Source: Limisphaerales bacterium (GTDB taxonomy: Bacteria; Verrucomicrobiota; Verrucomicrobiia; Limisphaerales; CAIMTB01). From it: a stretch of 64,000 bases of DNA. Location: assembly GCA_050250555.1 (NCBI GenBank), contig JBFWOK010000002.1, positions 8,053-72,052 of the forward strand, given 5' to 3'. Below the pieces are notes generated by a model. That model saw only the letters and a list, made by a program, of their open reading frames with translations, made no database searches and was not told the DNA's origin. Positions 1 to 64,000 of the stretch are shown in pieces. Both the position numbers and the translations under genes were made by a program. How positions within the stretch are numbered: position 1 is the first letter of the stretch; each line of letters opens with the position of its first letter.

Positions 1-2688
1 CCGGTCGAACGGGTGTTTGAGCGCCTCGAGGACGATCCGCGCCCCCGTCGGATTATCGAGCCAGGACGCGGCGACGATGGCCTCCAACCGGACCCGGCCG
101 TGGGGATCGTTCGCGGCGCGGAGAAACATCGAGGTGCTGTCGGGGATCTGACGATGGGCATACCGCAGGACGTGAACCGCGGCGGCGCGCGCCTGATGGG
201 CGCGGGCGTGAAGGCACTGCTCGAGCAATCCGCGATCGACGGCGTTTTGGGACCAGGTGACCCAAAGCGCCTCGCAGAGGTGGTGCTCGTAGTTCGGGTC
301 CCGCCGGTCCAGCGACGCCGCCCAGCGCCGGACCGCCGGCAGAACCTCCGCCGCCGGCCTCCCGCGGATTTCGCGTCGTGTCCTGTAGCGGGAACGGTAC
401 TCGGGAAGCTTCAGGTTCTCGAAGAGCTGGTCGAGACTCGCGCCGGCGATCAGCGCCGGTTTGACCAACGGGCGGGCGGGATAGGTGATCCGGTAGATGC
501 GGCCGTGATCGCGGTCGCGATTCGGATCCCGGGCGCTGTGCTGCATGTGGCCGATCAACGCGTTGTGCCAGTCGACGAAGTACAGCGACCCGTCCGGCGC
601 GGTCTCGAGGTCGACCGGACGGAAGTTCGGATCGGTCGACGAGACCAGGTCCCCGATGTGTTGGCCGTCGAAGCCCGAACCGTCCTCCCAGACCTTGTGC
701 AGACTGGTCCCGAGGAATCCGATGCTGTTGCAGATCATGAAGTCGCCCTGGACGTCGTCCGGAAAATGCCGGGAGGAGACGAACTCGGACCCTGACGTGG
801 GCCGGGCGCGTTTCGGGGCGAATTCGCCGACCTTGGGGATTTCGAGGCCGTGCGGGATCTTCGCGGAGACGGGCAGACCCCACCAATTCTGACCGGAGGA
901 GGCATCGGAGATGTACCCCTGATCCCATTCGTCGAAGGCCATGCCCCAAGGGTTGTTGTAGTCGGACTGGCTGTAGCGTTCGAGGCGGTAGCGCTTGGGA
1001 TCGAAACGCCAGACACCGCCGTCGGTCATGCGTTCCGGTCCGTACGGCGTCTCGACCTGGGAATGCAGGAAGCGGCCTTCGAGAAGGTAGAAGGAACCCG
1101 ACGCATCGGCCGCGTACGCGGAGATGGCGTGGTGCGTGTCGTGGGTGTCGAACCCGGTCAGGAGAATCTCCATCCGATCCGCGCGGTCGTCCTTGTCGTC
1201 GTCGATGAGCAGGCAGAGGTGGGGTTCCTGCGACACGTAGACCCCTTCCGGCGCGAGTTCGAAGCCGATGGGCAGGTTGAGGTGATCGGCGAAGACGGTC
1301 TGCTTGTCCGCGCGCCCGTCGCCGTCGGTGTCCTCGAAGATCAGGATCTTGTCATTCGGCCGTTCATCGCCCGGCTTGTAGTGCGGGTAGCTGGGAATCA
1401 CCGAAACCCAGAGTCTGCCGCGGTTGTCGAACGACATCTGCACGGGGCTCTTGAGGTCGGGGAACTCCGATTCCGACGCGAAGAGATCGATCTTGTAGCC
1501 TTCACGCATCGTGAATCGCTCGAGCGCCTTTTCCCGGCCGAGGTACTCGATCGGCTTCTTGAAATTGCTTTCCACCGGCGGGAGAACGCGCGTTTTGTCG
1601 TCGGGAACGGGCGGCAACGTGGCGCTGGCGGCCACCTTCCCGGACGCCATGTCCCAGAGGCGTTCGTCCCGCAGCCGGGTCATTTCGCGCATCTTCAGGA
1701 TCTCGTCCGGATAATTGACGTTGCCGTAGGGCTTGTACCGCTGACCGAAGACATGGACGCCGTTGAGCATCCGGTAGTCGTTGAACCAGAACCAATCCTT
1801 GTCCTCGACCGCCGCGCGGAGGGCGACGGGGTCCGCGGCGGAAACGGCGGCACCGGGACCGTAGATCTTTTCCAGCAGCAGCGGAGCGATGCGGGCATAC
1901 CCGGCATCGTTCAAATGGCAGCCGTTGATCGTGAGCTTGGGTCCGCCCGCGGAGAACCACTGGCGGGTCGGGGAAAACAGGTCCACCGCGCCGACGCCCT
2001 TCTCGCGGGCCACATCGAGCACGGCTCCCGCATAGGCCGCCAGCCGACGGTTTTCGTCGGCACCCTGGGGCAGGTCATAGGCGTCGGTCCGATCCTCGAA
2101 CGCGATCGGCGTCACGAGAATCAGTCGGGGGGCGGTCTTCCCGTTGTAGGCGAGGGACAGCGTGTGGTCCACGAACGCCGCGAGTTCGGCCCGGAAATTC
2201 GCGACGCGCTCCAGTCCGTCGAACGACTCGTTGTACCCGAAGAAGGCGAGCAGTGTCGTCGGTTTGACTTCGAACAGCCATTCGTCCGGCGTGGGGTGGT
2301 GCCCGATGCCGAAGTGGGCCGACAACTCCGGGTGGAACTTTTCCGCTCCCGGAAAGGCCCATTGGGTCTTCCGAGCCGGGTTCGGTCGGAACCCGGGGGT
2401 GTCGCCCGGGTTGCACTGGTTGCGGACGGTCAGGCGGGCCTGGGGAAACCGCAGGTGCAGGCCCGTTTCGAAATGGCCGAAATGCAGCATCCGTTCGCCC
2501 AGGGAATTGCCGATCATGGCCACCGTCTCGCCGGGAACGGGCTGAAGGGGCAGGACAACGGGCGGCGGATTCGCCGGCGCCGCGGGGGGCTGGGCGTACG
2601 TCGGCAGTCCGTCGGAGGAGGCCGCGAAGGCCGTTCCGGCGAGGTTCAGTCCCACGATCAGGACCGCGAGGATTCCCGGGATGCGCAT
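1..2688 (-). CDS. PVC-type membrane-bound dehydrogenase-like protein (N-terminal SGNH/GDSL-like domain, beta-propeller domain, HEAT-like repeats); 3' end runs off the window
   Basis: Absent from the ORF track because it is truncated at the window edge. Manual reverse translation from the ATG at 2688..2686 gives an uninterrupted 896-codon frame to position 1. It starts with signal peptide MRIPGILAVLIVGLNLAGTAFA, then AMIGNSLGERM, FDNRGRLWVSVIPSYPHYKPGDERPNDKILIFEDTDGDGRADKQTVFADHLNLPIGFE, NPWGMAFDEWDQ, APDGSLYFVDWHN and HGRVRLEAIVAASW. These motifs fit the Planctomycetes/Verrucomicrobia membrane-bound dehydrogenase family, which normally ends in a CxxCH domain that would lie outside the window. 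Confidence 0.8.
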   Translation of the reverse strand, partial: MRIPGILAVLIVGLNLAGTAFAASSDGLPTYAQPPAAPANPPPVVLPLQPVPGETVAMIGNSLGERMLHFGHFETGLHLRFPQARLTVRNQCNPGDTPGFRPNPARKTQWAFPGAEKFHPELSAHFGIGHHPTPDEWLFEVKPTTLLAFFGYNESFDGLERVANFRAELAAFVDHTLSLAYNGKTAPRLILVTPIAFEDRTDAYDLPQGADENRRLAAYAGAVLDVAREKGVGAVDLFSPTRQWFSAGGPKLTINGCHLNDAGYARIAPLLLEKIYGPGAAVSAADPVALRAAVEDKDWFWFNDYRMLNGVHVFGQRYKPYGNVNYPDEILKMREMTRLRDERLWDMASGKVAASATLPPVPDDKTRVLPPVESNFKKPIEYLGREKALERFTMREGYKIDLFASESEFPDLKSPVQMSFDNRGRLWVSVIPSYPHYKPGDERPNDKILIFEDTDGDGRADKQTVFADHLNLPIGFELAPEGVYVSQEPHLCLLIDDDKDDRADRMEILLTGFDTHDTHHAISAYAADASGSFYLLEGRFLHSQVETPYGPERMTDGGVWRFDPKRYRLERYSQSDYNNPWGMAFDEWDQGYISDASSGQNWWGLPVSAKIPHGLEIPKVGEFAPKRARPTSGSEFVSSRHFPDDVQGDFMICNSIGFLGTSLHKVWEDGSGFDGQHIGDLVSSTDPNFRPVDLETAPDGSLYFVDWHNALIGHMQHSARDPNRDRDHGRIYRITYPARPLVKPALIAGASLDQLFENLKLPEYRSRYRTRREIRGRPAAEVLPAVRRWAASLDRRDPNYEHHLCEALWVTWSQNAVDRGLLEQCLHARAHQARAAAVHVLRYAHRQIPDSTSMFLRAANDPHGRVRLEAIVAASWLDNPTGARIVLEALKHPFDR

Positions 2689-2775
2689 CCGCCATGTCTA
2701 CCCAAGGCCCCGGCTGTTTGTCACCTGTCCGACTGATTTGGAGGCAGTCCCGGAAGGTGGGCACATCGCCATCTT

Positions 2776-3069
2776 GTGGGTAGTTTCGACGAGTTGCGAC
2801 TCGCGCGTTGGATCCATGAACTCGAGAAGCATCACACGGAGCCGCGGAGGCACGGAGGGGGACGGAATCCGACTTCGGATCTCCGTGTCTCAGTGCCTCC
2901 GTGAGAGAATTCCGGTTCATGGGTAGCATCAACGAGTTGCGACTCGCGCGTTGGATCCATGAACCCGAGAGGCATCACACGGAGGCGCGGAGGCACGGAG
3001 GGGGACGGAATCCATCCTCAAATCTCCGTGTCTCAGTGCCTCTGTGAGAGAATTCCGGTTCATGGGTAG
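2776..3069. repeat. Tandem duplication (2 copies, period about 142 bp) of an intergenic element containing a CACGGAG-type hairpin
   Basis: Copy 1 (about 2788-2927) and copy 2 (about 2930-3069) align almost base for base: ...cgagttgcgactcgcgcgttggatccatgaac[tc]cgaga[ag]gcatcacacggag[cg]cgcggaggcacggagggggacggaatcc...ctccgtgtctcagtgcctc[ct]gtgagagaattccggttcatgggtag. Each unit has complementary arms: ggaggcac with gtgcctcc, and cacggag with ctccgtg. Confidence 0.85.
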
Positions 3070-3230
3070 GCCCCCCCGGAATTGATCCCTTCGGCAGGGA
3101 ATGACATCGTTCCGGGCGTCGTCCCCGTTTCGGGCATGGGTTCATTCAACGAGCGCTCCGAGGCGTTGCTCTTGGATCGGAACGGCAACGTTGCCGGAGT
3201 ATCGGAATCCCTTGGCGTTTCGACCCCAGC

Positions 3231-4004
3231 ATGAATCTAAACCTGACAGGACAGCGGGTGGCCGTGTTCGGTGGAGCGCGGGGAATCGGCCGGGCCATTG
3301 CGGAGGGGTTCGTCGCGGAAGGGTGCGAGAGCCTGGTCTTCGACCGAGAAGCGCCTTCCCCGGGTCAACCCCGGATCGGCCCCACCACCCTCGGTGATGT
3401 CACCCGGTACGAAGCCGTGAAGGCCTTCGCGACGGAGGCTGGCCGCGTGGACCACGTCGTTTTCTCGGTGGGCGTGGGTTCCGGCAAGTTCGGGTTCCCG
3501 TTCTGGAATCTCGAACCGTCGGATTGGCCCCGGGTGTTGGAGGTGAATCTTCTCGGCGCGGTGAATGTCGCCCACGCGTTCGCCCCCGGGTTCGTCGAGC
3601 GCCGGCGCGGCACGATGCTGTTCCTGGTCTCGGTGGCCGGACAGATCGGGTCCCAGACCGACCCCCCGTACAGCGCCGCGAAGGCGGGGTTGATCAACTT
3701 CGTTCAATGCGCGGCCAGGGATCTTGCGGCGTTCGGGGTTCGGGTGAACGCACTCTCACCCGGGATGGTGAAGACGGATTTGAATCGGTCTGTCTGGGAA
3801 GCGGGCCAACGGACGCTCCGGCCTTCCGAGCGCCAGGAGTACGAGGCCTGGGCCGCGTCGAAGATCCGGAAGGTGTCGCCGCTGGGACAATGGCAGGCGC
3901 CGGAGGAGTTCGCGGCGATGGCGGTGTTCCTGGCGTCCGACCACGCCCGCAACATCACGGGACAGACGCTCAACGTCGACGGCGGCCAAGTGATGCACGC
4001 GTGA
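3231..4004 (+). CDS. SDR family oxidoreductase (FabG-like short-chain dehydrogenase/reductase)
   Basis: 257-aa ORF. Rossmann motif VFGGARGIGRAIA, catalytic Y-x3-K (YSAAKAG), VNALSPGMVKT, and C-terminal ITGQTLNVDGG typical of classical SDRs. Confidence 0.9.
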   Translation: MNLNLTGQRVAVFGGARGIGRAIAEGFVAEGCESLVFDREAPSPGQPRIGPTTLGDVTRYEAVKAFATEAGRVDHVVFSVGVGSGKFGFPFWNLEPSDWPRVLEVNLLGAVNVAHAFAPGFVERRRGTMLFLVSVAGQIGSQTDPPYSAAKAGLINFVQCAARDLAAFGVRVNALSPGMVKTDLNRSVWEAGQRTLRPSERQEYEAWAASKIRKVSPLGQWQAPEEFAAMAVFLASDHARNITGQTLNVDGGQVMHA

Positions 4005-4090
4005 ACCGTTCCGTTCGGTTCCTGGCCGGTCCAGTCCGGAGCCGAGGGTTTCTCAATGTTTTCAGTGGGTCATCGGCTCAACCGATTCAC

Positions 4091-4470
4091 GCCTGGGGCT
4101 TGGGTCGCTCCTAGCGGAGCTTGAGATTCATTGGCGACCGATCCTTGCTATAGACCGGCCACCCCTACGGGGTTGTGCGGCAATTTCTCGCGACCGAATC
4201 AAGAATACCGCCTTCGATGATCGGCCCATCTCCCCCCCCCAAGGGTTGGTGAAACAAGGTTCTCCGCACGAGGGAAGGCCGAACACGATCGGTGGGCTCA
4301 GGAAAAATGGCCAATATCCCGGGCCCTACGGGTCTTGGATGGCGCACGGTTCCCTTGAACGGGCCCGCCCGTGGGCCTTCCTGGCTCAAGCCCCGTCAGG
4401 GGCGACCCGTCTATAGCAGGCCAATACCCAAAGCTCCCCCAAGCTCCGTAGGAGCGGCCCGTTCCCACGG
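4091..4470. repeat. MITE-like palindromic intergenic element (about 85-bp imperfect inverted arms around a ~200-bp core)
   Basis: The left arm at 4091-4176 reads gcctggggcttgggtcgctcctagcggagcttgag...ccttgctatagaccggccacccctacggggttg. It is the imperfect reverse complement of the right arm at 4385-4470 (ctcaagccccgtcaggggcgacccgtctatagcaggcc...caagctccgtaggagcggccc). No credible ORF lies inside, and the core contains a C9 tract at 4232-4240. Confidence 0.6.
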
Positions 4471-4571
4471 CGTCTCACGCTGATATCCGGTGATTCCGAC
4501 CCATCCACCGGAATCATCGAGGAACCGGGCGGATCGCGGGTGGGTGCGCCTCCGGAAGAACGTCTATTCGC

Positions 4572-5438
4572 CTATTCGTAGAGCCGGAACAGGCCCGAAT
4601 GGTCCAGGTCGCCGAGCCCCCTGGATTCGACCATCGACTCCCATTGGGCCAGGCAGGTGGCGAGTGTCGGCGATTGAAAACCGACCGACGCGGCCAGGTC
4701 GCAGATGAGACGGACATCCTTGAGTTGGAGCGTCGCCCGTCCGCCCGGGGCGAAATCGCGGCGGACCATGCGATCGCCGTGCAGGTCAAGGATTCGGCTT
4801 TCGGCGAATCCGCCCAGCAACGCCTTCCGGACCAATGAGGAGTCGACTCCCGCGAGTTCGGCGAGTCGCAGGGCTTGCGCGACGGCGTCGATGGTTTGGG
4901 CGACGATCAATTGATTGGCGAGCTTGGTGACCTGACCGGCGCCGGAGGCGCCCACATGCGTGACGCGTTGTCCGACCGTTTGGAGGATGGGCAGGACCCT
5001 CTGAAAGTGCTCGGGCGTTCCCCCGGCCATGATGGTGAGTGAGGCGGCCTCGGCACCGACCTGTCCGCCGGAGACGGGTGCGTCGACCCAGGACACGCGC
5101 GAGGCGAACCCGCGGGTGGCGTCGACCCCCGTGGTGCCGAAATCGACGATGAGCGCGTCGGAGGAGAGGCCTTCGGCAAGTCCGCCAGGACCGAACACCA
5201 CCTGTTCGACGACCTCGGTCGTGGTGAGATTGAGGCCGAGGATTCCTGGGCCGATCGCGCGTGCGAGTTCTGGAAGGGACGCGGCCCGGCGCATGCCCAG
5301 GGCGACGGCGGCTTCGGCCGGACCGGGCCGGCGGCTCCAGACCCAAACCTCGGCGCCGGCGGCGTGGAGGTGGCGGGTCATCGGCCGGCCCATGTTGCCG
5401 AGTCCGACAAAACCGATCTTGTGGCTTGATAATGACAT
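4572..5438 (-). CDS. NAD(P)-dependent beta-hydroxyacid dehydrogenase (3-hydroxyisobutyrate dehydrogenase / 2-hydroxy-3-oxopropionate reductase family)
   Basis: 288 aa. N-terminal dinucleotide fold IGFVGLGNMGRPM, then DAPVSGG, TIMAGG and GAGQVTKLANQLIV, as in the HIBADH/GarR/LtnD-type family. Confidence 0.9.
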   Translation of the reverse strand: MSLSSHKIGFVGLGNMGRPMTRHLHAAGAEVWVWSRRPGPAEAAVALGMRRAASLPELARAIGPGILGLNLTTTEVVEQVVFGPGGLAEGLSSDALIVDFGTTGVDATRGFASRVSWVDAPVSGGQVGAEAASLTIMAGGTPEHFQRVLPILQTVGQRVTHVGASGAGQVTKLANQLIVAQTIDAVAQALRLAELAGVDSSLVRKALLGGFAESRILDLHGDRMVRRDFAPGGRATLQLKDVRLICDLAASVGFQSPTLATCLAQWESMVESRGLGDLDHSGLFRLYE

Positions 5439-5506
5439 ATCGGGGATGAGGATCGGATTACACCCTTGGCGAACGAGGCCTGCCAGCCTTCACCTGGGTT
5501 GCGCGC

Positions 5507-6496
5507 ATGAAAATTGTCATCACGGGCGGTGGTGGTTTTTTGGGCTCTCGACTGTGCGCGAAGCTGCTGGAACGGGGCCGATTGACGGGAACTTCGGGCG
5601 GGCCGGAAGCGATCGATGAAATCGTGCTCTTCGACGCCGCGTTCGGAGTTGTTCCGGCGGATGGACGGGTTCGACAGGTGACGGCCGACATCCGTGATCG
5701 GGCCGTGGTCTTTGCCGCGGTCGGTCGCGAACCGGCGACGTCGATTTTCCATCTTGCGTCCATGGTCAGTGGTGAGTGTGAAGAGCGTTTCGACGACGCG
5801 TTGCAGGTGAATCTGGATGGCGGACGGAACGTGTTTGAGGCGGCGCGCGCAATTGCAGGACGTCCACGCGTGGTCTTTGCGAGCAGCATCGCGTGTTTTG
5901 GAGGAGAGGCGATGGGGGCGTCGAATTCCGACCGGACGAAGCTCACTCCGCGGACGACCTACGGGATGACCAAGGCGATGTGCGAACTGCTGGTGAACGA
6001 TCATTCCCGCAAAGGTCATTTCGACGGCCGCTCGGCACGGCTGCCGACCGTGATCATTCGACCGGGCAAACCGAACGCGGCGGCATCGGGCTGGGCGAGT
6101 GGCATGTTTCGCGAACCTTTGAAGGGCCAGGATTGCCCACTTCCGGTCCGGCGGGACCAGTGTCATCCGATGACGGGCTATCGAACCGTGATCGAGTCGC
6201 TGATCGCACTGCACGAGATTCCCGCTGAAAAACTGCGGGACGATCGGGCCTTCGGATTGCCAGCGCATCCGGTGACGCCCCGCCTGGCCGAGCAGGTGCT
6301 GGCCCGGGTTGCCGCCGAGAGGGGCCTGAAGATCGGTCGGATCGTGGATGCGTTCAGCCCGACGATCCAGGGGATCGTGGACAACTGGCCGGTTGCCGTG
6401 GACGGTTCGCGCGCGGTGGGGATGGGGCTCCCGGAACCGCCGCCGCTGGAAGCGATCGTGCGGCAGTATCTTGAGGATTTCGGATCCATGAATTGA
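5507..6496 (+). CDS. denD: NAD-dependent epimerase/dehydratase family protein, D-erythronate dehydrogenase (DenD)-like
   Basis: 329 aa. MKIVITGGGGFLGSRL Rossmann start, catalytic YGMTKAM (Y-x3-K), and the segment RLPTVIIRPGKPNAAASGWASGMFREPLKG that I recall as characteristic of DenD-type enzymes. The symbol is recalled from memory of the family, not from a search. Confidence 0.7.
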   Translation: MKIVITGGGGFLGSRLCAKLLERGRLTGTSGGPEAIDEIVLFDAAFGVVPADGRVRQVTADIRDRAVVFAAVGREPATSIFHLASMVSGECEERFDDALQVNLDGGRNVFEAARAIAGRPRVVFASSIACFGGEAMGASNSDRTKLTPRTTYGMTKAMCELLVNDHSRKGHFDGRSARLPTVIIRPGKPNAAASGWASGMFREPLKGQDCPLPVRRDQCHPMTGYRTVIESLIALHEIPAEKLRDDRAFGLPAHPVTPRLAEQVLARVAAERGLKIGRIVDAFSPTIQGIVDNWPVAVDGSRAVGMGLPEPPPLEAIVRQYLEDFGSMN

Positions 6497-6542
6497 TGTT
6501 TCTCGTGAACCGAGAGCCAGCCACCGGGACACGGCAGCGCGG

Positions 6543-7421
6543 TCATTGCATCCAGCCGGGAAACGTCTTGGTGCGCTCCATGCCGTGTCGCTGGTAGGTG
6601 CGGTGCCAGCGGAACCCCCAAAGCGCCTTCGGCTTGCGGGCGCCCCGGACCGACTGATCGAAGAAGACGAGGTTCAATCCTCGGCCATGCCGGGCCACCG
6701 CGAAGTGCTTGGTTTCGGCGCCCGCGCCACTCCACTCACCGTTGTAGGTCGGGGCCGCGTCCTTCGTGCCATCCCGGTGATCCGGCCCGCCGCCCCGCCA
6801 CATGGCGTCGAGGAAGAGTGGGATGTCCGACGGCTGATCCGCCGCGTCGAAGGTCCGCCAGTGGTCCGCCGCGCGCCGGCCCTGGATATCGGTGCGGGCG
6901 TTGTAGACCCAGTTGTTGCCTCCGTAGCTGCTGACAAGGAAAGCCGCTCCGGCCTCCTGGTCTTCGGCGAAGTTCGGAAAGTTGTAGGCCGAACGGGCGC
7001 CGCCGTACTGGGCCAACCGGTTCTCCGGAGTCCCGATGGGCCGCAGGATCTCCTGTCGGCCGCCGCCGGTGGCCCGCCGTTGTGTCGCTTCCGGACAGAG
7101 CAGGAGATACGGCTTCTGCCGGTAATGGCGGGCCAGGGCCCGGACCCACTCACCCCGCGCCCAGCCGACGGTGTCGCCGTCGCTGAACTTCCCGTCGTTC
7201 TCGTCGGTGTAGAAGGCCCAGATCAGGCCCCATTGCTTCAGGTTGGAGATGCACTTCACCGATCGGGCCTGGCCCTTGGCCCGCGAGAGGGCCGGGAGAA
7301 GCATGCTCGCGAGGATCGCGATGATGGCGATCACGACGAGCAACTCGATCAGGGTGAACGCGGCCCGGGACCGGATCCTTGCACGACCGGTGCCGAAAAA
7401 TCGGGTTGCGCAGGGTGCCAT
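6543..7421 (-). CDS. Prepilin-type N-terminal cleavage/methylation domain protein (type II secretion pseudopilin-like, H-X9-DG family variant)
   Basis: Start moved to internal Met49 of ORF 6543..7565 (ATG at 7421). The N-terminus is [49 protein letters not shown], the classic prepilin leader plus hydrophobic helix. The C-terminal [14 protein letters not shown] resembles the H-X9-DG motif. Confidence 0.85.
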
Positions 7422-7688
7422 GGCGGAGGGAACCCGTCCATGAGGCCCGTCACACTGGATCCAGCAATGGTTGTTTTGGGGCACAGGAAGGTTCGAAGCC
7501 CTCCCCGCGCGTTGGGATGAGCGCCGAGAATCGCTTCGTTCCCGATGAAATCGAGATCCAACCATTCGGCATTCCCCGCCTCCGCGCGGAGGATGTGTTC
7601 TCCTCCGATAGATAAAAGCCGGAGGAACCTTGCGGCTCCTCCGGCCAATCAGGCCCGCGAACGACGGATCGCGGTCAGGAATCAGTGT

Positions 7689-8351
7689 TCATGGCTTCGA
7701 ATCCCCGCCCGCCTTCGCCGAGGCGGGGGCGGGTTTGTCGGACTGCTCATTCCCGGCACCCATCAGCTTCTTCAGCAGGTCCTTCGGGAATTTGTCGAAG
7801 TGCGAGGCGAGCTTGATGATCTTCCCGAGGGAGACGTGTCCGACGACATTGCCGATCACCACGTCGTCGCCGTCGTGGACCAGCACCGCGAGACCGGCCA
7901 GGGTCTCACCCGACGGATCCCCGAGGGCGTAGACCCCGACATTCTCCTCCGGTACCGAGGCGAGCGCCGTCCATCCGCGCTCGAGGGTGTTCCGCAGCGC
8001 GGCGACTCCCGCCTTCAACGCGGCGCGATTGGTCTCGTTCCCTTCAATGACCACGACCCGGATGAGTTTCACGTCCTTGATGAGGTCGGCGACGTTGATG
8101 CCGGCGGCCGCGAACGGATCGTTCGTGCCTCCGTTCAACTCCGAGACGGCGTCCTTCAGAAGGAACCGGGGCAGGTTCACGCTCACTTCGGGACGAATCG
8201 TCTTCAGGTCGATCAACCGGTCGATGGGCAGAAACGCGGGATCGGCTTCGGGACCGGATTGCGCCGCGGTCCGCAGAGGAGCGACAGCGATCAGGGCGAG
8301 GGTGAGTACGGATAGGGACAGAGACAGGTGTTTCTTCATGTTCATTGTCAT
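7689..8351 (-). CDS. DUF4252-like exported protein (third gene of the ECF sigma module)
   Basis: The true start is probably the ATG at 8351, which overlaps the upstream stop (ATGA). Signal peptide MKKHLSLSLSVLTLALIAVAPLRTAAQ. Motifs DVKLIRVVVIEG and VVIGNVVGHVSLGKIIKL are typical of DUF4252 proteins that follow ECF sigma/anti-sigma pairs. The long N-terminal extension in ORF 7689..8708 is Arg/Pro-rich junk overlapping the anti-sigma gene. Confidence 0.75.
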   Translation of the reverse strand: MTMNMKKHLSLSLSVLTLALIAVAPLRTAAQSGPEADPAFLPIDRLIDLKTIRPEVSVNLPRFLLKDAVSELNGGTNDPFAAAGINVADLIKDVKLIRVVVIEGNETNRAALKAGVAALRNTLERGWTALASVPEENVGVYALGDPSGETLAGLAVLVHDGDDVVIGNVVGHVSLGKIIKLASHFDKFPKDLLKKLMGAGNEQSDKPAPASAKAGGDSKP

Positions 8352-8755
8352 AGGGGATGGGTGATGAGGGTTTTTGCCGTCTGAAGACTCTTGATGAACG
8401 GAGGTCCGGCTTCCTGCCGGACGGCGGACTCGGCCGAACTCCCGGCCTGGATCAGGACGTGGCCGATCGCGGCGAGCGCCGCATGGGTCTGCTCGAGGAC
8501 CAGGGCGTGATCGGTCTCGGGGCGCACCTCGCCGACAAGCCGGTTCTCGTCCCGGCGCGCGGACCCAGGCCAAAGCAGAGCAATGACCAAAACGAGGGAT
8601 GCCAGTCCGGCCAACGCGCCCCATGCCCACGCGGGTCCGCGCGGTCGTTTCGGGGTTTTGCCCCGGGGGATGGCGCGTGAGACCTGGTCGAGCACCGAGG
8701 GAGGGCAAGTCTCGTTCCGGAGTTCCCGGATCAGTCGTTCGATAGGGTCATCCAT
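8348..8755 (-). CDS. Putative anti-sigma factor (single-pass membrane protein)
   Basis: 135 aa. Overlaps the ECF sigma gene stop by 25 nt. One hydrophobic helix (WAWGALAGLASLVLVIALLW) follows a short cytoplasmic N-terminal region. The call rests mostly on position between the sigma and DUF4252 genes. Confidence 0.65.
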   Translation of the reverse strand: MDDPIERLIRELRNETCPPSVLDQVSRAIPRGKTPKRPRGPAWAWGALAGLASLVLVIALLWPGSARRDENRLVGEVRPETDHALVLEQTHAALAAIGHVLIQAGSSAESAVRQEAGPPFIKSLQTAKTLITHPL

Positions 8756-9282
8756 GTTTCCTCCTTCTTGCTTAGAATCGTGGCGAGCTGCTGGCGGGCG
8801 CGGAGCAAGCGCACCTTCACCGTGTTGATGGGGATCTGAAGCGTGGCGGCGATTTCGCGGTATCGAAGCCGGTTGACTTCGTAGAGCACGAAGACGCTTC
8901 GAAGCGACTCGGGCAGCCTCCGAAGTGCCTCATGCGCCTGCTCCAACCGGGTCGTCGAATCCGCCGCCAGACTGGGATCGACCGCCCGTTCGTCCTCCCG
9001 TTCGCCCAGCGCTTCCTCTTCGCCCTGGAGGACCCGGGCCGTCCGCGCGCGCCGCCGGATCTGATCGAGGCAATAGTTCCGTGTGGTGCGGAAAAGCCAG
9101 GCCTTGAGGTTGAAGACGCGGACAGTGGGCAGATGATTCCAGAGCCGCAGCAAGACCTCCTGGGTCGCGTCCTCGGCGTCCGCCGCGTTGCCGAGCATCG
9201 CCCGCGCGTAGCGGAAGAGATCGTCGCGATGCCGATGGCACAGCAGTTGGAATTCCAGGTCCCGAATCATGTGACCGCACAC
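8731..9282 (-). CDS. RNA polymerase ECF-type sigma-70 factor
   Basis: 183 aa. Region 2 (DAEDATQEVLLRLWNHL, WLFRTTRNYCLDQIRRR) and region 4 (LPESLRSVFVLYEVNRLRYREIAATLQIPINTVKVRLLRARQQL). The start may be GTG at 9282 or ATG at 9270. Confidence 0.9.
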   Translation of the reverse strand: MCGHMIRDLEFQLLCHRHRDDLFRYARAMLGNAADAEDATQEVLLRLWNHLPTVRVFNLKAWLFRTTRNYCLDQIRRRARTARVLQGEEEALGEREDERAVDPSLAADSTTRLEQAHEALRRLPESLRSVFVLYEVNRLRYREIAATLQIPINTVKVRLLRARQQLATILSKKEETWMTLSND

Positions 9283-9438
9283 TCAACGAAGGAGGAGCGG
9301 AGAATGTTTCACGCTTTCTTCGGGGCGTGTCGGGACTCCGATCAATCGCCGGCCAGGGACGCCGCCCGTCGAACTCCCGCAGCCGCTCGGATGATGTGCT
9401 CAAGCTGCGGTCGCGTCATCGGCGGCAAATCGTCCACG

Positions 9439-9888
9439 TCAGGAACCGCGTGCCGCCGCCGCCGAATCCACCCGCAATTTGGACCGACGGACGCCGATCG
9501 TGTGGCCTTCCCCTCGCAGGTGTTCCGCCTGGCGCTCGGGTCCGTACGGGGTCTTGGGGCTGAGCGTTCCGTTGTCGAGCGTGACGCGCCAGTAAGGCGC
9601 GAGGGGCTTCTGACCGGCGGCGATCTGTTCCTCAGCCGCGCCGGCGACCAGGTTGAAGAAGATGCCCGACATCAACGGACAGGTGAAGTCGGCCTGAAAT
9701 CGCCGGGCCAAACGGGAGCGCAACTCGGAGACCGTGAGAAGATGTCCCTTGGGAACCGCTGAAATCTCCTCGGCGACAAGCATCGGCGTCGGCAACAACA
9801 TCCTGCCTCGGCCCTTGGGGTCATCGCCCAGTTCGGGTTTCATCTCCGGTCGGAGCTTCGCGCTGAAGGGGACTTTGCCGGGTTTCAT
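9439..9888 (-). CDS. MGMT-family-like small protein (methyltransferase-like DNA-binding domain without an obvious active-site Cys motif)
   Basis: 149 aa. MKPGKVPFSAKLRPEMKPELGDDPKGRGRMLLPTP...TCPLMSGIFFNLVAGAAEE...PLAPYWRVTLDNGTL...QAEHLRGEGH matches my recollection of ~150-aa proteins annotated as MGMT family. Function is uncertain. Confidence 0.55.
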   Translation of the reverse strand: MKPGKVPFSAKLRPEMKPELGDDPKGRGRMLLPTPMLVAEEISAVPKGHLLTVSELRSRLARRFQADFTCPLMSGIFFNLVAGAAEEQIAAGQKPLAPYWRVTLDNGTLSPKTPYGPERQAEHLRGEGHTIGVRRSKLRVDSAAAARGS

Positions 9889-9996
9889 GCGGGGTGCGGG
9901 GCCTGGGCCTGATCGTTCAGCTCGCGAGGTGGCCGAAATCCTGGGTCGCGGACTTCGGGAGTCAAGGGGTCACTGGGAAACGGGTGTCGGAGGATT

Positions 9997-10812
9997 CTAC
10001 CCCACGGGCAAAAGGATTTCGGTCAGGTAGTTCTTCGGATTTCCCCGGAAGATCACTCCCGGCCCCTTCAGATAGATCTCGCGCGTCGGCAACAGAAGCT
10101 TCGCGGATCGCCGACGGACCTCGGCCAGTAAACGCGCGTAGGAACGGCCCAGCTGATCGTAGGGTCCACGATGCACGAGCGAGAGGCATTGGCCGCCAGG
10201 CAGGGTATGAACCCGGACTCCGTCCACGGATACCTCCCGGCGGATCGGAAAACAGGGCTCAAAATCGGCGTCGTCCTCCCGATACTCGCCATCGTAGTAG
10301 AGGCACAGCGCCTTGCCCGCGATGTGACGGCCGATCGCCTTTCCGAGCCGGCCGAAGCCCTCGCCGCATTCGCTGTACCGGCCCTTCAGCCGGATTCCGG
10401 CGACAAGGAGCGGTTCGATCGTCTTCTCCTCCACCGAAAACGTCCCGCCGGTCAGGAGATCCCGGGCCTCCTTCTCCCTCCGGATGATCTCGTTCAGCGA
10501 CCGCACAATGTCCCGATCCTCCGTGATCCGTCGTTGGAGCGTGGCCCTCTGTCGTTCCAGATGGCCCAGGATGTCGGCCTCGTCCTCGCAGTCCGCCAGG
10601 ACGGCTGCGATGTCCTCGATTGAAAACTCCATCGCGCGAAGACGCATGATGACGCGCGCCTTCTCGATCTTGGCGGCGTCGTAAAACCGATAACCGGTGG
10701 TCTCATCCACCGAACTCGGAAGCAGGATCCCCTTCTCGTGGTAAAACCGCAGCGTCTTCACGGAAAGCCCCGTGACCTGAGAGAATTCGCCGATGCTGTA
10801 GGACATCTTCAT
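9997..10812 (-). CDS. MerR family transcriptional regulator with C-terminal GyrI-like effector-binding domain (BmrR-like)
   Basis: 271 aa. N-terminal HTH YSIGEFSQVTGLSVKTLRFYHEKGILLP...TGYRFYD, a coiled-coil linker, then a GyrI-like domain (VEEKTIEPLLVAGIRLKGRY...EILLPV). Confidence 0.9.
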   Translation of the reverse strand: MKMSYSIGEFSQVTGLSVKTLRFYHEKGILLPSSVDETTGYRFYDAAKIEKARVIMRLRAMEFSIEDIAAVLADCEDEADILGHLERQRATLQRRITEDRDIVRSLNEIIRREKEARDLLTGGTFSVEEKTIEPLLVAGIRLKGRYSECGEGFGRLGKAIGRHIAGKALCLYYDGEYREDDADFEPCFPIRREVSVDGVRVHTLPGGQCLSLVHRGPYDQLGRSYARLLAEVRRRSAKLLLPTREIYLKGPGVIFRGNPKNYLTEILLPVG

Positions 10813-10927
10813 GCACCGCGCACCCTCCGGCTTCCAGCAACGGGAGGGTCAAGGCGATTTCGTCCGGTCGCCTTTCCCCACTCGACGCTGGCAATCGAGC
10901 CGAATTCCGGCAGTTTCCAGCCGGTTT

Positions 10928-12847
10928 ATGAATCGAAATGTGCCCCTGATCGTGGCCGGACTCGCCGTGTTGTGGCTGGCCACCACGCTTATCCCGCCCC
11001 GGGACACGGAGTTCCGATCCCGTGAATTCGGCCGGATCCCGGTGCTTCTGGAAGGCCGGGTTCAGCCGCTGGATTCGGTGGCCCGGAATGCGCTGCTCCA
11101 ACTGCGCGCCAAACAGTCGGTCCGCGTCACCGACGAGGCCACGGGCAAGACGCTCATCACGCTTTCGGCGCTGGACTGGCTCAAGGAGGCGCTCTTCCAG
11201 GCGGAAGTGGCAGACACCCGTCCGGTGTTCCGGATTGATCATCCCGATGTCATCTCGCTGCTTCGCATCCAACGCGAGGACAAGCACTTCTCCTTCGCGG
11301 AGCTTCAATCCGGCACGGAGGCGCTCGAACGCGAGGCCCGCAGGATCAGCGACGCCAAACTGAAACCGGAGCAGCAGACCCCGTTTCAGAAGGCGGTCAT
11401 GGACACCTACAACCGTCTGATCCTCTACCAGCGGATCAAGAACAGCCTGAAACCGGAGCGCGTCACGGAGTTCGGACCGGAGCTTGCCGCCTACGAAAAG
11501 GCGATCGGTCCCGGACGGGCGGCCGCGGAAGCCCAGCGCGATGGGAAGCCGTTTGATTCCTCGGCGCTCGACGCGCTCATCGGGCATCTCGGCAAGTACG
11601 ACATGGTGGCCCGCTTCGCCTACCCGCTTCTGGTCCCCGGGGAAACGCCAGGGCACGCCCGGGACGATTGGTCCAACGCCGGCGCGGCGCTGATGGAAGC
11701 CGCGCGGGACGGAAAGGTTCCGCAACCCTTGAAGCACTTCGCCGCGATGAACGACGCGTTCCGGGCCGGGAACGCCGAGGCGTTCAACCAAAGCGTGGGT
11801 GAGTACCATGCCTGGCTCGCGCATCACGGGTACCTGCCGGAGGTCGAAAAGGGACGGAAAGAATCCTTCTACAACCGCGCCCAGGCCTTCTACAAGGCGA
11901 TGGTCCTCTACATCGCGGCCTTCCTGTGCGCGTGCGTCTCCTGGTTCCACCGGAACGAGACGCTGCGCAAGTCCGGCGTCGCGCTCGCCGTGGTGGCGCT
12001 GGTCGTGCACACGTCCGGCCTCATCTACCGGATGGTCCTCGAAGGTCGTCCCCCGGTCACCAACCTCTATTCGTCCGCGATCTTCATCGGCTGGGGCACG
12101 TCCGTCCTCGGGCTTCTGCTCGAGCGGTTCTACCGGGACGGCATCGGAACGGTCGTCGGCGGCCTCACCGGCTTCGCGACCCTCGTGGTCGCCCACAATC
12201 TCTCCTTGGGCGGCGACACCATGATCATGCTGCGCGCGGTGCTCGACACCAATTTCTGGCTCGCGACCCATGTCGTGGTCGTGACGCTCGGCTACTCCGC
12301 GACGTTCTTCGCCGGGTTCCTCGCCATGCTCTACATCCTCCGCGGCTTCTTCACGTCGTCTCTCACCCTGGAAAACGCGAAATCGCTCGCTCGAATGGTG
12401 TATGGCGTGACCTGCTTCGCGATGGTCTTCTCGTTCGTGGGCACCGTGCTCGGAGGCATCTGGGCCGATCAATCCTGGGGCCGGTTCTGGGGCTGGGACC
12501 CGAAGGAGAACGGCGCGCTGATGATCGTCATCTGGAACGCGTTCTACCTCCACGCCCGGTGGGGCCGGATCCTCTCGGAGAAGGCGCTCATGGCGACCGC
12601 CATCTTCGGCAATGTCATCACCGCGTTCTCTTGGTTCGGCGTCAACATGCTCGGCATCGGACTCCACGCCTACGGCTTCATGGACGCCGCCTTCCGATGG
12701 CTGATCCTCTTCGACGTCACCCAGATCGCGCTCCTCGCGATCGCGCTCCTGCCGCTCCGGTATTGGAGGAGCTTCAAATCGGGGACCGGCAAGACCGCCG
12801 AAGTCGAAAGCGGTCCCGGTCTCATGCCGAAACCGCGGTCGGCCTGA
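10928..12847 (+). CDS. ccsA: Cytochrome c biogenesis protein, CcsA/ResC-type heme exporter (System II) with extended N-terminal domain
   Basis: W-rich heme-handling motif WGRFWGWDPKENGALMIVIWNAFYLHARW and multiple TM helices. The start is set at ATG 10928 (MNRNVPLIVAGLAVLWLATTL) because the longer ORF start at 10811 would overlap the divergent merR start. Confidence 0.85.
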   Translation: MNRNVPLIVAGLAVLWLATTLIPPRDTEFRSREFGRIPVLLEGRVQPLDSVARNALLQLRAKQSVRVTDEATGKTLITLSALDWLKEALFQAEVADTRPVFRIDHPDVISLLRIQREDKHFSFAELQSGTEALEREARRISDAKLKPEQQTPFQKAVMDTYNRLILYQRIKNSLKPERVTEFGPELAAYEKAIGPGRAAAEAQRDGKPFDSSALDALIGHLGKYDMVARFAYPLLVPGETPGHARDDWSNAGAALMEAARDGKVPQPLKHFAAMNDAFRAGNAEAFNQSVGEYHAWLAHHGYLPEVEKGRKESFYNRAQAFYKAMVLYIAAFLCACVSWFHRNETLRKSGVALAVVALVVHTSGLIYRMVLEGRPPVTNLYSSAIFIGWGTSVLGLLLERFYRDGIGTVVGGLTGFATLVVAHNLSLGGDTMIMLRAVLDTNFWLATHVVVVTLGYSATFFAGFLAMLYILRGFFTSSLTLENAKSLARMVYGVTCFAMVFSFVGTVLGGIWADQSWGRFWGWDPKENGALMIVIWNAFYLHARWGRILSEKALMATAIFGNVITAFSWFGVNMLGIGLHAYGFMDAAFRWLILFDVTQIALLAIALLPLRYWRSFKSGTGKTAEVESGPGLMPKPRSA

Positions 12848-12870
12848 CGCCTGTTTCAGGTTTTCCCCCC

Positions 12871-14085
12871 GTGACGTCTTCGGGATTCGCCACCGCCCTG
12901 CTCATCGCGGACGCCTTCGATGAGGGCACCCTGCGCGCCCGGTTGGAAGCGGCCCGGCGACGGCTCCCCGGCGAGCGGGCCGACCTCGCGCTGGTGTTCG
13001 CCAGTCCGCCCCTCCTCCCCAGGATCCGGGAAATCAATGAACTGATCCAGGTCCACGGCCACGCCCGGCTCCTCGCGGGATGCAGCGCGCACGGCGTCAT
13101 CGGACAACTCGAGGAGGTCGAGGACGGTGCCGCCCTCTCAATCCTGCTCCTGTCCCTTCCCGGCGCCCAACTGACCCCCGTCCGCGTCTCGGCCGAGGAC
13201 GTCGAGGAATCGACGGGCCCCGGATGGTGGCACGCCAAAACGGGAATCCACCCCGACGGCACCCGGGGCTGGCTCTTCTTCGCGGACCCGGGCGGCCTCG
13301 ATGCCGAGCGTTGGCTCCAGCAATGGAACGAAGCCTATCCCGGGACCCCCTGCCTGGGCGGATTGGCCGGAGGAACGACGACGCCCGGCGACCGGTGCCT
13401 TTTCCTGAACCAGGACGTCTTCACCGACGGCGGGATCGGGGTCTCGGTGGGCGGTTCCGTCCGACTCGAAGCGATCGTCTCCCAAGGGTGCACACCGATC
13501 GGCCGACCCTGGACCATCACGGGCGCCGACCGGAACTTCATCCTGCGCATCGGGAACGTTCCCGCCCTGACGGTCCTTCAGGACACCTTCAACGCGCTGC
13601 CGTCGTCGGAGAAGGCCCGCGCCAATGGCAACATCTTCGTCGGTCTGGCCGTTGACGAATACCGGGAGGAACACCGCCGCGGCGATTTCCTCGTCCGCAA
13701 CCTCCTGGGCGCCGACCCGAACCGCGGGATCGTGGCGGTCGGGGCGCAGGTCAGGGTCGGGCAGACGGTTCAGTTCCAATTCAGGGACGGCGCGGCGGCG
13801 ACGGAGGATTTCTCGGCGCTGCTCGCGCAGGCCCGGCGGCGGCTCGCCGGCCAGAAGATCGTGGCGTCCTGCCTCTGCAGCTGCGCCGGGCGCGGCCAGG
13901 ATCTGTTTGGTCGACTCCACCACGACACCCGACTCGTCCACGAGAATCTCGGGCTCCAGCTTCCGCTCGCGGGATTCTTCTGCAACGGCGAGATCGGCCC
14001 GGTGGGACGTCGGAATCACCTGCACGGGTACACCGCGTCCTTGGCCCTGTTCGTCGCGGACGCGTCGGCCTGCGCGATCTCCTGA
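12871..14085 (+). CDS. FIST domain-containing signal-transduction protein
   Basis: In-frame GTG at 12871, 24 nt after the ccsA stop. The upstream part of ORF 11926..14085 is out-of-frame overlap with ccsA. The C-terminal motif LAGFFCNGEIGPVGRRNHLHGYTASLALF is typical of FIST_C, and ADLALVFASP...LLAGCSAHGVIG of FIST_N. Confidence 0.8.
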   Translation: MTSSGFATALLIADAFDEGTLRARLEAARRRLPGERADLALVFASPPLLPRIREINELIQVHGHARLLAGCSAHGVIGQLEEVEDGAALSILLLSLPGAQLTPVRVSAEDVEESTGPGWWHAKTGIHPDGTRGWLFFADPGGLDAERWLQQWNEAYPGTPCLGGLAGGTTTPGDRCLFLNQDVFTDGGIGVSVGGSVRLEAIVSQGCTPIGRPWTITGADRNFILRIGNVPALTVLQDTFNALPSSEKARANGNIFVGLAVDEYREEHRRGDFLVRNLLGADPNRGIVAVGAQVRVGQTVQFQFRDGAAATEDFSALLAQARRRLAGQKIVASCLCSCAGRGQDLFGRLHHDTRLVHENLGLQLPLAGFFCNGEIGPVGRRNHLHGYTASLALFVADASACAIS

Positions 14086-14086
14086 A

Positions 14087-14249
14087 CCTGAAAACGGCGG
14101 CTACCACCACGGAGAACGCGGAGAACACGGAATGAGAGCGGGTCGCAAACGGAGTCCAGTTCACCTGACCAAGGACACCCACCACCCCTCCCAATCCCTC
14201 CGTTTCCGCGTGTTCCGTGCCTTCCGTGGTTGAAGTCGCCGTTTCCAGG
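14087..14249. repeat. CACGGAG-family long imperfect palindrome (~163 bp) immediately after the FIST gene stop
   Basis: The left arm cctgaaaacggcggctaccaccacggagaacgcggagaacacggaa (14087-14132) pairs with the right arm ctccgtttccgcgtgttccgtgccttccgtggttgaagtcgccgtttccagg (14198-14249). Confidence 0.65.
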
Positions 14250-14297
14250 CTGAATCCGGAATCCCAAGCCTCCGATCTATTGACACTCCGAAGTCCC

Positions 14298-14960
14298 ATG
14301 TCCGATTCCCACGCCGAGACCGACCCGGCTCCGTCCGCGGACACGTCCCAAAGCCGGGCTCCCGCCGCGTTTGTGCCCGACCGGACACTCCACAAGCCGG
14401 CTTCGTGGCTCGATCGACTCGACCTTCCAACCCTGTTCGGGAGGGAGGCGCCCTTTGAGGTTGAACTCGGCAGCGGCGACGGCTCCTTCCTTGTCGCGTG
14501 GGCCGGACGGCATCCGGATCGCGACTTCATCGGCGTGGAACGTTTACTCGGCCGGATCCGAAAGCTCGATCGAAAGTGCCAGCGCCTGGGATTGACCAAT
14601 GTCCGAGGCCTCCGAATCGAAGCGTCGTATTGCGTCGAGTACCTGCTCCCTCCCGCCGCGGCCTCCGCCATTCACATCTATTTCCCGGATCCCTGGCCCA
14701 AACGCAGGCACCACAAGAACCGCCTGATCAGCGGCCATTTCGGGGAACGGATCCGCGAGGCGCTCAAACCGGGCGCCCCGGTCCATCTTCGAACGGACAA
14801 CACGGATTACTTCGCCCAGATGCGGACCGTGTTCGACGCCTGTCCCGGGTTGCGCCGCGTCGAGACGCCGGGCGATTTGGCGGCTATCCTGACCGATTTC
14901 GAACGCGATTTCGTCGCCGCGGGCATTCCGACACAACGGGCTTCCTACGTCCGCGACTGA
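14298..14960 (+). CDS. trmB: tRNA (guanine-N7)-methyltransferase
   Basis: ELGSGDGSFLV (SAM-binding), the FPDPWPKRRHHKNRL signature, and TDFERDF. The start is set at ATG 14298 because the ORF-track start at 14217 lies inside the palindromic repeat. Confidence 0.9.
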   Translation: MSDSHAETDPAPSADTSQSRAPAAFVPDRTLHKPASWLDRLDLPTLFGREAPFEVELGSGDGSFLVAWAGRHPDRDFIGVERLLGRIRKLDRKCQRLGLTNVRGLRIEASYCVEYLLPPAAASAIHIYFPDPWPKRRHHKNRLISGHFGERIREALKPGAPVHLRTDNTDYFAQMRTVFDACPGLRRVETPGDLAAILTDFERDFVAAGIPTQRASYVRD

Positions 14961-14967
14961 GGTCGGA

Positions 14968-15486
14968 TCACACGTCGATCACCGGACCGCCGCCGCCGCG
15001 GTTGTCGTCGTCGTCCCGGGACAGACGCCGGCGCCGGGGATAGCCGGAACCCGGGGATTGCGGACTCGAATATCGGGATCGCGCGGGCACGGTGTTCACG
15101 CCGAGGGCGGCGCCGAGCAGGGTGGCGACGATGCTGATGACGGCGGCTCCGCCCAGGGCGGAGGCGAATCCCGCGACCTGGAACGGCTTCACGAGCCAAC
15201 CGACGAAGTACAGGAGCGCGGCATTGATGACCCAAAGGAACAGTCCGAGGGTCAGCACCACAATGGGAAGGCTCAGGAGGAGGAGGAGCGGACGAACGAA
15301 GGCGTTGAGCAATCCGAGAAGCAGCGTCGCCGTCAGGAGTCCGGTCCAGGACCGGCATTCGATTCCGGGAACGATCTGGGTGGCCACAAGGACCGCGACG
15401 GTGTGAACGGCCCATCGGGCCAGGAAAAGGCGCCAGGACGTCGAGGTCGCGGTCGAAATCGAGTTGGAGGTCGGTTCCGGGGTCAC
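14968..15486 (-). CDS. Phage holin family / DUF360 four-TM membrane protein
   Basis: GTG start at 15486 overlaps the upstream TGA (GTGA). VAVLVATQIVPGIECRSWTGLLTATLLLGLLNAFVRPLLLLLSLPIVVLTLGLFLWVINAALLYFVGWLV is the typical DUF360 pattern. The 335-aa track ORF is over-extended into the TPR gene. Confidence 0.8.
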   Translation of the reverse strand: MTPEPTSNSISTATSTSWRLFLARWAVHTVAVLVATQIVPGIECRSWTGLLTATLLLGLLNAFVRPLLLLLSLPIVVLTLGLFLWVINAALLYFVGWLVKPFQVAGFASALGGAAVISIVATLLGAALGVNTVPARSRYSSPQSPGSGYPRRRRLSRDDDDNRGGGGPVIDV

Positions 15487-17387
15487 GGTTGTCCTCCGGA
15501 TGAACGCTTTCTGTTCTCGACCAGAAACTTCTCGAGCCACGCTTCGTCCGGCGGCATCAGAAGTCGACCGTCGATCTTCGCTCCCAGGGCGATCGCCTCG
15601 TCGAAGCGACCGCTCTGGCCGAGGAACTCGACCCGGGCCAGTTCCCACGCCGCGCGTTCCTGGGGTCCCAGGCGGGCGGGATCCAACTGGGCGAGGATCA
15701 CCGAGGCCTCCGCGGTTCGCGAGTTCTGGAGAAGCGCGGCCGCGTGGTTGATGACGGCGCCGGCCGAACTCGACTTCGAGCTCACTCGGGCCCCATGGAG
15801 GCGCATGCTCAGGGTCAACGCCTCCGCGGGGGATTCGCGCTTCAGGAGCATCAGGCCGAGTTTCATGTTCAATGCCACCACGCTCTCCGGCTGCAGTTTC
15901 AGCAGGGCGGCCGTTCCGCGTTCCAACGTCGCGACATCCCGCCGTCCCTGCGCCGCGATCAAAACCTGCATCCAAAAATCCGGCTGCTTCTCGAGGAGCG
16001 GCTCGATCCGGTTCAGCAGCGTGGCCGATGTCTCGAACTCCCCGACCCGGATCAGGCCTGAGGCGAGCCTCAACGCGACATAGGGGTTCGCAATCCGCGC
16101 CTCCTCCAGGCGCTTCAAATAGGTCCGCGCGCTGGTGTTCCGGTTCTCGGACAGATCGGCGACGGCGTCGGCGAACCAGGTCATCGCGTACACATCATCG
16201 CGCCCCGAGGCGTTCCCTCGCAACGAGACTGCCAATCGACGGACGTCGTCCCAGAGCCGGCGTTCCATCAGCAGATCGAAGTAGACCGCCAGCACTTCGT
16301 AGGCCATGCCGTAGCGCTGGGAGTTTTCCCTGAACATCTCGACCGCCAGATCGCCCAGCCCCAGGTCGGACCAGGCCCGGGCGAGTTGCACCGCTTCCAT
16401 CGCGGTCGGGGGAGGCACGGGTCGAAACTCACGGGCCGCCTTGCGCGCCTCTTCGATCCGATCGTGACGGGCCATCAATCCCCAAAGGACCGCCTCGTCC
16501 ACCACCATCGTGGATTCCAGTTCGCGCAGGACCGCCAAACCCCGCTCGTACTCGGCCGGATCATCGCGCCGCGCCGCCGCGGAGCACAGCAACCGCGCCG
16601 CCTCCAGGCGGCGGGCGGGATCCGCGAGCGCGGATCGCAGTTTCCCAAGGGCGTCGACCGCGACCGACGGAGGGCCGGACGCATCGAGCGCCGCGCGGAC
16701 CAGGGCGATTTCGGGATCCCGCTCCAGGCGGGCGGCCGATCCCTTCCATCGGGCCTCGAATGCGGCGAACTGGCCCGCCGCGAACAGGGCGCGCAACCAC
16801 GCCGATTCTTCGTCCTCCGTGAACTCCTTCTCCCATCGCCGGAGCAGGTCCAAGGCGACCTCCGGAAGGCGGTGCCGGATCAGCACGTTCGCCACGAGCG
16901 TCGCATCCAAGCGATTCGTCTCCGTCAGTTCCAGGAGGTACTCGCTGCTGAACAGGGCGTGGTTCAGGTTCGCCGAATGAACCCAGGGCGCGTCCCGCAA
17001 CATTTCCAGGGCGCCGCGATGGGAGCTCGCGTCGGCGAGGTTGTTCGCGATGGCCGAACGCCAGGCCACGAGGGCTTCCTCCCAGCGGCCGGCCGCGACT
17101 TCATTGGCCGCCGTTCGGCGGAGGTTCCACGCCTGGACGCGGTCCAGCAGACTCACGCGGATGACCCGGGAAAAATGAGGCGGCGCCGGGTTCCAGACTT
17201 TCGGAACCATCACGGCGACGCCGATGCCGCAGACCCCCAGTGCCGCGATGGCCACCATGAAGGCCGGCTCATGAACCAGGTGGCGAAGGAACCCGTTGGT
17301 TTGGAGTTGCTCCTGCCAGCCGTTCCGGACCTCGGCCCACCACCGGCGAATCCCCTTCAGTTCCTCGAAATCCTGGTTGTCTTGCAT
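15483..17387 (-). CDS. Membrane-anchored TPR-like repeat protein (paralog 1)
   Basis: 634 aa. N-terminal TM (FMVAIAALGVCGIGVAVMV) followed by an Ala/Leu/Arg-rich helical-repeat region. Clearly paralogous to the next gene (VSLLDRVQAWNLRRTAANEVAAGRWEEALVAWRSAIANN versus VSAMDLVQAWSLRRSALRAEAVGRSEVALLAWRGALANN). Confidence 0.75.
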   Translation of the reverse strand: MQDNQDFEELKGIRRWWAEVRNGWQEQLQTNGFLRHLVHEPAFMVAIAALGVCGIGVAVMVPKVWNPAPPHFSRVIRVSLLDRVQAWNLRRTAANEVAAGRWEEALVAWRSAIANNLADASSHRGALEMLRDAPWVHSANLNHALFSSEYLLELTETNRLDATLVANVLIRHRLPEVALDLLRRWEKEFTEDEESAWLRALFAAGQFAAFEARWKGSAARLERDPEIALVRAALDASGPPSVAVDALGKLRSALADPARRLEAARLLCSAAARRDDPAEYERGLAVLRELESTMVVDEAVLWGLMARHDRIEEARKAAREFRPVPPPTAMEAVQLARAWSDLGLGDLAVEMFRENSQRYGMAYEVLAVYFDLLMERRLWDDVRRLAVSLRGNASGRDDVYAMTWFADAVADLSENRNTSARTYLKRLEEARIANPYVALRLASGLIRVGEFETSATLLNRIEPLLEKQPDFWMQVLIAAQGRRDVATLERGTAALLKLQPESVVALNMKLGLMLLKRESPAEALTLSMRLHGARVSSKSSSAGAVINHAAALLQNSRTAEASVILAQLDPARLGPQERAAWELARVEFLGQSGRFDEAIALGAKIDGRLLMPPDEAWLEKFLVENRKRSSGGQP

Positions 17388-17425
17388 GGTCGTTCCTCAG
17401 GGGATCGCCTTTTCCACGATTCCGT

Positions 17426-19303
17426 TCAATGGCCCCCGCCCCGGGCCGCCTCGGATGCGATGCGGTCCAGCCGCTCGATCTGCGGCGCCAGGAGCAAATC
17501 GCGGTCCACCTCCTCCGCCGCCGCCTTGGCCTGCTCGCGCCGTCCCAGCGCGAGGTGCACGCCGGCCATCGCCAGTTGGAAGTTGGCGAGACCGACCCCG
17601 GAAAGACGCGAAGCCGCCACACCGGCCAGGAGGGTCTCCGCCTCGGCGGCGCGCCCGTTGGCCAGCAACGCCATCGCGTGGTTGATCCGCAGGAGCGGGG
17701 ACGCGGGATGGCGCGCCAAACCCGCGAGGGTCAGTCGCAGGGCCTCCGACGGATCCTCGCCGGCGATCAGCAGGAGACTCGCCCGGTTGTTGATCCAGGC
17801 GGCATTGTTCGGTTCAAGCCTCAGCAATTCGCCGACCGAACCGCGAAGGATCTCCATGTCCTTGCCGGCCAGGCCCGCCTCGAAAACCTCCGCCCAGTAG
17901 GCGGCCCAGTTTCCGAAGGCTCCCTCGTGAGCCTTCAGAAATCGCAAGGACTCGGCGACCCGCGCGTGGGTCCGCAACTCCGAACTGATCCGCAGGACCG
18001 AGTCGAGATCCGAGACCCGGACCCCCGCCAGCTCCGTCGCCAGCCGCGCCTCCTCCGTTTTCCTGCCGTCACCCAATGAAGCCCTGTACTCGGCGAACAG
18101 CGCCTCGACGTGGACCGGTTCGTGCTGGGATGCGAGAAGACGCGCGCTCGAAGCCGCCAACAGGGTCTGCTTCCACCGTCGAGCCTCGACCAGCAGGTCC
18201 AGGTACGTCCGCCAGGCTTCGAGGTCGGTGCCGTAGCGCCCAATGTTGTGCTCGGCCCTCGCCAAGGCCTCGTCCGTCATCCCGATATCCCGCATCGCCC
18301 TCCATTGGGCCCCCGCCATCTCGGGATCGCTCGGGACCTCCGTGTTGGCGGCCGCCAGACGCCGGGCTTCGTCCGTCCGGCCCGAGGCCGCCAGGACGCG
18401 CCAGTGAAGTCCGTGCTGCGCCACGGACGCTGAATTCCGGGACTCGAGGTATTCCAACGCCAGCCCCAGGTCATCGGCCTGCCCTTTCGCCGCCGCCACC
18501 AGGATCAGGAGACGCGCCGCGGTCAACCCGGTCTCCGCCTCCCCCCGAAGCGCCTCCTTCAAACGTCGCGTCGCCTCCAGTCCGGCCGTCCGATCGTCGG
18601 TCGCGCCCAGCCACCCATCGTGGTACATCGCCATGACCGGATCCGCCTTCCAAGCCTCCCCCGAGGTGAGCCAGATCGCTTCGAAGGATTCCAGCCGACC
18701 CGAGGCAAGGAGGGCTCGGGCCCGCGTTTTCTCCAAGTCCTGATTCCGCTCCGGATCCCGAGGGATCCCGGACATCATGTTCAACGCCATTCGAGGCCGC
18801 CCATAGCGCTCCAGAACGCCGCACGCCAGGGTGAGGTCGGACACGTTGGTTCGGGTCAGCGCCAGCAACCAGGACGCGCTCCGCAGCGCCGTGCGCGTCC
18901 AGTCGGTCCGCGCCTCCGGACTCCGCCCGAGAAACGCGAGAAGTCCTCGGTGCAGTTCGGGAGCCCCCATGTTGTTCGCGAGCGCGCCCCGCCACGCCAG
19001 CAGGGCGACCTCCGACCGACCCACGGCCTCCGCCCGCAAGGCCGACCGCCGCAGGGACCACGCCTGAACGAGATCCATCGCGCTCACCCGCACCTCCCCG
19101 TACGGAAACCGCTCCGGTGTCGTCCTCCAGAGTTTCGGAACGCCCAGAAGCACGACGGCGCCGACCAGGACGGCCAGCACCATCACCACCGCGAACGGAC
19201 GGTCCCGATCCAGGATGCGCAGAAGTTTCGATTTCTTCCGCGACCGCCCGGAGGACTTGGACCGCCTTCGATCACTTCCCGACGTTGAGGGTGGTTCACT
19301 CAT
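17426..19303 (-). CDS. Membrane-anchored TPR-like repeat protein (paralog 2)
   Basis: Start set at ATG 19303 (MSEPPSTSGSDRRRSKSSGRSRKKSK...). It has a basic N-terminus, a TM helix (FAVVMVLAVLVGAVVLLGV), and a helical-repeat body colinear with the downstream paralog. Confidence 0.75.
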   Translation of the reverse strand: MSEPPSTSGSDRRRSKSSGRSRKKSKLLRILDRDRPFAVVMVLAVLVGAVVLLGVPKLWRTTPERFPYGEVRVSAMDLVQAWSLRRSALRAEAVGRSEVALLAWRGALANNMGAPELHRGLLAFLGRSPEARTDWTRTALRSASWLLALTRTNVSDLTLACGVLERYGRPRMALNMMSGIPRDPERNQDLEKTRARALLASGRLESFEAIWLTSGEAWKADPVMAMYHDGWLGATDDRTAGLEATRRLKEALRGEAETGLTAARLLILVAAAKGQADDLGLALEYLESRNSASVAQHGLHWRVLAASGRTDEARRLAAANTEVPSDPEMAGAQWRAMRDIGMTDEALARAEHNIGRYGTDLEAWRTYLDLLVEARRWKQTLLAASSARLLASQHEPVHVEALFAEYRASLGDGRKTEEARLATELAGVRVSDLDSVLRISSELRTHARVAESLRFLKAHEGAFGNWAAYWAEVFEAGLAGKDMEILRGSVGELLRLEPNNAAWINNRASLLLIAGEDPSEALRLTLAGLARHPASPLLRINHAMALLANGRAAEAETLLAGVAASRLSGVGLANFQLAMAGVHLALGRREQAKAAAEEVDRDLLLAPQIERLDRIASEAARGGGH

Positions 19304-19429
19304 GACAAAATCGGTCTTCCGCACTTTCCCAGACAAGTCGGGACGCGCCCGGCCTCGAAACCTCCGACATTCAATTTCGGATCCATGTCTCCGGGCCTCC
19401 AACCTCGGCAGGCCGGCGGAAGTCCGCCT

Positions 19430-20467
19430 TCATCCCGCCGGTGCTCCTCCATCCCGCTCCGGAAACGGACCCGGCACGGCGGTCAGCCACTCCGCTTCGC
19501 ATTCCAACGTCGCGGTCACGCATCCCATCGAGGCCGGAACCAGGCAGAAATCGCCGGCACCCAACCGGACCGCGTCGGGCCCGTCGCCAACCCGCAGGGA
19601 ACCGCGGACCACTCCCACGATGAGACACCTCGCGAGCTTCCGAATCCAACGAGCCCCGGACGGACCCCGGTGGGCTTCGACCCGAAAGGACTCCTGGGCC
19701 GCCAGAAGCCGCGACGAAAACCCCGTCGTGGCGGTGTCGGCGGTGTCGGCGGCGGGGACCGACCAGGCGGTCTCCACGAGCCGAGGCGCGTGATCCTCGA
19801 AATCAATGCTCGCCAGGGATTCCCGGACGTGAAGCGGGCGCGGCTTTCCGTCGAGCCCCACCCGGTTCCAGTCGAAGACCCGGAACGTCGTGTCGGAATT
19901 CTCCTGGATCTCGAACAGGAGAAGACCCGCGCCGATCGCGTGCACCCGGCCGCTGGGAAGCATCATGGCATCTCCGGGGACGACCGGGATGCGATGACAA
20001 CAGCGTTCGACCGTGCCCGCCGACAGCTCCCGCTGAAAACTCTCCCGCGTGGTCCCGGGTCGCAGCCCCGCGAGAATCTCGCTGCCGGGATCGGCGCCCG
20101 TGAAAAACCACATCTCCGACTTCGGCTCGCCACCAAGGCCCTCCGCCCGATCCGCCGGGGGATGCACCTGCAGGGAAAGGATTTCGCGCGCGTCGAGGAT
20201 CTTCACCAGCAGCGGAAACCGTCCCCGCCTCAACGGGGCGTCTCCCATCAGCGCGGATGCATGGCGCGCGACCAACTCGGAGAGGCTCAGGCCGGTCCAG
20301 GGCCCGTTCGCCACCACGCTGGAAGCCTCGTCTCGATCCGAGATCTCCCACGATTCCCCGATCGGAACCGTGCCCGGCAACACGCGACCGTAGACGCTCT
20401 CAAGACGACGGCCGCCCCAGACCCGTTCCTGGTAGATGGGAACAAACCGGATCGGGTACCCATTCAT
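19430..20467 (-). CDS. manA: Class I mannose-6-phosphate isomerase
   Basis: Start at ATG 20467 (MNGYPIRFVPIYQERVWGG), overlapping the accA stop (ATGA). Cupin metal-site motifs LSLQVHPP and KSEMWFF, plus GRVHAIGAGLLLFEIQENSDTTFRVFDW. Confidence 0.85.
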   Translation of the reverse strand: MNGYPIRFVPIYQERVWGGRRLESVYGRVLPGTVPIGESWEISDRDEASSVVANGPWTGLSLSELVARHASALMGDAPLRRGRFPLLVKILDAREILSLQVHPPADRAEGLGGEPKSEMWFFTGADPGSEILAGLRPGTTRESFQRELSAGTVERCCHRIPVVPGDAMMLPSGRVHAIGAGLLLFEIQENSDTTFRVFDWNRVGLDGKPRPLHVRESLASIDFEDHAPRLVETAWSVPAADTADTATTGFSSRLLAAQESFRVEAHRGPSGARWIRKLARCLIVGVVRGSLRVGDGPDAVRLGAGDFCLVPASMGCVTATLECEAEWLTAVPGPFPERDGGAPAG

Positions 20468-21669
20468 GTCGACTTCGACGACCCGGGACGGGGAGACGCC
20501 AACCCGCTTCCCCGGCCCCCGGCATCCCGGGCCGCGGCTGAGTTCGCGGCAGGATCGGGACCCGGATCCGGTTCCCGCCTCGGTTCCGAGACGTTGGCCG
20601 GATCCGACGCCTGGTTCCGCGCCGACTCGGCCGATGGTGTCGTGGGTTCCTTCGTCGCGCTGTTTCCAACCGCCGCGGTGGGTGTTTCGTTTTCCGCTTT
20701 GGACGGGGCCCGGATCGCGTAGTGCCCCATGGCTCGAAACCTCTGGTACCTCTGGCGAAGGCGTTCCGGTCCCGGAATGGCCAGCACCTCTTCCAAATGC
20801 CGGGTCAGGGCGCTCTTGAGGTTGGCCGCGGTGGTGGTCGGATCGTGGTGGGCGCCACCGTCCGGCTCCGGGACGACCCCGTCGACGAGTTTGAATTCGA
20901 GGAGGTCCGGGCCGGTGATCTTCAGCGCGGCGGCGGCCAGGGCCGCCGCCTTCCTGTCCTTCCACAGAATGGCCGCGCAGCCTTCCGGCGAAATGACCGA
21001 GTAGTAGGCGTTCTCGAGGATCAGGACACGGTCGGCGACGCCGATCCCCAGCGCGCCGCCGGATCCGCCTTCGCCCAAAACCGCCGCGATGATGGGGACC
21101 TCGAAGAGCATCATTTCGCGCAGGTTCACCGCGATCGCCTCCGCGATGTGCCGTTCCTCGGCGCCGACGCCCGGGTAGGCCCCCATTGTGTCGATCAACG
21201 AGATGATCGGAAGACCGAACCGGTCCGCGAGCCGCATCAGGCGGAGCGCCTTGCGATACCCTTCCGGGTTCGCGGAGCCGAAGTTCCTGATGATGTTCTC
21301 CTTGGTGTCGCGCCCCTTCTGGGTGCCGATGAGGAGGACGCGGTGCTTACCGAGCTTCGCGAAACCACACACCATCGCGTGATCGTCCGCAAACAGCCGG
21401 TCGCCGTGCAACTCGGAGAACTCGGTGAAGGAAAGGCGGGCGTAATCGAGGAAATACGGGCGCAACGGATGCCGCGCCAGCTGGACCCGTTGCCAAGCGG
21501 TGAGCTTCGCGTAGATCTGCCGTCGCGTCTCGGCCAGTTTGGCCCCGATCACCTGGATCTCGTCCTCCAACTGAAGCCCGAGCGGGTTCGACTGCTGGGC
21601 CCGCCGCAATTCATCAAGCTTCTGCTGGAGTTCGATGAGTGGCTTCTCGAAGTCGAGATGATGCTTCAT
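20464..21669 (-). CDS. accA: Acetyl-CoA carboxylase carboxyltransferase subunit alpha, with ~80-aa low-complexity C-terminal tail
   Basis: Start at ATG 21669 (MKHHLDFEKPLIELQQKLDEL). AWQRVQLARHPLRPY, FGSANPEGYRKALRLMRLADRFGLPIISLIDTMGAYPGVGAEERH, and VLGEGGSGGALGIGVADRVLILENAYYSVISPEGCAAILW. The rest of ORF 20464..22818 is antisense to the aminotransferase gene. Confidence 0.95.
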   Translation of the reverse strand: MKHHLDFEKPLIELQQKLDELRRAQQSNPLGLQLEDEIQVIGAKLAETRRQIYAKLTAWQRVQLARHPLRPYFLDYARLSFTEFSELHGDRLFADDHAMVCGFAKLGKHRVLLIGTQKGRDTKENIIRNFGSANPEGYRKALRLMRLADRFGLPIISLIDTMGAYPGVGAEERHIAEAIAVNLREMMLFEVPIIAAVLGEGGSGGALGIGVADRVLILENAYYSVISPEGCAAILWKDRKAAALAAAALKITGPDLLEFKLVDGVVPEPDGGAHHDPTTTAANLKSALTRHLEEVLAIPGPERLRQRYQRFRAMGHYAIRAPSKAENETPTAAVGNSATKEPTTPSAESARNQASDPANVSEPRREPDPGPDPAANSAAARDAGGRGSGLASPRPGSSKST

Positions 21670-21810
21670 CGCGTTTCGCAGGATAGGCGGGTTGTCCCCT
21701 GACCGGCAACGTTCCATTTGCCGTCCCGAAAGTCCCAGTCCCCACCCCATATCCCACTTGCCGGACCTCACCGCTTGCCCGACGCTCTTCGCCCCCGATC
21801 CATCTCGGTC

Positions 21811-22995
21811 ATGAACTATCCGATCGCCCGCCGCGCCGCCGCCCTCTCCCCGTCCCTCACGCTCGCCATCGACGCCAAAGCGAAAGCCATGAAGGCGGCC
21901 AAGGAAGACGTCGTCGGCTTCGGCGCCGGGGAACCCGACTTCGAAACGCCCGAACACATCCGGCAAGCCGCCATCGACGCCCTCAACTCGGGTTTCACCA
22001 AGTACACACCCTCCAGCGGAATCCCCGAGCTGCGCGAAGCCATCGCCGCCAAGTTCCAAAAGGAAAACGGCCTCACCTTCAAGCCCAGCCAGGTCATCGT
22101 CTCCAACGGCGGAAAACACTCGTGCTACAACGTCATCCTCGCCGTGTGCCAGGAAGGCGACGAAGTCCTCGTCCCGTCGCCGTACTGGCTCAGTTACCCC
22201 GAGATGGTCAAGTTGGCCGGCGCCACTCCCGTCATCCTCCCAACCTCCGATCAGACCGAGTTCAAGGTCACCCCCGACCAACTCAGCGCCGCGATCACCC
22301 CCCGGACCCGGCTTTTCATCCTCAATTCGCCGAGCAACCCCACCGGTTGCGTCTACACCCCCGATGAAATCAAGGCCCTCGGCGACGTGTGCGTCGAGCG
22401 CGGCGTCCTCATCATGAGCGACGAAATCTACGAACACCTCCTCTACGACGGAGCCGTTCATCGATCCGTCGCCAGCTTCGGCCCGCGCCATCAGGAACAC
22501 ACCATCATCGTCCACGGGTTCGCGAAGGCCTGGTCCATGACCGGTTGGCGCCTCGGCTTCCTCGCCGCCCCCGAACCCATCGCCAAGGCCATCGACGCCA
22601 TCCAGAGCCATTCCACCTCGAACCCCACCAGTTTCGCCCAGAAAGGCGCCGTCGCCGCGCTCACCGGCCCCCAGGACCATCTTCCCGCATGGCTCGCCGA
22701 GTACTCCAGGCGCCGCATGACCGCCTTCCAACGGCTCAACTCGATCCCGGGCGTCTCCTGCGTCAACAGCAAGGGCGCGTTCTACCTCTTCCCCAACATT
22801 CGCGGAACCGGCCTCCAAAGCGCTGAATTCTGCTCCCGCCTGCTCGAGACCGAAAAAGTCGCCGCCGTCCCCGGTATCGCCTTCGGCGCCGACGACTACA
22901 TCCGAATCAGTTACGCCACCAGCCTGAGCCAGATCGAGAAAGGCCTCGACCGCATCGACCGCTTCGTCCGGTCCCTACCCGCAACCCGAAACTGA
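21811..22995 (+). CDS. Pyridoxal-phosphate-dependent aspartate aminotransferase (class I)
   Basis: Start at ATG 21811 (MNYPIARRAAALSPSLTLAIDAKAKAMKA). GAGEPDFETPEHI, YTPSSGIPELREAIA, LNSPSNPTG, and the PLP-lysine context HGFAKAWSMTGWRLGF. Confidence 0.9.
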   Translation: MNYPIARRAAALSPSLTLAIDAKAKAMKAAKEDVVGFGAGEPDFETPEHIRQAAIDALNSGFTKYTPSSGIPELREAIAAKFQKENGLTFKPSQVIVSNGGKHSCYNVILAVCQEGDEVLVPSPYWLSYPEMVKLAGATPVILPTSDQTEFKVTPDQLSAAITPRTRLFILNSPSNPTGCVYTPDEIKALGDVCVERGVLIMSDEIYEHLLYDGAVHRSVASFGPRHQEHTIIVHGFAKAWSMTGWRLGFLAAPEPIAKAIDAIQSHSTSNPTSFAQKGAVAALTGPQDHLPAWLAEYSRRRMTAFQRLNSIPGVSCVNSKGAFYLFPNIRGTGLQSAEFCSRLLETEKVAAVPGIAFGADDYIRISYATSLSQIEKGLDRIDRFVRSLPATRN

Positions 22996-23008
22996 ACAAA
23001 GAAAAAAA

Positions 23009-23046
23009 CCGGGCCCCGCAGTCTGAGGGAGACCGCCGGGGCCCGG
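23009..23046. terminator. GC-rich hairpin (10-bp perfect stem, 18-nt loop) preceded by A7; orientation ambiguous
   Basis: ccgggccccg (23009-23018) is the exact reverse complement of cggggcccgg (23037-23046). The A7 run at 23002-23008 lies 5' on the + strand, so it reads as a U7 tail only on the - strand. The hairpin sits 14 nt after the aminotransferase stop. Confidence 0.35.
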
Positions 23047-23329
23047 GGAATGTCGAATACAAGGTGCATGCGGGCTTAGGGGATGCCGGATATCGTGTGC
23101 ACCGCACAACTCCGGAGAACTTGTGTGCTCCATCCGCCCGCACCGTCCAAAGAACATTCCAGCGACGGGCGAGAGAGTACGCCACCTCGGCATTCCGTCA
23201 ACACAGCTTTTTAGAAAGAATTTTTGGATAAGAAGGCCTCATTCCATCCATGGATTCCACTCCCTTCCGCTCCTGATTCGGCTTCCAACTGAACTTGACG
23301 ACTCCATAGCCTTGCCGTGTTCTCTCGGC

Positions 23330-24913
23330 ATGAGTTTCCCCCGCCGGCAACCCGCCGTTTCGATCCCTTCGGTTCTTTCGATTCCGTTGGCCCTGATCGC
23401 TTTCGCCGCCGCCCCAACCCTTTCCGCCGCCGCCTCCGCCTCCTCCGAGCTTCGACTTCCCGCCGTCTTCTCCGACAACGCCGTCCTCCAGCAGGGACGC
23501 GAAGTCCCCGTCTGGGGCTGGTGCGGCGCCGGCGACACCGTCAGCGTCGAGTTCCGGGGCAAGGCGTACTCCACGGTTTCCAAGAACGGCCGCTGGCTCA
23601 TCAAGCTGCCCCGACAGCGTCCCGGCCTGTCCGAAACGCTGGTGGTCCGGGCGGGCAACGACACTCTCACCCGGACCAACATCCTCGTCGGCGAGGTCTG
23701 GGTGTGCAGCGGCCAGTCCAACATGGAATGGCCGCTCTCCCGCTCCGAGGATCCCCAACCCGCCATCGAAGCCTCATCCAACAAGCAACTCCGGCTTTTC
23801 ACCGTCACCAAGAACATGGCCGCGACTCCCGCGGAGGACGTCGAAGGACGGTGGGAACTCTGCAACCCGGCGACCGTCGCCCGCTTCTCCGCGGTCGCCT
23901 ACTACTTCGGCGTCGATCTCCAGAGAGCGCGCAATGTTCCGGTCGGCCTGATCCACACATCCTGGGGCGGTTCCCCCGCCGAAGTCTGGATCCGCGAAGA
24001 GGTGCTGGCCGCCGATCCCGCTTTCAAACGCAACATCCTCGACCCGTATCCCGAGAAGAAACGCCGCTTCGAGGAATCCGTCGCCGCTTGGGAAAAGGAG
24101 GTCGCCGAACTCCGAGCACAAGGAAAGGCGCCGGTCCGAGGGCGGCCCTGGGGCGACTGGGCTCCGTCGCAGCTCTACAACGGCATGATCTACCCCCTGA
24201 TCCCGTACGCCATCGCCGGGGCGATCTGGTACCAGGGCGAATCGAACGCTTCCCGGGCCCATGAATACGGCCGGCTCTTCCCCACACTCATCAAGAACTG
24301 GCGCGCCGATTGGGGCCAGGGCGAATTCCCGTTCCTCGCCGTGCAGCTCGCGCCCTGGGACAAGAACAAGAATCGGTCCGAGGAGGAGATCACGGCGACA
24401 CCCATGGAGAGCGACTGGGCCGAGCTGCGGGAGGCTCAGCTGATGTCGACGCGGGTCCTGCCGAAAGTCGGCATGGCGGTCATCACGGATGTCGGGGACA
24501 AGGACGACATCCACCCGACGAAAAAGCGGCCCGTGGGAGCCCGCCTGGCCCTTGCGGCAAGGGCCATCGCGTACAACGAGCGAATCACCTACTCGGGCCC
24601 CATCTACCGCAGTCTCCGCATCTCCCGCGGTCGCGCGATCATTTCGTTCCAACACGTCGGCTCCGGCCTTCAGGTCCGGGGCAAAACCCTCAAGGGATTT
24701 CAGATCTGCGGCACCAACCGCGAATGGCGCTGGGCCGATGCCAGGATCGATGGCCGCCGCGTCGTGGTCACCCACCCCGACGTGCCCGAGCCGGTCGCCG
24801 TCCGCTACGGATGGCTCGACTACCCGGTCGTCAATCTCTTCAACGTCGACGGACTCCCGGCGTCGCCGTTTCGCACCGATAATTTCCCCATGGTGACGGC
24901 GCCCAAGGACTGA
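23330..24913 (+). CDS. Sialate O-acetylesterase family protein (SASA/SGNH-type)
   Basis: Start at ATG 23330 with a signal peptide (MSFPRRQPAVSIPSVLSIPLALIAFAAAPTLSAAA). Nucleophile motif GEVWVCSGQSNMEW, then HTSWGGSP, AIWYQGESN and DIHPTKKRPVG, typical of the 9-O-acetylesterase family. Confidence 0.85.
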   Translation: MSFPRRQPAVSIPSVLSIPLALIAFAAAPTLSAAASASSELRLPAVFSDNAVLQQGREVPVWGWCGAGDTVSVEFRGKAYSTVSKNGRWLIKLPRQRPGLSETLVVRAGNDTLTRTNILVGEVWVCSGQSNMEWPLSRSEDPQPAIEASSNKQLRLFTVTKNMAATPAEDVEGRWELCNPATVARFSAVAYYFGVDLQRARNVPVGLIHTSWGGSPAEVWIREEVLAADPAFKRNILDPYPEKKRRFEESVAAWEKEVAELRAQGKAPVRGRPWGDWAPSQLYNGMIYPLIPYAIAGAIWYQGESNASRAHEYGRLFPTLIKNWRADWGQGEFPFLAVQLAPWDKNKNRSEEEITATPMESDWAELREAQLMSTRVLPKVGMAVITDVGDKDDIHPTKKRPVGARLALAARAIAYNERITYSGPIYRSLRISRGRAIISFQHVGSGLQVRGKTLKGFQICGTNREWRWADARIDGRRVVVTHPDVPEPVAVRYGWLDYPVVNLFNVDGLPASPFRTDNFPMVTAPKD

Positions 24914-24973
24914 TCGGCGCCCCCCCTCTCGCTTCAACCGCATTCACCGCATTCGCATCCAACGACCCGACCC

Positions 24974-26101
24974 ATGCGCCTCACCAATCGCCGCGATTGC
25001 CTTCGCCTCGCCGTCGCCGCCTCGGCCACGGCGGCCTTCGGATTCCCCCACCGGACCGCCACGGCGGCGCCGGCCGTTCCTTCGGGCGGATCACCCCTCA
25101 AACCACCGCCGGATTCCCCGGCGTTTGTCGCCCGCCGATTCATCTACGAGCGCGCGGAATTCCCGGAGTGCCACGCTTCCACGCTCGTCGAGACCCGGGA
25201 AGGCATTCTCGCGGCGTGGTTCGGCGGCACGGCCGAAGGCCGCGACGACGTGGATATCTACACGGCGCGATGGCACGACGGCGCGTGGTCCGAGCCCAAA
25301 CGCGTCGCCACGGGGACGGCGGAAAACCAATCCAAGCGCCACCCGTGCTGGAACCCGGTCCTTTTCCAACCCCGCCATGGACCGCTCCTCCTTTTCTACA
25401 AGGTGGGTCCCCGGCCCTTCAACTGGTGGGGGCTCGTGAAGACTTCCACCGACCAGGGACGCACATGGTCCGCGCCCCATCGGCTCCCGGATGGTTTCAT
25501 GGGACCCGTTCGGGCGAAACCCATCGAACTCGCCGACGGAACCCTGCTTTGCGGTTCGAGCACGGAGCATGACGGCTGGCAGGTTCAGATGGAGAGCACC
25601 CGGGACCCTCTCGGCGCTTGGACGCGTACCCCGCCCCTCAACCGGGGCGACGAGTGGGGCGCCATCCAACCCACCTTGCTCCCGCACTCCGACACCACGA
25701 TTCAGATTCTCTGCCGCTCCAGGCAGGGCGCCATCCTGGAGTCGTGGTCCTCGGATGCCGGGAAAACCTGGAAACCGCTCGCCCGCACCGCCCTTCCCAA
25801 CCCCAGCTCCGGAATCGACGCCGTCCGCCTCCGCGACGGACGCTTCGCCCTCATCTACAACCACACGACGAAGGGCCGGCACCTCCTGAACCTCGCCGTC
25901 TCGGGCGACGGCCGCGAATGGTCCGCCGCGCTCGTCCTCGAACGCGAGCCGGGCGAATTCTCGTACCCGGCCATGATCCAGACCGCCGACGGGCTTCTCC
26001 ACATGACCTACACATGGAAACGCCAGCGCGTGCGCCATGTCGTCGTGGATCCCGCCCGTCTCCAGGCGCGCCCCATGAGCGACGGTCAGTGGCCCGATTG
26101 A
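24974..26101 (+). CDS. BNR-repeat exo-alpha-sialidase-like glycoside hydrolase (Tat-type signal)
   Basis: 375 aa. The N-terminus has a twin-arginine-like signal (NRRDCLRLAVAASATAAF). Asp-box/BNR motifs STDQGRTW and SSDAGKTW, with a degenerate SGDGREW. ECHASTLVE and WFGG are typical of this sialidase-like family. Confidence 0.8.
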   Translation: MRLTNRRDCLRLAVAASATAAFGFPHRTATAAPAVPSGGSPLKPPPDSPAFVARRFIYERAEFPECHASTLVETREGILAAWFGGTAEGRDDVDIYTARWHDGAWSEPKRVATGTAENQSKRHPCWNPVLFQPRHGPLLLFYKVGPRPFNWWGLVKTSTDQGRTWSAPHRLPDGFMGPVRAKPIELADGTLLCGSSTEHDGWQVQMESTRDPLGAWTRTPPLNRGDEWGAIQPTLLPHSDTTIQILCRSRQGAILESWSSDAGKTWKPLARTALPNPSSGIDAVRLRDGRFALIYNHTTKGRHLLNLAVSGDGREWSAALVLEREPGEFSYPAMIQTADGLLHMTYTWKRQRVRHVVVDPARLQARPMSDGQWPD

Positions 26102-26120
26102 TCACCTGTCCGGTCAGGGA

Positions 26121-27581
26121 TCAAAGATCCGGACTCCGTTCCCACAGCCATTCGAGACACCGAGCGGTCGCTTCGGTTTGGCGGACGTTGTGACCGATCC
26201 GCAGGCCTTCCACCCAGAAAATCTCGCCACCCTCGGTTTCGGCCAGAACCCGGCGTCGACGTACGGCGGTGGGAACGCGGGCGTTCGTGAAGAGGTCCTG
26301 AAGTTTCGAGGCGGCCGGAAGACCGATCGGCCGGAACCGATCGCCCGCCCGCCAGTGGCGCAGCCGGACTCTCGGTCCCACGGCATCGGCGTCCAGCCAT
26401 TCCACCGGCGCCCCCGGCATCGCGTCCCGGCCCCGCTCCCACTCACCGGGACTCAACTCGCGCGAACCGTCCCAGCCCTCTCCGTCCGTCCGCGCGGACA
26501 CCCGCCAAACAAGGCGGCCGCCCCCAAATCGCAGGGTACCCGCGCCCGGGACGCGGCCGCCCTCCAACACGACGTCCATCCGGTCCTCGCAAAAAAGCCC
26601 CTCGGCCGAATGCTCTTCGAGCCGTCTCAAGCGTCCCGACGGTTCGCGGACCACGCGACGCCCGGGGCCGACCTGGATGGGTCGGCCGGGCTGAGCCCTC
26701 AGCGCCTCGACGGCTTCGAAATCCAGCGCCAGCGACAGCGCCGCCAACTGCGCGCGCACCACTTCCCGCTGCAACGCGACGTCGAGATCCGAAAACCCCG
26801 GCTCCTTGTAGTCGTCGGACGCGCCCAACCGATTCAGCCAATCCCCGGCCAACCTTCGAATCAGGACCGCCTGATCGCGGAGCAGGGTCTGCTCGCGCAC
26901 GAGGACGCGCTCAATGCCCGGCTGAAACCGGGACGCCAGAAGGGGCATCAGTTCGTGGCGAACCCGGTTCCTCCAATGCGTCGGATCGCTGTTCGTCGCG
27001 TCGGTGCGGTGTTCAACGCGCCATTCGCGCGCGAGGTCCCCGACTTCGTCGCTCCCGAAGTCCAGCAGCGGGCGAACCAGGACGATCGCCGCATCGGCCG
27101 GCGACGGTCCCGTTTCCATCATGCCTCCCAATCCAGATCCACCCGCGCCGCGAAGCATCCGGAGGAGGAACAGTTCCGCCTGATCCCCGGCGTGATGCCC
27201 CAGGGCGATCCGCGTGCAGCCGTGGTCCCTCGCGACCCGCGCCAGGAAGGCGTGGCGGAGCCGGCGGGCCGCCATTTCCCACGATTCATCCGAGACACGC
27301 GCCGCCTCCACATCCGCGGTGCCGGCGACGAAGGGCAGGCCCGCCTTCGCCGCGGCCACCGCCACGAAGGCCTGGTCCGCATCCGCCTCAGCCCCCCGCA
27401 ACTGATGATGGAAATGGGCCACGACCAGCCGCCAACGCTGCTCGATCCGCCACCGCACCAGTCCTTCCAACAACACCATCGAATCCCGCCCCCCCGACAC
27501 CGCCACCACCACCCCGCACCCGGGAGGCAAACCCCCGCGGGCGATAGCCGACGCCTCGAATCCGGCCCACGGTGGCTTCAT
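26121..27581 (-). CDS. tilS: tRNA(Ile)-lysidine synthetase
   Basis: 486 aa. PP-loop VAVSGGRDSMVLL, then HFHHQLRG, LGHHAGDQAELFLLRMLRG, and a C-terminal TilS domain. Confidence 0.9.
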   Translation of the reverse strand: MKPPWAGFEASAIARGGLPPGCGVVVAVSGGRDSMVLLEGLVRWRIEQRWRLVVAHFHHQLRGAEADADQAFVAVAAAKAGLPFVAGTADVEAARVSDESWEMAARRLRHAFLARVARDHGCTRIALGHHAGDQAELFLLRMLRGAGGSGLGGMMETGPSPADAAIVLVRPLLDFGSDEVGDLAREWRVEHRTDATNSDPTHWRNRVRHELMPLLASRFQPGIERVLVREQTLLRDQAVLIRRLAGDWLNRLGASDDYKEPGFSDLDVALQREVVRAQLAALSLALDFEAVEALRAQPGRPIQVGPGRRVVREPSGRLRRLEEHSAEGLFCEDRMDVVLEGGRVPGAGTLRFGGGRLVWRVSARTDGEGWDGSRELSPGEWERGRDAMPGAPVEWLDADAVGPRVRLRHWRAGDRFRPIGLPAASKLQDLFTNARVPTAVRRRRVLAETEGGEIFWVEGLRIGHNVRQTEATARCLEWLWERSPDL

Positions 27582-27615
27582 ACTTTGGGCGCGGCCCTGA
27601 GGCGCGTGGCGTGGA

Positions 27616-29031
27616 CTACGCCGAGGGTTTCACCGCCAGCCGGGGAAGGCTCGCCGCCGCCACCGCCTGGCCGTGGCGTTTCGCCGTTTCATCCGGTGTG
27701 TGGAATTCAATCCGCTTCGCCAGCTCCGGGAATTCCAACTCCAGCACGGCCCGGGCGCCTTCGAGGATCACCGAGCCCCCCTCGCCCGTCATCACCCGTC
27801 CCAGCACGAGCACATGGTCGCAGTCGTAGAAGCCCGCGAAATGGGCGAGTCCGTATCCGAAATAGGTTCCGAGGGTCTGATAGATCCTTCGCGCCCGGTC
27901 GTCGCCCTCGGCCATGCGCTTCTGGACGAGCTTGAGTTTTTCCGGCAATCCCAGCTGGGGATCGAATTCGATTCCGGACGCCGGCAGGAGCCGACCCACC
28001 GCCTGCTGCGAGTAATACTGCGAACCGACACCCCGATCCGTGCTCCATTCGTCGATCGGTCCGTTGGGCCGATAATCCACCGGCACGAACGCCAGTTCAT
28101 TGAGCCATGACGTGATGTTCCCGTCACGCGTCACGTACCCGGCGGCCGTGCTCGTCCCCATCGCGATGCCCAGGACCGCGTTCCTTCCCAGCGCCATGGA
28201 TCCCGCCAGCGCCGTGACTTCACCGTCGTTCGCGACTTCGAAGGGCACTCCGCCCCACGCCGCCTTCAGGTCCGCGAAGATCGGCTTGATCCTCGACTCG
28301 AACAGGTCCGGCGGCACAGCCCGGTAAAGCGACGCCACGCGCGGCTGGTTGTTCACGTAGACACCGGCGGCGCTCCCCCCGATCGCATCCACCCGCGGCA
28401 AATGCGCCGCCGCCTTGCGCAGGGAATCCATGATGCCGTCGAAGTGATACCGCGGGTCCGCCTGATGGATCGGATCCCAAACCGTTTCCTCCGTGAACAC
28501 CGGCTCGCCATCCACCACCGCCGACACCTTCCGGTCGCTCCCGCCCAGATCGAATCCGATCCGGCAACCGTCCCGATGCCGGCCCAGCGCCTGGGTCGTC
28601 GCCCGTTCCTCCGGTAGTCGATCCACGGCGACCACTTCGAACTGCCGACCGTAAATCCGGTCCCCCATCATCATCGTGTCGAACTGTCCGGTCCCCGTCT
28701 CCGCGTAGTGCTTCCGCAATGCCTCGGCCAGTTCCCGCGAACCCTCCACGTGCACCCGCCACCCTCCGCGCGACCAGAGGAGAAACTTCACCAGTCGCTC
28801 CAGAAAGAACGCGTTCGCGGACGCGGCCGGATGGTCGGCCGCGAGAAAGGTCCGCCGGAAACAGAAGGTGGAACCGTCCGCCTGCTCGACCGCCACCCCC
28901 ACGTCCAAACCCCGCCCAGATGACCGCGCCGTCTTATCCAATGCACGCGCCGCCAGGGCCGCCGGTCGGAACCCCGGGTCCAGGACCGGGACAATCTTCG
29001 GCTCGGGCAACAGGAATTCGGCAACGTTCAT
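27616..29031 (-). CDS. ROK family protein (sugar kinase-like, extended N-terminal domain)
   Basis: IGFDLGGSDRKVS (ATP-binding), AIGGSAAGV, and VANDGEVTALAGS...LGIAMGTSTAAG. Start at ATG 29031 or GTG 29049. Confidence 0.75.
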   Translation of the reverse strand: MNVAEFLLPEPKIVPVLDPGFRPAALAARALDKTARSSGRGLDVGVAVEQADGSTFCFRRTFLAADHPAASANAFFLERLVKFLLWSRGGWRVHVEGSRELAEALRKHYAETGTGQFDTMMMGDRIYGRQFEVVAVDRLPEERATTQALGRHRDGCRIGFDLGGSDRKVSAVVDGEPVFTEETVWDPIHQADPRYHFDGIMDSLRKAAAHLPRVDAIGGSAAGVYVNNQPRVASLYRAVPPDLFESRIKPIFADLKAAWGGVPFEVANDGEVTALAGSMALGRNAVLGIAMGTSTAAGYVTRDGNITSWLNELAFVPVDYRPNGPIDEWSTDRGVGSQYYSQQAVGRLLPASGIEFDPQLGLPEKLKLVQKRMAEGDDRARRIYQTLGTYFGYGLAHFAGFYDCDHVLVLGRVMTGEGGSVILEGARAVLELEFPELAKRIEFHTPDETAKRHGQAVAAASLPRLAVKPSA

Positions 29032-29093
29032 GGCGCCGATTTTGACCACGGACCCGCCACGCGTCGAGCGTCCCCCGCCGCGCCACGGTTTCG

Positions 29094-30596
29094 TCAGAAA
29101 TCGAACTCAAACCGGGTTTGGAACTGGCGGATGTTCCCCTCCGGATTGCGCCCCGCCACGTGTCCGAAGCCGTGTTCAAACCTCCATTTCATGTGGCTGT
29201 GCAGATACCAGTTCACGGCCACGGTCCCCATCGTGAGGCGCCCGCCCGTGACCCCCTGGCTGTTGAGATCGACGTGGGAGAATCGAGCGGCGATTTCCCA
29301 CGCTCCCCACCCACCCCCCCGAAGATCGAAGTTCCTGTTGGGAATCACCCGCGAGAAGGAACCGCGGACCCGGTCGTAGGGCCGACTCTCCCCTGTGAGG
29401 AACCAACCCGCCGAGGTGTAGTAGCCGTGAAAACCCACGTCGGGCGCCTCCCCGTTCCGCACCGCGACGCGCAGGTATTCGCCTTGGAGCGTGAGCGGCC
29501 CCTCAATCCATGCGGCTTCCGCCCCGAACACAAAAGCCCCGCTGGCGGAGACGTCACCGGTGTCGATGACGAGCGGCGCCTGATGACTCTCGGGCCGGCT
29601 TCGATAACGCACGGAATCGCTGCCCGCATAGACCAGGTAGCCGCTCAATCCCAGATGCAGAAAACGCCCAGCCTCCGGGTGGAGAGGATCAGGGTCGTCC
29701 ATCAAAAGCCCGGTGATCCGCCCGACCGCCCGACCGAGGTCCTCCGTGGCGTCCCCGAAATCGTCGCCAACGCCTTCCGTGAACAACCCGAACGCCCATG
29801 TCATCCTGCGGTCCAGGATCGGTTGCCCGATCTGAAAGCCGGCTTCGACGCCTGGCGCCAGGGCTTGAACCGCAGCGGCGGCTTCCATGAACAGCGTGTC
29901 CCGGCTGCTCCCGGCGTTCTCCATGCTCATCGGCGTCCGGAACTGTCCCGCCTTCAGGCTGCCGACCCCACCCAGGTTCTTGAACTGAAGATAGCTGTTC
30001 TCGATATAGAACTGCCCTGGAATGTATCCGGCTTCGATCTGGTAGCTGACCGGCAGCACCAGAAGGCAGTCGCCTTTGGCGATCAAGCGGGCCCTTCTCA
30101 ATTCCACGCCGTCGTCGAATCCTGGGATATCGTCATCGGACCGGTAGGCGGCGCCATCGACGGCCATCTTGACGCCCACGTCGGCCGTCAGTCGGGTCTC
30201 TTCCAGGTGAACCCGCGAGAACGTGTTCGACATCCGGGTCTCGACCCAGCCATGACCCATCAGCTTCTCACTCACATCTCCCGAGAACGTGGCGAGATTG
30301 GTCACACCGGGGATCCACCGGCCCAAAAGGCTCCTTCGAGTCACCTCCAGGTGAAGGCCCTTCCAGCCATTCCACGACGCGCGGAATCCAATGGCCGGGA
30401 GAGGCGCGGATCCCGCAGCGGGCGGGGAATTCGTTTCCGCATGCGTCGGAAGCGGGTTTGCCGCGTTGTCGCTCGCGACGCTCCTGGATTCGCCCCCCCC
30501 TTCGTCCGCCGAACCCGCCGCCGAAGCCAACGGTTCCCCAGGGCAATCGAGGAGCGCCGCGAATATCAGGATCATTGAGACGGCGGACCTCCACAT
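29094..30596 (-). CDS. Phosphate-selective porin O/P family outer-membrane protein
   Basis: Start at ATG 30596 with a signal peptide (MWRSAVSMILIFAALLDCPG). Alternating beta-strand pattern, and the C-terminal AVNWYLHSHMKWRFEHGFGHV...QTRFEFDF ends in an aromatic residue as in OprO/OprP-type porins. Confidence 0.7.
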   Translation of the reverse strand: MWRSAVSMILIFAALLDCPGEPLASAAGSADEGGGESRSVASDNAANPLPTHAETNSPPAAGSAPLPAIGFRASWNGWKGLHLEVTRRSLLGRWIPGVTNLATFSGDVSEKLMGHGWVETRMSNTFSRVHLEETRLTADVGVKMAVDGAAYRSDDDIPGFDDGVELRRARLIAKGDCLLVLPVSYQIEAGYIPGQFYIENSYLQFKNLGGVGSLKAGQFRTPMSMENAGSSRDTLFMEAAAAVQALAPGVEAGFQIGQPILDRRMTWAFGLFTEGVGDDFGDATEDLGRAVGRITGLLMDDPDPLHPEAGRFLHLGLSGYLVYAGSDSVRYRSRPESHQAPLVIDTGDVSASGAFVFGAEAAWIEGPLTLQGEYLRVAVRNGEAPDVGFHGYYTSAGWFLTGESRPYDRVRGSFSRVIPNRNFDLRGGGWGAWEIAARFSHVDLNSQGVTGGRLTMGTVAVNWYLHSHMKWRFEHGFGHVAGRNPEGNIRQFQTRFEFDF

Positions 30597-30722
30597 CCCC
30601 TGGGCCTCTTTTGACCACTGTGCCACCGACCACGCGAGACCCCGGCGCCGCCCACACGAGCCCGCCCTCGAACCCGGCATCGATGCCGTCGGCTTCAAAC
30701 ACCACCTTGCCGCCGTGCGGAC

Positions 30723-31430
30723 TCAGTTCCCGGTACGGCGATACCCGCCGTGGTCGACGGTGACCTTGAGATTCTTGGCCTTGGCTTCGAGCACCACCGC
30801 ATCCGGATAGCTTGTCCCGTCGTTCAACTGGCCCATCCGAACATTCAGATTCACCGCGTCGGCGGCGTCGTCCAGGTGGGAGGAGACCTTCAACGCCAGG
30901 GCGCGGTTGTTGGCGAGATCCACTTCGACGCCGAGAACGTCACCGGTCTTCTGGTAATCACGGAAATTCAGACGGATCCGTTTCCCGGGTTCGACAATGT
31001 CGAGGCTCACCTTTCCGGCATCCTTGGCCGCCTGGAGGCGAGCCGGGTCCGGCGGGACATAGGCCTTCACAAGAGCCACAGCCGCCTTCATGTAGTCGGT
31101 CAGTTCCTCGGTCTTGCGTTCCGCGATCCGGCCCCGCAATCCCCGCCTCTTCTCGGGTTCGGGCGTGGAACTCACGTCAACCTTCTGGATCCCTCCGTCG
31201 GCGCCATAGTAGCAGCGCTGTTGCCGTCGGGATTTCTCCTCTCCCTTGAGCTCGATGGTGGTCGTTTCGATCCACTCGTACTGACGGAGAACGGCCTGGC
31301 TCGCAGCCACCGTGGCTTTGAGCGCGGCGACTCGTTCCGGAACGGATGGTTGCTGGGCGAACACGGAAACACCACCCGCCAGGACTAGGAACGCGGAAAA
31401 CTGAATTAGAACTCTGAAGTCAATCTTCAT
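30723..31430 (-). CDS. Hypothetical exported protein
   Basis: Start at ATG 31430 with a signal peptide (MKIDFRVLIQFSAFLVLAGGVSVFAQQ). Normal amino-acid composition. No domain recognised. Confidence 0.6.
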   Translation of the reverse strand: MKIDFRVLIQFSAFLVLAGGVSVFAQQPSVPERVAALKATVAASQAVLRQYEWIETTTIELKGEEKSRRQQRCYYGADGGIQKVDVSSTPEPEKRRGLRGRIAERKTEELTDYMKAAVALVKAYVPPDPARLQAAKDAGKVSLDIVEPGKRIRLNFRDYQKTGDVLGVEVDLANNRALALKVSSHLDDAADAVNLNVRMGQLNDGTSYPDAVVLEAKAKNLKVTVDHGGYRRTGN

Positions 31431-31680
31431 GGCATGATCTGGTTCTTCAATACGCCCCGGGGGTTCCGATTCCGGAAGCCTCGTGTCGAAGGCGGTCCAC
31501 CGGGTCGCGGCATTCAAGTCTCCAGCAAGCGGGCGCGATGAAAAGCGCGGATTTGTGAATCCTACGGAAGTCGGATCCGGATTCGACGGATACCCCTCGC
31601 CGGCGCGCGCCGAAATCGGAGGTTCTCCAGCGTCACCAGGGAAGTCGGCCGTTCCTTGGGTCCTGTCTTCCGACAGGTTC

Positions 31681-33711
31681 TTAGTCCACCGGCCAAAACC
31701 GCCGTCGTTCCTCGTCCGTCAAACCTCGACCCACCCGCCTCTTGGCCGCGGCGAGAAGCTCGTCGATCGAACCGCACGGCTCGCATAGGTATCCGCTCGC
31801 CGGGGCGAAGAGTCTGCCGACCAAAACCCGCCGCCCGTCTGGGCTGAAAGCCAGCGTTCGAATCTCCCCTTCGCTCCCGGATAGCCCCGCCAATCGGCTT
31901 CCGGTCGCCGTCACCCAAAGTTCCGCCGATGCCGAACCCAAGCTGGCCGTGAGAACGCAGCTTCCATTCGGACTGAATTCGAAGAGTCCCGGCGACTTGT
32001 CGCCTCCTTCAACAGTGATGCGCGCCACTTCACCTCCGTCCGACGCACTCCAGACAACCAGGGTCTGGTCCGCATACCGGGTCACCAGCCACCTGCCGTC
32101 CGGACTGTAGCGTGCTTCCCGCGCGTGCGGACTCCCCGTCGTCCTGACCAGGGTCCGCTCGCACTCGCCCGTGCCCGCCCGCCAGACGCGCGCTCCGGAA
32201 TCACCGTCCGCGGTGACGAGCCGGTTCCCGTCCGGACTGTACTGAACGCTTCGGACCTCGCCGGATGAACCCTTCAACTCGAGCCGGATGTCGCCCGTGC
32301 CCGAGTCGAGGACCACCACTCCGCGGCGCCCGCAGACCGCGACCTGCCCACCCGCGGGATGAAAGGAAACCGCTGGATTCCCGAAGGTCGCCACGGCATC
32401 GGAAAGGGGCACCGTGGCAAGCGTCGCGTTCCGCGCCACATCCCACAGCAGTGCATCCTGACCCGCTGCAAGGCTGACCACACGCGAGTCATCCGGACCC
32501 GGAACCACCGAGGTCGCCCCGGAATGCGAGACACGCCATTCCTCCCGCCCCGTCTCCGCGTTCCATAGCCGGATCGAACCGTCGCCGCCCACCGTCGCGA
32601 TGCGACGCCCATCCCGACTGTGGCGCGCGTCGAGGATGTCTCCGCTGTGACCGGCCAGTTCCAGCTTCGGAGTTCCCGAGACCGCGTCGACAACCCGCGC
32701 CGTCTCACCACCCCAAAGGACAAGCCTCGTCCCGTCCGGGCTGAACCGCGCGTAGCCCTCGCGATCGCGGGGCCCTTTCAGGACCAGGTCGGCCTCGATG
32801 TCGCCGGCCAGGGCCTCGCGAAGCGCGCTCTCGGATTCGGAATTGGAATCGAGTCGCAGCGCCTCGGATGCCAGCAGGATTCGCAACTCGCGATTCGCCG
32901 CCGGCAGATTCATCGAGGCTTGAGCCATCCGACGGGACCCTTCCCTCCTCTTCGCCCCGTCCGCCGCGGCCTCACCTTGCGCCACCAGGTTTCCGGCGAT
33001 CCGCAAAGCCCGTCCCCCCCGCACGGCGGCGACCACGGAAATCACCGCCACCCCCGCCAGGGCGACCCCGGCCCACCCGAAGAGACGAATCCTTCGCCGG
33101 TGCTCCCGGACGTCCTCCCCGATCACCTCGTCCAACGACAGCCCCCGCAGGGTCGCCGCGAGACGCGCCACGGCGTCGGCGAATGCCGGATTCCGCAGGG
33201 TCAGGACCCGCGCGTCGCGAGCCCACCGGAGGTCGAGAAACAAGGGCTCCTGGGCATACGCCCGGGAAAGCACCGTCGGAAGGGCCGTCGTTCGGTTCCA
33301 TTCAAAATCCCGAGCCGCGGCGTCCCAGGCGATTTCGCCATCCGTCAGCACGATGAGCAGGCGATCGGCGGATCGTTGCGTCAGCCACCACGCAACCTCC
33401 TGTTCCACCCATTTCGATGCCGCGGATCCCGGCGACGCGAGCAGGACGAAGAATTTCGAATCGGCCAGCGACGCGACGATCGCCCCCCACAGCGCTGGCG
33501 TCACACCCAGACCGGTCGCATCCCTACAAACCCGCATGCCGCGAAACCGGTGCCACGGCCGCGCGAAACCCTGCAAACCCTTCTGCAAGGCAGGCGCGAG
33601 CCGACCATCGGCCGCGGTGCTGTACGACAGAAATGCCGTGTACCGCGGGGAGGGCTTTCCCCCCTTCCCCAACGCCCCCTCGTCGACCCCTTCGTTCGCC
33701 CTCGTGTTCAC
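31681..33711 (-). CDS. TIR domain - transmembrane helix - WD40 beta-propeller protein
   Basis: GTG start at 33711 overlaps the upstream TGA (GTGA). TIR motifs: YTAFLSYSTAADGRLAPALQKGL, FFVLLASPGSAASKWVEQEVAWW (conserved Glu context) and LLIVLTDGEIAW. TM helix LFGWAGVALAGVAVISVVAAV. At least six WD40-like blades (FSPDGTRL, HSRDGRRIATVGGDGSIRLWN, YSPDGNRLVTADGDSGARVW, YSPDGRWLVT, FSPNGSCV, FSPDGRRV). Confidence 0.85.
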   Translation of the reverse strand: MNTRANEGVDEGALGKGGKPSPRYTAFLSYSTAADGRLAPALQKGLQGFARPWHRFRGMRVCRDATGLGVTPALWGAIVASLADSKFFVLLASPGSAASKWVEQEVAWWLTQRSADRLLIVLTDGEIAWDAAARDFEWNRTTALPTVLSRAYAQEPLFLDLRWARDARVLTLRNPAFADAVARLAATLRGLSLDEVIGEDVREHRRRIRLFGWAGVALAGVAVISVVAAVRGGRALRIAGNLVAQGEAAADGAKRREGSRRMAQASMNLPAANRELRILLASEALRLDSNSESESALREALAGDIEADLVLKGPRDREGYARFSPDGTRLVLWGGETARVVDAVSGTPKLELAGHSGDILDARHSRDGRRIATVGGDGSIRLWNAETGREEWRVSHSGATSVVPGPDDSRVVSLAAGQDALLWDVARNATLATVPLSDAVATFGNPAVSFHPAGGQVAVCGRRGVVVLDSGTGDIRLELKGSSGEVRSVQYSPDGNRLVTADGDSGARVWRAGTGECERTLVRTTGSPHAREARYSPDGRWLVTRYADQTLVVWSASDGGEVARITVEGGDKSPGLFEFSPNGSCVLTASLGSASAELWVTATGSRLAGLSGSEGEIRTLAFSPDGRRVLVGRLFAPASGYLCEPCGSIDELLAAAKRRVGRGLTDEERRRFWPVD

Positions 33712-35195
33712 GGCGCGGACCTCGCCTCGCCCGCCGGTTCGTCCTTCCGGCTTCCCCCGCTTTCCGGGTGATTCGCCCGAGTCTCCGTTCGCAATCGGGC
33801 GCCCGGCAGATCCGATAGATCCAGTCGGTACAGAACCTGGTTGTAATCGTGCCTCGCCGTCGGAAAGGCGTGATCGGCGAACGTCATCGAGAAGGTCCCC
33901 TCGAAGTAGACGGAAGACGAACCTGCCTCCCCGAACTCCGGATGAAGGCGCGGATTGTAGAACGTGTAGTTCTCGTGGCTCAGGATCTTGACCGCGCCCG
34001 ACCACGGTCCCAGGGGCGAATCCGCCTCGGCATACCACACCTCACCGAAAGCCGAAGGCTTGCCGAATGACTCCACGAAGACCGTGATCCAGCGCTTTCG
34101 GAAGGCGTTCCAGGCGATCGAACCGCTGTGCGGCTTGACCCGGCCTTCCCCCACGGCGAATGGAATCGCTTCCTGGGGCTTCAAGGTCTCCCAGTTCACG
34201 GAATCGCTCCACGCTTCGAACGTCGCCCGACAACGCAACGTGGGGAGCGGATTCCCGAAAAGGATCCATTCGATTCCCGCGTCGTCCCGCCAGGACACGG
34301 CATGCCCGTCCGGACATGGCACCGGCTTCGGTGTTCCCTCGGACTTCCTCCACACCTGCCGCCACGGATCGAACCGCCGTGCCTCCTCGTTCCAGACACA
34401 CAACCCCCACTCGTAGGCCTCCAACGGCGGCGTGATCTTCATGTACGAAGCCCCCAGTCGGCTTCCTCCGTTCGTCGAAGGCAAACTCACCAGTCCGGTC
34501 AGCCACGTGGGCCCGCTCCCCGCCATCTTCGCCACACCCCGCGGAACACCAGCGTCACCTTCGAAATAGTCGAATCGAATCTTCAAGGGCGCCTCCAACG
34601 ACCGCCCCACAGGCAACAAGGTCGTCGCCGCGGACGCGTCGAAAATACCCAGCGGATACCCCGCCAGCGTCGTGTCCCCCCAGACCCAGAAGAGCCGCCC
34701 CCCATGCACCGCATTCTGGACACTGTCGCAGCCGAAAACTCCCTGCTCCCCCCATTCCAATTCCTCCCCCAGTTTCTGGCTCTCCGCGAAAATCCCCGCT
34801 CCCGTCAACCGCCCGATCCGCCGCGCCAGCGAACTCCGCTCCACCTCCACTCGGATCCGGCCTCCAGGCTGCGGTCTCAGACGAACACCCCGGTATCCAA
34901 AACCGTCCTTGGGAACCCCATACCCGTGCCCCACCACTCCAAACCACGTCTCGCGCCCCATCAGTTCCGGTGCGTCGAGCGCGATGACCCCGGCATTGTC
35001 GCTGACCCAGCGCGCGTGATGCGTCGTCCGCAGTTCCACCAATGGCACCGGCGCGCCCGATCCCTTTTCGACCACCTCGATCCGGCACGGACGTAACACT
35101 TCGCCGCCAATGCACGTCAAACCCGCCGTGGCGACCCACAACATCCCGCCAACCCACCGACGCAGTCGGATTCCGGAAGTCGGATGGAATTGCAT
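33708..35195 (-). CDS. Hypothetical exported protein (possible DUF4185-like / beta-propeller glycosidase-like fold)
   Basis: Start at ATG 35195 with a signal-like N-terminus (MQFHPTSGIRLRRWVGGMLWVATAGLTCIGG). GRLFWVWGDTTL and VWYAEADSPLGPWSG resemble propeller glycosidase/DUF4185 patterns, but only weakly. The stop overlaps the TIR gene start. Confidence 0.65.
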   Translation of the reverse strand: MQFHPTSGIRLRRWVGGMLWVATAGLTCIGGEVLRPCRIEVVEKGSGAPVPLVELRTTHHARWVSDNAGVIALDAPELMGRETWFGVVGHGYGVPKDGFGYRGVRLRPQPGGRIRVEVERSSLARRIGRLTGAGIFAESQKLGEELEWGEQGVFGCDSVQNAVHGGRLFWVWGDTTLAGYPLGIFDASAATTLLPVGRSLEAPLKIRFDYFEGDAGVPRGVAKMAGSGPTWLTGLVSLPSTNGGSRLGASYMKITPPLEAYEWGLCVWNEEARRFDPWRQVWRKSEGTPKPVPCPDGHAVSWRDDAGIEWILFGNPLPTLRCRATFEAWSDSVNWETLKPQEAIPFAVGEGRVKPHSGSIAWNAFRKRWITVFVESFGKPSAFGEVWYAEADSPLGPWSGAVKILSHENYTFYNPRLHPEFGEAGSSSVYFEGTFSMTFADHAFPTARHDYNQVLYRLDLSDLPGARLRTETRANHPESGGSRKDEPAGEARSAP

Positions 35196-35250
35196 GCCTT
35201 GTTTCTCCTCCTCCCCACCCGAATGGGAAACGGCAAACTTTGATCCCCTC

Positions 35251-35446
35251 GCGGACGGAACAACCACGGAACCAGACCGAGCACACTGAAAGAGAAAATG
35301 GACGACCAGAGACCCGTCCCTCAGTTGGACTCTTCGCCATCAGGCCGCTGGCGGACCAAGCGGCCCCGAGAAACCACCAGGCCCCACAGGCGACCCACGC
35401 CCTTCCCCTTTCCGTGTTTTCCGGGTGTTCCGTGGTTGTCCTCCGC
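35251..35446. repeat. CACGGAG-family long imperfect palindrome (~196 bp)
   Basis: The left arm gcggacggaacaaccacggaaccagaccgagcacac (35251-35286) pairs with the right arm ccgtgttttccgggtgttccgtggttgtcctccgc (35412-35446). The element is intergenic, between divergent genes. Confidence 0.6.
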
Positions 35447-35502
35447 CAAGGCGGCAAAGCGACGGCTCGACAGGGACCGAACCCCACCGCACAACGAAAG
35501 GC

Positions 35503-37215
35503 ATGCATCCCCGCACCTGGACGATCTGGACATCCCAAACCATCGCCCGCGGTACTCCCGTCCGCGCCCGGATCGGACGTCTCTTCTCGCTTCTTCTCAG
35601 TCTTTCCCTTCACGGCGGGGCCGCCGAACACGACCTGGTCGTCTATGGCGGGACCTCGGCCGGAGTCATCGCCGCGGTGCAGGCGCGGCGCATGGGCAAG
35701 GACGTCGTCCTCGTTTGCCCGGATCGCCATCTCGGCGGCCTCTCCAGCGGCGGCCTCGGATTCACCGACACCGGAAACAAAGCCGTCATCGGTGGACTTG
35801 CCCGCGAGTTCTACCACCGCATCTGGAAGCACTACGACGAACCCGCGGCCTGGAAATGGCAGGCGCGGTCCGAGTACGGGAACAAAGGCCAGGGAACCCC
35901 CGCCATCGACGGCGCCCAGCGCACGATGTGGATCTTCGAACCCCACGTTGCCGAGAAGGTCTTCGAGGACCTGGTCCGCGAGCATCAGATTCCCGTGCAT
36001 CGCGATGAAAGGCTCGACCGCGGGAAGGGCGTCCGAAAATCCGGCGACCGCCTTCGCTCAATCACCATGCTCTCCGGCCGGACCTTCGCGGGACGGATGT
36101 TCATCGACGCCACCTACGAAGGGGACCTCATGGCCGCCGCCGGCGTCGCCTACCACGTCGGGCGTGAATCGACCAACACATACGGCGAAACGTGGAACGG
36201 CGTTCAGACCGGGGTCCTCCATCACCGACATCACTTCGGCGTGCTGAAACAGGGCATCAGCCCCTACGTCGTCCCCGGCGACCCTTCCAGCGGCGTCCTC
36301 CCACGAATCAGCCCGGCGCCTCCGGGCGCGTACGGAGCCGCCGACGATCGGATCCAAGCCTACTGCTACCGGACCTGCCTCACCGATCACGCGCCCAACC
36401 GCGTCCCCTTCCCCAGGCCGGACGGCTATGATCCGACCCAGTACGAACTCCTCCTGCGCGTCTTCGCGGCGGGTTGGCGCGAAACCTTCGACAAGTTCGA
36501 TCCGATCCCCAACCACAAGACCGACACTAACAACCACGGCCCGATCAGCTCCGACAACATCGGAATGAACTACGACTACCCGGAAGCCTCCTACGAACGC
36601 CGCCGCGAGATACTCCGCGAACACGAGACGTATCAGAAGGGCTGGCTTTACTTCGTCGCCAACGACCCCCGCGTTCCGGCCGACGTTCGTGACGCCATGT
36701 CGAAATGGGGCTTGGCCCGCGATGAATTCACCGACAACGGAAACTGGCCGCACCAGATCTACGTCCGCGAGGCGCGCCGGATGATCGGGGAGTTCATCAT
36801 GACCGAGAACGAACTGCTGAAGCGCCATCCGACGCCGGACTCGGTGGGCATGGGCTCCTACACGATCGATTCGCACAATGTGCAGCGCTACATCACGCCG
36901 GACGGATTCGTTCAGAACGAGGGCGACATCGGCGTTCGGACACCCGGCCCCTACCCGATCGCCTACGGCGCCCTGGTCCCGAAGAAGGGCCAGGCCGCGA
37001 ACCTCCTGGTGCCGATCTGCGTTTCCAGTTCCCACATCGCGTTCGGTTCGATCCGCATGGAACCGGTCTTCATGATCCTCGGCCAGTCGGCGGCCACCGC
37101 GGCCGTTTTCGCGCTCGACGCGGGCATCGCCGTCCAGGACGTCCCCTACCCCCGCCTCAAGGAACGCCTGCTGAAGGACGGCCAGATCCTGGAATCCACT
37201 CCCGCGTCTCGCTGA
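35503..37215 (+). CDS. FAD-dependent oxidoreductase (FAD_oxidored/PF12831-like, exported)
   Basis: Start at ATG 35503. Signal-like segment, then the dinucleotide motif DLVVYGGTSAGVIAAVQARRMG. IDATYEGDLMAAAG, and the C-terminal SSSHIAFGSIRMEPVFMILGQSAA typical of this family, which is common next to glycan-active genes. Confidence 0.85.
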   Translation: MHPRTWTIWTSQTIARGTPVRARIGRLFSLLLSLSLHGGAAEHDLVVYGGTSAGVIAAVQARRMGKDVVLVCPDRHLGGLSSGGLGFTDTGNKAVIGGLAREFYHRIWKHYDEPAAWKWQARSEYGNKGQGTPAIDGAQRTMWIFEPHVAEKVFEDLVREHQIPVHRDERLDRGKGVRKSGDRLRSITMLSGRTFAGRMFIDATYEGDLMAAAGVAYHVGRESTNTYGETWNGVQTGVLHHRHHFGVLKQGISPYVVPGDPSSGVLPRISPAPPGAYGAADDRIQAYCYRTCLTDHAPNRVPFPRPDGYDPTQYELLLRVFAAGWRETFDKFDPIPNHKTDTNNHGPISSDNIGMNYDYPEASYERRREILREHETYQKGWLYFVANDPRVPADVRDAMSKWGLARDEFTDNGNWPHQIYVREARRMIGEFIMTENELLKRHPTPDSVGMGSYTIDSHNVQRYITPDGFVQNEGDIGVRTPGPYPIAYGALVPKKGQAANLLVPICVSSSHIAFGSIRMEPVFMILGQSAATAAVFALDAGIAVQDVPYPRLKERLLKDGQILESTPASR

Positions 37216-37251
37216 ACACGGCCAATCCACCTCAACGAAGCGCTCCGGACG

Positions 37252-40200
37252 TCAATTCGGCACTCTCGGCGCATCGGGCGTGACATGATCGAGCCGGGCC
37301 ACGAGATCGTCACAACGCCGGGCAAAGGACTCGAAACTGTCGTACTTGAGGACTACATGTCGAATTTCGTCAATCGACTCGTCGCTGATCTCGCCACCCG
37401 CCACAAACTGTTCGAGATGCCCGATGGCCTCGTAGCCACGAAAACCGCCTCCACCATCCCATGTCTGCCGATGCCGGTTCCTGTAGATCCGACTCCAATC
37501 GAGGATCTCCCGTAGCCATTGCTCGAGAACCTCCGCGTGACAATCGAACGCGTACAGATTGCTTCGCCAAAGCCAGTGAAACCCAATGCCCGATTTGGAT
37601 GCCGGCTTACCTTCCGACTCGACGTCGGTTTTGTTTCTGAGGACACTCGTCGCGCCAAGAAAATCCCCCAGCGACAGACGGTGCGGGCCCGCGGACCGAC
37701 GCAAGCGCAGAGCGGTAGGCTGATACCGAAGACTGCTTCCATCGGGGCGAAGGGGGCGCACCGGAAGTCCGACTCCCATGGCCAGGCGCGATTCGTTCGC
37801 CTTCACATCGGTCAGCACGTCGAGAGCCAATTCCCCAAGCCGAACGGACTGGCTTCCTTTGGTGATTCCAAGATACCAGTCGCCACGAACCGAAAAATGC
37901 CCGGGCAAACGCAAAGGCCTGAGGTCCACCGTGGGATTCGCGGAGGAATCCTTGGACTCCCGCGTCGCGGCGCAGGCCGTCTTGTACCAGTGCCGGCACG
38001 CGACAAAGCCCCCCTGGGCTCCCGGGGCGTCCGGTTTCCAAGCGGGCCACAGTTCCGCTCCGTCGAAGTCCATCACCTCGAGCAACAGCAGCCAGGCTTT
38101 GTAGAGCTGCAGGAAATGGCCCGAATTCGGCCCCATCACTTTAACCAAGGCTTCTCGCAGTCTCTTTTCCTCAATCTTATCGACCCCCTTGCCTTCCTGG
38201 CTCTTAATGAGTTCTTTTATTTCCTTGGCCCGAGCCTCGATCGTCGTTTCTTTGGGCTGATCCCGTATAGCCTCATTGAGGGAAAGAACCCCTTTCAACA
38301 GACTCCGAATACTCTCCGGACCTCCCGACCTTGGGGCGGATGAATCGTCTCCGGGACTGGAAATACACTTTGTCAGCTTATCCCCAGGCGCATCGGATCC
38401 CCAACTCGGCGAGCCAAGATACTTAGCGATCTCCGAGATCCAAATCTCCAGCACAAGGCAAAGAAGAGAACTCGGCTCCGCCATAGCCGTGCCAAAAGCG
38501 CGCACGCCACCCCCGGCAGGACTGCACCCGGTACCCGCCAGGCGGTTCGCTTCCGCTTGAGCAACCTCTTTGGCAGCCATCAGAAAGTCCTTCCAGCCCA
38601 CCTTGAAGCCCGTGGCGCCTGCCTCATTGTTCGCAGGATGAATGAGTTGGGAGTCGGAAACTGCGTTGACAACCTCGTTGATCCACGGGAGAGCCTTCGA
38701 TTTCCTACCCTCCTCCCTCCGCTCATCATCTTCCCCGATTGTCCGCGCCGCGCGTCGCCACGCGGCTGCATCAATCATCAGGAATCCATAGTCCCAGGTA
38801 TACGGCACCCGGTCGATTGAAGCTGGCATGCTGTTAGTGGACCCGGGGCTCCACGGCGAGTAGTCCATTTCGCTGCATCGAAAACTGTCGATCCGCTTCC
38901 TGAACGAACCGGTCTTCGAGCCGACCCGTTCCTTTGGAGAATGCACGTGAAACTGGTCTTCGAAGCGCTGCTCCTCGGCCAAGCCGACTCGAAGATCCCG
39001 ATGGAGGTAACTCCTCAGCGATCGCAAGTCCCCATCCTGAGTCCTGTTCCAGTAGCCGTCGACCTGCACCACCAGGGTCATGGGCTTGTTCACGGGATTC
39101 GGATAAGCCGCCAGATCCCGAAGGATCCCGTACTCCCCTGTACCCCGGGATCGGATGATTCCCCCCTCGCCGCCATCCCCGGGCGAATGAGCGCTGATGA
39201 AGAACGTCCGCAGAAAGGCGTCTTCCTTGTCGTGGTACTCCTGTATCCCTGCGGTTTCCGTGTGCAACTGCACCTCAAGCGGTATCCTCTGCGGTCGCTG
39301 GGCATGGAGGTGGGAGTACAGTTCGAAATCCGGATCCGCAAGCGCGCGCTCCGCACCCTCGTCGTGAACGACCCGCAGCTCCCGTACACAGCCATGGAGA
39401 TCGCCCACCAGCGCCGGTTCGACGGTGAACGCCACGCGCTCAGCCCCCTCGAACGGCACCCGCCACACCTTGATCACCGTGAAGCGCTCCGGCTTGCCCG
39501 CCGGAGTGCTGGAGGCGCTGGGACGAACCGACACCTTGGGAACGGACTCCACGATCACACTCGTGACGCCCCTACGCCGAAGGTAGGTGGTCAGGAGCGA
39601 ACAGACGGCCGTGTAGGAATCCTGATCGCTGTCACAGGCCATCTGCAACGCCTCCATGTCGTCAATCACCAAGCGGAGCGGAGGACGCCCCCGCCCCTGG
39701 GTGGCATCACCATTTAGCCAGGGATTCGAGGACTGATCATCGTTGCAGGCCACCTCGACGTGCCGGCGGACAACATCGAAAAAAACTCCCGGAATGAGGT
39801 CACGCGGAACCAAGCGCCGATAAAGGATGAGATCCAGGCGCTTCCGATCCTTCGCCTCCGATTCCTCGGTCACGATAAGCGGTACGAGAGCCCGAATGAA
39901 TGCGTCCCTAAAGGCCTTGGGCTGGACGCCTTTGTAAACCTGGATTTGATCGTAGAGTATCCGAGTCAATGGGTGTTCGGCGTACCGCGTGAAGAGCGCG
40001 TTGGCGATCTCGTTTCGAAACCTGCGAAGGTCCAGGTATCGGGTGGTGATAAGGATTGTAGAGAAGGGTTTTAGAATCTCGCGAGCCAAGAGCAGCGTGC
40101 TTAGGAGAAGTTCTTTAAGTTGCTCTTCGCTTACACTCTGCCCCATCTGCGATAGGCGTTTTATTTGCTCCTCGACCTGAGTCTTCTGGTTTTTTAGATC

Positions 40201-41763
40201 ACTCTTCTCGGCTTCCTTCTTGACCCATTCGCAGAGTTTACTGGCGCTCTCCGGGAGTTTCCATTTTGGAGGAGTCCCGCTCAGGTTCGACAGCACCGCC
40301 AGGGAGGTACGGACCAGCGCCGCGATCGAATGCTGGACAAAGGCCGTCGCCAAAAGGCTCTTGTGGGTGTTGGCTTCGCCAGTCACTTTGGCCAACGAGC
40401 CACTTCTGAGGCCGCATACGTCGCTGGCGGGGTGAGGCTCGACTTTGACCTCGGAGTTGGAAGGCAGCTCCGCGGGATCCCGAAGCATGTTGTCGAGGAA
40501 TTTAATGCCGAAGGCGGCGTATCGAGGTCGGTCGCACTCCTCTTCAGTTTTCGACTTCAGGGCCGCCTGCGCCTCGCCTTCGTGGCCGCTTCCCGAACCC
40601 GTCGGGGCCTCGGGCCTGGATCGCTTCAACGCGTAGAGCAGCCATTGGATCGAAGGGAAAACACGGACAATGCTATTCCCTTCCCGGGGATTGTCCGCCT
40701 CATGTTGCCTGTCACTGTAGCCCGCCTCCCTTCCATGGGAGAAAAACTCAAGGGTGTGCTCGTCCAGCGAGTTCTCAAATCCACGCGCTTTGATCACGCG
40801 GATGGTCCGAAGGTTCACGCCATTCCGACTCGTGTACCGCAGGCGGTAGACAAAATCAGCCTGGGCCTCCTCCCGGCGTGCGTTGTTTGGGATCTCCTCC
40901 CCCGATGACGTAAAGACGAGGTTGGCTTTGTCCTTGAGCAGGTGGATCAGTCGGTTGATGCGCGCTTCGGTGGGAATAGCCTCACCGTAGAGATCCCGCC
41001 CCCCGCTTGCGGTCTCCAGTCCCGGCACTGAGTCAATGACGACCAGATGCGGACAGTTGGGTGGGGCGCTCGGGAGAAACGACGCGATCCGCTCAATGAG
41101 AGTCCACTCGTCGCCAAGGTCGAAGGTGGACAGGTCGACGAATGAAATCTCGCCGTCAGTCGTTCTGGATCCCCCAGAGGACCCGGAATCGAAGCTGGCG
41201 GTCCAGACTCTCGCCGCGAGCAGATCGCCTATCAGCTCTCCGACGGGTTCTTGGGGGCCGGGCTCCTCCTTGTCCACACTTTTTTTGCCTTCACCGATCG
41301 TGTACGCCTTGAGAATGGTTCTGCCAACGCTGGCGTTTTCTCGAAGGCGAGAGAACCAAGTGCGGACATCGTCCGCGTGGGACTCCCATCCGTACGTCCG
41401 GCCCACGACATCGTTGAGCTTGAACGTTCTCATCAGCGCGGCAGCTTCTCTGAAGCGCCAGTCCGTGGAGAAGAAAAGGATGATCGGCGAACGTGAAGTC
41501 AACTCGACCGACTTCAATCGATTGCAGAGGGTGGCCCGGTAGTGGGCTGCCAGATGTAGCGCCAAGGTGGATTTGCCCGACCCAACCGGCCCCTCAATGC
41601 AGATCACACTTGGCCTGGAATCCGGATTATCGGTTTTGCCCTTCTCTTCCTGCGGACCCGTCCTTTCAAGGAGCAATCCGTCCAAATCCGGAATGCCAAA
41701 CCACAATCGCACGCGGCGACCTTTGTCGACTTCGCGGTCCGTGTTCGCCCCCGTGGTGGTCAT
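37252..41763 (-). CDS. 1503-aa protein: KaiC/RecA-like ATPase domain + second degenerate KaiC-like domain + ~650-aa C-terminal solute-binding-protein-like (PBP2-like) region; function unknown
   Basis: ATG at 41763 overlaps the upstream stop (ATGA). Domain 1: Walker A ICIEGPVGSGKSTLALHLA, Walker B HLVVIDSVPGLE, KaiC-like IRVIKARGFENSLDEHTLEF. Domain 2: FGIKFLDNML...GSLAKVTGEANTHKSLLATAF (Gly to His in Walker A), PLRLVIDDMEAL, and FTVIKVWRVPFEG. C-terminal region: VPYTWDYGFLMIDAAAW, VGWKDFLMAAKEV, and LPGHFSVRGDWYLGITKGSQSVRLGELALDVLTDVKANESRLAMGVGLPVR, resembling MalE-type binding proteins. Markedly lower GC than the flanks. Confidence 0.85.
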   Translation of the reverse strand: MTTTGANTDREVDKGRRVRLWFGIPDLDGLLLERTGPQEEKGKTDNPDSRPSVICIEGPVGSGKSTLALHLAAHYRATLCNRLKSVELTSRSPIILFFSTDWRFREAAALMRTFKLNDVVGRTYGWESHADDVRTWFSRLRENASVGRTILKAYTIGEGKKSVDKEEPGPQEPVGELIGDLLAARVWTASFDSGSSGGSRTTDGEISFVDLSTFDLGDEWTLIERIASFLPSAPPNCPHLVVIDSVPGLETASGGRDLYGEAIPTEARINRLIHLLKDKANLVFTSSGEEIPNNARREEAQADFVYRLRYTSRNGVNLRTIRVIKARGFENSLDEHTLEFFSHGREAGYSDRQHEADNPREGNSIVRVFPSIQWLLYALKRSRPEAPTGSGSGHEGEAQAALKSKTEEECDRPRYAAFGIKFLDNMLRDPAELPSNSEVKVEPHPASDVCGLRSGSLAKVTGEANTHKSLLATAFVQHSIAALVRTSLAVLSNLSGTPPKWKLPESASKLCEWVKKEAEKSDLKNQKTQVEEQIKRLSQMGQSVSEEQLKELLLSTLLLAREILKPFSTILITTRYLDLRRFRNEIANALFTRYAEHPLTRILYDQIQVYKGVQPKAFRDAFIRALVPLIVTEESEAKDRKRLDLILYRRLVPRDLIPGVFFDVVRRHVEVACNDDQSSNPWLNGDATQGRGRPPLRLVIDDMEALQMACDSDQDSYTAVCSLLTTYLRRRGVTSVIVESVPKVSVRPSASSTPAGKPERFTVIKVWRVPFEGAERVAFTVEPALVGDLHGCVRELRVVHDEGAERALADPDFELYSHLHAQRPQRIPLEVQLHTETAGIQEYHDKEDAFLRTFFISAHSPGDGGEGGIIRSRGTGEYGILRDLAAYPNPVNKPMTLVVQVDGYWNRTQDGDLRSLRSYLHRDLRVGLAEEQRFEDQFHVHSPKERVGSKTGSFRKRIDSFRCSEMDYSPWSPGSTNSMPASIDRVPYTWDYGFLMIDAAAWRRAARTIGEDDERREEGRKSKALPWINEVVNAVSDSQLIHPANNEAGATGFKVGWKDFLMAAKEVAQAEANRLAGTGCSPAGGGVRAFGTAMAEPSSLLCLVLEIWISEIAKYLGSPSWGSDAPGDKLTKCISSPGDDSSAPRSGGPESIRSLLKGVLSLNEAIRDQPKETTIEARAKEIKELIKSQEGKGVDKIEEKRLREALVKVMGPNSGHFLQLYKAWLLLLEVMDFDGAELWPAWKPDAPGAQGGFVACRHWYKTACAATRESKDSSANPTVDLRPLRLPGHFSVRGDWYLGITKGSQSVRLGELALDVLTDVKANESRLAMGVGLPVRPLRPDGSSLRYQPTALRLRRSAGPHRLSLGDFLGATSVLRNKTDVESEGKPASKSGIGFHWLWRSNLYAFDCHAEVLEQWLREILDWSRIYRNRHRQTWDGGGGFRGYEAIGHLEQFVAGGEISDESIDEIRHVVLKYDSFESFARRCDDLVARLDHVTPDAPRVPN

Positions 41764-43082
41764 GCGGCGATAATTTCCTCCTTCAAGATCTCCCCAAGGA
41801 CTTTCCTATAGGCGCTTCTCTGGGCGCTCCTTTGGCGCACCAGGTTCGCCAGCCCCTCATCTAGAGCCATTCGTCTCTCCGCAAGGTTCTTCTCATCCGC
41901 ACGCCATTTCGCTTTCATGCATCGATTCAAAATGTTGGCAAAGGCCTTCCGATAGTCGTCCACAACTTTGGTCTCGTTTGATGAGGGACCTGATGGAGGA
42001 ATCAATGCTCCGGCAGAAGCGTCATCGACGTAAGCGCGGACCACCTTGTTGAATCGCTCAACCAATACATTGTGAAGCGTCGACCAAGCCCCCGGTTTCT
42101 CCGGGCTTAGAATATCTTCCGCTACATAGTCGTCGCGGAGATCCAAATAGAGATCTCGGAGCCGAGTCGCCTTTGCAATAACGCCACCGGAACGATCCTC
42201 ATCGGAGCCCAGTCGGGGAAGGAGACTCGATAGGCCCATCGTCGCGATCTGTTTGACGGAAGTCGGTGTGGACCACCATAGGGACGGGAGATAAACCGAC
42301 TTCAATTCCGCGGAATGCGCCTGTCGCTGGTGCAGGATGCCGACGAGCACCTGGGCGACCTGCGCCCTCTGGCCCGGGGTGTGGGCCTCCAAGTTGTCGA
42401 ACAGCTGCCCGAAGACATCCGCGATCGATCCCGCATGGGCGGTCGCCATGATCGTGTGTCCGGTCCGGGCAAACTCGTAGGCCAGGCGCCAGGCGAACTT
42501 CTCGCGAAGTTCCCCGACATAAACGAGCGTCGTGGTCTGCCGAAGCGCCGTCTTGAGACACCGCTCCAATCGCTTCTCCCGGGTCTCCTTATCTCCGTAC
42601 AAGAGGCGAGTGCAAACGTGCGCCATCAGTTCGCTTTCCTTGTCCTCCTCCTTTTCCTTCCGAACAAGATAGGGGCCAACGCTGTCACGCCCCATCGATA
42701 TCCCGCCCGACACCTTGGCGCCGGGGTTGGCCGCGGTTGTGAGGCCAAGTTTCATCAGGGAAAGCCCCTCTTTCTCCTTCGCATCGACCGACACCACCTC
42801 CGAAAGCAATTCGTCTGGATCCTCGAGGGTCAGGATCATCGGCGGTTCTGGTGTTTCAGGTGTTTCTCCTTCCTTCTTCCCCTTCTCCTCAGCCTCCACG
42901 AGGCGATGATGCCTCGGCAGAAGAATCGCGCTGTGAACGATCTGCGCCGCCAATGTCGTCTTTCCCGATTTCGTTCTTCCACCAATGACAATCAGGCCTT
43001 TGGCAAGACCTCGGCTCAAAAGGTTTTCCCGCTCTGGGTACTGGCTGAACAGGTGATGTTCTTTTGGATCTGGCGCACTCAT
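41760..43082 (-). CDS. Divergent PilT/VirB11/GspE-superfamily (secretion-type) hexameric ATPase-like protein with helical C-terminal extension
   Basis: 440 aa. Walker A LIVIGGRTKSGKTTLAAQI, Asp-box-like MILTLEDPDELL, Walker B/Glu YVGELRE, and His-box-like TGHTIMATAHAGSIADVF, in the canonical order. A ~110-aa charged insertion sits between the Asp box and Walker B. The ~170-aa helical tail was not recognised. Confidence 0.8.
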   Translation of the reverse strand: MSAPDPKEHHLFSQYPERENLLSRGLAKGLIVIGGRTKSGKTTLAAQIVHSAILLPRHHRLVEAEEKGKKEGETPETPEPPMILTLEDPDELLSEVVSVDAKEKEGLSLMKLGLTTAANPGAKVSGGISMGRDSVGPYLVRKEKEEDKESELMAHVCTRLLYGDKETREKRLERCLKTALRQTTTLVYVGELREKFAWRLAYEFARTGHTIMATAHAGSIADVFGQLFDNLEAHTPGQRAQVAQVLVGILHQRQAHSAELKSVYLPSLWWSTPTSVKQIATMGLSSLLPRLGSDEDRSGGVIAKATRLRDLYLDLRDDYVAEDILSPEKPGAWSTLHNVLVERFNKVVRAYVDDASAGALIPPSGPSSNETKVVDDYRKAFANILNRCMKAKWRADEKNLAERRMALDEGLANLVRQRSAQRSAYRKVLGEILKEEIIAA

Positions 43083-43146
43083 TGGAGGGAGGTGGTTTCG
43101 GAATCCGGCGGCTCGACTCCGGACGGAACGGCAGCGTTGTTACCGC

Positions 43147-43758
43147 TCAAAGTCGACCTCGCGCCGCTGGGTTCTCTGGTATCGCGACTTCGTCCTGGAA
43201 TCGGACAGTGAGGTAGAAGATCGGACCTGATTTGCTTTCAGACATTCCAGCATCCGTTGCTTCGCCCGCCCCTCCGGAATTGGTTCCGTTTCCGGGGGTC
43301 TTGATGCTACCGATGCAGTCCACCAAGGTGATCCTCGCCGACCTGAAGCGTTTCCTTTTTTTGTCGGGCGTTCCTTTTGGCGCGCGCAACTCCAACCCCT
43401 CGGGATGCACGCTCAAAAAATCGAGCTTCGATTCCGCATCGCACGGGTCACCATTTTGCGGCAAGTGATCGAAAAGTTGACAGGCCTGCGCGTAGCTTAG
43501 TGGCGCGTGGAATTCCTTCTCCGGGGTCCAGCCGATGGACTCCAATTCGTTCAGGATCGTATCGTAAAGAATCTGACGGAAGTATTTGGCGGCATTCCCT
43601 TTCAGAATCGGAGGTTGGTCGGAACTCGAAGGCATGGTCCAAGTTTGGTGCTCGAGTCGTTCGCGCAAATAACCAGCAGGCCGGGAATGACGGTCCGGAA
43701 AATCCTGAGTCATCCGCGATCCGTCAAGAATCAAACTCGGTGTTTTCACTATTTTCAT
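43147..43758 (-). CDS. Hypothetical protein (first gene of the low-GC triad)
   Basis: Preferred start is ATG 43758 (MKIVKTPSLILDG...), because GGAGAGG lies 5 nt upstream; an alternative ATG is at 43773. 203 aa, with no TM helix or signal peptide, a Lys/Arg patch (KGTPDKKRKRFRSAR) and a Gly/Ser-rich linker. No domain recognised. Confidence 0.65.
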   Translation of the reverse strand: MKIVKTPSLILDGSRMTQDFPDRHSRPAGYLRERLEHQTWTMPSSSDQPPILKGNAAKYFRQILYDTILNELESIGWTPEKEFHAPLSYAQACQLFDHLPQNGDPCDAESKLDFLSVHPEGLELRAPKGTPDKKRKRFRSARITLVDCIGSIKTPGNGTNSGGAGEATDAGMSESKSGPIFYLTVRFQDEVAIPENPAARGRL

Positions 43759-43819
43759 CCCTACCTCTCCCATCGTTCCGCAAGACCAGGCACGCGGACG
43801 ATCGGATGTCCTCGGCGCC

Positions 43820-44042
43820 CCCCGAAACGGGATCTCACGGAGTCACGGAGGCACGGCGTTTCGGGCGGGGATTCCGGGATTCGCGAGCCTCGGGTTGGGG
43901 AATGAACGGTTTGGATCTTGGGCCGGACCGCACCTGCCGGCGTCATGCGGATCGTCGAGCCGAATTGTTTTCGCCGGGATCGTTCCCTGGATGCCAATTT
44001 CCGCTCTCCGATTCTCCGCGCCTCCGCGCCTCCGTGAGAGAT
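43820..44042. repeat. CACGGAG-family palindromic element (~220 bp) between the island and the esterase gene
   Basis: The left unit is cccgaaacg-ggatctcacggagtcacggaggcacgg-cgtttcggg (43821-43865): a 9-bp stem closing a loop of CACGGAG repeats. The right arm ctctccgattctccgcgcctccgcgcctccgtgagagat (44004-44042) is complementary to the left repeats, and it ends in cctccgtgagaga as in the 2.8-3.07 kb copies. Confidence 0.65.
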
Positions 44043-44084
44043 GGATTGCGGTCAGGGACCGCTCCGGCGCTAATCAATGGCGTC

Positions 44085-45251
44085 ATGAAACCCTCGCTGC
44101 TTTTCGCCCTGGCCCTTTGCGCCTTGGGCGCCTCCCGCGTGTTGGCCCAGACTCCCGCCGCCCCCGCGACCTCAGCGTCCGCCGCTCCTACCACCAACGC
44201 CGCGCCGCGCCGCGGACAGGGTCCGCCGCCTGTTCGATCGGCGGTTGTCGACGACGATCGCCGGGTCACGTTCCGCCTCCGCGCCCCGAAGGCGACCGAG
44301 ATCGCCGTCAACGGCCAGTGGCCCGACGGCCGAGCCCCAATGACCAAGGACACCAACGGCGTCTGGAGCGTCACCGTGGGCCCCGTGCCATCCGGTGTCT
44401 GGGAGTACGGGTTCCAGGTGGACGGCGTCGGCATGATCGACCCCGGCAATCCGGCGATCAAACCCATGCGCGAACCGCGCACGAGCATTCTGCACATTCC
44501 CGGCGAGCCGCCGCTCATCCACGACTTTCGCGACGTCCCCCACGGGGTGGTCCGACAGCACACGTACCGGTCGTCCTCGCTGAACCGGCTTCGCGAACTC
44601 GCGGTCTACACTCCCCCCGGCTACGACCAGAATCCCTCCGCCCAGTTCCCGCTGCTCGTTCTTCAGCACGGTTCCGGCGACAATCAGGCAACCTGGGTCG
44701 CCCACGGCAAGGCGCACTGGATCCTCGACAATCTCTTCGCCCAGGGACGCGCGGTTCCCATGGTGGTCGTCATGCTCGACGGGCACGCGGCGGTCGCGTC
44801 CGGGGGAGGCGGTCCGCAGAACAACACCGCGCTCTTCGAACGAGATCTGCTCGAGGACGCCCTCCCGCTCGTCGAATCCGCCTATCGCCTCAAGCCCGGG
44901 GCCGTGAATCGCGCCATCGTCGGACTCAGCATGGGCGGGGGTCAGTCCCTCACGATCGGACTGAAACACACCGACCGTTTCGCCTGGGTCGGCGGCTTCA
45001 GCGCGTCGGTGCCGTCCGCGGAATCCGTCGGTGCCGCGCTCGGCGATCCCGCGACGACCAACGGGCGGTTGCGGCTGCTTTGGATCGCCTGCGGCAAGGA
45101 CGATTTCCTGCTTCGCCGGAACGAGGATTTCATCGCCACGCTGAAAGAACGGACCGTCCGCCATGAATGGCGTTTGACGGAGGGCAATCACAGCTGGCCG
45201 GTCTGGCGGACCTACCTCGCTGAGTTCACGCCGCTCCTCTTTCAGCCCTGA
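44085..45251 (+). CDS. Exported esterase (putative esterase/PF00756-like, CE1-like) with N-terminal Ig/CBM48-like domain
   Basis: Start at ATG 44085 with a signal peptide (MKPSLLFALALCALGASRVLAQ). E-set-like VTFRLRAPKATEIAVNGQW...GVWSVTVGPVPSGVWEYGFQVDG, then YTPPGYD, LVLQHGSGDN, and the nucleophile elbow GLSMGGGQS. Confidence 0.85.
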   Translation: MKPSLLFALALCALGASRVLAQTPAAPATSASAAPTTNAAPRRGQGPPPVRSAVVDDDRRVTFRLRAPKATEIAVNGQWPDGRAPMTKDTNGVWSVTVGPVPSGVWEYGFQVDGVGMIDPGNPAIKPMREPRTSILHIPGEPPLIHDFRDVPHGVVRQHTYRSSSLNRLRELAVYTPPGYDQNPSAQFPLLVLQHGSGDNQATWVAHGKAHWILDNLFAQGRAVPMVVVMLDGHAAVASGGGGPQNNTALFERDLLEDALPLVESAYRLKPGAVNRAIVGLSMGGGQSLTIGLKHTDRFAWVGGFSASVPSAESVGAALGDPATTNGRLRLLWIACGKDDFLLRRNEDFIATLKERTVRHEWRLTEGNHSWPVWRTYLAEFTPLLFQP

Positions 45252-45312
45252 CCCCAACGGGCGGAATTGCGGCCTCGGAGCCGTTGGCCGGGAGTCGCCG
45301 CGAAAAGCCGGC

Positions 45313-45774
45313 TCAGATGTGGAAATCCAGGATCGCGCCCGACTCGCGGCCCAGGCGGTCCTGGTGTTCCAGCAGGTCGGCCAGGGTCGTTTCATCAAGG
45401 ACCCTGGCCGTGGCGTCCCGGACCTGTTTCATGACCGCGCGGATGGCGCACGTCTTTTCATCGGGACAATCCTGGCAGGGCACGTAGGCCGTCTGACTGA
45501 CGCATGGGATCGGCGCCAGGGGACCGTCGATCAATCGGATCACGCGACCGAGGGTCACGGTCTGGGGTTCGCGGTTCAGCGTGTAGCCGCCGCCCTTGCC
45601 GGGCCGGGCGCCCAGGATCCCCGCCCCCTTCAGTTCCAGCAGGATCGCCTCGAGGAACTTCCTGGGCAGGCGCTCCTTCTCGGCGATCTCCTTGATGAGG
45701 ACCGGAACACCCTTTCCCCTGCGGCCGAGGTGCATCAGGGCCTGGATTCCGTACTTGGCCTTCCGCGAAAGCAT
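45313..45774 (-). CDS. Rrf2 family transcriptional regulator (IscR/NsrR-like, Cys-containing)
   Basis: 153 aa. MLSRKAKYGIQALMHL...VLIKEIAEKERLPRKFLEAILLELKGAGIL...GKGGGYTL, plus a Cys cluster (PCVSQTAYVPCQDCPDEKTC). Confidence 0.9.
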   Translation of the reverse strand: MLSRKAKYGIQALMHLGRRGKGVPVLIKEIAEKERLPRKFLEAILLELKGAGILGARPGKGGGYTLNREPQTVTLGRVIRLIDGPLAPIPCVSQTAYVPCQDCPDEKTCAIRAVMKQVRDATARVLDETTLADLLEHQDRLGRESGAILDFHI

Positions 45775-45823
45775 CCCCGCGCAGTGTAGAAGGCGGCTTC
45801 CGGCAGGGGAGACAATTCCCGTT

Positions 45824-47116
45824 TCACCGAACTTCGAAAGTCAGGCGAACGAACTCGTTGGTGATCCGCCGTTGGACCCCTTCGAAGAGATCCACTTCGA
45901 ACGGCTTTCCGGGATTGTTCCCTGCCAGGTCCTCCAACGTGCCGCCCACCAGCAACTCGTAATCTCCCGCCTCCCACGGGGATTCGGGCACAAACAACCA
46001 TTGGCGTTCTTCGGCCGCCAACTCGGCATGCCCCTCGGGCACCGCCGCGGTCTTCGCACCCACGCGCACCACGCGCCTCGTCAAGGCGTCGTCCATTGGC
46101 TCGGGAAAACTCACGGTCAGCGCCTCGCGACTGCCCGCGCGCGGCGGATGGATCGTCCATCGGGTCGGATCCGGTGGCTCCCTGTCGGGTGGCCCCACCT
46201 CGAAGACCTTCTCAAGCCCGGCCCGAAGCTTCTGACCGGCCGCATCCCGCCAGTCCGGATCAATCGCCAGGGTGTAGCGGTTCCCTTCCGCGAGCGACGG
46301 CCCGATCTCCTCCAGCGGTTTGACGCCGCGCTTGATCCGGCCCGGATCGAGAAACAGCGTCAGACGCGTCATCTCGGGATTCCAGAGTTCCTCGTCGATC
46401 TCCAGAAAGGGCAACTCCACATCGTCGCCCTTCGCGTTGCGCAGGTGAATATGGTCGTAGATGTGACCGCGACTCATCGGCGCCGAGAAGTGCAGGTAGA
46501 ACTTCAACAGGTTCTCCGGCACCACTCTCGACGACGGAGCGATCCGGGTCACGGTCGTGCTCGGGTTTTCACTCCGCGCGGGTTCCCGGTGGATCGCGGT
46601 GAACGTCATCGCCGTGGGCAGGTCCCCGGATGGAAAGGCCTCCCGCCGCACGACGGCTCGATACCGCATTCCCGGCGACGGTGGGAACGCGGGAACGAAC
46701 CGAAGCGCGCCGGACTCCACGGAATAGGACCCCGCCATCGGCGGCAACGAGGGATCCAGCGTCAGGCCCGGCCCGTCGTCCACCTCCGCGTAGACAGCGA
46801 AGAACCGTTGCCAGGAGGAACCGGCGTTCACCTGACCGGCCACATCGCGCAAGACCTCGGGAGCCAATCCGCGCACTTCAGCGATTCGACGTCCTCCCTG
46901 GGATTCGACCTCCGCCGTCCAGACGACCGCGGCCGCCGCGGCGATTCCCGGGACCCGGACCCGCGGCTCCGTCGATCGGACAGCGCCGCCCACAGGCACC
47001 GGATCCGCACCACGCGCCGCCGACCGGATCAGCAACAGCCCGGTCAGGGTCAGAGTCAGGATCAGGACCCGGATCAGGACTTCCCGAAAGTCCCCGCGCC
47101 AGGCGCGCGCGATCAC
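45824..47116 (-). CDS. Hypothetical membrane-anchored/exported protein
   Basis: GTG start at 47116 overlaps the upstream TGA (GTGA). The N-terminal anchor is VLIRVLILTLTLTGLLLI. The body has ordinary composition (LLKFYLHFSAPMSRGHIYDHIHLRN...). No domain recognised. Confidence 0.6.
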   Translation of the reverse strand: MIARAWRGDFREVLIRVLILTLTLTGLLLIRSAARGADPVPVGGAVRSTEPRVRVPGIAAAAAVVWTAEVESQGGRRIAEVRGLAPEVLRDVAGQVNAGSSWQRFFAVYAEVDDGPGLTLDPSLPPMAGSYSVESGALRFVPAFPPSPGMRYRAVVRREAFPSGDLPTAMTFTAIHREPARSENPSTTVTRIAPSSRVVPENLLKFYLHFSAPMSRGHIYDHIHLRNAKGDDVELPFLEIDEELWNPEMTRLTLFLDPGRIKRGVKPLEEIGPSLAEGNRYTLAIDPDWRDAAGQKLRAGLEKVFEVGPPDREPPDPTRWTIHPPRAGSREALTVSFPEPMDDALTRRVVRVGAKTAAVPEGHAELAAEERQWLFVPESPWEAGDYELLVGGTLEDLAGNNPGKPFEVDLFEGVQRRITNEFVRLTFEVR

Positions 47117-48234
47117 GGGAGCTCGATGGACTCGAGATTCAGCGAACCACCGTCCGCGCGGCGCAGAACCAGCGCGTTCGCCGAGTCCAGCTGATCCAGT
47201 TGATCGACCCCGGTCCAATTCGCCACCGTCTCGTAGTTCAATCCGCGGGTCGCGCCATCCTTCACGGGTTCGCCGATCGCCTCGAGGGCCTCGATCTTGT
47301 CGGTGGACGCCTTCATCACGCCACGGCTGCTGTTGGCGAGGAGGAGGTACTCCTTGCCACCCTTCTGGTAGACGATCATGTCGAGGGGCCGGTTCCGGTT
47401 CCCCAGTTCGGCGATGGTCTTGCCCTGGATCTTCGCGCCGGGGCGGATCTGGTTCAGCGGGAACTGCACGAGCGGCGTGCAGGTGTAGGCCGCCAGAACG
47501 TGGGGTTCATTGCCCACGGTGAACGGCACGAACGTCCGGATCGGCGAGCGCGTTTCGAAGCGGCCGTGCGCGCCATGGTAGATCTCCACGCTCGATCCAT
47601 TCTCCACCGTGCCGAACGGGAACGGGATCGACCTCAGAGTGGACGCGAATTCCTCGTTGGACAGCCCCGCCACCAGCACCCGGTCCTTCAGAAACGCGAT
47701 GTCGGTGATGGATTCCGTTCGCGGATTCCCACCCCGCTGACCTTCGCGGGGAGGCGCATCCGCCGGAGCGTCGGGAAGTTCGACTCGGGAAAACTTCACC
47801 TTGTCGAGACTCACCACTTCGGGTGTGTGGTTCCCGCCTACGCGCACGAGGACCGGCGTCGCCGAGGGTCCGCGACCGCGAGAGACCGCGAGATAGACCT
47901 GACGGGATGCCGGGTTGACCGCCATGTCCTCGATCAGGATCTCCGACGGGGCCGCACCGAGCAGGGCCGCGACCTTGAGATTGATCCCCTCCACCTTCAG
48001 CGGCTTCGCCTCACCGCCAGGTTTGGAATCCTCCGTCGCGACGGCGACCAGGGCGGCGGCCTTGGTGTCGGCGATGAACAGGATCCCTTCGGGGCCGAAC
48101 GCGAGTTTGCTCGCCGACTTGAGCGCGGGATTCCCCGTTTGAAAGCCAGCGAGCCAGCTTTCCGGCGGACCGACCACCGCGCTGGCGGCGAGGGCGACAC
48201 TGGTGAACACGAGGGTACCAAGGATCGTTTTCAT
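47113..48234 (-). CDS. Hypothetical exported protein
   Basis: 373 aa with a signal peptide (MKTILGTLVFTSVALAASAVV). Normal composition. Translationally coupled to the downstream gene. No domain recognised. Confidence 0.65.
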   Translation of the reverse strand: MKTILGTLVFTSVALAASAVVGPPESWLAGFQTGNPALKSASKLAFGPEGILFIADTKAAALVAVATEDSKPGGEAKPLKVEGINLKVAALLGAAPSEILIEDMAVNPASRQVYLAVSRGRGPSATPVLVRVGGNHTPEVVSLDKVKFSRVELPDAPADAPPREGQRGGNPRTESITDIAFLKDRVLVAGLSNEEFASTLRSIPFPFGTVENGSSVEIYHGAHGRFETRSPIRTFVPFTVGNEPHVLAAYTCTPLVQFPLNQIRPGAKIQGKTIAELGNRNRPLDMIVYQKGGKEYLLLANSSRGVMKASTDKIEALEAIGEPVKDGATRGLNYETVANWTGVDQLDQLDSANALVLRRADGGSLNLESIELP

Positions 48235-48325
48235 GACATCGGGTCGGGTTGAATTGGGAAGTTCCTGAGGAGTTCAGTCCATGGAATGAACCGAATCCGT
48301 CCCGAGTTCAAGCGCGCGTTGCCCC

Positions 48326-49273
48326 TCAGGGATGGCCAGGGGGCGTGCGTTCGCCCGCACGGACCTCGAACGGCAGCCAACTCCCACGAGGCGGAAGTGG
48401 GCAGGTCGCGTACGGCGTGAACCCGCACGGCGGGGTGTAGGCCCGGTTGAAATCGAGGACCACCGACGAACCCGAAATCGGCCGCGCCACATACAGATAT
48501 CTCCCAGCTCCGTAAGTGGTTCCGCCGGCGGTTCGATCCCTGAAAATGACAAAAAAATCCTCCTCGCCGGGTTCCTCCACCGCCGGCAACCGGTGCTCCA
48601 CTCCCTGATGCGCGAAGACCAGATCCCCGACCACGCGCGTGTCCTGGGTCGCGCCGGTGACGTCCCGAACCCGGACCACCTTCGCCTCCCCGTGCGGTTC
48701 GAAGCGTCCCGGTATCCTCCAGGCCGGGTCGTAAGGGAAACACTCCAGACCCGCGAACTCCCTCCGCGCCACCGACTCCGGATCGCGCACCCGCACCCCC
48801 ATTCGATCGCCGCGGTCGAGAACCCAGAAGGTCAAACCTCCAACCCGGAGTTTCGTCGGCGTCAGACTGGCGTCGGAGACCAGGTCCATGTCCATCTCTC
48901 CGACCGACACGCCCTCCACCGTGACGTCGACCCCTGGGTTCGCCCGGAATCGGACCTTGCTCCCGGATCGGATCAGGATACCCACAGTCAACGGAGCCTT
49001 GCCCGCGGGAAGGACAACCGGATGGCCGGGATCCGATCCGACGGTGTTCTCGCCCTCCCGAAGCCAATGGAGTCCCGCCAATGTCAGCCAACCCTCGGGG
49101 CCGGCGATCGATTCGTGGCGACGTTCGCGCCACGCCAACCAGTCGGGAGGCGCCTCCGCCTCGGGCGATCCGACGCAACCGGCGAAGACAAAGGCCAAGA
49201 CGAAAGCCAGGCCGGTGACGCTCCGTGCCCACCGCGCGCGCGCAGGAACCCAAGTGGCCAACGGAATGTCCAT
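48326..49273 (-). CDS. DUF1684 domain-containing lipoprotein
   Basis: 315 aa. Lipobox (LAFVFAGCVGS). WLAWRERRHESIAGPEGWLTLAGLHWL, FPYDPAWRIPGRF, DRTAGGTTYGAGRYLY, and DFNRAYTPPCGFTPYATCPLPP, typical of DUF1684. Confidence 0.85.
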   Translation of the reverse strand: MDIPLATWVPARARWARSVTGLAFVLAFVFAGCVGSPEAEAPPDWLAWRERRHESIAGPEGWLTLAGLHWLREGENTVGSDPGHPVVLPAGKAPLTVGILIRSGSKVRFRANPGVDVTVEGVSVGEMDMDLVSDASLTPTKLRVGGLTFWVLDRGDRMGVRVRDPESVARREFAGLECFPYDPAWRIPGRFEPHGEAKVVRVRDVTGATQDTRVVGDLVFAHQGVEHRLPAVEEPGEEDFFVIFRDRTAGGTTYGAGRYLYVARPISGSSVVLDFNRAYTPPCGFTPYATCPLPPRGSWLPFEVRAGERTPPGHP

Positions 49274-49322
49274 CAGGCGCGTTCGACCTCGACCTCGACC
49301 TCGACGGCGACGAAGGCCCGCC

Positions 49323-50600
49323 TCACGCGCGGGCGGATCCGCGGGGAGACCGGTGGGTCGCGGTGCTCGAGAGATTCTTGGGTCCGTTGACCTGGGAGTT
49401 GACCCGGAGGCGCAGGCCGTTCAGCCGGATGAAACCCGTCGCGTCGTCCTGGTTGTAGGCCTTGGTCGGATCGGCCTCCATGGTGGCGATGTTGGGATTG
49501 TACAGGCTGACGGGGCTCTTGCGGCCGGCCGCGAGAATGTTGCCCTTGTAGAGCTTCACCCGCACCGTGCCGGTCACGTTCCGCTGGCTTTCCTCGACGA
49601 GCGCCTGGAGCGCGAGGCGTTCCGGCGCGAACCAGAATCCGTAGTACACCAGTTCGGAGTACCGCGGGATCAGGGAATCGCGGAGATGCATCACCTCCCG
49701 ATCCATGGTGAGGCTTTCGATCTGGCGGTGGGCGAAGTGCAGGATGCTGCCACCCGGGGTCTCGTACACGCCCCGGCTCTTCATCCCCACGAAGCGGTTC
49801 TCGACCATGTCGACCCGGCCGACACCGTGCTTTCCGCCGAGCTTGTTGAGCGCCCGCATGACGGCGAGCGGAGAAAGCTCCCTTCCATTCACCGCCACGC
49901 AGTCGCCCTTCACGAAGTCCAGCGTGACGTACTCGGACTTGTCCGGCGCGTCCTCGGGAAACACCGACAGCGTGTTGAAGAGCCCGCGGTGCTTGAGGTT
50001 TCCCGCCTCGAACCACGGGTCCTCCAGAATCCCCGCCTCGTAGGAGATGTGAAGCAGGTTGCGGTCCATCGAGAAGGGCTTCTTGGCGGATGCCTGGACG
50101 GGAATGCCCTTCTCGTCGCAGTAGGCGATCATTTCGGCCCGTCCGGGAAACTGCTTCCGGAACCGTTCGTCGCGCCACGGGGCGATGATGTCGAGATCCG
50201 GCGCCAGCGCGGCCGTCGTCAGTTCGAAGCGCACCTGGTCGTTCCCCTTGCCCGTCGCGCCATGGGCGATCGCGTCCGCCTTCTCGATGGCGGCGATCTC
50301 CACCATCCGTTTCGCGATCAGCGGCCGCGCGATCGACGTGCCGAGAAAGTACTGCCCCTCGTACAGCGCGCCCGCGCGCAGCATCGGGTAGATGAAATCC
50401 CGCGCGAACTCCTCGCCGAGATCGTCGATGTAAAGGCCGGACGCCCCCGTCTTCCTGGCTTTGCGATCCAGTCCCTTGAGTTCCTCCTCCTGGCCGATGT
50501 CCGCACAGAAGGCGATCATCTCCGCCTGGTAGGTTTCCTTGATCCACGAGAGCAGCACCGAGGTGTCCAGACCGCCCGAGTACGCGAGAACGATTTTCAT
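49323..50600 (-). CDS. argG: Argininosuccinate synthase
   Basis: 425 aa. [30 protein letters not shown], and the remaining canonical ArgG motifs throughout. Confidence 0.95.
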
Positions 50601-50772
50601 GTTTCCAATGCCGGTCCGCAGTCAACGGCATGCCGACGGGCCGGGGAAGACCGATTTTGCCCCCGCCCGAACCGCGGCATCTCGAACTTGCAGGCGGTCC
50701 TTCACGGTCAGGGTCGGAATCGGCATCGGTATCGGGTTCGTTCGGGGACCGACGCTCAAGTCTCGATCGGGA

Positions 50773-51172
50773 GCGCACAAAGTACCCGTCCCTTGGGAGC
50801 GTTGTGTTCTCCGCGGCCAACCGCCCGTCCTGGTTCGCGTCCGGAGCCCCAACGGGGCGGGAAAGGATAGCCCAGGGCAAGTCCCGCGGCAGCGGGACGG
50901 CGCCCTGGGTTCTACGCCCGTGAAGCCTTCGAGCCCTGTAAGGGCGACACAACGGCCGGCGGGATCGCGATGGGTTTCACGTGATCGGATTCGCGCGGAG
51001 GAGCGGTGGCACCCTTTCAGGGTGCGAACCCACGCGTGGTCCACCACCCAGGGCGGGGTCCCTCGGCCGCCTCGGGACCCTGCCCTGGGCTATCCAAGAT
51101 CGCCCCGTTGGGGCTCAGAACACCGCTCCGCCAGAGGACAGGTTTCTCGGGCGCACAAAGTACCTGTCCCTT
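50773..51172. repeat. Composite intergenic repeat: 22-bp direct repeats flanking a ~43-bp inverted-repeat pair
   Basis: Direct repeats gcgcacaaagtacccgtccctt (50773-50794) and gcgcacaaagtacctgtccctt (51151-51172) differ at one position. The inverted pair is gagccccaacggggcgggaaaggatagcccagggcaagtccc (50844-50885) against gggaccctgccctgggctatccaagatcgccccgttggggctc (51074-51116). Confidence 0.65.
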
Positions 51173-51184
51173 AGAAGTGCCATG

Positions 51185-51208
51185 AAAGCGGTGCGGAGCA
51201 CCGCACTC
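51185..51208. repeat. 24-nt dispersed hairpin repeat, copy 1 (aaagcggtgcggagcaccgcactc)
   Basis: Identical 24-mer to 62225-62248, in the same orientation. It contains the hairpin gtgcgg-agca-ccgcac. Both copies are intergenic. Confidence 0.75.
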
Positions 51209-51228
51209 CAAAGCGGCGCACAAAAGCC

Positions 51229-53625
51229 TCAGGCGCCGTCCCCGGGACCGCTTCGCGCCGAGGCGTGCAGGCGTTCGAGGTTCACGCGAACCTCCTCGAA
51301 CCCCTTCTCCAGCGCCTGGAACATCTCCGCGTAGGCCTCCTCGTCCCGCGCATCCCGGTGCTGCTCGATGGTCAATCCGATCTCCCGCATCTCGTGCAAC
51401 CCGAAGATCCCGCAACTGCCCGCCAGCGAATGCGCCGCCCGCGCGAAACTCGCCCGATCGGGACAAGTCGCCAACCGCCGCAGTTCCTCCAGCCTGGGCG
51501 GCGTGTCCGCGAGGAAGGACGCCAGCAGTTCGGCCGTCGCTTCCGCGCCCAGTTCCTTACGCAACTGCCCCACCGTCGCCTCGCAGGGATGCGGATCCCT
51601 GCCTTCCACGAAAACGTGGCCGTCCCCAGGGTCAACGCCGTGTGTCGACGGAACGGTGGCGCCGTTGCCGTTCGAATCCGGCTTCACGGGCAGGTTCCAC
51701 GCCGCGGCGTCGTCCTCGTCGGGTTGGCGCGCGAAACGCGCGATCGCGGCCCGCAGTTCCTCGAGTCGCACCGGCTTGCTCAGGTAGCCGTCCATGCCCG
51801 TCGCCAGGCACTTCTCGGCGTCGCCCCGCAGCGCGTTCGCGGTCAGCGCCACGATCGGAATCCGCGGGCGCCCCTCCAACTCGGCCGAGGTCTCGCGCCG
51901 CCGGATCTCGCGCGTCGCGGTGTACCCGTCCATCACCGGCATCTGGCAATCCATCAGGATGAGATCGTACGGCAGCCGTTCCCAGGCCTCGACGGCTTCG
52001 CTGCCGTCGTTCACGAAGTGCGGGCGGTACCCCAGTTTCTGAAGCATCAACATGGCCAACCGCCGGTTGATGTCGTGGTCCTCCGCCACGAGGATCCGGA
52101 GGTTCGGGGGCAGAACCGGTCCCGCCGACACCGGCCGCCGGATGAATTCGGATTCGCCGTGGACCTGAACCGGGGACGGCGAAGCCGCCAGCAGGAGGGT
52201 GTCCAGGAGCGCCGACTGCTTCACGGGCTTCGGCAGTTGCGCGACCACGCCAGGCACCTCGCACGGGATGAGGCTCTCCGACACGGACGCGATCAGGATG
52301 GTCGCCGGCGGGTGCTCCAGGGAGCGGACCCTCTTCGCGAGCGCTATTCCGCTCAAGTCGGGGAGATGCCGTTCCACGATCATGTGCGGCACCGCGCGCC
52401 CCTCGCGGGCCGCCGTGGAGAGGATTTCCAGCGCCGCCTCGCCCGAGTCCGTTTCCAGCGGCTCCATGCCCCAGCCCCGCACCATCGCGCTGATGCCTTC
52501 CCGCGTGACGGGCTGATGGTCCACAACGAGGATTCGAGCGCCGACCAACCCGCCGGGAACGGGCATCGAAGCCGGCACCGAGCCTTTGCCCAGTTCCACT
52601 TCGAGCCAGAACGTCGAGCCAAGATCCTTCCGGCTCTCGACGCCAATCACGCCGCCCATCAGTTCGACCAACCGACGCGAGATGGCCAGGCCCAGGCCGG
52701 TTCCTCCGAACCGCCGGGTCGTCGTGGTATCCGCCTGAACGAAGGGCGCGAACAGACGCTTCTGCGCTTCGGGCGGGATCCCGATCCCGGTGTCGCACAC
52801 TTCAAAGCGAATGCGCGTCCGCGTCGGGTCCATCGAGGCGCACCGAACCCGCAGCACCACCTGACCCTTCTCCGTGAACTTGATCGCGTTCCCCACGAGG
52901 TTCACCAGGATCTGACGAAGCCGGCCGTCGTCCCCATGAACCGCCACCGGCACTTCCGATCCCATGACCGCCGCCAGTTCCAGGCCCTTGTCCTGGGCTC
53001 GCGAAGCCAGCAACTCCAGAACTCCGTCCACCAGGGTTCGCAAATCGAAATCCGTAGGCTCCAGAACCATCTCACTCGATTCGATCTTCGAGAAATCCAG
53101 GATGCCGTTGATGATCTCGAGCAGCGACTCACCGCTCGTCCGAACCGCATCCACGAATTCGCGCTGCCTCGGCTGTAGCCCGGTGTCCAACAGCAGCCCC
53201 GTCATTCCGATGATCGCGTTCATCGGAGTGCGGATCTCGTGGCTCATCACCGCGAGGAACTCGCTCTTGGCCCGGTTCGCCGCCTCCGCCTCGTCCCGCG
53301 CGCGCCGCGCCTCGTCCTCCGCTTTCCTACGCTCCGCAACCTCGGTCCCCAATCCCCGCATGCGCGCCTCCATCTCGGCCCGGGCTCGAACCAGGGCTTC
53401 GTCCCGGACAGGCGCCAGTAGAAACCGCTCGACCCAGGCCGAAGCCGGAAACGCACCCACCAGGATCAATGCCAACAACCCGCCCACGACCCACCCGGGA
53501 TCCCCACCTTCCCAGGCGCCCGGATTCATGAACGCCGCGAAGGCGAACCCGAGCATCACCGACAACGCGCCCGTCACGCCCATGACAAGCCGCAGCCTTC
53601 CTCGCGTTGTTCGCATCCAGCTCAT
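51229..53625 (-). CDS. Hybrid sensor histidine kinase/response regulator (HisKA-HATPase_c-REC-REC-Hpt)
   Basis: 798 aa. Two N-terminal TM helices and a coiled coil. H-box [20 protein letters not shown]-boxes [22 protein letters not shown], a second receiver [18 protein letters not shown]...[15 protein letters not shown], and Hpt [12 protein letters not shown]. Confidence 0.9.
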
Positions 53626-53902
53626 GGCTCAGCGAGTGATCCCCTTACCCATCGGCATCCGCACGGGAGTCTCTTAGCCGGTTCCACCGTTTCCCATGCC
53701 GACCATCCTCCGTGTCACCACCCGTGATGACAGCTCCCGCCAACGCACGCAAGTCCCTGAATGAAAGGATGTTTCGTATCCAACTTCCCTACCGGAGACC
53801 CCCTAGTTGTGCCGATGTAGCCAAGCGCTGTATCCGACCCGGTCCGGTCCATTCCATTCGCAAAGTCCGTGCCGGGTACGAACCACCCCGAGTCGAACCT
53901 CA

Positions 53903-54925
53903 TCAATACCGCACAAGCCACGACCGAAATGCGCGGCGACTCCTATCCCCCAACTCCGAGCAACGTTTTCCACCGGTTTTCTCACTGCCATCGTCGCTCA
54001 GAATCTCCGCCTGACGCGAGGCGGGCTCGCCGACGCTCAGAATTGATTCCGCCTGAAAACCCTTGGGAACCGCCCCTTTCACCTCGGACACCGTCCCGGA
54101 GCCCGCGATCCAGACGAACAATCGGTGTTTTCCGCCGCCCTCCGCCGGCCCGCCCAGCAGCAGCAGGCGCTCGCCTTCACCCACCGCAACCGCATCCCTC
54201 AAACCCAACCCCCCCAGCGCCAATTGGACCAGCGTGCCGAACCGCGCCGGATGTCCGGCCATCACTTCAACCGGATTCAGCAGCGGAATCATCAGCGCCT
54301 TCCCGTCAGGAACCGGATTCCGAAAGCCAATCCAAAGCTTCCCCCCCGCCCCGGCGGCCAACGCCTCGATGTTCAACCCCCCGGACGCTTCGCCCGACTT
54401 TCCCGCAGCCACCGAAAACCTAAACCGATCCAGCGCGGGGTCGACCGTGAGCGCCGGAACGAGTCCATGAAACGGACGTCCCTCCGGTTCCAGGCGCGCC
54501 GAAAGTCGCGTTCCGACGATCCGGGTCGCGAACAGGATGTGGCGCGCCGGGCGCGCCTCGCCGTCGTCGTTGCGGGAATGCGATCCAATCCAGAAAATCA
54601 GGTCCCCGATTCGGGCCGCGCCCTCGAGGTCCATTTCGTTCCGGCCGGGATCCAGACCGGACAGGACGGGAGTACGGACCAGCGCGACAGGCATCCCACC
54701 GGAACCGCGCCGGTACAACCGGATCATGTTCTCCTCGTCGCTCGCCACCGCGATCAGGCTCTCGTTGATCACCGCGGCGGCGGAAGCGTCGCAGCAACCC
54801 CGATAGACTGGTCCGTCGTCGGCGGACTCCGCGGCGCGCACTCGGGTGAGGCTCCCGGCCAGACCCGAAGCCGCGAGCACGATCATCGCAGCCAGGGTTC
54901 TCACCAGGGCCCGCGTCCAGCCCAT
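53903..54925 (-). CDS. DUF3616-like exported protein
   Basis: Start at ATG 54925 (MGWTRALVRTLAAMIVLAASGLAG), 17 nt after the upstream stop; an alternative ATG at 54967 would overlap it. MDLEGAARIGDLIFWIGSHSRNDDGE, LNIEALA, ILSDDGSEK...CSELGDRSRRAFRS resembles DUF3616. Confidence 0.65.
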   Translation of the reverse strand: MGWTRALVRTLAAMIVLAASGLAGSLTRVRAAESADDGPVYRGCCDASAAAVINESLIAVASDEENMIRLYRRGSGGMPVALVRTPVLSGLDPGRNEMDLEGAARIGDLIFWIGSHSRNDDGEARPARHILFATRIVGTRLSARLEPEGRPFHGLVPALTVDPALDRFRFSVAAGKSGEASGGLNIEALAAGAGGKLWIGFRNPVPDGKALMIPLLNPVEVMAGHPARFGTLVQLALGGLGLRDAVAVGEGERLLLLGGPAEGGGKHRLFVWIAGSGTVSEVKGAVPKGFQAESILSVGEPASRQAEILSDDGSEKTGGKRCSELGDRSRRAFRSWLVRY

Positions 54926-54941
54926 CCAGGCGCTCGCGCCG

Positions 54942-56159
54942 TCAGAGGTGCCGTTCGACAAACCCATAGGCTTCCGCCCGAAGGTCCGGCGAAAATCGGT
55001 GGCCTCCCTCGGGATACCGGATCCGCAGCCGGTCCGCCGCTCCCCACCATCGATAGACCGGCCGAACCGCCTCCTCGATCGCATGGACGCTCGCCCACCG
55101 AAAATTGCCGTCGCCCTTGGGCGCATTCGCGAAAAACGCACGAGGAGCAAGGGACGCGATGAGTTCGTGAAAATCAAATGGGATCTCGGCCGGACGCCCT
55201 CGGTACGCCTCGAATCGCGGCAGGTAACGGTCCTGAATCCATCCCGAGAGGTTTCCATTCATGTAGTGGAGGTAGGCATCAAACGCACAACTCGTGACCA
55301 CCACCGCCACCCGCGGCTCGAGCGCCGCCGTGTAGATCGCGTTGTGCCCTCCCAGCGAATGACCGATCGCCAGAAAACGGCCCCGCCGGACGAACGGCAG
55401 CGACTCCAGCAGGTCGAGTCCCCGCTTGTTGTCCCACACCGCCTTCATCGTCCCGCTCTCGTACCCCAGGCCCTTGATGTCCGGCGAGTAGTCCGCCAAA
55501 CGCGGGTAACCGGGCGCGAGGCAAACGAATCCCCGGCGGACGAGTTCCACTCCGTATTCATCATCCGGGCTCTTCCCAAGCCCCACCACCACCTTCCGGC
55601 CCGCGGAATGTGTCTGGTGAAGGCACAACGCCCCGGGCGCCCGTCGCCGCCGCGACAAAGCCGACTTCGGAACCAGCAGGTACGCCGGCACCCGACCGCC
55701 GTCGCCGGGCTCGGCCTGGTAGGTGAGGTCTCGCCGCACGAACGACCCGCAGTCCTCCTCCGACACCACCCGCGCATCGAGCGGACACCGCTTCTCCTCT
55801 CCCGGAACCCTCCCCGCGATCTCCTGGAACGCTTCAAGAATGGAGTCCCGCCGCTGGCCCCACTGCGATCGACGCCGGACAGGTCGCCGGGATCCATCCG
55901 CCGCTTGGAACTCCAGCAGCGGCAGACGCGGCAACGGGGGCAGCGACGGCGAATCCGACCCGCCCCCGGGCACGGCCGCCACCGGTTGCGCTCCCGTCCT
56001 GTTCGCCACCGTGAACGTCATCGGAAATGCCAGCGCCAGGGGAACCGCCGCCATCCTTCGAAGCAGATCCCTCCGCCGAAGACCGTCACCCGCCTCGTTG
56101 CCATCCCCGGCCGCTGACCTCTGGCCATCCCAGGGGTCCTTGCCATAGTCTCCGCCCAT
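54942..56159 (-). CDS. Alpha/beta hydrolase (acetyl-xylan-esterase/dienelactone-hydrolase-like) with Tat-type signal
   Basis: Twin-arginine motif LRRRDLLRRMAAVPLALAF, nucleophile elbow FLAIGHSLGGHNA, and LHQTHSAG. The start is uncertain: in-frame ATGs lie at 56159, 56177 and 56204, and all of them overlap or abut the divergent Dabb gene start. Confidence 0.7.
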   Translation of the reverse strand: MGGDYGKDPWDGQRSAAGDGNEAGDGLRRRDLLRRMAAVPLALAFPMTFTVANRTGAQPVAAVPGGGSDSPSLPPLPRLPLLEFQAADGSRRPVRRRSQWGQRRDSILEAFQEIAGRVPGEEKRCPLDARVVSEEDCGSFVRRDLTYQAEPGDGGRVPAYLLVPKSALSRRRRAPGALCLHQTHSAGRKVVVGLGKSPDDEYGVELVRRGFVCLAPGYPRLADYSPDIKGLGYESGTMKAVWDNKRGLDLLESLPFVRRGRFLAIGHSLGGHNAIYTAALEPRVAVVVTSCAFDAYLHYMNGNLSGWIQDRYLPRFEAYRGRPAEIPFDFHELIASLAPRAFFANAPKGDGNFRWASVHAIEEAVRPVYRWWGAADRLRIRYPEGGHRFSPDLRAEAYGFVERHL

Positions 56160-56457
56160 GTTCTCGCACGTTGTCATTTTTTGGACGGATCCCGCGAAGC
56201 CCACCGCGGCGGACGAATTGATCGCCGGCGCCGATCAGTACCTTCGCGACATCCCAGGCACCCTCCACTACCACATCGGCAGGATGGTAGGAAGCCACCG
56301 CCCCGTGGTGGACCAAAGTTATCAGGTCGCCCTCAACCTCGTCTTCGCCGACAAAGCCGCCCAGGACGCCTATCAGGTCCATCCGTCCCACGTCGAATTC
56401 GTCGAGAAGGTCTTCAAGAAGGTCTGCACCAAGGTGGTGATCTACGACTTCGCGTGA
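56158..56457 (+). CDS. Dabb family (stress-responsive alpha/beta barrel) protein
   Basis: 99 aa. MFSHVVIFWTDPAKP...IPGTLHYHIGRMV...YQVALNLVFADKAAQDAYQVHPSHVEF is the typical Dabb pattern. Confidence 0.85.
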   Translation: MFSHVVIFWTDPAKPTAADELIAGADQYLRDIPGTLHYHIGRMVGSHRPVVDQSYQVALNLVFADKAAQDAYQVHPSHVEFVEKVFKKVCTKVVIYDFA

Positions 56458-56464
56458 GGCTCCA

Positions 56465-57334
56465 GTGAAACCTGAAACGAGCGAAGGGAACGTCGATCCG
56501 GCCATTGCAGGAATCCGCATCAGCCGCCGCGCTTTCTGCCTGGGAACAGTCACCGCCATGGCGGCCGGCTGTTCGAGCGATTCCCCCCCTGAGATCCCGT
56601 CCGACCTGCGGGTGATGACCTACAATCTGCATCATGGCGAAGGAGTCGACGGACGCCTCGACCTCGAGCGGATCGCAAGGGTCATTCGAGCCGCGAATCC
56701 CGACCTCGTGGCCTTGCAGGAAGTCGACCGAAACGCCGCGCGAACCGGAGGTATGGACCAAGCCGCCGAATACAGCCGCCTCACCGGCCTTTACGGGGCC
56801 TATGGAGCCGCCATGCCGTTCCAGGGCGGTGAATATGGACAGGCGCTCCTCAGTCGCTGGCCTCTCGAAGATTTCGCGGTGATCCAATTGCCGGGCACCC
56901 GCGGCAAGGAACCCCGGATCGCCGTCAGCGCGTGGGTCGAAATCCCCCGCTTGGGTCGCATCCGCTGGATCGGCACCCACCTCGACGCCGGACGCGACGA
57001 CGCCGACCGCTGGGACCAGGCCGGCGCGTTGGTCGAAATCCTCGGACGCGACTCCGCACCAACGCTGCTCGTCGGCGATTTCAACGCCACGCCCGAAAGC
57101 CGCGTGATGGATCGCCTGCTGAACGCGGAATCCCCCTGGGACGACACGGCGAGCGAGGCCGCCGCACCTACCGTCCCCGCCGAAGAGCCCAAGGCCCGCA
57201 TCGACTACATCCTCGGTTCCCCGCGGGGAACTTGGCAAACCCTGGTATTCCGCGTCATCCCAGAGAGCGTCGCCTCCGATCACCGCCCCGTTTTCGCCAT
57301 TCTGCGCCGGGCCGATGGGGATCAAAGGGACTGA
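56465..57334 (+). CDS. Endonuclease/exonuclease/phosphatase (EEP) family lipoprotein
   Basis: 289 aa. Signal/lipobox (AMAAGCSS). RVMTYNLHHG, DLVALQEVD, WIGTHLD, LLVGDFNATPES, and the C-terminal SDHRPVFA. Confidence 0.85.
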   Translation: MKPETSEGNVDPAIAGIRISRRAFCLGTVTAMAAGCSSDSPPEIPSDLRVMTYNLHHGEGVDGRLDLERIARVIRAANPDLVALQEVDRNAARTGGMDQAAEYSRLTGLYGAYGAAMPFQGGEYGQALLSRWPLEDFAVIQLPGTRGKEPRIAVSAWVEIPRLGRIRWIGTHLDAGRDDADRWDQAGALVEILGRDSAPTLLVGDFNATPESRVMDRLLNAESPWDDTASEAAAPTVPAEEPKARIDYILGSPRGTWQTLVFRVIPESVASDHRPVFAILRRADGDQRD

Positions 57335-57367
57335 AAACCCCGGGGACCCGGGCTCGAGAAACCCGTC

Positions 57368-59374
57368 CTACTCCCGGAGATGCACGGGGCGGTCGTTTCG
57401 TTGCCGGACCCAGGCTTGGACCCGGCCCTGATCCTGGGCGCCTTCCGGCGTGAGAAGAAGCGCCGACGAGACCTCGCGCGTCCGTGACCGGGTCGCGCCC
57501 TTCCATCGTTCGTGCGCGCCCCGCGCGGATGTCTCCCGCGCCGCGGGTGAGCCCGTGAAGTCGTAGGTCAGGTCAGCGTATCCTGGGAACCGTCCGAGCG
57601 ACTGGTGGGCGATGTAGCGAACGGCGGAGTAGGGATCCAGCAGCAGCCCCGACAACAGGGGCGCCTGCCAGTCATCCCCGGTCAGCGCCCGCGCGGGCGC
57701 CCAACCCAGGTGCCATGCCGCGAGGGCCCTTTCGCCGGCGTCTCCCGCCAGCAACGCCCGCACGGTCTCGGAGGTCTCCGCCCGCTCGGGAGGCACCGGG
57801 GTCCGCGGATGTCCGTACCAATCCGCGAGATGCTCGGATGTCCACGCCAGCGACCGGTCCTGATGGCAGAGATTGCAGGCGTTCGGCCGGCCTGTTTCCA
57901 GGGTCGTGGCCACCCGCGGACTGTCGATCTGATGCTGACGCACCGCCTTCAGCAGCGCGTACGTGGTGTGCGGCATGTGGCAGTTGACGCAGAGATCGCC
58001 GGTCGAACCGATCGGGTGATGCGAATGGGCGGGCCCAAACCGCGTGGCGTCATGGCACTCGAGACAGGTCGTGTTGCCCTCCGCCCCGCGCTTCAACTGG
58101 TCGTCCCGGTCCGCGTAGTCATGCAGGGAATGACAGCTCAGGCAGGTCATCGCCCCCCGCTGATAACAGGCGGTCTCGATCAGGCCGTTGAACTCACGAC
58201 CCGCGACGCGGATCATTCCGTCGCCCCAGAAGAATTGCTCCAGGAGCCCAGGCGCACGTTCGAGAACCCCCTTGAGCCAATCCTGCTCCGCGAGCCGGGT
58301 CGGACGGATGATCGGGGTCGTGCTTTCGAGATCGTCCCCCGGCCGGTACCGGAATCCGCTCTCCGCCCAGTCCTCCTTCGCGTCGAACCACTTCATCGAG
58401 TGGCACTGCCCGCAGACATGCGATTGACGGACCTTGTCGAGTTTTCCGGGGTGAACGATGGCGAGGTCGGCCGGAAGTTCGACCGACGGGTCGCTCGATC
58501 GCGCGGACTGAAAAGCCGTGAGCCGTTTCGTGTGGATCTCGCCGGGTCCGTGGCAGGCCTCGCACGCAATCCCCAACTCACCCACCTGGGTGTCGAACAC
58601 CTGCTCCTCCTTCCTCGGACGGGGCTGTCCGCCCGTCGAATGACATCGGATGCACGTCATGTTCCACGTCTCAACAGGCGGAGGCGCCGCCGGATCCCGG
58701 ATGAAGACCTCATGGCGCGAAGCCCACCGGCGATCCTGGACCAGCCACGTGAAGGGAAACCCGATCTGGGCGTTGCCGAACCCGCCCGGGAGCCAGAACG
58801 CCTGCATGTGATGCGAGCCGGTGACCAAACCGATGCGCACACGCACCGGAACCGGTTTGCGATCCGGGGGAGCGGAATTCCACTCGGCGAGATCGTCGAT
58901 CGCGGCCCAGAATTCGTTCCCTTCCCGCGTCAGCGTGAAACGTTCGTCGGCGGTCTCCAGGGTCACTCCGTCGAAATCCGCGACGATGGCGTTCGTCCCC
59001 GGGAGCTGGGTCATCGTGCGGTGGTACGAGGCATGCCAGCTCGCGTGCTCTTCGCGATGGCATTCCCGGCAACTCTCGGAAGTCACGTAGCCGACCGGCC
59101 CACCTTGTCGCGGAGACTCGCCCACCACACGCAAACCCAAGGATTCGGAAGGTGAATCGGAGGAGGACGGGATGCCGGCGGACTTCCCCTCGGCAACGGG
59201 AGGTCGGGTCGACGGCTCCACACTTCCTGGCGGTTGTTTTCCGCACCCGGCCACGGCGACGACAGCAAGAGCGACGGCAACGGCGAAACCTGTCGCGAGC
59301 GCGGTCAGGGATCCGCCCGGTGGTGTTCCCGGAAAGACGCCGACCGGAACGTTGCGTCGGTTCAGGAATCGCAT
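57368..59374 (-). CDS. Octaheme c-type cytochrome lipoprotein (cytochrome c554-type multiheme family) with C-terminal helical-repeat region
   Basis: 668 aa. Lipobox (VAVAGCGK). Eight CxxCH motifs: CRECH, CIRCH, CEACH, CGQCH, CLSCH, CLECH, CVNCH, CNLCH. Confidence 0.85.
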   Translation of the reverse strand: MRFLNRRNVPVGVFPGTPPGGSLTALATGFAVAVALAVVAVAGCGKQPPGSVEPSTRPPVAEGKSAGIPSSSDSPSESLGLRVVGESPRQGGPVGYVTSESCRECHREEHASWHASYHRTMTQLPGTNAIVADFDGVTLETADERFTLTREGNEFWAAIDDLAEWNSAPPDRKPVPVRVRIGLVTGSHHMQAFWLPGGFGNAQIGFPFTWLVQDRRWASRHEVFIRDPAAPPPVETWNMTCIRCHSTGGQPRPRKEEQVFDTQVGELGIACEACHGPGEIHTKRLTAFQSARSSDPSVELPADLAIVHPGKLDKVRQSHVCGQCHSMKWFDAKEDWAESGFRYRPGDDLESTTPIIRPTRLAEQDWLKGVLERAPGLLEQFFWGDGMIRVAGREFNGLIETACYQRGAMTCLSCHSLHDYADRDDQLKRGAEGNTTCLECHDATRFGPAHSHHPIGSTGDLCVNCHMPHTTYALLKAVRQHQIDSPRVATTLETGRPNACNLCHQDRSLAWTSEHLADWYGHPRTPVPPERAETSETVRALLAGDAGERALAAWHLGWAPARALTGDDWQAPLLSGLLLDPYSAVRYIAHQSLGRFPGYADLTYDFTGSPAARETSARGAHERWKGATRSRTREVSSALLLTPEGAQDQGRVQAWVRQRNDRPVHLRE

Positions 59375-59562
59375 GCCGGAAGCATGGAATCAATGAGGCC
59401 GAAGTCCGAGGCTGGGATGGCCCCCGGCGCTCACACCGTCGGTCAGGCCGTTCGCATTTCCCTGCGAACCGACATGCCGAGACGGAGTCGTCCCGCCCCT
59501 CCGTAGAGTGAAGGCGGAGTGGGCGGAGGGCGACGAGCCCTGCCTCTCTTTGTCTCCTACCT

Positions 59563-60027
59563 CTAGCGCGGCCGGGTCCGCTTCAAGCGTTCGATGGCGG
59601 CCTGGGCCTTGGGATCCCCATTGTCGGCCGCCTCGATCAACTTGTTCTGCAGGACGGTCATCCGGTTGTTGTAATCCCAACCCTGCTGATCGGTCTTGAT
59701 GGACCCGCTCATTTGAAGCTTCAGGAGCGCATCCGTCGCCGATCCCCAATCGCTCGCGGCGACCGCCTTGTCGCTCCCCCGAAGGGTTTCGTCCACGTTC
59801 ATCGGCTCGAGCGCCGATTCGGTGGTCGACTCCTCCTCGGGCGCGCTGGTTTCGGCGACTTCCTCGGCGGGAGCGGTTTCCGCGGCAGGCGGCGCCTCGG
59901 CCGATTCTTCCTCCGCGGACTTGCCGCACCCGCCTCCTGCGAGGGCAGAAGCCAGCAGCAGCACGCCAAGCCCCGCCGGGCTCAGCACCCGGCGCCATTC
60001 AAACCCAATCCACCACGAAATCTTCAT
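59563..60027 (-). CDS. Hypothetical lipoprotein
   Basis: Start at ATG 60027 (MKISWWIGFEWRRVLSPAGLGVLLLASALAGGGCGK), followed by a Glu/Ala/Pro-rich linker and a small helical C-terminal domain. Confidence 0.6.
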   Translation of the reverse strand: MKISWWIGFEWRRVLSPAGLGVLLLASALAGGGCGKSAEEESAEAPPAAETAPAEEVAETSAPEEESTTESALEPMNVDETLRGSDKAVAASDWGSATDALLKLQMSGSIKTDQQGWDYNNRMTVLQNKLIEAADNGDPKAQAAIERLKRTRPR

Positions 60028-60138
60028 GCAGTCCTCCTTTGGAGCAGGTCCGGGACCCACGCGCCTCAAACCAATTCAATTGGGGGCGTGGAACGGTCGC
60101 CCGTCCCCGTTGGTTCAGTATCCGAGCACGACGAACGA

Positions 60139-60999
60139 TCATTGGGCGCCGCCGCGGGGATGATTCGGATCCGCCCAAAGATCGTTGGGCACGTCGCGAA
60201 GACCGGCGCCTCGTCCGTCGACCCGACCCGCCAGCTCGTAGAAGCGCTTGTACTTGAGCGTGTGCGCGCTGCCCGAGATGAGACCAACGCCGCCGCTGCC
60301 CTTGACGTCCACGCGCTCGTTCGCCGAGATGCCGCCGCCGTGCCGTTGGGAAATCCCCTCGTCGGGGTAGCTCGAGCAGTCATTGAAGAAGAAGGGCTTC
60401 ATCTCGTCCGCTTCCCACTGAAGGATCATCGTCGGCTGGAAGGCGGTGATGCGGTGGGTGAGCAGACGACTGTCCCACCCGGCCAAGCCCCCGAAACTGA
60501 TCAGGGCGCCGTTCCACACGTAGCTGCTGATCTTCTGATCGCGCTGCCGGAACTGGGCCTTCTTCAGTCCCGCCTGTTCCACCCGATCCCGGGGACAAAT
60601 AAGCACCTGGTGGGTCTGCATGTACGGATACAACTGGCCTGTCTTCACCTTCTCGACCTGGTTCGACGTGTTCCGCTGGGTCGGCAGAGTCTCGCCCGCC
60701 GCGGTAGCCATGTTGGGTCCGTGAGCCCAACTCTTGATCGTGAGCCCCCAACCCGGCGACGGCATGTACTCCTCGTGGTCCCCCGTGTACATCGTCATCG
60801 CCAGCATGATCTGCTTGGTGTTGTTGAGATCCAGCGTGAACTGGGCGCGGTCCTTCGCCTTCGATAGCGCCGGAAGCAGCATGCTCGCCAGGATCGCGAT
60901 GATGGCGATCACCACCAGGAGTTCGATCAATGTGAAAGCCCCTTCACGCGACGAGGATCCGGTGCGTTTCACGGGCGGAGTTACGGTGTCAGGGTTCAT
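60139..60999 (-). CDS. Prepilin-type N-terminal cleavage/methylation domain protein (pseudopilin-like)
   Basis: 286 aa. [32 protein letters not shown] near the N-terminus. Confidence 0.85.
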   Translation of the reverse strand: MNPDTVTPPVKRTGSSSREGAFTLIELLVVIAIIAILASMLLPALSKAKDRAQFTLDLNNTKQIMLAMTMYTGDHEEYMPSPGWGLTIKSWAHGPNMATAAGETLPTQRNTSNQVEKVKTGQLYPYMQTHQVLICPRDRVEQAGLKKAQFRQRDQKISSYVWNGALISFGGLAGWDSRLLTHRITAFQPTMILQWEADEMKPFFFNDCSSYPDEGISQRHGGGISANERVDVKGSGGVGLISGSAHTLKYKRFYELAGRVDGRGAGLRDVPNDLWADPNHPRGGAQ

Positions 61000-61237
61000 G
61001 GATTGATACGGGAATGGGTCGTCGTCGCAACCGTCCCCACTCGCGGACTCCGCCGATCCATCGGTCGATCGAATGGTCCGGCGCTCAAAACGCTTGGTGA
61101 CGGGAGAAACCGCCGCTTTCTAACACCACCTCCATATGGATGGAAGTGTGCATTGGCAGGCACAGCTTCGGGGATTGGGCGGGCGGTCGCGACCTCGACG
61201 GACCGGCGGCTCGGCGCGCCCCCCAAACCTGGGCGCC

Positions 61238-62035
61238 TCAGAGGCCGTCACTGATCGCGATGGTCCTGGCGATCTTGTCGAAATCCCGGTCGATCGGCTT
61301 CTGCGCCGGCTCGTTCCAGGTGTGCTTCCCCGTCTTCGGCTCCACCCACTTGAAAATCTCCGAATGCCCGTCCGCGAAGGTCAGATTGGCCCCCTTGCTG
61401 TGCCGGTCCGACGGATCGTTCTGCCAGACCCGGTTGTCGACCTGGATCGCGAAATAGCCGTCCTCCAACGTCTTGGAGCTTTCATCCAGGAACACGAGGG
61501 CTCCCGACGGCGAGGGACTGACGATGTCGCCGGTTTTTTTGCGGATCGGGTACTTCGGATTCACCCAGTCCACGTTGCTGTTCATCTGGCCCGACATCGA
61601 GTAGCTGCGGGTCCGCTTGAACGGCTTGTTCTGATACCGGTAGTCGTCCGCGGTGCAGACGTAGATCGCTTCGGACTGATTGTAGGGGAACAGCTTTCCG
61701 TTCCGGATGAAGTTCAGGTTGGTGTGCCCGGGCGGCGCGTTCACGTCCCCCAGAATCCAGGCGTCCGGCGTTCCGAGAAAATTCGGAACGAGTTTCTCCT
61801 CGTGATCCCCCGCGTAGAGGATCCACGCGAGCCCGAGCTGCCTCGTGTTGCCAAGACACGAGATCGCCTTGGCTTTGGCCTTCGCCTTGCCCAGGGCGGG
61901 AAGAAGCATCGAGGCGAGGATCGCGATGATGGCGATCACCACCAGGAGCTCGATCAGCGTGAATCCGCCCGGGGATGACGGGCCGGAGCCGGAGGACCGA
62001 CGAATCGCCGGCGTGCTGGGTCTTCGCAAGGACAT
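61238..62035 (-). CDS. Prepilin-type N-terminal cleavage/methylation domain protein with H-X9-DG motif
   Basis: Start at ATG 62035 ([52 protein letters not shown]). The C-terminal [15 protein letters not shown] matches H-X9-DG exactly. The upstream part of ORF 61238..62374 covers a REP-like repeat. Confidence 0.85.
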
Positions 62036-62224
62036 GGAAGGAGGGGAGGTTTTTTGATCGGAGACAGGAGGGTTCCTAATGAAACTCCCACGAACCTGCA
62101 ATGGCATTCTTCCGACCTGGCCCGCCTTCTTGTGGGTGGACCTCCACGGGCGGGATCCTTTGCAGTGCGGCGCTCGGCGCCGCTTTGGATCGCCGCTGAG
62201 CGCCGAAGCATGGCGAGCCCCACC

Positions 62225-62248
62225 AAAGCGGTGCGGAGCACCGCACTC
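62225..62248. repeat. 24-nt dispersed hairpin repeat, copy 2 (aaagcggtgcggagcaccgcactc)
   Basis: Identical to 51185-51208. A related inverted partner (gcgccgctttgga at 62178-62190, against tccaaagcggcgc at 51208-51220) lies nearby. Confidence 0.75.
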
Positions 62249-62342
62249 TCCAAACGACCCGGTTGCTCTGGCCGGACGACTGCCATGGGGCAAAATTGGC
62301 CGATCTCCAGCCGCCTTCGGCGCTCCATCTCCCGCTTCAAGA

Positions 62343-64000
62343 TCAGGGCGGACCAAAGTCGTCGGCTTCGGCATCGATCACGATCCGGTAAAACCTGGAC
62401 GCCTCGGACTCACGCGGATCGAAAACCTGATTGGCGATCCCGACGAAATCGCCCCCGCCCGCTGGCTCGAGACCTGTGAACCGCAACCCGTCGAACGAAT
62501 CCCGGAAACTCAACCAATCCTTCCACCCGCTCAGATCTTCGCTGACCTGGATTCTCCCGGCCCGCCCTTGAAGTCCCCACAAGACGATCTGCCGAGCCCG
62601 AGAAGGAAGGTCCGAAGGGAAGTACTCCGTCGCCGCGTCGGGAACTTCGAGGAATCCCGGAAACACGGCCCCCATCCCGTTCCTGCGCGGCACGGACCAT
62701 CGAAGCTTTCCCAGAGCGCCAGCGCGCCGAACGAGGCGGAAATGGTTGGGGACGACCTCGACCAATTCGCTCGGGTCGACGACCTGCGCGAGCGCCAACC
62801 GGTCAACCCAGGATCCGTCCCCTTCCTCGTGAACCCGCTCGATCCCGATGCGAGACCGGACATCACCCGCCGGCTCCGTGGACACATTCTCGACCGACGG
62901 TGCGACGCGCAGGTCTTCGAGTTCGTCGCCCCAGGCCTCACGGACCGCCTGCACCGGCCACCCGGCCTCGGTCACGATCGACCCGTCGTCCTGGCGGCGA
63001 AACCGTCCGGACCGCGTCAGCAGCCGTTCGCCTTCCGGAGTGCGCACCAGGAAGAAGCCCGATCCCGCGATCGCCACCCACATCGGGGAATCAGCCGGCT
63101 CGATCGGCCTTTGAACGAATCTCGACCGATGGTTCAGCGCCTTGAGCGTGGCTTCATCCAGGCAGGCTGGGTCGACCCGCCCACTGCGAATCCAGGTCGG
63201 TCCAACGGCTTCGGAACCGGGAAAAGGCCCCAGCTTGACGCGTCCCAGGCGGACAATCCCTCCGTCGGCCCCATACGCCGTCACGAAACCGTGCCCGTCG
63301 ATCGACGCCGTCTCGGCCATGAGCATCGTATCGGATCCGAGACTCGAACCGCTGGACGCCATGGGAACTCGAAGGTCCCTCATGCCCGGGAATGGCGCTT
63401 CGCTGAATCCGCGAACCCGATATCCGCCGGTCAACGTCACGAGCCAACCCTCGGAGTCGATCTTGATCAGACCGTCGCGCGTCACAAACTCCTGATCGGT
63501 CGCAGGATCCCGCACGGTCAACCCGCCAGGCCCCTCCAAATGCACGCAAAGGAGCCGCGGCAAGAGCACGGGAACGGGTAGGACCGAACCTTCCCGTCGC
63601 CCAGCGGTGCGATCGAAGGTTCCCAAACTGAGCCCGGGCTGCGGCAATTCCAGAACCCCGTGCCGAAGCGTTCCCGCCCCTCCCTCCCCCGGTCCATGCA
63701 ACGACGGCAAATCGACGGGCCCACAGTCCGCGCAATCAAAATTCCAGTCGGAAATCCGCCGAAGCCGATCCGGACGCGCCGGCAGGACGACCCCGATCCG
63801 CGCCACGACTTCGACCGAACCGTCCGAGAACCCGCCAACGACTTCGCCGTTCGGTTCCACCTGGATCGACACCAGGATGCGACCCGCCGAATCGCCCCCA
63901 ATCCATCCCGGCCCCGGAAAGTTGATCGGCTCGGGTTCCTCATTGACCAGGGAAAAGCCCAACACCAAGCCTCCTTCGCCCGTGACCAGGTTCCCGTTCT
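62343..64000 (-). CDS. Hypothetical protein with flagellar hook/rod (FlgE/FlgF/FlgG)-like repeat motifs; 5' end outside the window
   Basis: The frame stays open upstream of the track start (63968) to the window edge (..[16 protein letters not shown]..). Repeated motifs resemble rod/hook proteins: [94 protein letters not shown], and [22 protein letters not shown]. It lacks the canonical C-terminal rod/hook helix. Confidence 0.55.

Follow-up and report, generated by a model that had tools for sequence, protein, structure and literature searches.

The Locus and Its Base Composition

In the stretch of 64,000 nucleotides analysed here (the window), taken from a genome of the Limisphaerales (Verrucomicrobiota), three co-directional genes lie on the minus strand and form what we call the island (Table 1). 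The ORF calls and translations reproduced the arrangement given in a preliminary description of this DNA, which had also reported an ATGA overlap between genes 2 and 3 (41760-41763) and a gap of 64 nt between genes 1 and 2, both of which are present in the sequence. Gene 1 codes for an orphan protein of 203 residues (208 if the alternative start is used), gene 2 for a PilT-like ATPase of the T2SSE family (440 residues), the stop codon of which overlaps the gene 3 start, and gene 3 for a giant ATPase of 1503 residues, made up of a tandem KaiC-like region followed by a C-terminal domain resembling solute-binding proteins. No transmembrane segment was detected in any of the three products. The motif GGAGAGG does precede gene 1, but this is not the only gene of the island with an obvious Shine-Dalgarno sequence, as had been stated, since AAGGAGG is found 13 nt upstream of the gene 3 ATG.

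Table 1. Features of the island and of its surroundings (positions in the window; aa, residues of the product).
Feature	Position	Strand	Evidence or remark
Gene 1	43147-43758 (or 43773)	minus	ORF call
Gene 2	41760-43082	minus	ORF call
Gene 2, ATPase core (aa ~28-270)	42273-43001	minus	Motif conservation, 62 family members
Gene 2, charged insert in the core (aa ~55-165)	42588-42920		
Gene 2, C-terminal tail (aa ~271-440)	41763-42272	minus	Alignment; longer than in most relatives
Gene 3	37252-41763	minus	ORF call
Gene 3, domain 1, KaiC-like RecA-type ATPase (aa ~15-345)	40729-41721	minus	PF06745, KaiC structures, motifs
Gene 3, domain 2, duplicated KaiC-like (aa ~410-822)	39298-40536	minus	hhalign, motif variants
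Gene 3, C-terminal region, MalE-type fold (aa ~823-1503, about 690 aa)	37255-39297	minus	AF2 and Foldseek
CACGGAG repeat, inverted arms	43833-43864 and 44008-44039		Right edge of the island
CACGGAG repeat, other copy	2835-3046		
Different inverted repeat, not CACGGAG	35251-35446		

The deviant composition that had been claimed from six hand-counted samples of 100 nt, whose values (53, 44, 54, 53, 66, and 71%) were matched exactly on recount, emerged from the sliding GC and GC3 analyses. The GC content is 58.4% in the island and 65.5% in the rest of the window, the island being 7 points below its own flanks, with a standard deviation of 1.9% among the 1-kb windows lying outside the island; moreover, when a window of the size of the island was slid along the whole stretch, its lowest-GC position coincided exactly with the island. 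The GC3 values are 0.60-0.70 within it and 0.77-0.85 in the flanking genes. As had been observed, no integrase, transposase, or tRNA gene adjoins the island. The CACGGAG repeat noticed at its right edge is real (12 matches in the window; expectation, 1.08), but the place assigned to its second copy is occupied by a different inverted repeat, and the other copy lies elsewhere (Table 1). The TIR gene said to be located 3.5 kb away is not supported, the TIR match in the neighbouring WD40 gene being below threshold (21.6 bits versus the 28 of Pfam). According to the explanation that we tentatively favour, the island would be a horizontally acquired, self-contained NTPase module of this Limisphaerales genome.

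The Secretion-Type ATPase and the Orphan Protein

The assignment of the gene 2 product to the PilT/VirB11-type ATPases is supported by PF00437 (8.6e-10), by pilT_fam (6e-16), and by PilT structures (1.6e-9). Its best matches are the PilT/PilU retraction ATPases, and it is closer to PilT than to FlaI (6e-16 and 1.4e-7, respectively). The match spans only positions ~135-280 of the 370 of the pilT_fam profile, and the score of 58.6 bits is far below the cut-off of 319.1. The core harbors a Walker A (GRTKSGKT), an Asp box (LEDPDE), a Walker B (VGELRE), and a His box (TGH..TAHAGS), and conservation of the corresponding motifs (Walker A, EDP[IV]E, VGExR, and TGH..T.HAGS) extends across 62 members of the gene 2 family. 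The N-terminal part is different: only 34 residues precede the Walker A of the window protein, versus 100-347 in 61 relatives, so that the usual N-domain of about 150 residues is missing from the motor in the window lineage alone. No sequence similarity between this N-domain and that of PilT was found, nor did the profile of the family N-domain retrieve any relative from the PDB.

The identity of these best matches is in favor of an alternative that we regard as unlikely, namely that the module serves a type IV filament or a secretion machine encoded elsewhere, as an accessory regulator or an auxiliary motor. The PilT-like ATPase would dock on a pilus or secretion platform of the host, and the KaiC-like/solute-binding protein would tune the motor to an intracellular carbohydrate or metabolite, for instance, in surface behaviour or in exopolysaccharide-linked motility. 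All the members of the secretion ATPase family known to us act on membrane platforms, and pilT and pilU genes commonly lie away from pilus clusters; both facts agree with such a role, as does the resemblance of the sensor domain described below to sugar-binding proteins. The low pilT_fam score and an N-domain unrelated in sequence speak against it.

Concerning gene 1, its order of GC content by codon position (GC3>GC1>GC2) is typical of a coding sequence. Its product has no match in Pfam, NCBIfam, PADLOC, PHROGs, or the PDB, and no homologue was found in about 85 related loci. The preliminary description had raised the question of whether the three genes are conserved as a unit; with no counterpart of gene 1, and no other third gene conserved, the triad fails as such. 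Gene 1 is probably co-transcribed with genes 2 and 3, and, again within the explanation that we cautiously prefer, it would be a lineage-specific accessory. Possibly it stands in for the N-domain missing from gene 2; no similarity was detected between the gene 1 profile and that of the N-domain of the gene 2 family.

The Tandem KaiC-like Region of Gene 3

The first domain of the gene 3 product was recognized as KaiC-like, in agreement with the original call, by PF06745 (4e-8; 33.3 bits, above the threshold of 26.6) and, with family profiles, by KaiC structures (from 1e-10 to 3e-14); the score against the NCBIfam KaiC equivalog (21.4 bits) is far below the cut-off of 408. It contains a Walker A (G58-S65), an STD motif with the invariant D101, a Walker B (D244), E250, and the sequence K325-A-R327-G. 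Since the Walker A is canonical in 129 of 134 family members, and judging from the motifs as a whole, domain 1 is probably an active ATPase.

The "double KaiC" that had been proposed is also confirmed, the profile-profile comparison of domains 1 and 2 with hhalign giving a probability of 96% and an E-value of 3.8e-9. In domain 2, the P-loop is degenerate (G462xxxT466xK468, that is, GxxxTxK) and its region aligns weakly to the P-loop of KaiC CI; the catalytic position has no acidic residue (TT573-574), the Walker B reads V699xDD702, and a variable coiled insert is present. Domain 2 is probably regulatory. The four-part architecture of the protein is uniform in 130 of the 156 sequences of the gene 3 family, the remainder being fragments.

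The combination of one active and one degenerate KaiC-like domain in tandem recalls the signalling hubs of the KaiC family, and archaeal KaiC-family ATPases were reportedly proposed as signal-transduction hubs by Makarova et al. in 2017. This is one of the points in favor of a second alternative, in our opinion distinctly unlikely, according to which the module works as a switch or timer in metabolic or stress signalling, with a role neither in conflict nor in filaments. The giant protein would be an autokinase/ATPase hub that uses its solute-binding-like domain to read a cytoplasmic metabolite, and the PilT-like protein its remodelling partner.

A Solute-Binding-Protein Fold at the C-Terminus

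The preliminary description had found no recognisable further domain in these proteins. This is not the case, because gene 3 ends in a sensor-type domain of about 690 residues with a MalE-like fold. The AF2 model of this region, built on an alignment of 69 sequences, has a pLDDT of 77.3 and a pTM of 0.87, and the Foldseek search against the PDB retrieved 92 matches at E<=1e-3. The top 50 are all sugar-binding proteins of ABC transporters (E from 2e-7, probability 1.00), among them MalE3, CbpB, TMBP, and SmoF, with TM-scores on the target of 0.46-0.64 for the top matches. The sequence identity with solute-binding proteins is only 8-12%, and the similarity lies in the fold alone: neither the sequence-profile search nor the Pfam families of solute-binding proteins gave a match for this domain. 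According to these data, the region has the fold of type II periplasmic-binding proteins, interrupted by large insertions and followed at the C-terminus by a helical tail. Gene 3 has no signal peptide, hydrophobic leader, or lipobox; since the domain is internal to a fusion protein devoid of such a leader, the sequence places it in the cytoplasm.

Over 61 to 101 family members, the invariant residues of this domain are W905, D936, P987, D991, W1057, E1106, S1110, G1288, S1304, S1306, D1315, N1323, R1326, G1330, G1332, L1333, P1334, R1336, and R1400. That so many W, D, E, and R residues are invariant points to a single conserved candidate ligand, and on this ground we suggest that the domain binds one small molecule, the same throughout the family. 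The predicted conserved pocket would suit an endogenous metabolite, which favors the signalling switch. Furthermore, sensors of phage proteins do not usually have so strongly conserved a pocket, which counts against a role in conflict.

Conservation and Genomic Context of the Gene Pair

The gene 3 family comprises 448 clusters at 50% identity and occurs in hundreds of soil and peat bacterial lineages of the Acidobacteriota and Verrucomicrobiota. In 68 of the 70 loci retaining the start of gene 3, its immediate upstream neighbour, in the same orientation, is a gene 2-like gene, and in both exceptions gene 3 is fragmented. Overlaps of 4 nt between the two genes recur (L004, L005, and L008). The co-occurrence that the preliminary description had proposed to check thus concerns two genes: genes 2 and 3 are kept together across both phyla, in flanks whose GC content ranges from 44 to 75%, and the conserved unit is this dyad. 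The matches to PF00437 and pilT_fam, the homology between the two KaiC-like domains, and the ATGA overlap bear out the description of a giant ATPase with tandem KaiC-like domains, whose translation is coupled to that of a secretion-type ATPase.

This conservation makes it very improbable that three unrelated or decaying genes have come together by chance in a low-GC patch, without forming a functional unit. The orphan gene 1 without any homologue and the atypical gene 2 of the window (lacking the N-domain, with a long insert and an extended tail) would fit such a view, but the adjacency of genes 2 and 3 in very different genomes, their intact frames, the invariant catalytic motifs, and the translational coupling are against it.

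In 35 loci, the pair has a GC content on average 3.7 points lower than that of its flanks; the deficit exceeds 3 points in 17 of these loci, and in none is there an excess of more than 3 points. The similarity among gene 3 sequences is not correlated with the GC content of the hosts (rho -0.03), and disrupted copies were found (L007, L046, L063, and L082). No conserved neighbourhood surrounds the pair across the loci compared, where the 190 neighbouring ORFs are mostly housekeeping genes. The lower GC content in half of the loci, the unrelated neighbourhoods, and the occasional Hma, BREX, and integrase genes described below fit a mobile accessory module, possibly involved in conflict. A housekeeping role of the kind implied by a metabolic switch would leave the lower GC content, the sporadic distribution, and the decayed copies unexplained. 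Likewise, low GC content relative to the flanks, unrelated neighbourhoods, and a spread across phyla can hardly be reconciled with the fit to a host-specific platform that an auxiliary filament motor would have.

The pair does not form part of pilus, archaellum, or Kai loci, a possibility that had been raised as a check. Only one pilin-like gene is present among the 4,403 ORFs of about 85 loci, and platform, secretin, and pilin families are missing from the 25 commonest Pfam families of each set of neighbouring ORFs (190 in all), which argues against a filament-associated function. On the other hand, the loci of one subclade (L045, L049, L050, L054, and L073) carry the gene for a DUF4388/PATAN protein immediately upstream of that for the motor. 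Binding of PATAN regulators to PilB, a pilus motor, has been described (10.1101/2021.06.11.447907), so this subclade points to the filament-associated function and away from conflict. As for the signalling switch, genes for ECF sigma factors recur among the neighbours and would be in its favor, but such genes are simply abundant in these phyla. The kaiA and kaiB genes are absent from the island and from the 25 commonest Pfam families of either neighbour set, and the recurrent neighbour families include no conserved output partner, such as a response regulator, which weakens this possibility.

Named Systems and Defence Genes

That the island matches no named system, as had been claimed, agrees with all the collections searched: the pair corresponds to no named system in Pfam, NCBIfam, PADLOC 2.0, or PHROGs, and no description of it was found in the literature searched. 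The only PADLOC-DB 2.0.0 match was mad8, weak and generic (3.6e-5 for gene 3 and 7e-5 for gene 2, about 21 bits), the mad models being generic HMMs built from HHpred/PDB alignments; no other mad (MADS) gene is present in the island.

For the idea that the island may be a defence system, the genomic context is mixed. HmaB and HmaC are encoded directly upstream of the pair in one locus (L004, E=0), and the neighbours in other loci include BrxA/BrxB, AbiLi, nSTAND1, GT4-conflict, and CHAT genes, as well as integrases and Prim-Pol. Such loci are a minority, though. In the three island proteins, no effector domain of any kind (nuclease, protease, TIR, Sir2, pore-forming, or other) was detected, the neighbourhood of the island in the window gave no PADLOC match, and the gene 3 family is represented neither in 2.9 million viral contigs nor among 50,697 phage records or 72,556 plasmids. 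Since most of the 190 neighbouring ORFs are housekeeping genes, any enrichment in defence genes, as judged from the raw counts, is modest. Defence remains a candidate role.

Proposed Mechanism and Significance

The explanation that we favour, with somewhat less than even confidence, is a mobile module of a conflict or defence type, in which a ligand gates a complex of two ATPase rings similar to that of ArlH and ArlI. The KaiC-like protein ArlH is described as interacting with the archaellum motor ATPase ArlI, an interaction inhibited by ArlH autophosphorylation (10.1101/2021.03.19.436134). The analyses establish the order of the genes, the identity of the domains, the C-terminal fold, the conservation of the pair, the deviant composition, and the lack of any named match; by analogy, we propose the following for the oligomeric state, the ligand binding, the coupling of the two ATPases, and the biological role of the module. 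The tandem RecA-like domains of the giant protein would assemble into a KaiC-like double ring, with the solute-binding-like domains forming a peripheral sensor layer for one family-wide small ligand, carbohydrate-like or another metabolite. In domain 1, the state of ATPase activity or of autophosphorylation would depend on occupancy by the ligand, and this state might gate a stacked hexamer of the PilT-like motor, as ArlH controls ArlI; the mechanical output of the motor would then be exerted on a target encoded outside the module.

A more specific version, possible but doubtful, is that of an unrecognised mobile conflict class in which a glycan or small molecule appearing on infection or invasion is sensed by the MalE-like domain, which switches the KaiC-like double ring and thereby releases the PilT-like hexameric motor as effector. 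The motor could, for instance, deplete ATP or work on nucleic acids or on a protein assembly. If so, defence would operate here without a nuclease, protease, or NADase, and ArlH/ArlI would have its first functional analogue in bacteria outside motility.

If the favoured explanation is correct, the partnership between a KaiC-like and a secretion-type ATPase, so far recorded only in the archaeal motility motor, occurs in bacteria as well, as a free-standing, horizontally mobile module rebuilt around a solute-binding-protein fold as an intracellular sensor. As about 450 clusters have neither a family of their own in Pfam, NCBIfam, or PADLOC nor a literature, any function assigned to them would annotate a sizeable block of unknown genes. 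In addition, the pair is a test case for PilT-like motors without a membrane platform and for the tandem KaiC scaffold outside clocks.

Comparison with Known Systems

ArlH/ArlI (FlaH/FlaI) is, to our knowledge, the only established pairing of a KaiC-like ATPase with one of the secretion family. As in the island, the gene for a KaiC-like RecA-type ATP-binding protein adjoins that for an ATPase of the type II/IV secretion family, in the archaellum a hexamer with which ArlH works. ArlH, however, is a single domain of about 230 residues, whereas the gene 3 proteins have 1,200-1,900 residues, with two KaiC-like domains and a solute-binding fold; the island lacks the ArlJ platform, ArlCDE/X, and archaellins, and the hosts are bacteria (Verrucomicrobiota and Acidobacteriota) rather than archaea.

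Gene 3 shares with KaiC the tandem duplicated RecA-like domains and the FGIPxLD...P-loop and KxRG motifs, and KaiC provides its best matches in the sequence and structure databases. KaiC is canonical in both domains, whereas the second P-loop of gene 3 is degenerate and the catalytic acid is missing there; the catalytic EE of KaiC is replaced by STD in domain 1, the solute-binding-like domain is an addition, and kaiA and kaiB are not among the commonest neighbour families. With PilT/PilU, gene 2 shares the C-terminal ATPase core and its four boxes; it differs in a score far below the family cut-off, in an N-domain unlike that of PilT (lacking altogether in the window protein), and in the absence of pilus genes nearby.

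The C-terminal domain of gene 3 has the two-lobe type II fold of the MalE-type solute-binding proteins (SBP_bac_1 class), but it is fused to a cytoplasmic ATPase, lacks a signal peptide and a lipobox, and is not accompanied by ABC transporter partner genes in the island. Finally, the module resembles STAND-type systems such as Avs (AVAST), with their MalT-like logic, in combining a large NTPase with a C-terminal sensor and in being patchy, low in GC, and sometimes located beside defence systems. It differs from them in that its NTPase is KaiC/RecA-like, no effector domain is present, and the partner is a secretion-type motor.

Genes, composition and edges of the island

The island, i.e., the low-GC segment at 37252-43758 of the window, carries three co-directional minus-strand genes, which encode an orphan protein (gene 1), a PilT-like ATPase (gene 2, the motor gene) and a giant KaiC-like ATPase of 1503 residues (gene 3). 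The preliminary description had placed them correctly, and both the ATGA overlap of genes 2 and 3 and the 64-nt gap between genes 1 and 2 are present. Each of its six hand-counted GC values was reproduced exactly; the deviation is clear at the scale of the island, but milder than those 100-nt samples had suggested (58.4% versus 65.5% in the remaining window, with a standard deviation of 1.9% among 1-kb windows outside the island). A sliding window of the size of the island reaches its minimum GC exactly there, and the GC content at third codon positions is 0.60-0.70 in the island versus 0.77-0.85 in the neighbour genes. Neither an integrase nor a tRNA was found adjoining the island in the window neighbourhood; thus, insertion by way of either is unsupported.

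The palindromic CACGGAG repeat reported at the right edge is real, but its second copy lies at 2835-3046 and not at 35251-35446. Runs of the octamer CACGGAG(N) match 12 times in the window, 1.08 matches being expected from shuffling, and they look like a genome-specific REP/MITE-like element. They do not bracket the island and were rejected as its boundary repeats, since the right-edge copy pairs with itself over the spacer between gene 1 and the esterase gene, at a distance of 35 kb from the second one. Gene 1 is not the sole gene with a Shine-Dalgarno-like sequence, as had been proposed, because AAGGAGG also precedes the start of gene 3; the start of gene 2 is preceded by CCTCCCTCC. Similarly, the TIR gene described 3.5 kb away corresponds to a WD40-repeat gene whose TIR_2 match exists but remains below threshold. 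This gene overlaps the upstream 478-aa gene by 4 nt, and neither of them has a match in PADLOC.

Elsewhere in the window, a 798-aa ORF (51229-53625, minus strand) has a weak match to Shedu SduA/DUF4263 (5.3e-4, residues 510-599), and ARAGORN calls a tRNA-Ile(GAT) at 8071-8154 (plus strand), which is doubtful, since an Rfam scan of the whole window at the gathering threshold retrieved zero RNA families. In GCA_050246335.1, a Limisphaerales MAG assembly of the same organism, the giant gene is split over two contigs, so that a break of this assembly falls inside the island.

Features of the island, of its flanks and of related loci (L numbers denote other loci with relatives of gene 3; unprefixed positions refer to the window)
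Feature	Location	Strand	Remark
Gene 1	43147-43758 (alternative start 43773)	-	ORF
Gene 2	41760-43082	-	ORF
Gene 3	37252-41763	-	ORF
AAGGAGG, within gene 2	41770-41776	-	13 nt 5' of gene 3 start codon
FAD oxidoreductase gene	35503-37215	+	convergent with gene 3, 36 nt apart
Esterase gene	44085-45251	+	divergent from gene 1
Rrf2 and Big_5 genes			farther out than esterase gene, same flank
WD40-repeat gene	31681-33711	-	TIR_2 match 21.6 bits, under Pfam cut-off of 28
478-aa gene	33708-35144	-	weak DUF4185 match only
CACGGAG(N) inverted pairs	43833-43864 / 44008-44039, and 2835-3046		two intergenic regions
Different inverted repeat (GGAACAACCACGGAAC / GTTCCGTGGTTGTCC)	35242-35446		divergent spacer of 478-aa and FAD oxidoreductase genes
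DUF4388/PATAN gene	L045 197-934; L049 5608-6351; L050 2-706; L054 5372-6106; L073 2-676; also L083 3915-4640		140-250 nt upstream of PilT-like gene
Giant gene, split into several ORFs or rearranged	L007 9881-14449; L046 2-2576; L063 591-4360; L082 7797-10657
Motor gene, split into several ORFs or rearranged	L058 6499-7986; L080 235-2075
Giant-gene pieces in GCA_050246335.1	L011 (JBFWWF010000346.1); L091 (JBFWWF010000022.1)

Domain structure of the gene products

The gene 3 protein consists of three parts, namely a KaiC-like N-terminus, a diverged duplicate of it and a C-terminal solute-binding fold. Domain 1 is KaiC-like according to both sequence and profile matches and has a canonical Walker A and, in the place of the KaiC catalytic glutamates, an invariant Asp (D101); D244 of Walker B is also there, as is a KxRG motif. 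In the profile-profile comparison, domain 2 (residues ~410-822) matches domain 1 with 96% probability and an E-value of 3.8e-9, and on this sequence comparison it is a diverged duplicate of domain 1. Its P-loop reads GxxxTxK and its catalytic acid is missing, which suggests that it is probably a regulatory pseudo-ATPase; the protein is thus predicted to combine one active KaiC-like domain with a degenerate one.

The preliminary description had recognised no other domain in this protein; this has to be revised. The last ~690 residues gave no match in sequence searches, including sequence-profile searches of the PDB, and motifs such as RGDWYLGI.KGSRS..LGE.A.D.L suggest a solute-binding protein. 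An AF2 model from a 7-sequence alignment was unusable (pLDDT 41.6), and one based on 69 family members reached a pLDDT of 77.3 and a pTM of 0.87. Foldseek retrieved 92 matches to the latter in the PDB at E<=1e-3, the best 50 of which are all MalE-type ABC-transporter sugar-binding proteins (probability 1.00), with a TM-score on the target of up to 0.64. The fold, in which a large number of W, D, E and R residues are invariant, was detected by fold search only and never by a sequence profile. Its invariant positions include W905, D936, D991, W1057, E1106, S1110, S1304, S1306, D1315, N1323, R1326, R1336 and R1400. Since the products of genes 1, 2 and 3 have neither a transmembrane segment nor a hydrophobic leader, this solute-binding fold is cytoplasmic and fused to the ATPase.

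Gene 2 does encode a secretion-type ATPase, as had been proposed; it belongs to the type II/IV secretion family and is nearest to PilT/PilU, with a match limited to the C-terminal ATPase core and every catalytic box intact. The window copy is atypical, with 34 residues ahead of Walker A versus 100-347 in 61 relatives. The other motor genes share a conserved N-domain (DFTFY...GR..A..CF.G...S.T.R), for which the PDB profile search yielded no relative.

Gene 1 matches nothing in Pfam, NCBIfam, PADLOC, PHROGs or PDB and has no homologue in the other collected loci. Gene 1 may stand in for the N-domain missing from the window gene 2, an idea prompted by that absence. Its derivation as a split-off motor N-domain found no support in sequence comparisons, neither phmmer and hmmsearch nor either of two hhalign runs yielding a positive result (E 0.1-5, probability <1%).

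Family size and conservation of the gene pair

The word-indexed homology search retrieved seven relatives of gene 3, the same seven being obtained with a 61-sequence alignment as query, and with gene 2 as query it recovered only gene 2 itself. The near-singleton family that this suggested for gene 3 was overturned by an exhaustive HMMER search, which yielded 448 clusters (50% identity) at a limit of E<=1e-3, of which 201 reach E<=1e-30. The architecture is uniform, all four segments being present in 130 out of 156 retrieved proteins and the others being fragments. Nine loci were obtained through protein look-ups and a genome scan, and 78 more from metagenome contigs. The GTDB genome scan, whose query consisted of peptides of the window protein only, recovered one locus and missed the window's own genome; a scan of viral contigs gave zero loci.

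A gene-2-like gene lies directly 5' of gene 3 on the same strand in 68 of the 70 loci where the start of gene 3 and 400 nt or more ahead of it are present, and in both exceptions gene 3 is fragmented. No third conserved gene was found beside the pair in the collected loci. This, together with the adjacency and the lack of any match for gene 1, implies that the conserved unit is a dyad of genes 2 and 3 and not the triad originally claimed. Hence, the pair that is kept consists of ATPases from two different classes whose translation is coupled. Its named hosts are Pyrinomonadaceae, another Acidobacteria MAG and, for the window, a Limisphaerales MAG (Verrucomicrobiota). In some loci one of the two genes is rearranged or broken up into several ORFs, reflecting either decay or errors in the sequencing of the metagenome contigs.

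A DUF4388/PATAN protein of about 245 residues (1.3e-16), restricted to one subclade and five or six loci, makes up the largest neighbour family. PATAN domains are known to bind PilB, the motor of type IV pili (10.1101/2021.06.11.447907). This neighbour, as well as the affinity of gene 2 to PilT, supports the idea that the pair regulates type IV filament or secretion machines or serves them as an auxiliary motor, which we consider rather unlikely. Pilin, platform, Kai and archaellum genes are not associated with the pair; a pilin motif occurs in one of 4,403 ORFs of the loci, and the recurrent neighbour families listed include none of these gene classes.

Neighbourhoods and possible role

The neighbourhoods of the pair are unrelated between loci, and housekeeping genes form the majority of its neighbours. 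The flanks range from 44 to 75% GC, and across 35 loci the GC of the pair averages 3.7 points under its flanks, being more than 3 points below them in 17 loci and more than 3 points above them in none; gene 3 similarity is uncorrelated with host GC. In one locus (L004, 1525-7558) the pair lies just 3' of HmaB and HmaC, which belong to the Hma defence system (PADLOC, E=0), with a 215-aa gene in between, and the same arrangement is found in L053. Among the matches listed, BrxA/BrxB, AbiLi, nSTAND1, GT4-conflict and CHAT genes, as well as integrases and Prim-Pol, also occur near the pair in some loci.

The locus L006, home to P0001, which is among the closer relatives of the window gene 3 protein, has two genes downstream of the pair (6463-8429), of which one is ClpB-like and of the AAA type (PDC-M37B/DolB-like, 1.4e-17) and the other, a P-loop gene, matches the generic mad8 model (6.3e-8). 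Membership of the module in MADS was rejected because the matches are weak; those to mad3 and mad8 are uninformative, since the mad HMMs derive from HHpred/PDB alignments of a generic kind. No relative is present in the phage and plasmid collections, and an origin from phages or plasmids is unsupported by the viral, phage or plasmid collections.

The lower GC, the lack of synteny, the spread across phyla, the decayed copies and the occasional defence neighbours lead us to favour, tentatively, a mobile conflict or defence module. The defence or conflict reading of the preliminary description is plausible but unproven. The window's own neighbour genes have zero PADLOC matches. That the pair represents a new kind of conflict system is more doubtful.

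If the hexamers of KaiC and PilT and the ArlH/ArlI pair (10.1101/2021.03.19.436134) are taken as models, the gene 3 protein would assemble as a double ring whose sensor domains would bind one ligand shared by the whole family; domain 1, through its nucleotide state or by autophosphorylation, would then gate a stacked PilT-like hexamer, and this motor would work on a target encoded elsewhere. A metabolite-sensing signalling hub of the KaiC type seems to us improbable.

Comparison with known systems

The preliminary description had matched the island to no named system, and this agrees with our data: no curated model describes the pair or the KaiC-KaiC-SBP fusion, and no description of either was found in the literature searched. 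Tested for membership, the module falls outside the archaellum motor, the Kai clock, PilT/PilU, the solute-binding proteins of transporters and every PADLOC system, although it shares individual features with all of them. Judging from the sequences, it would represent a variant not previously described, assembled from known parts.
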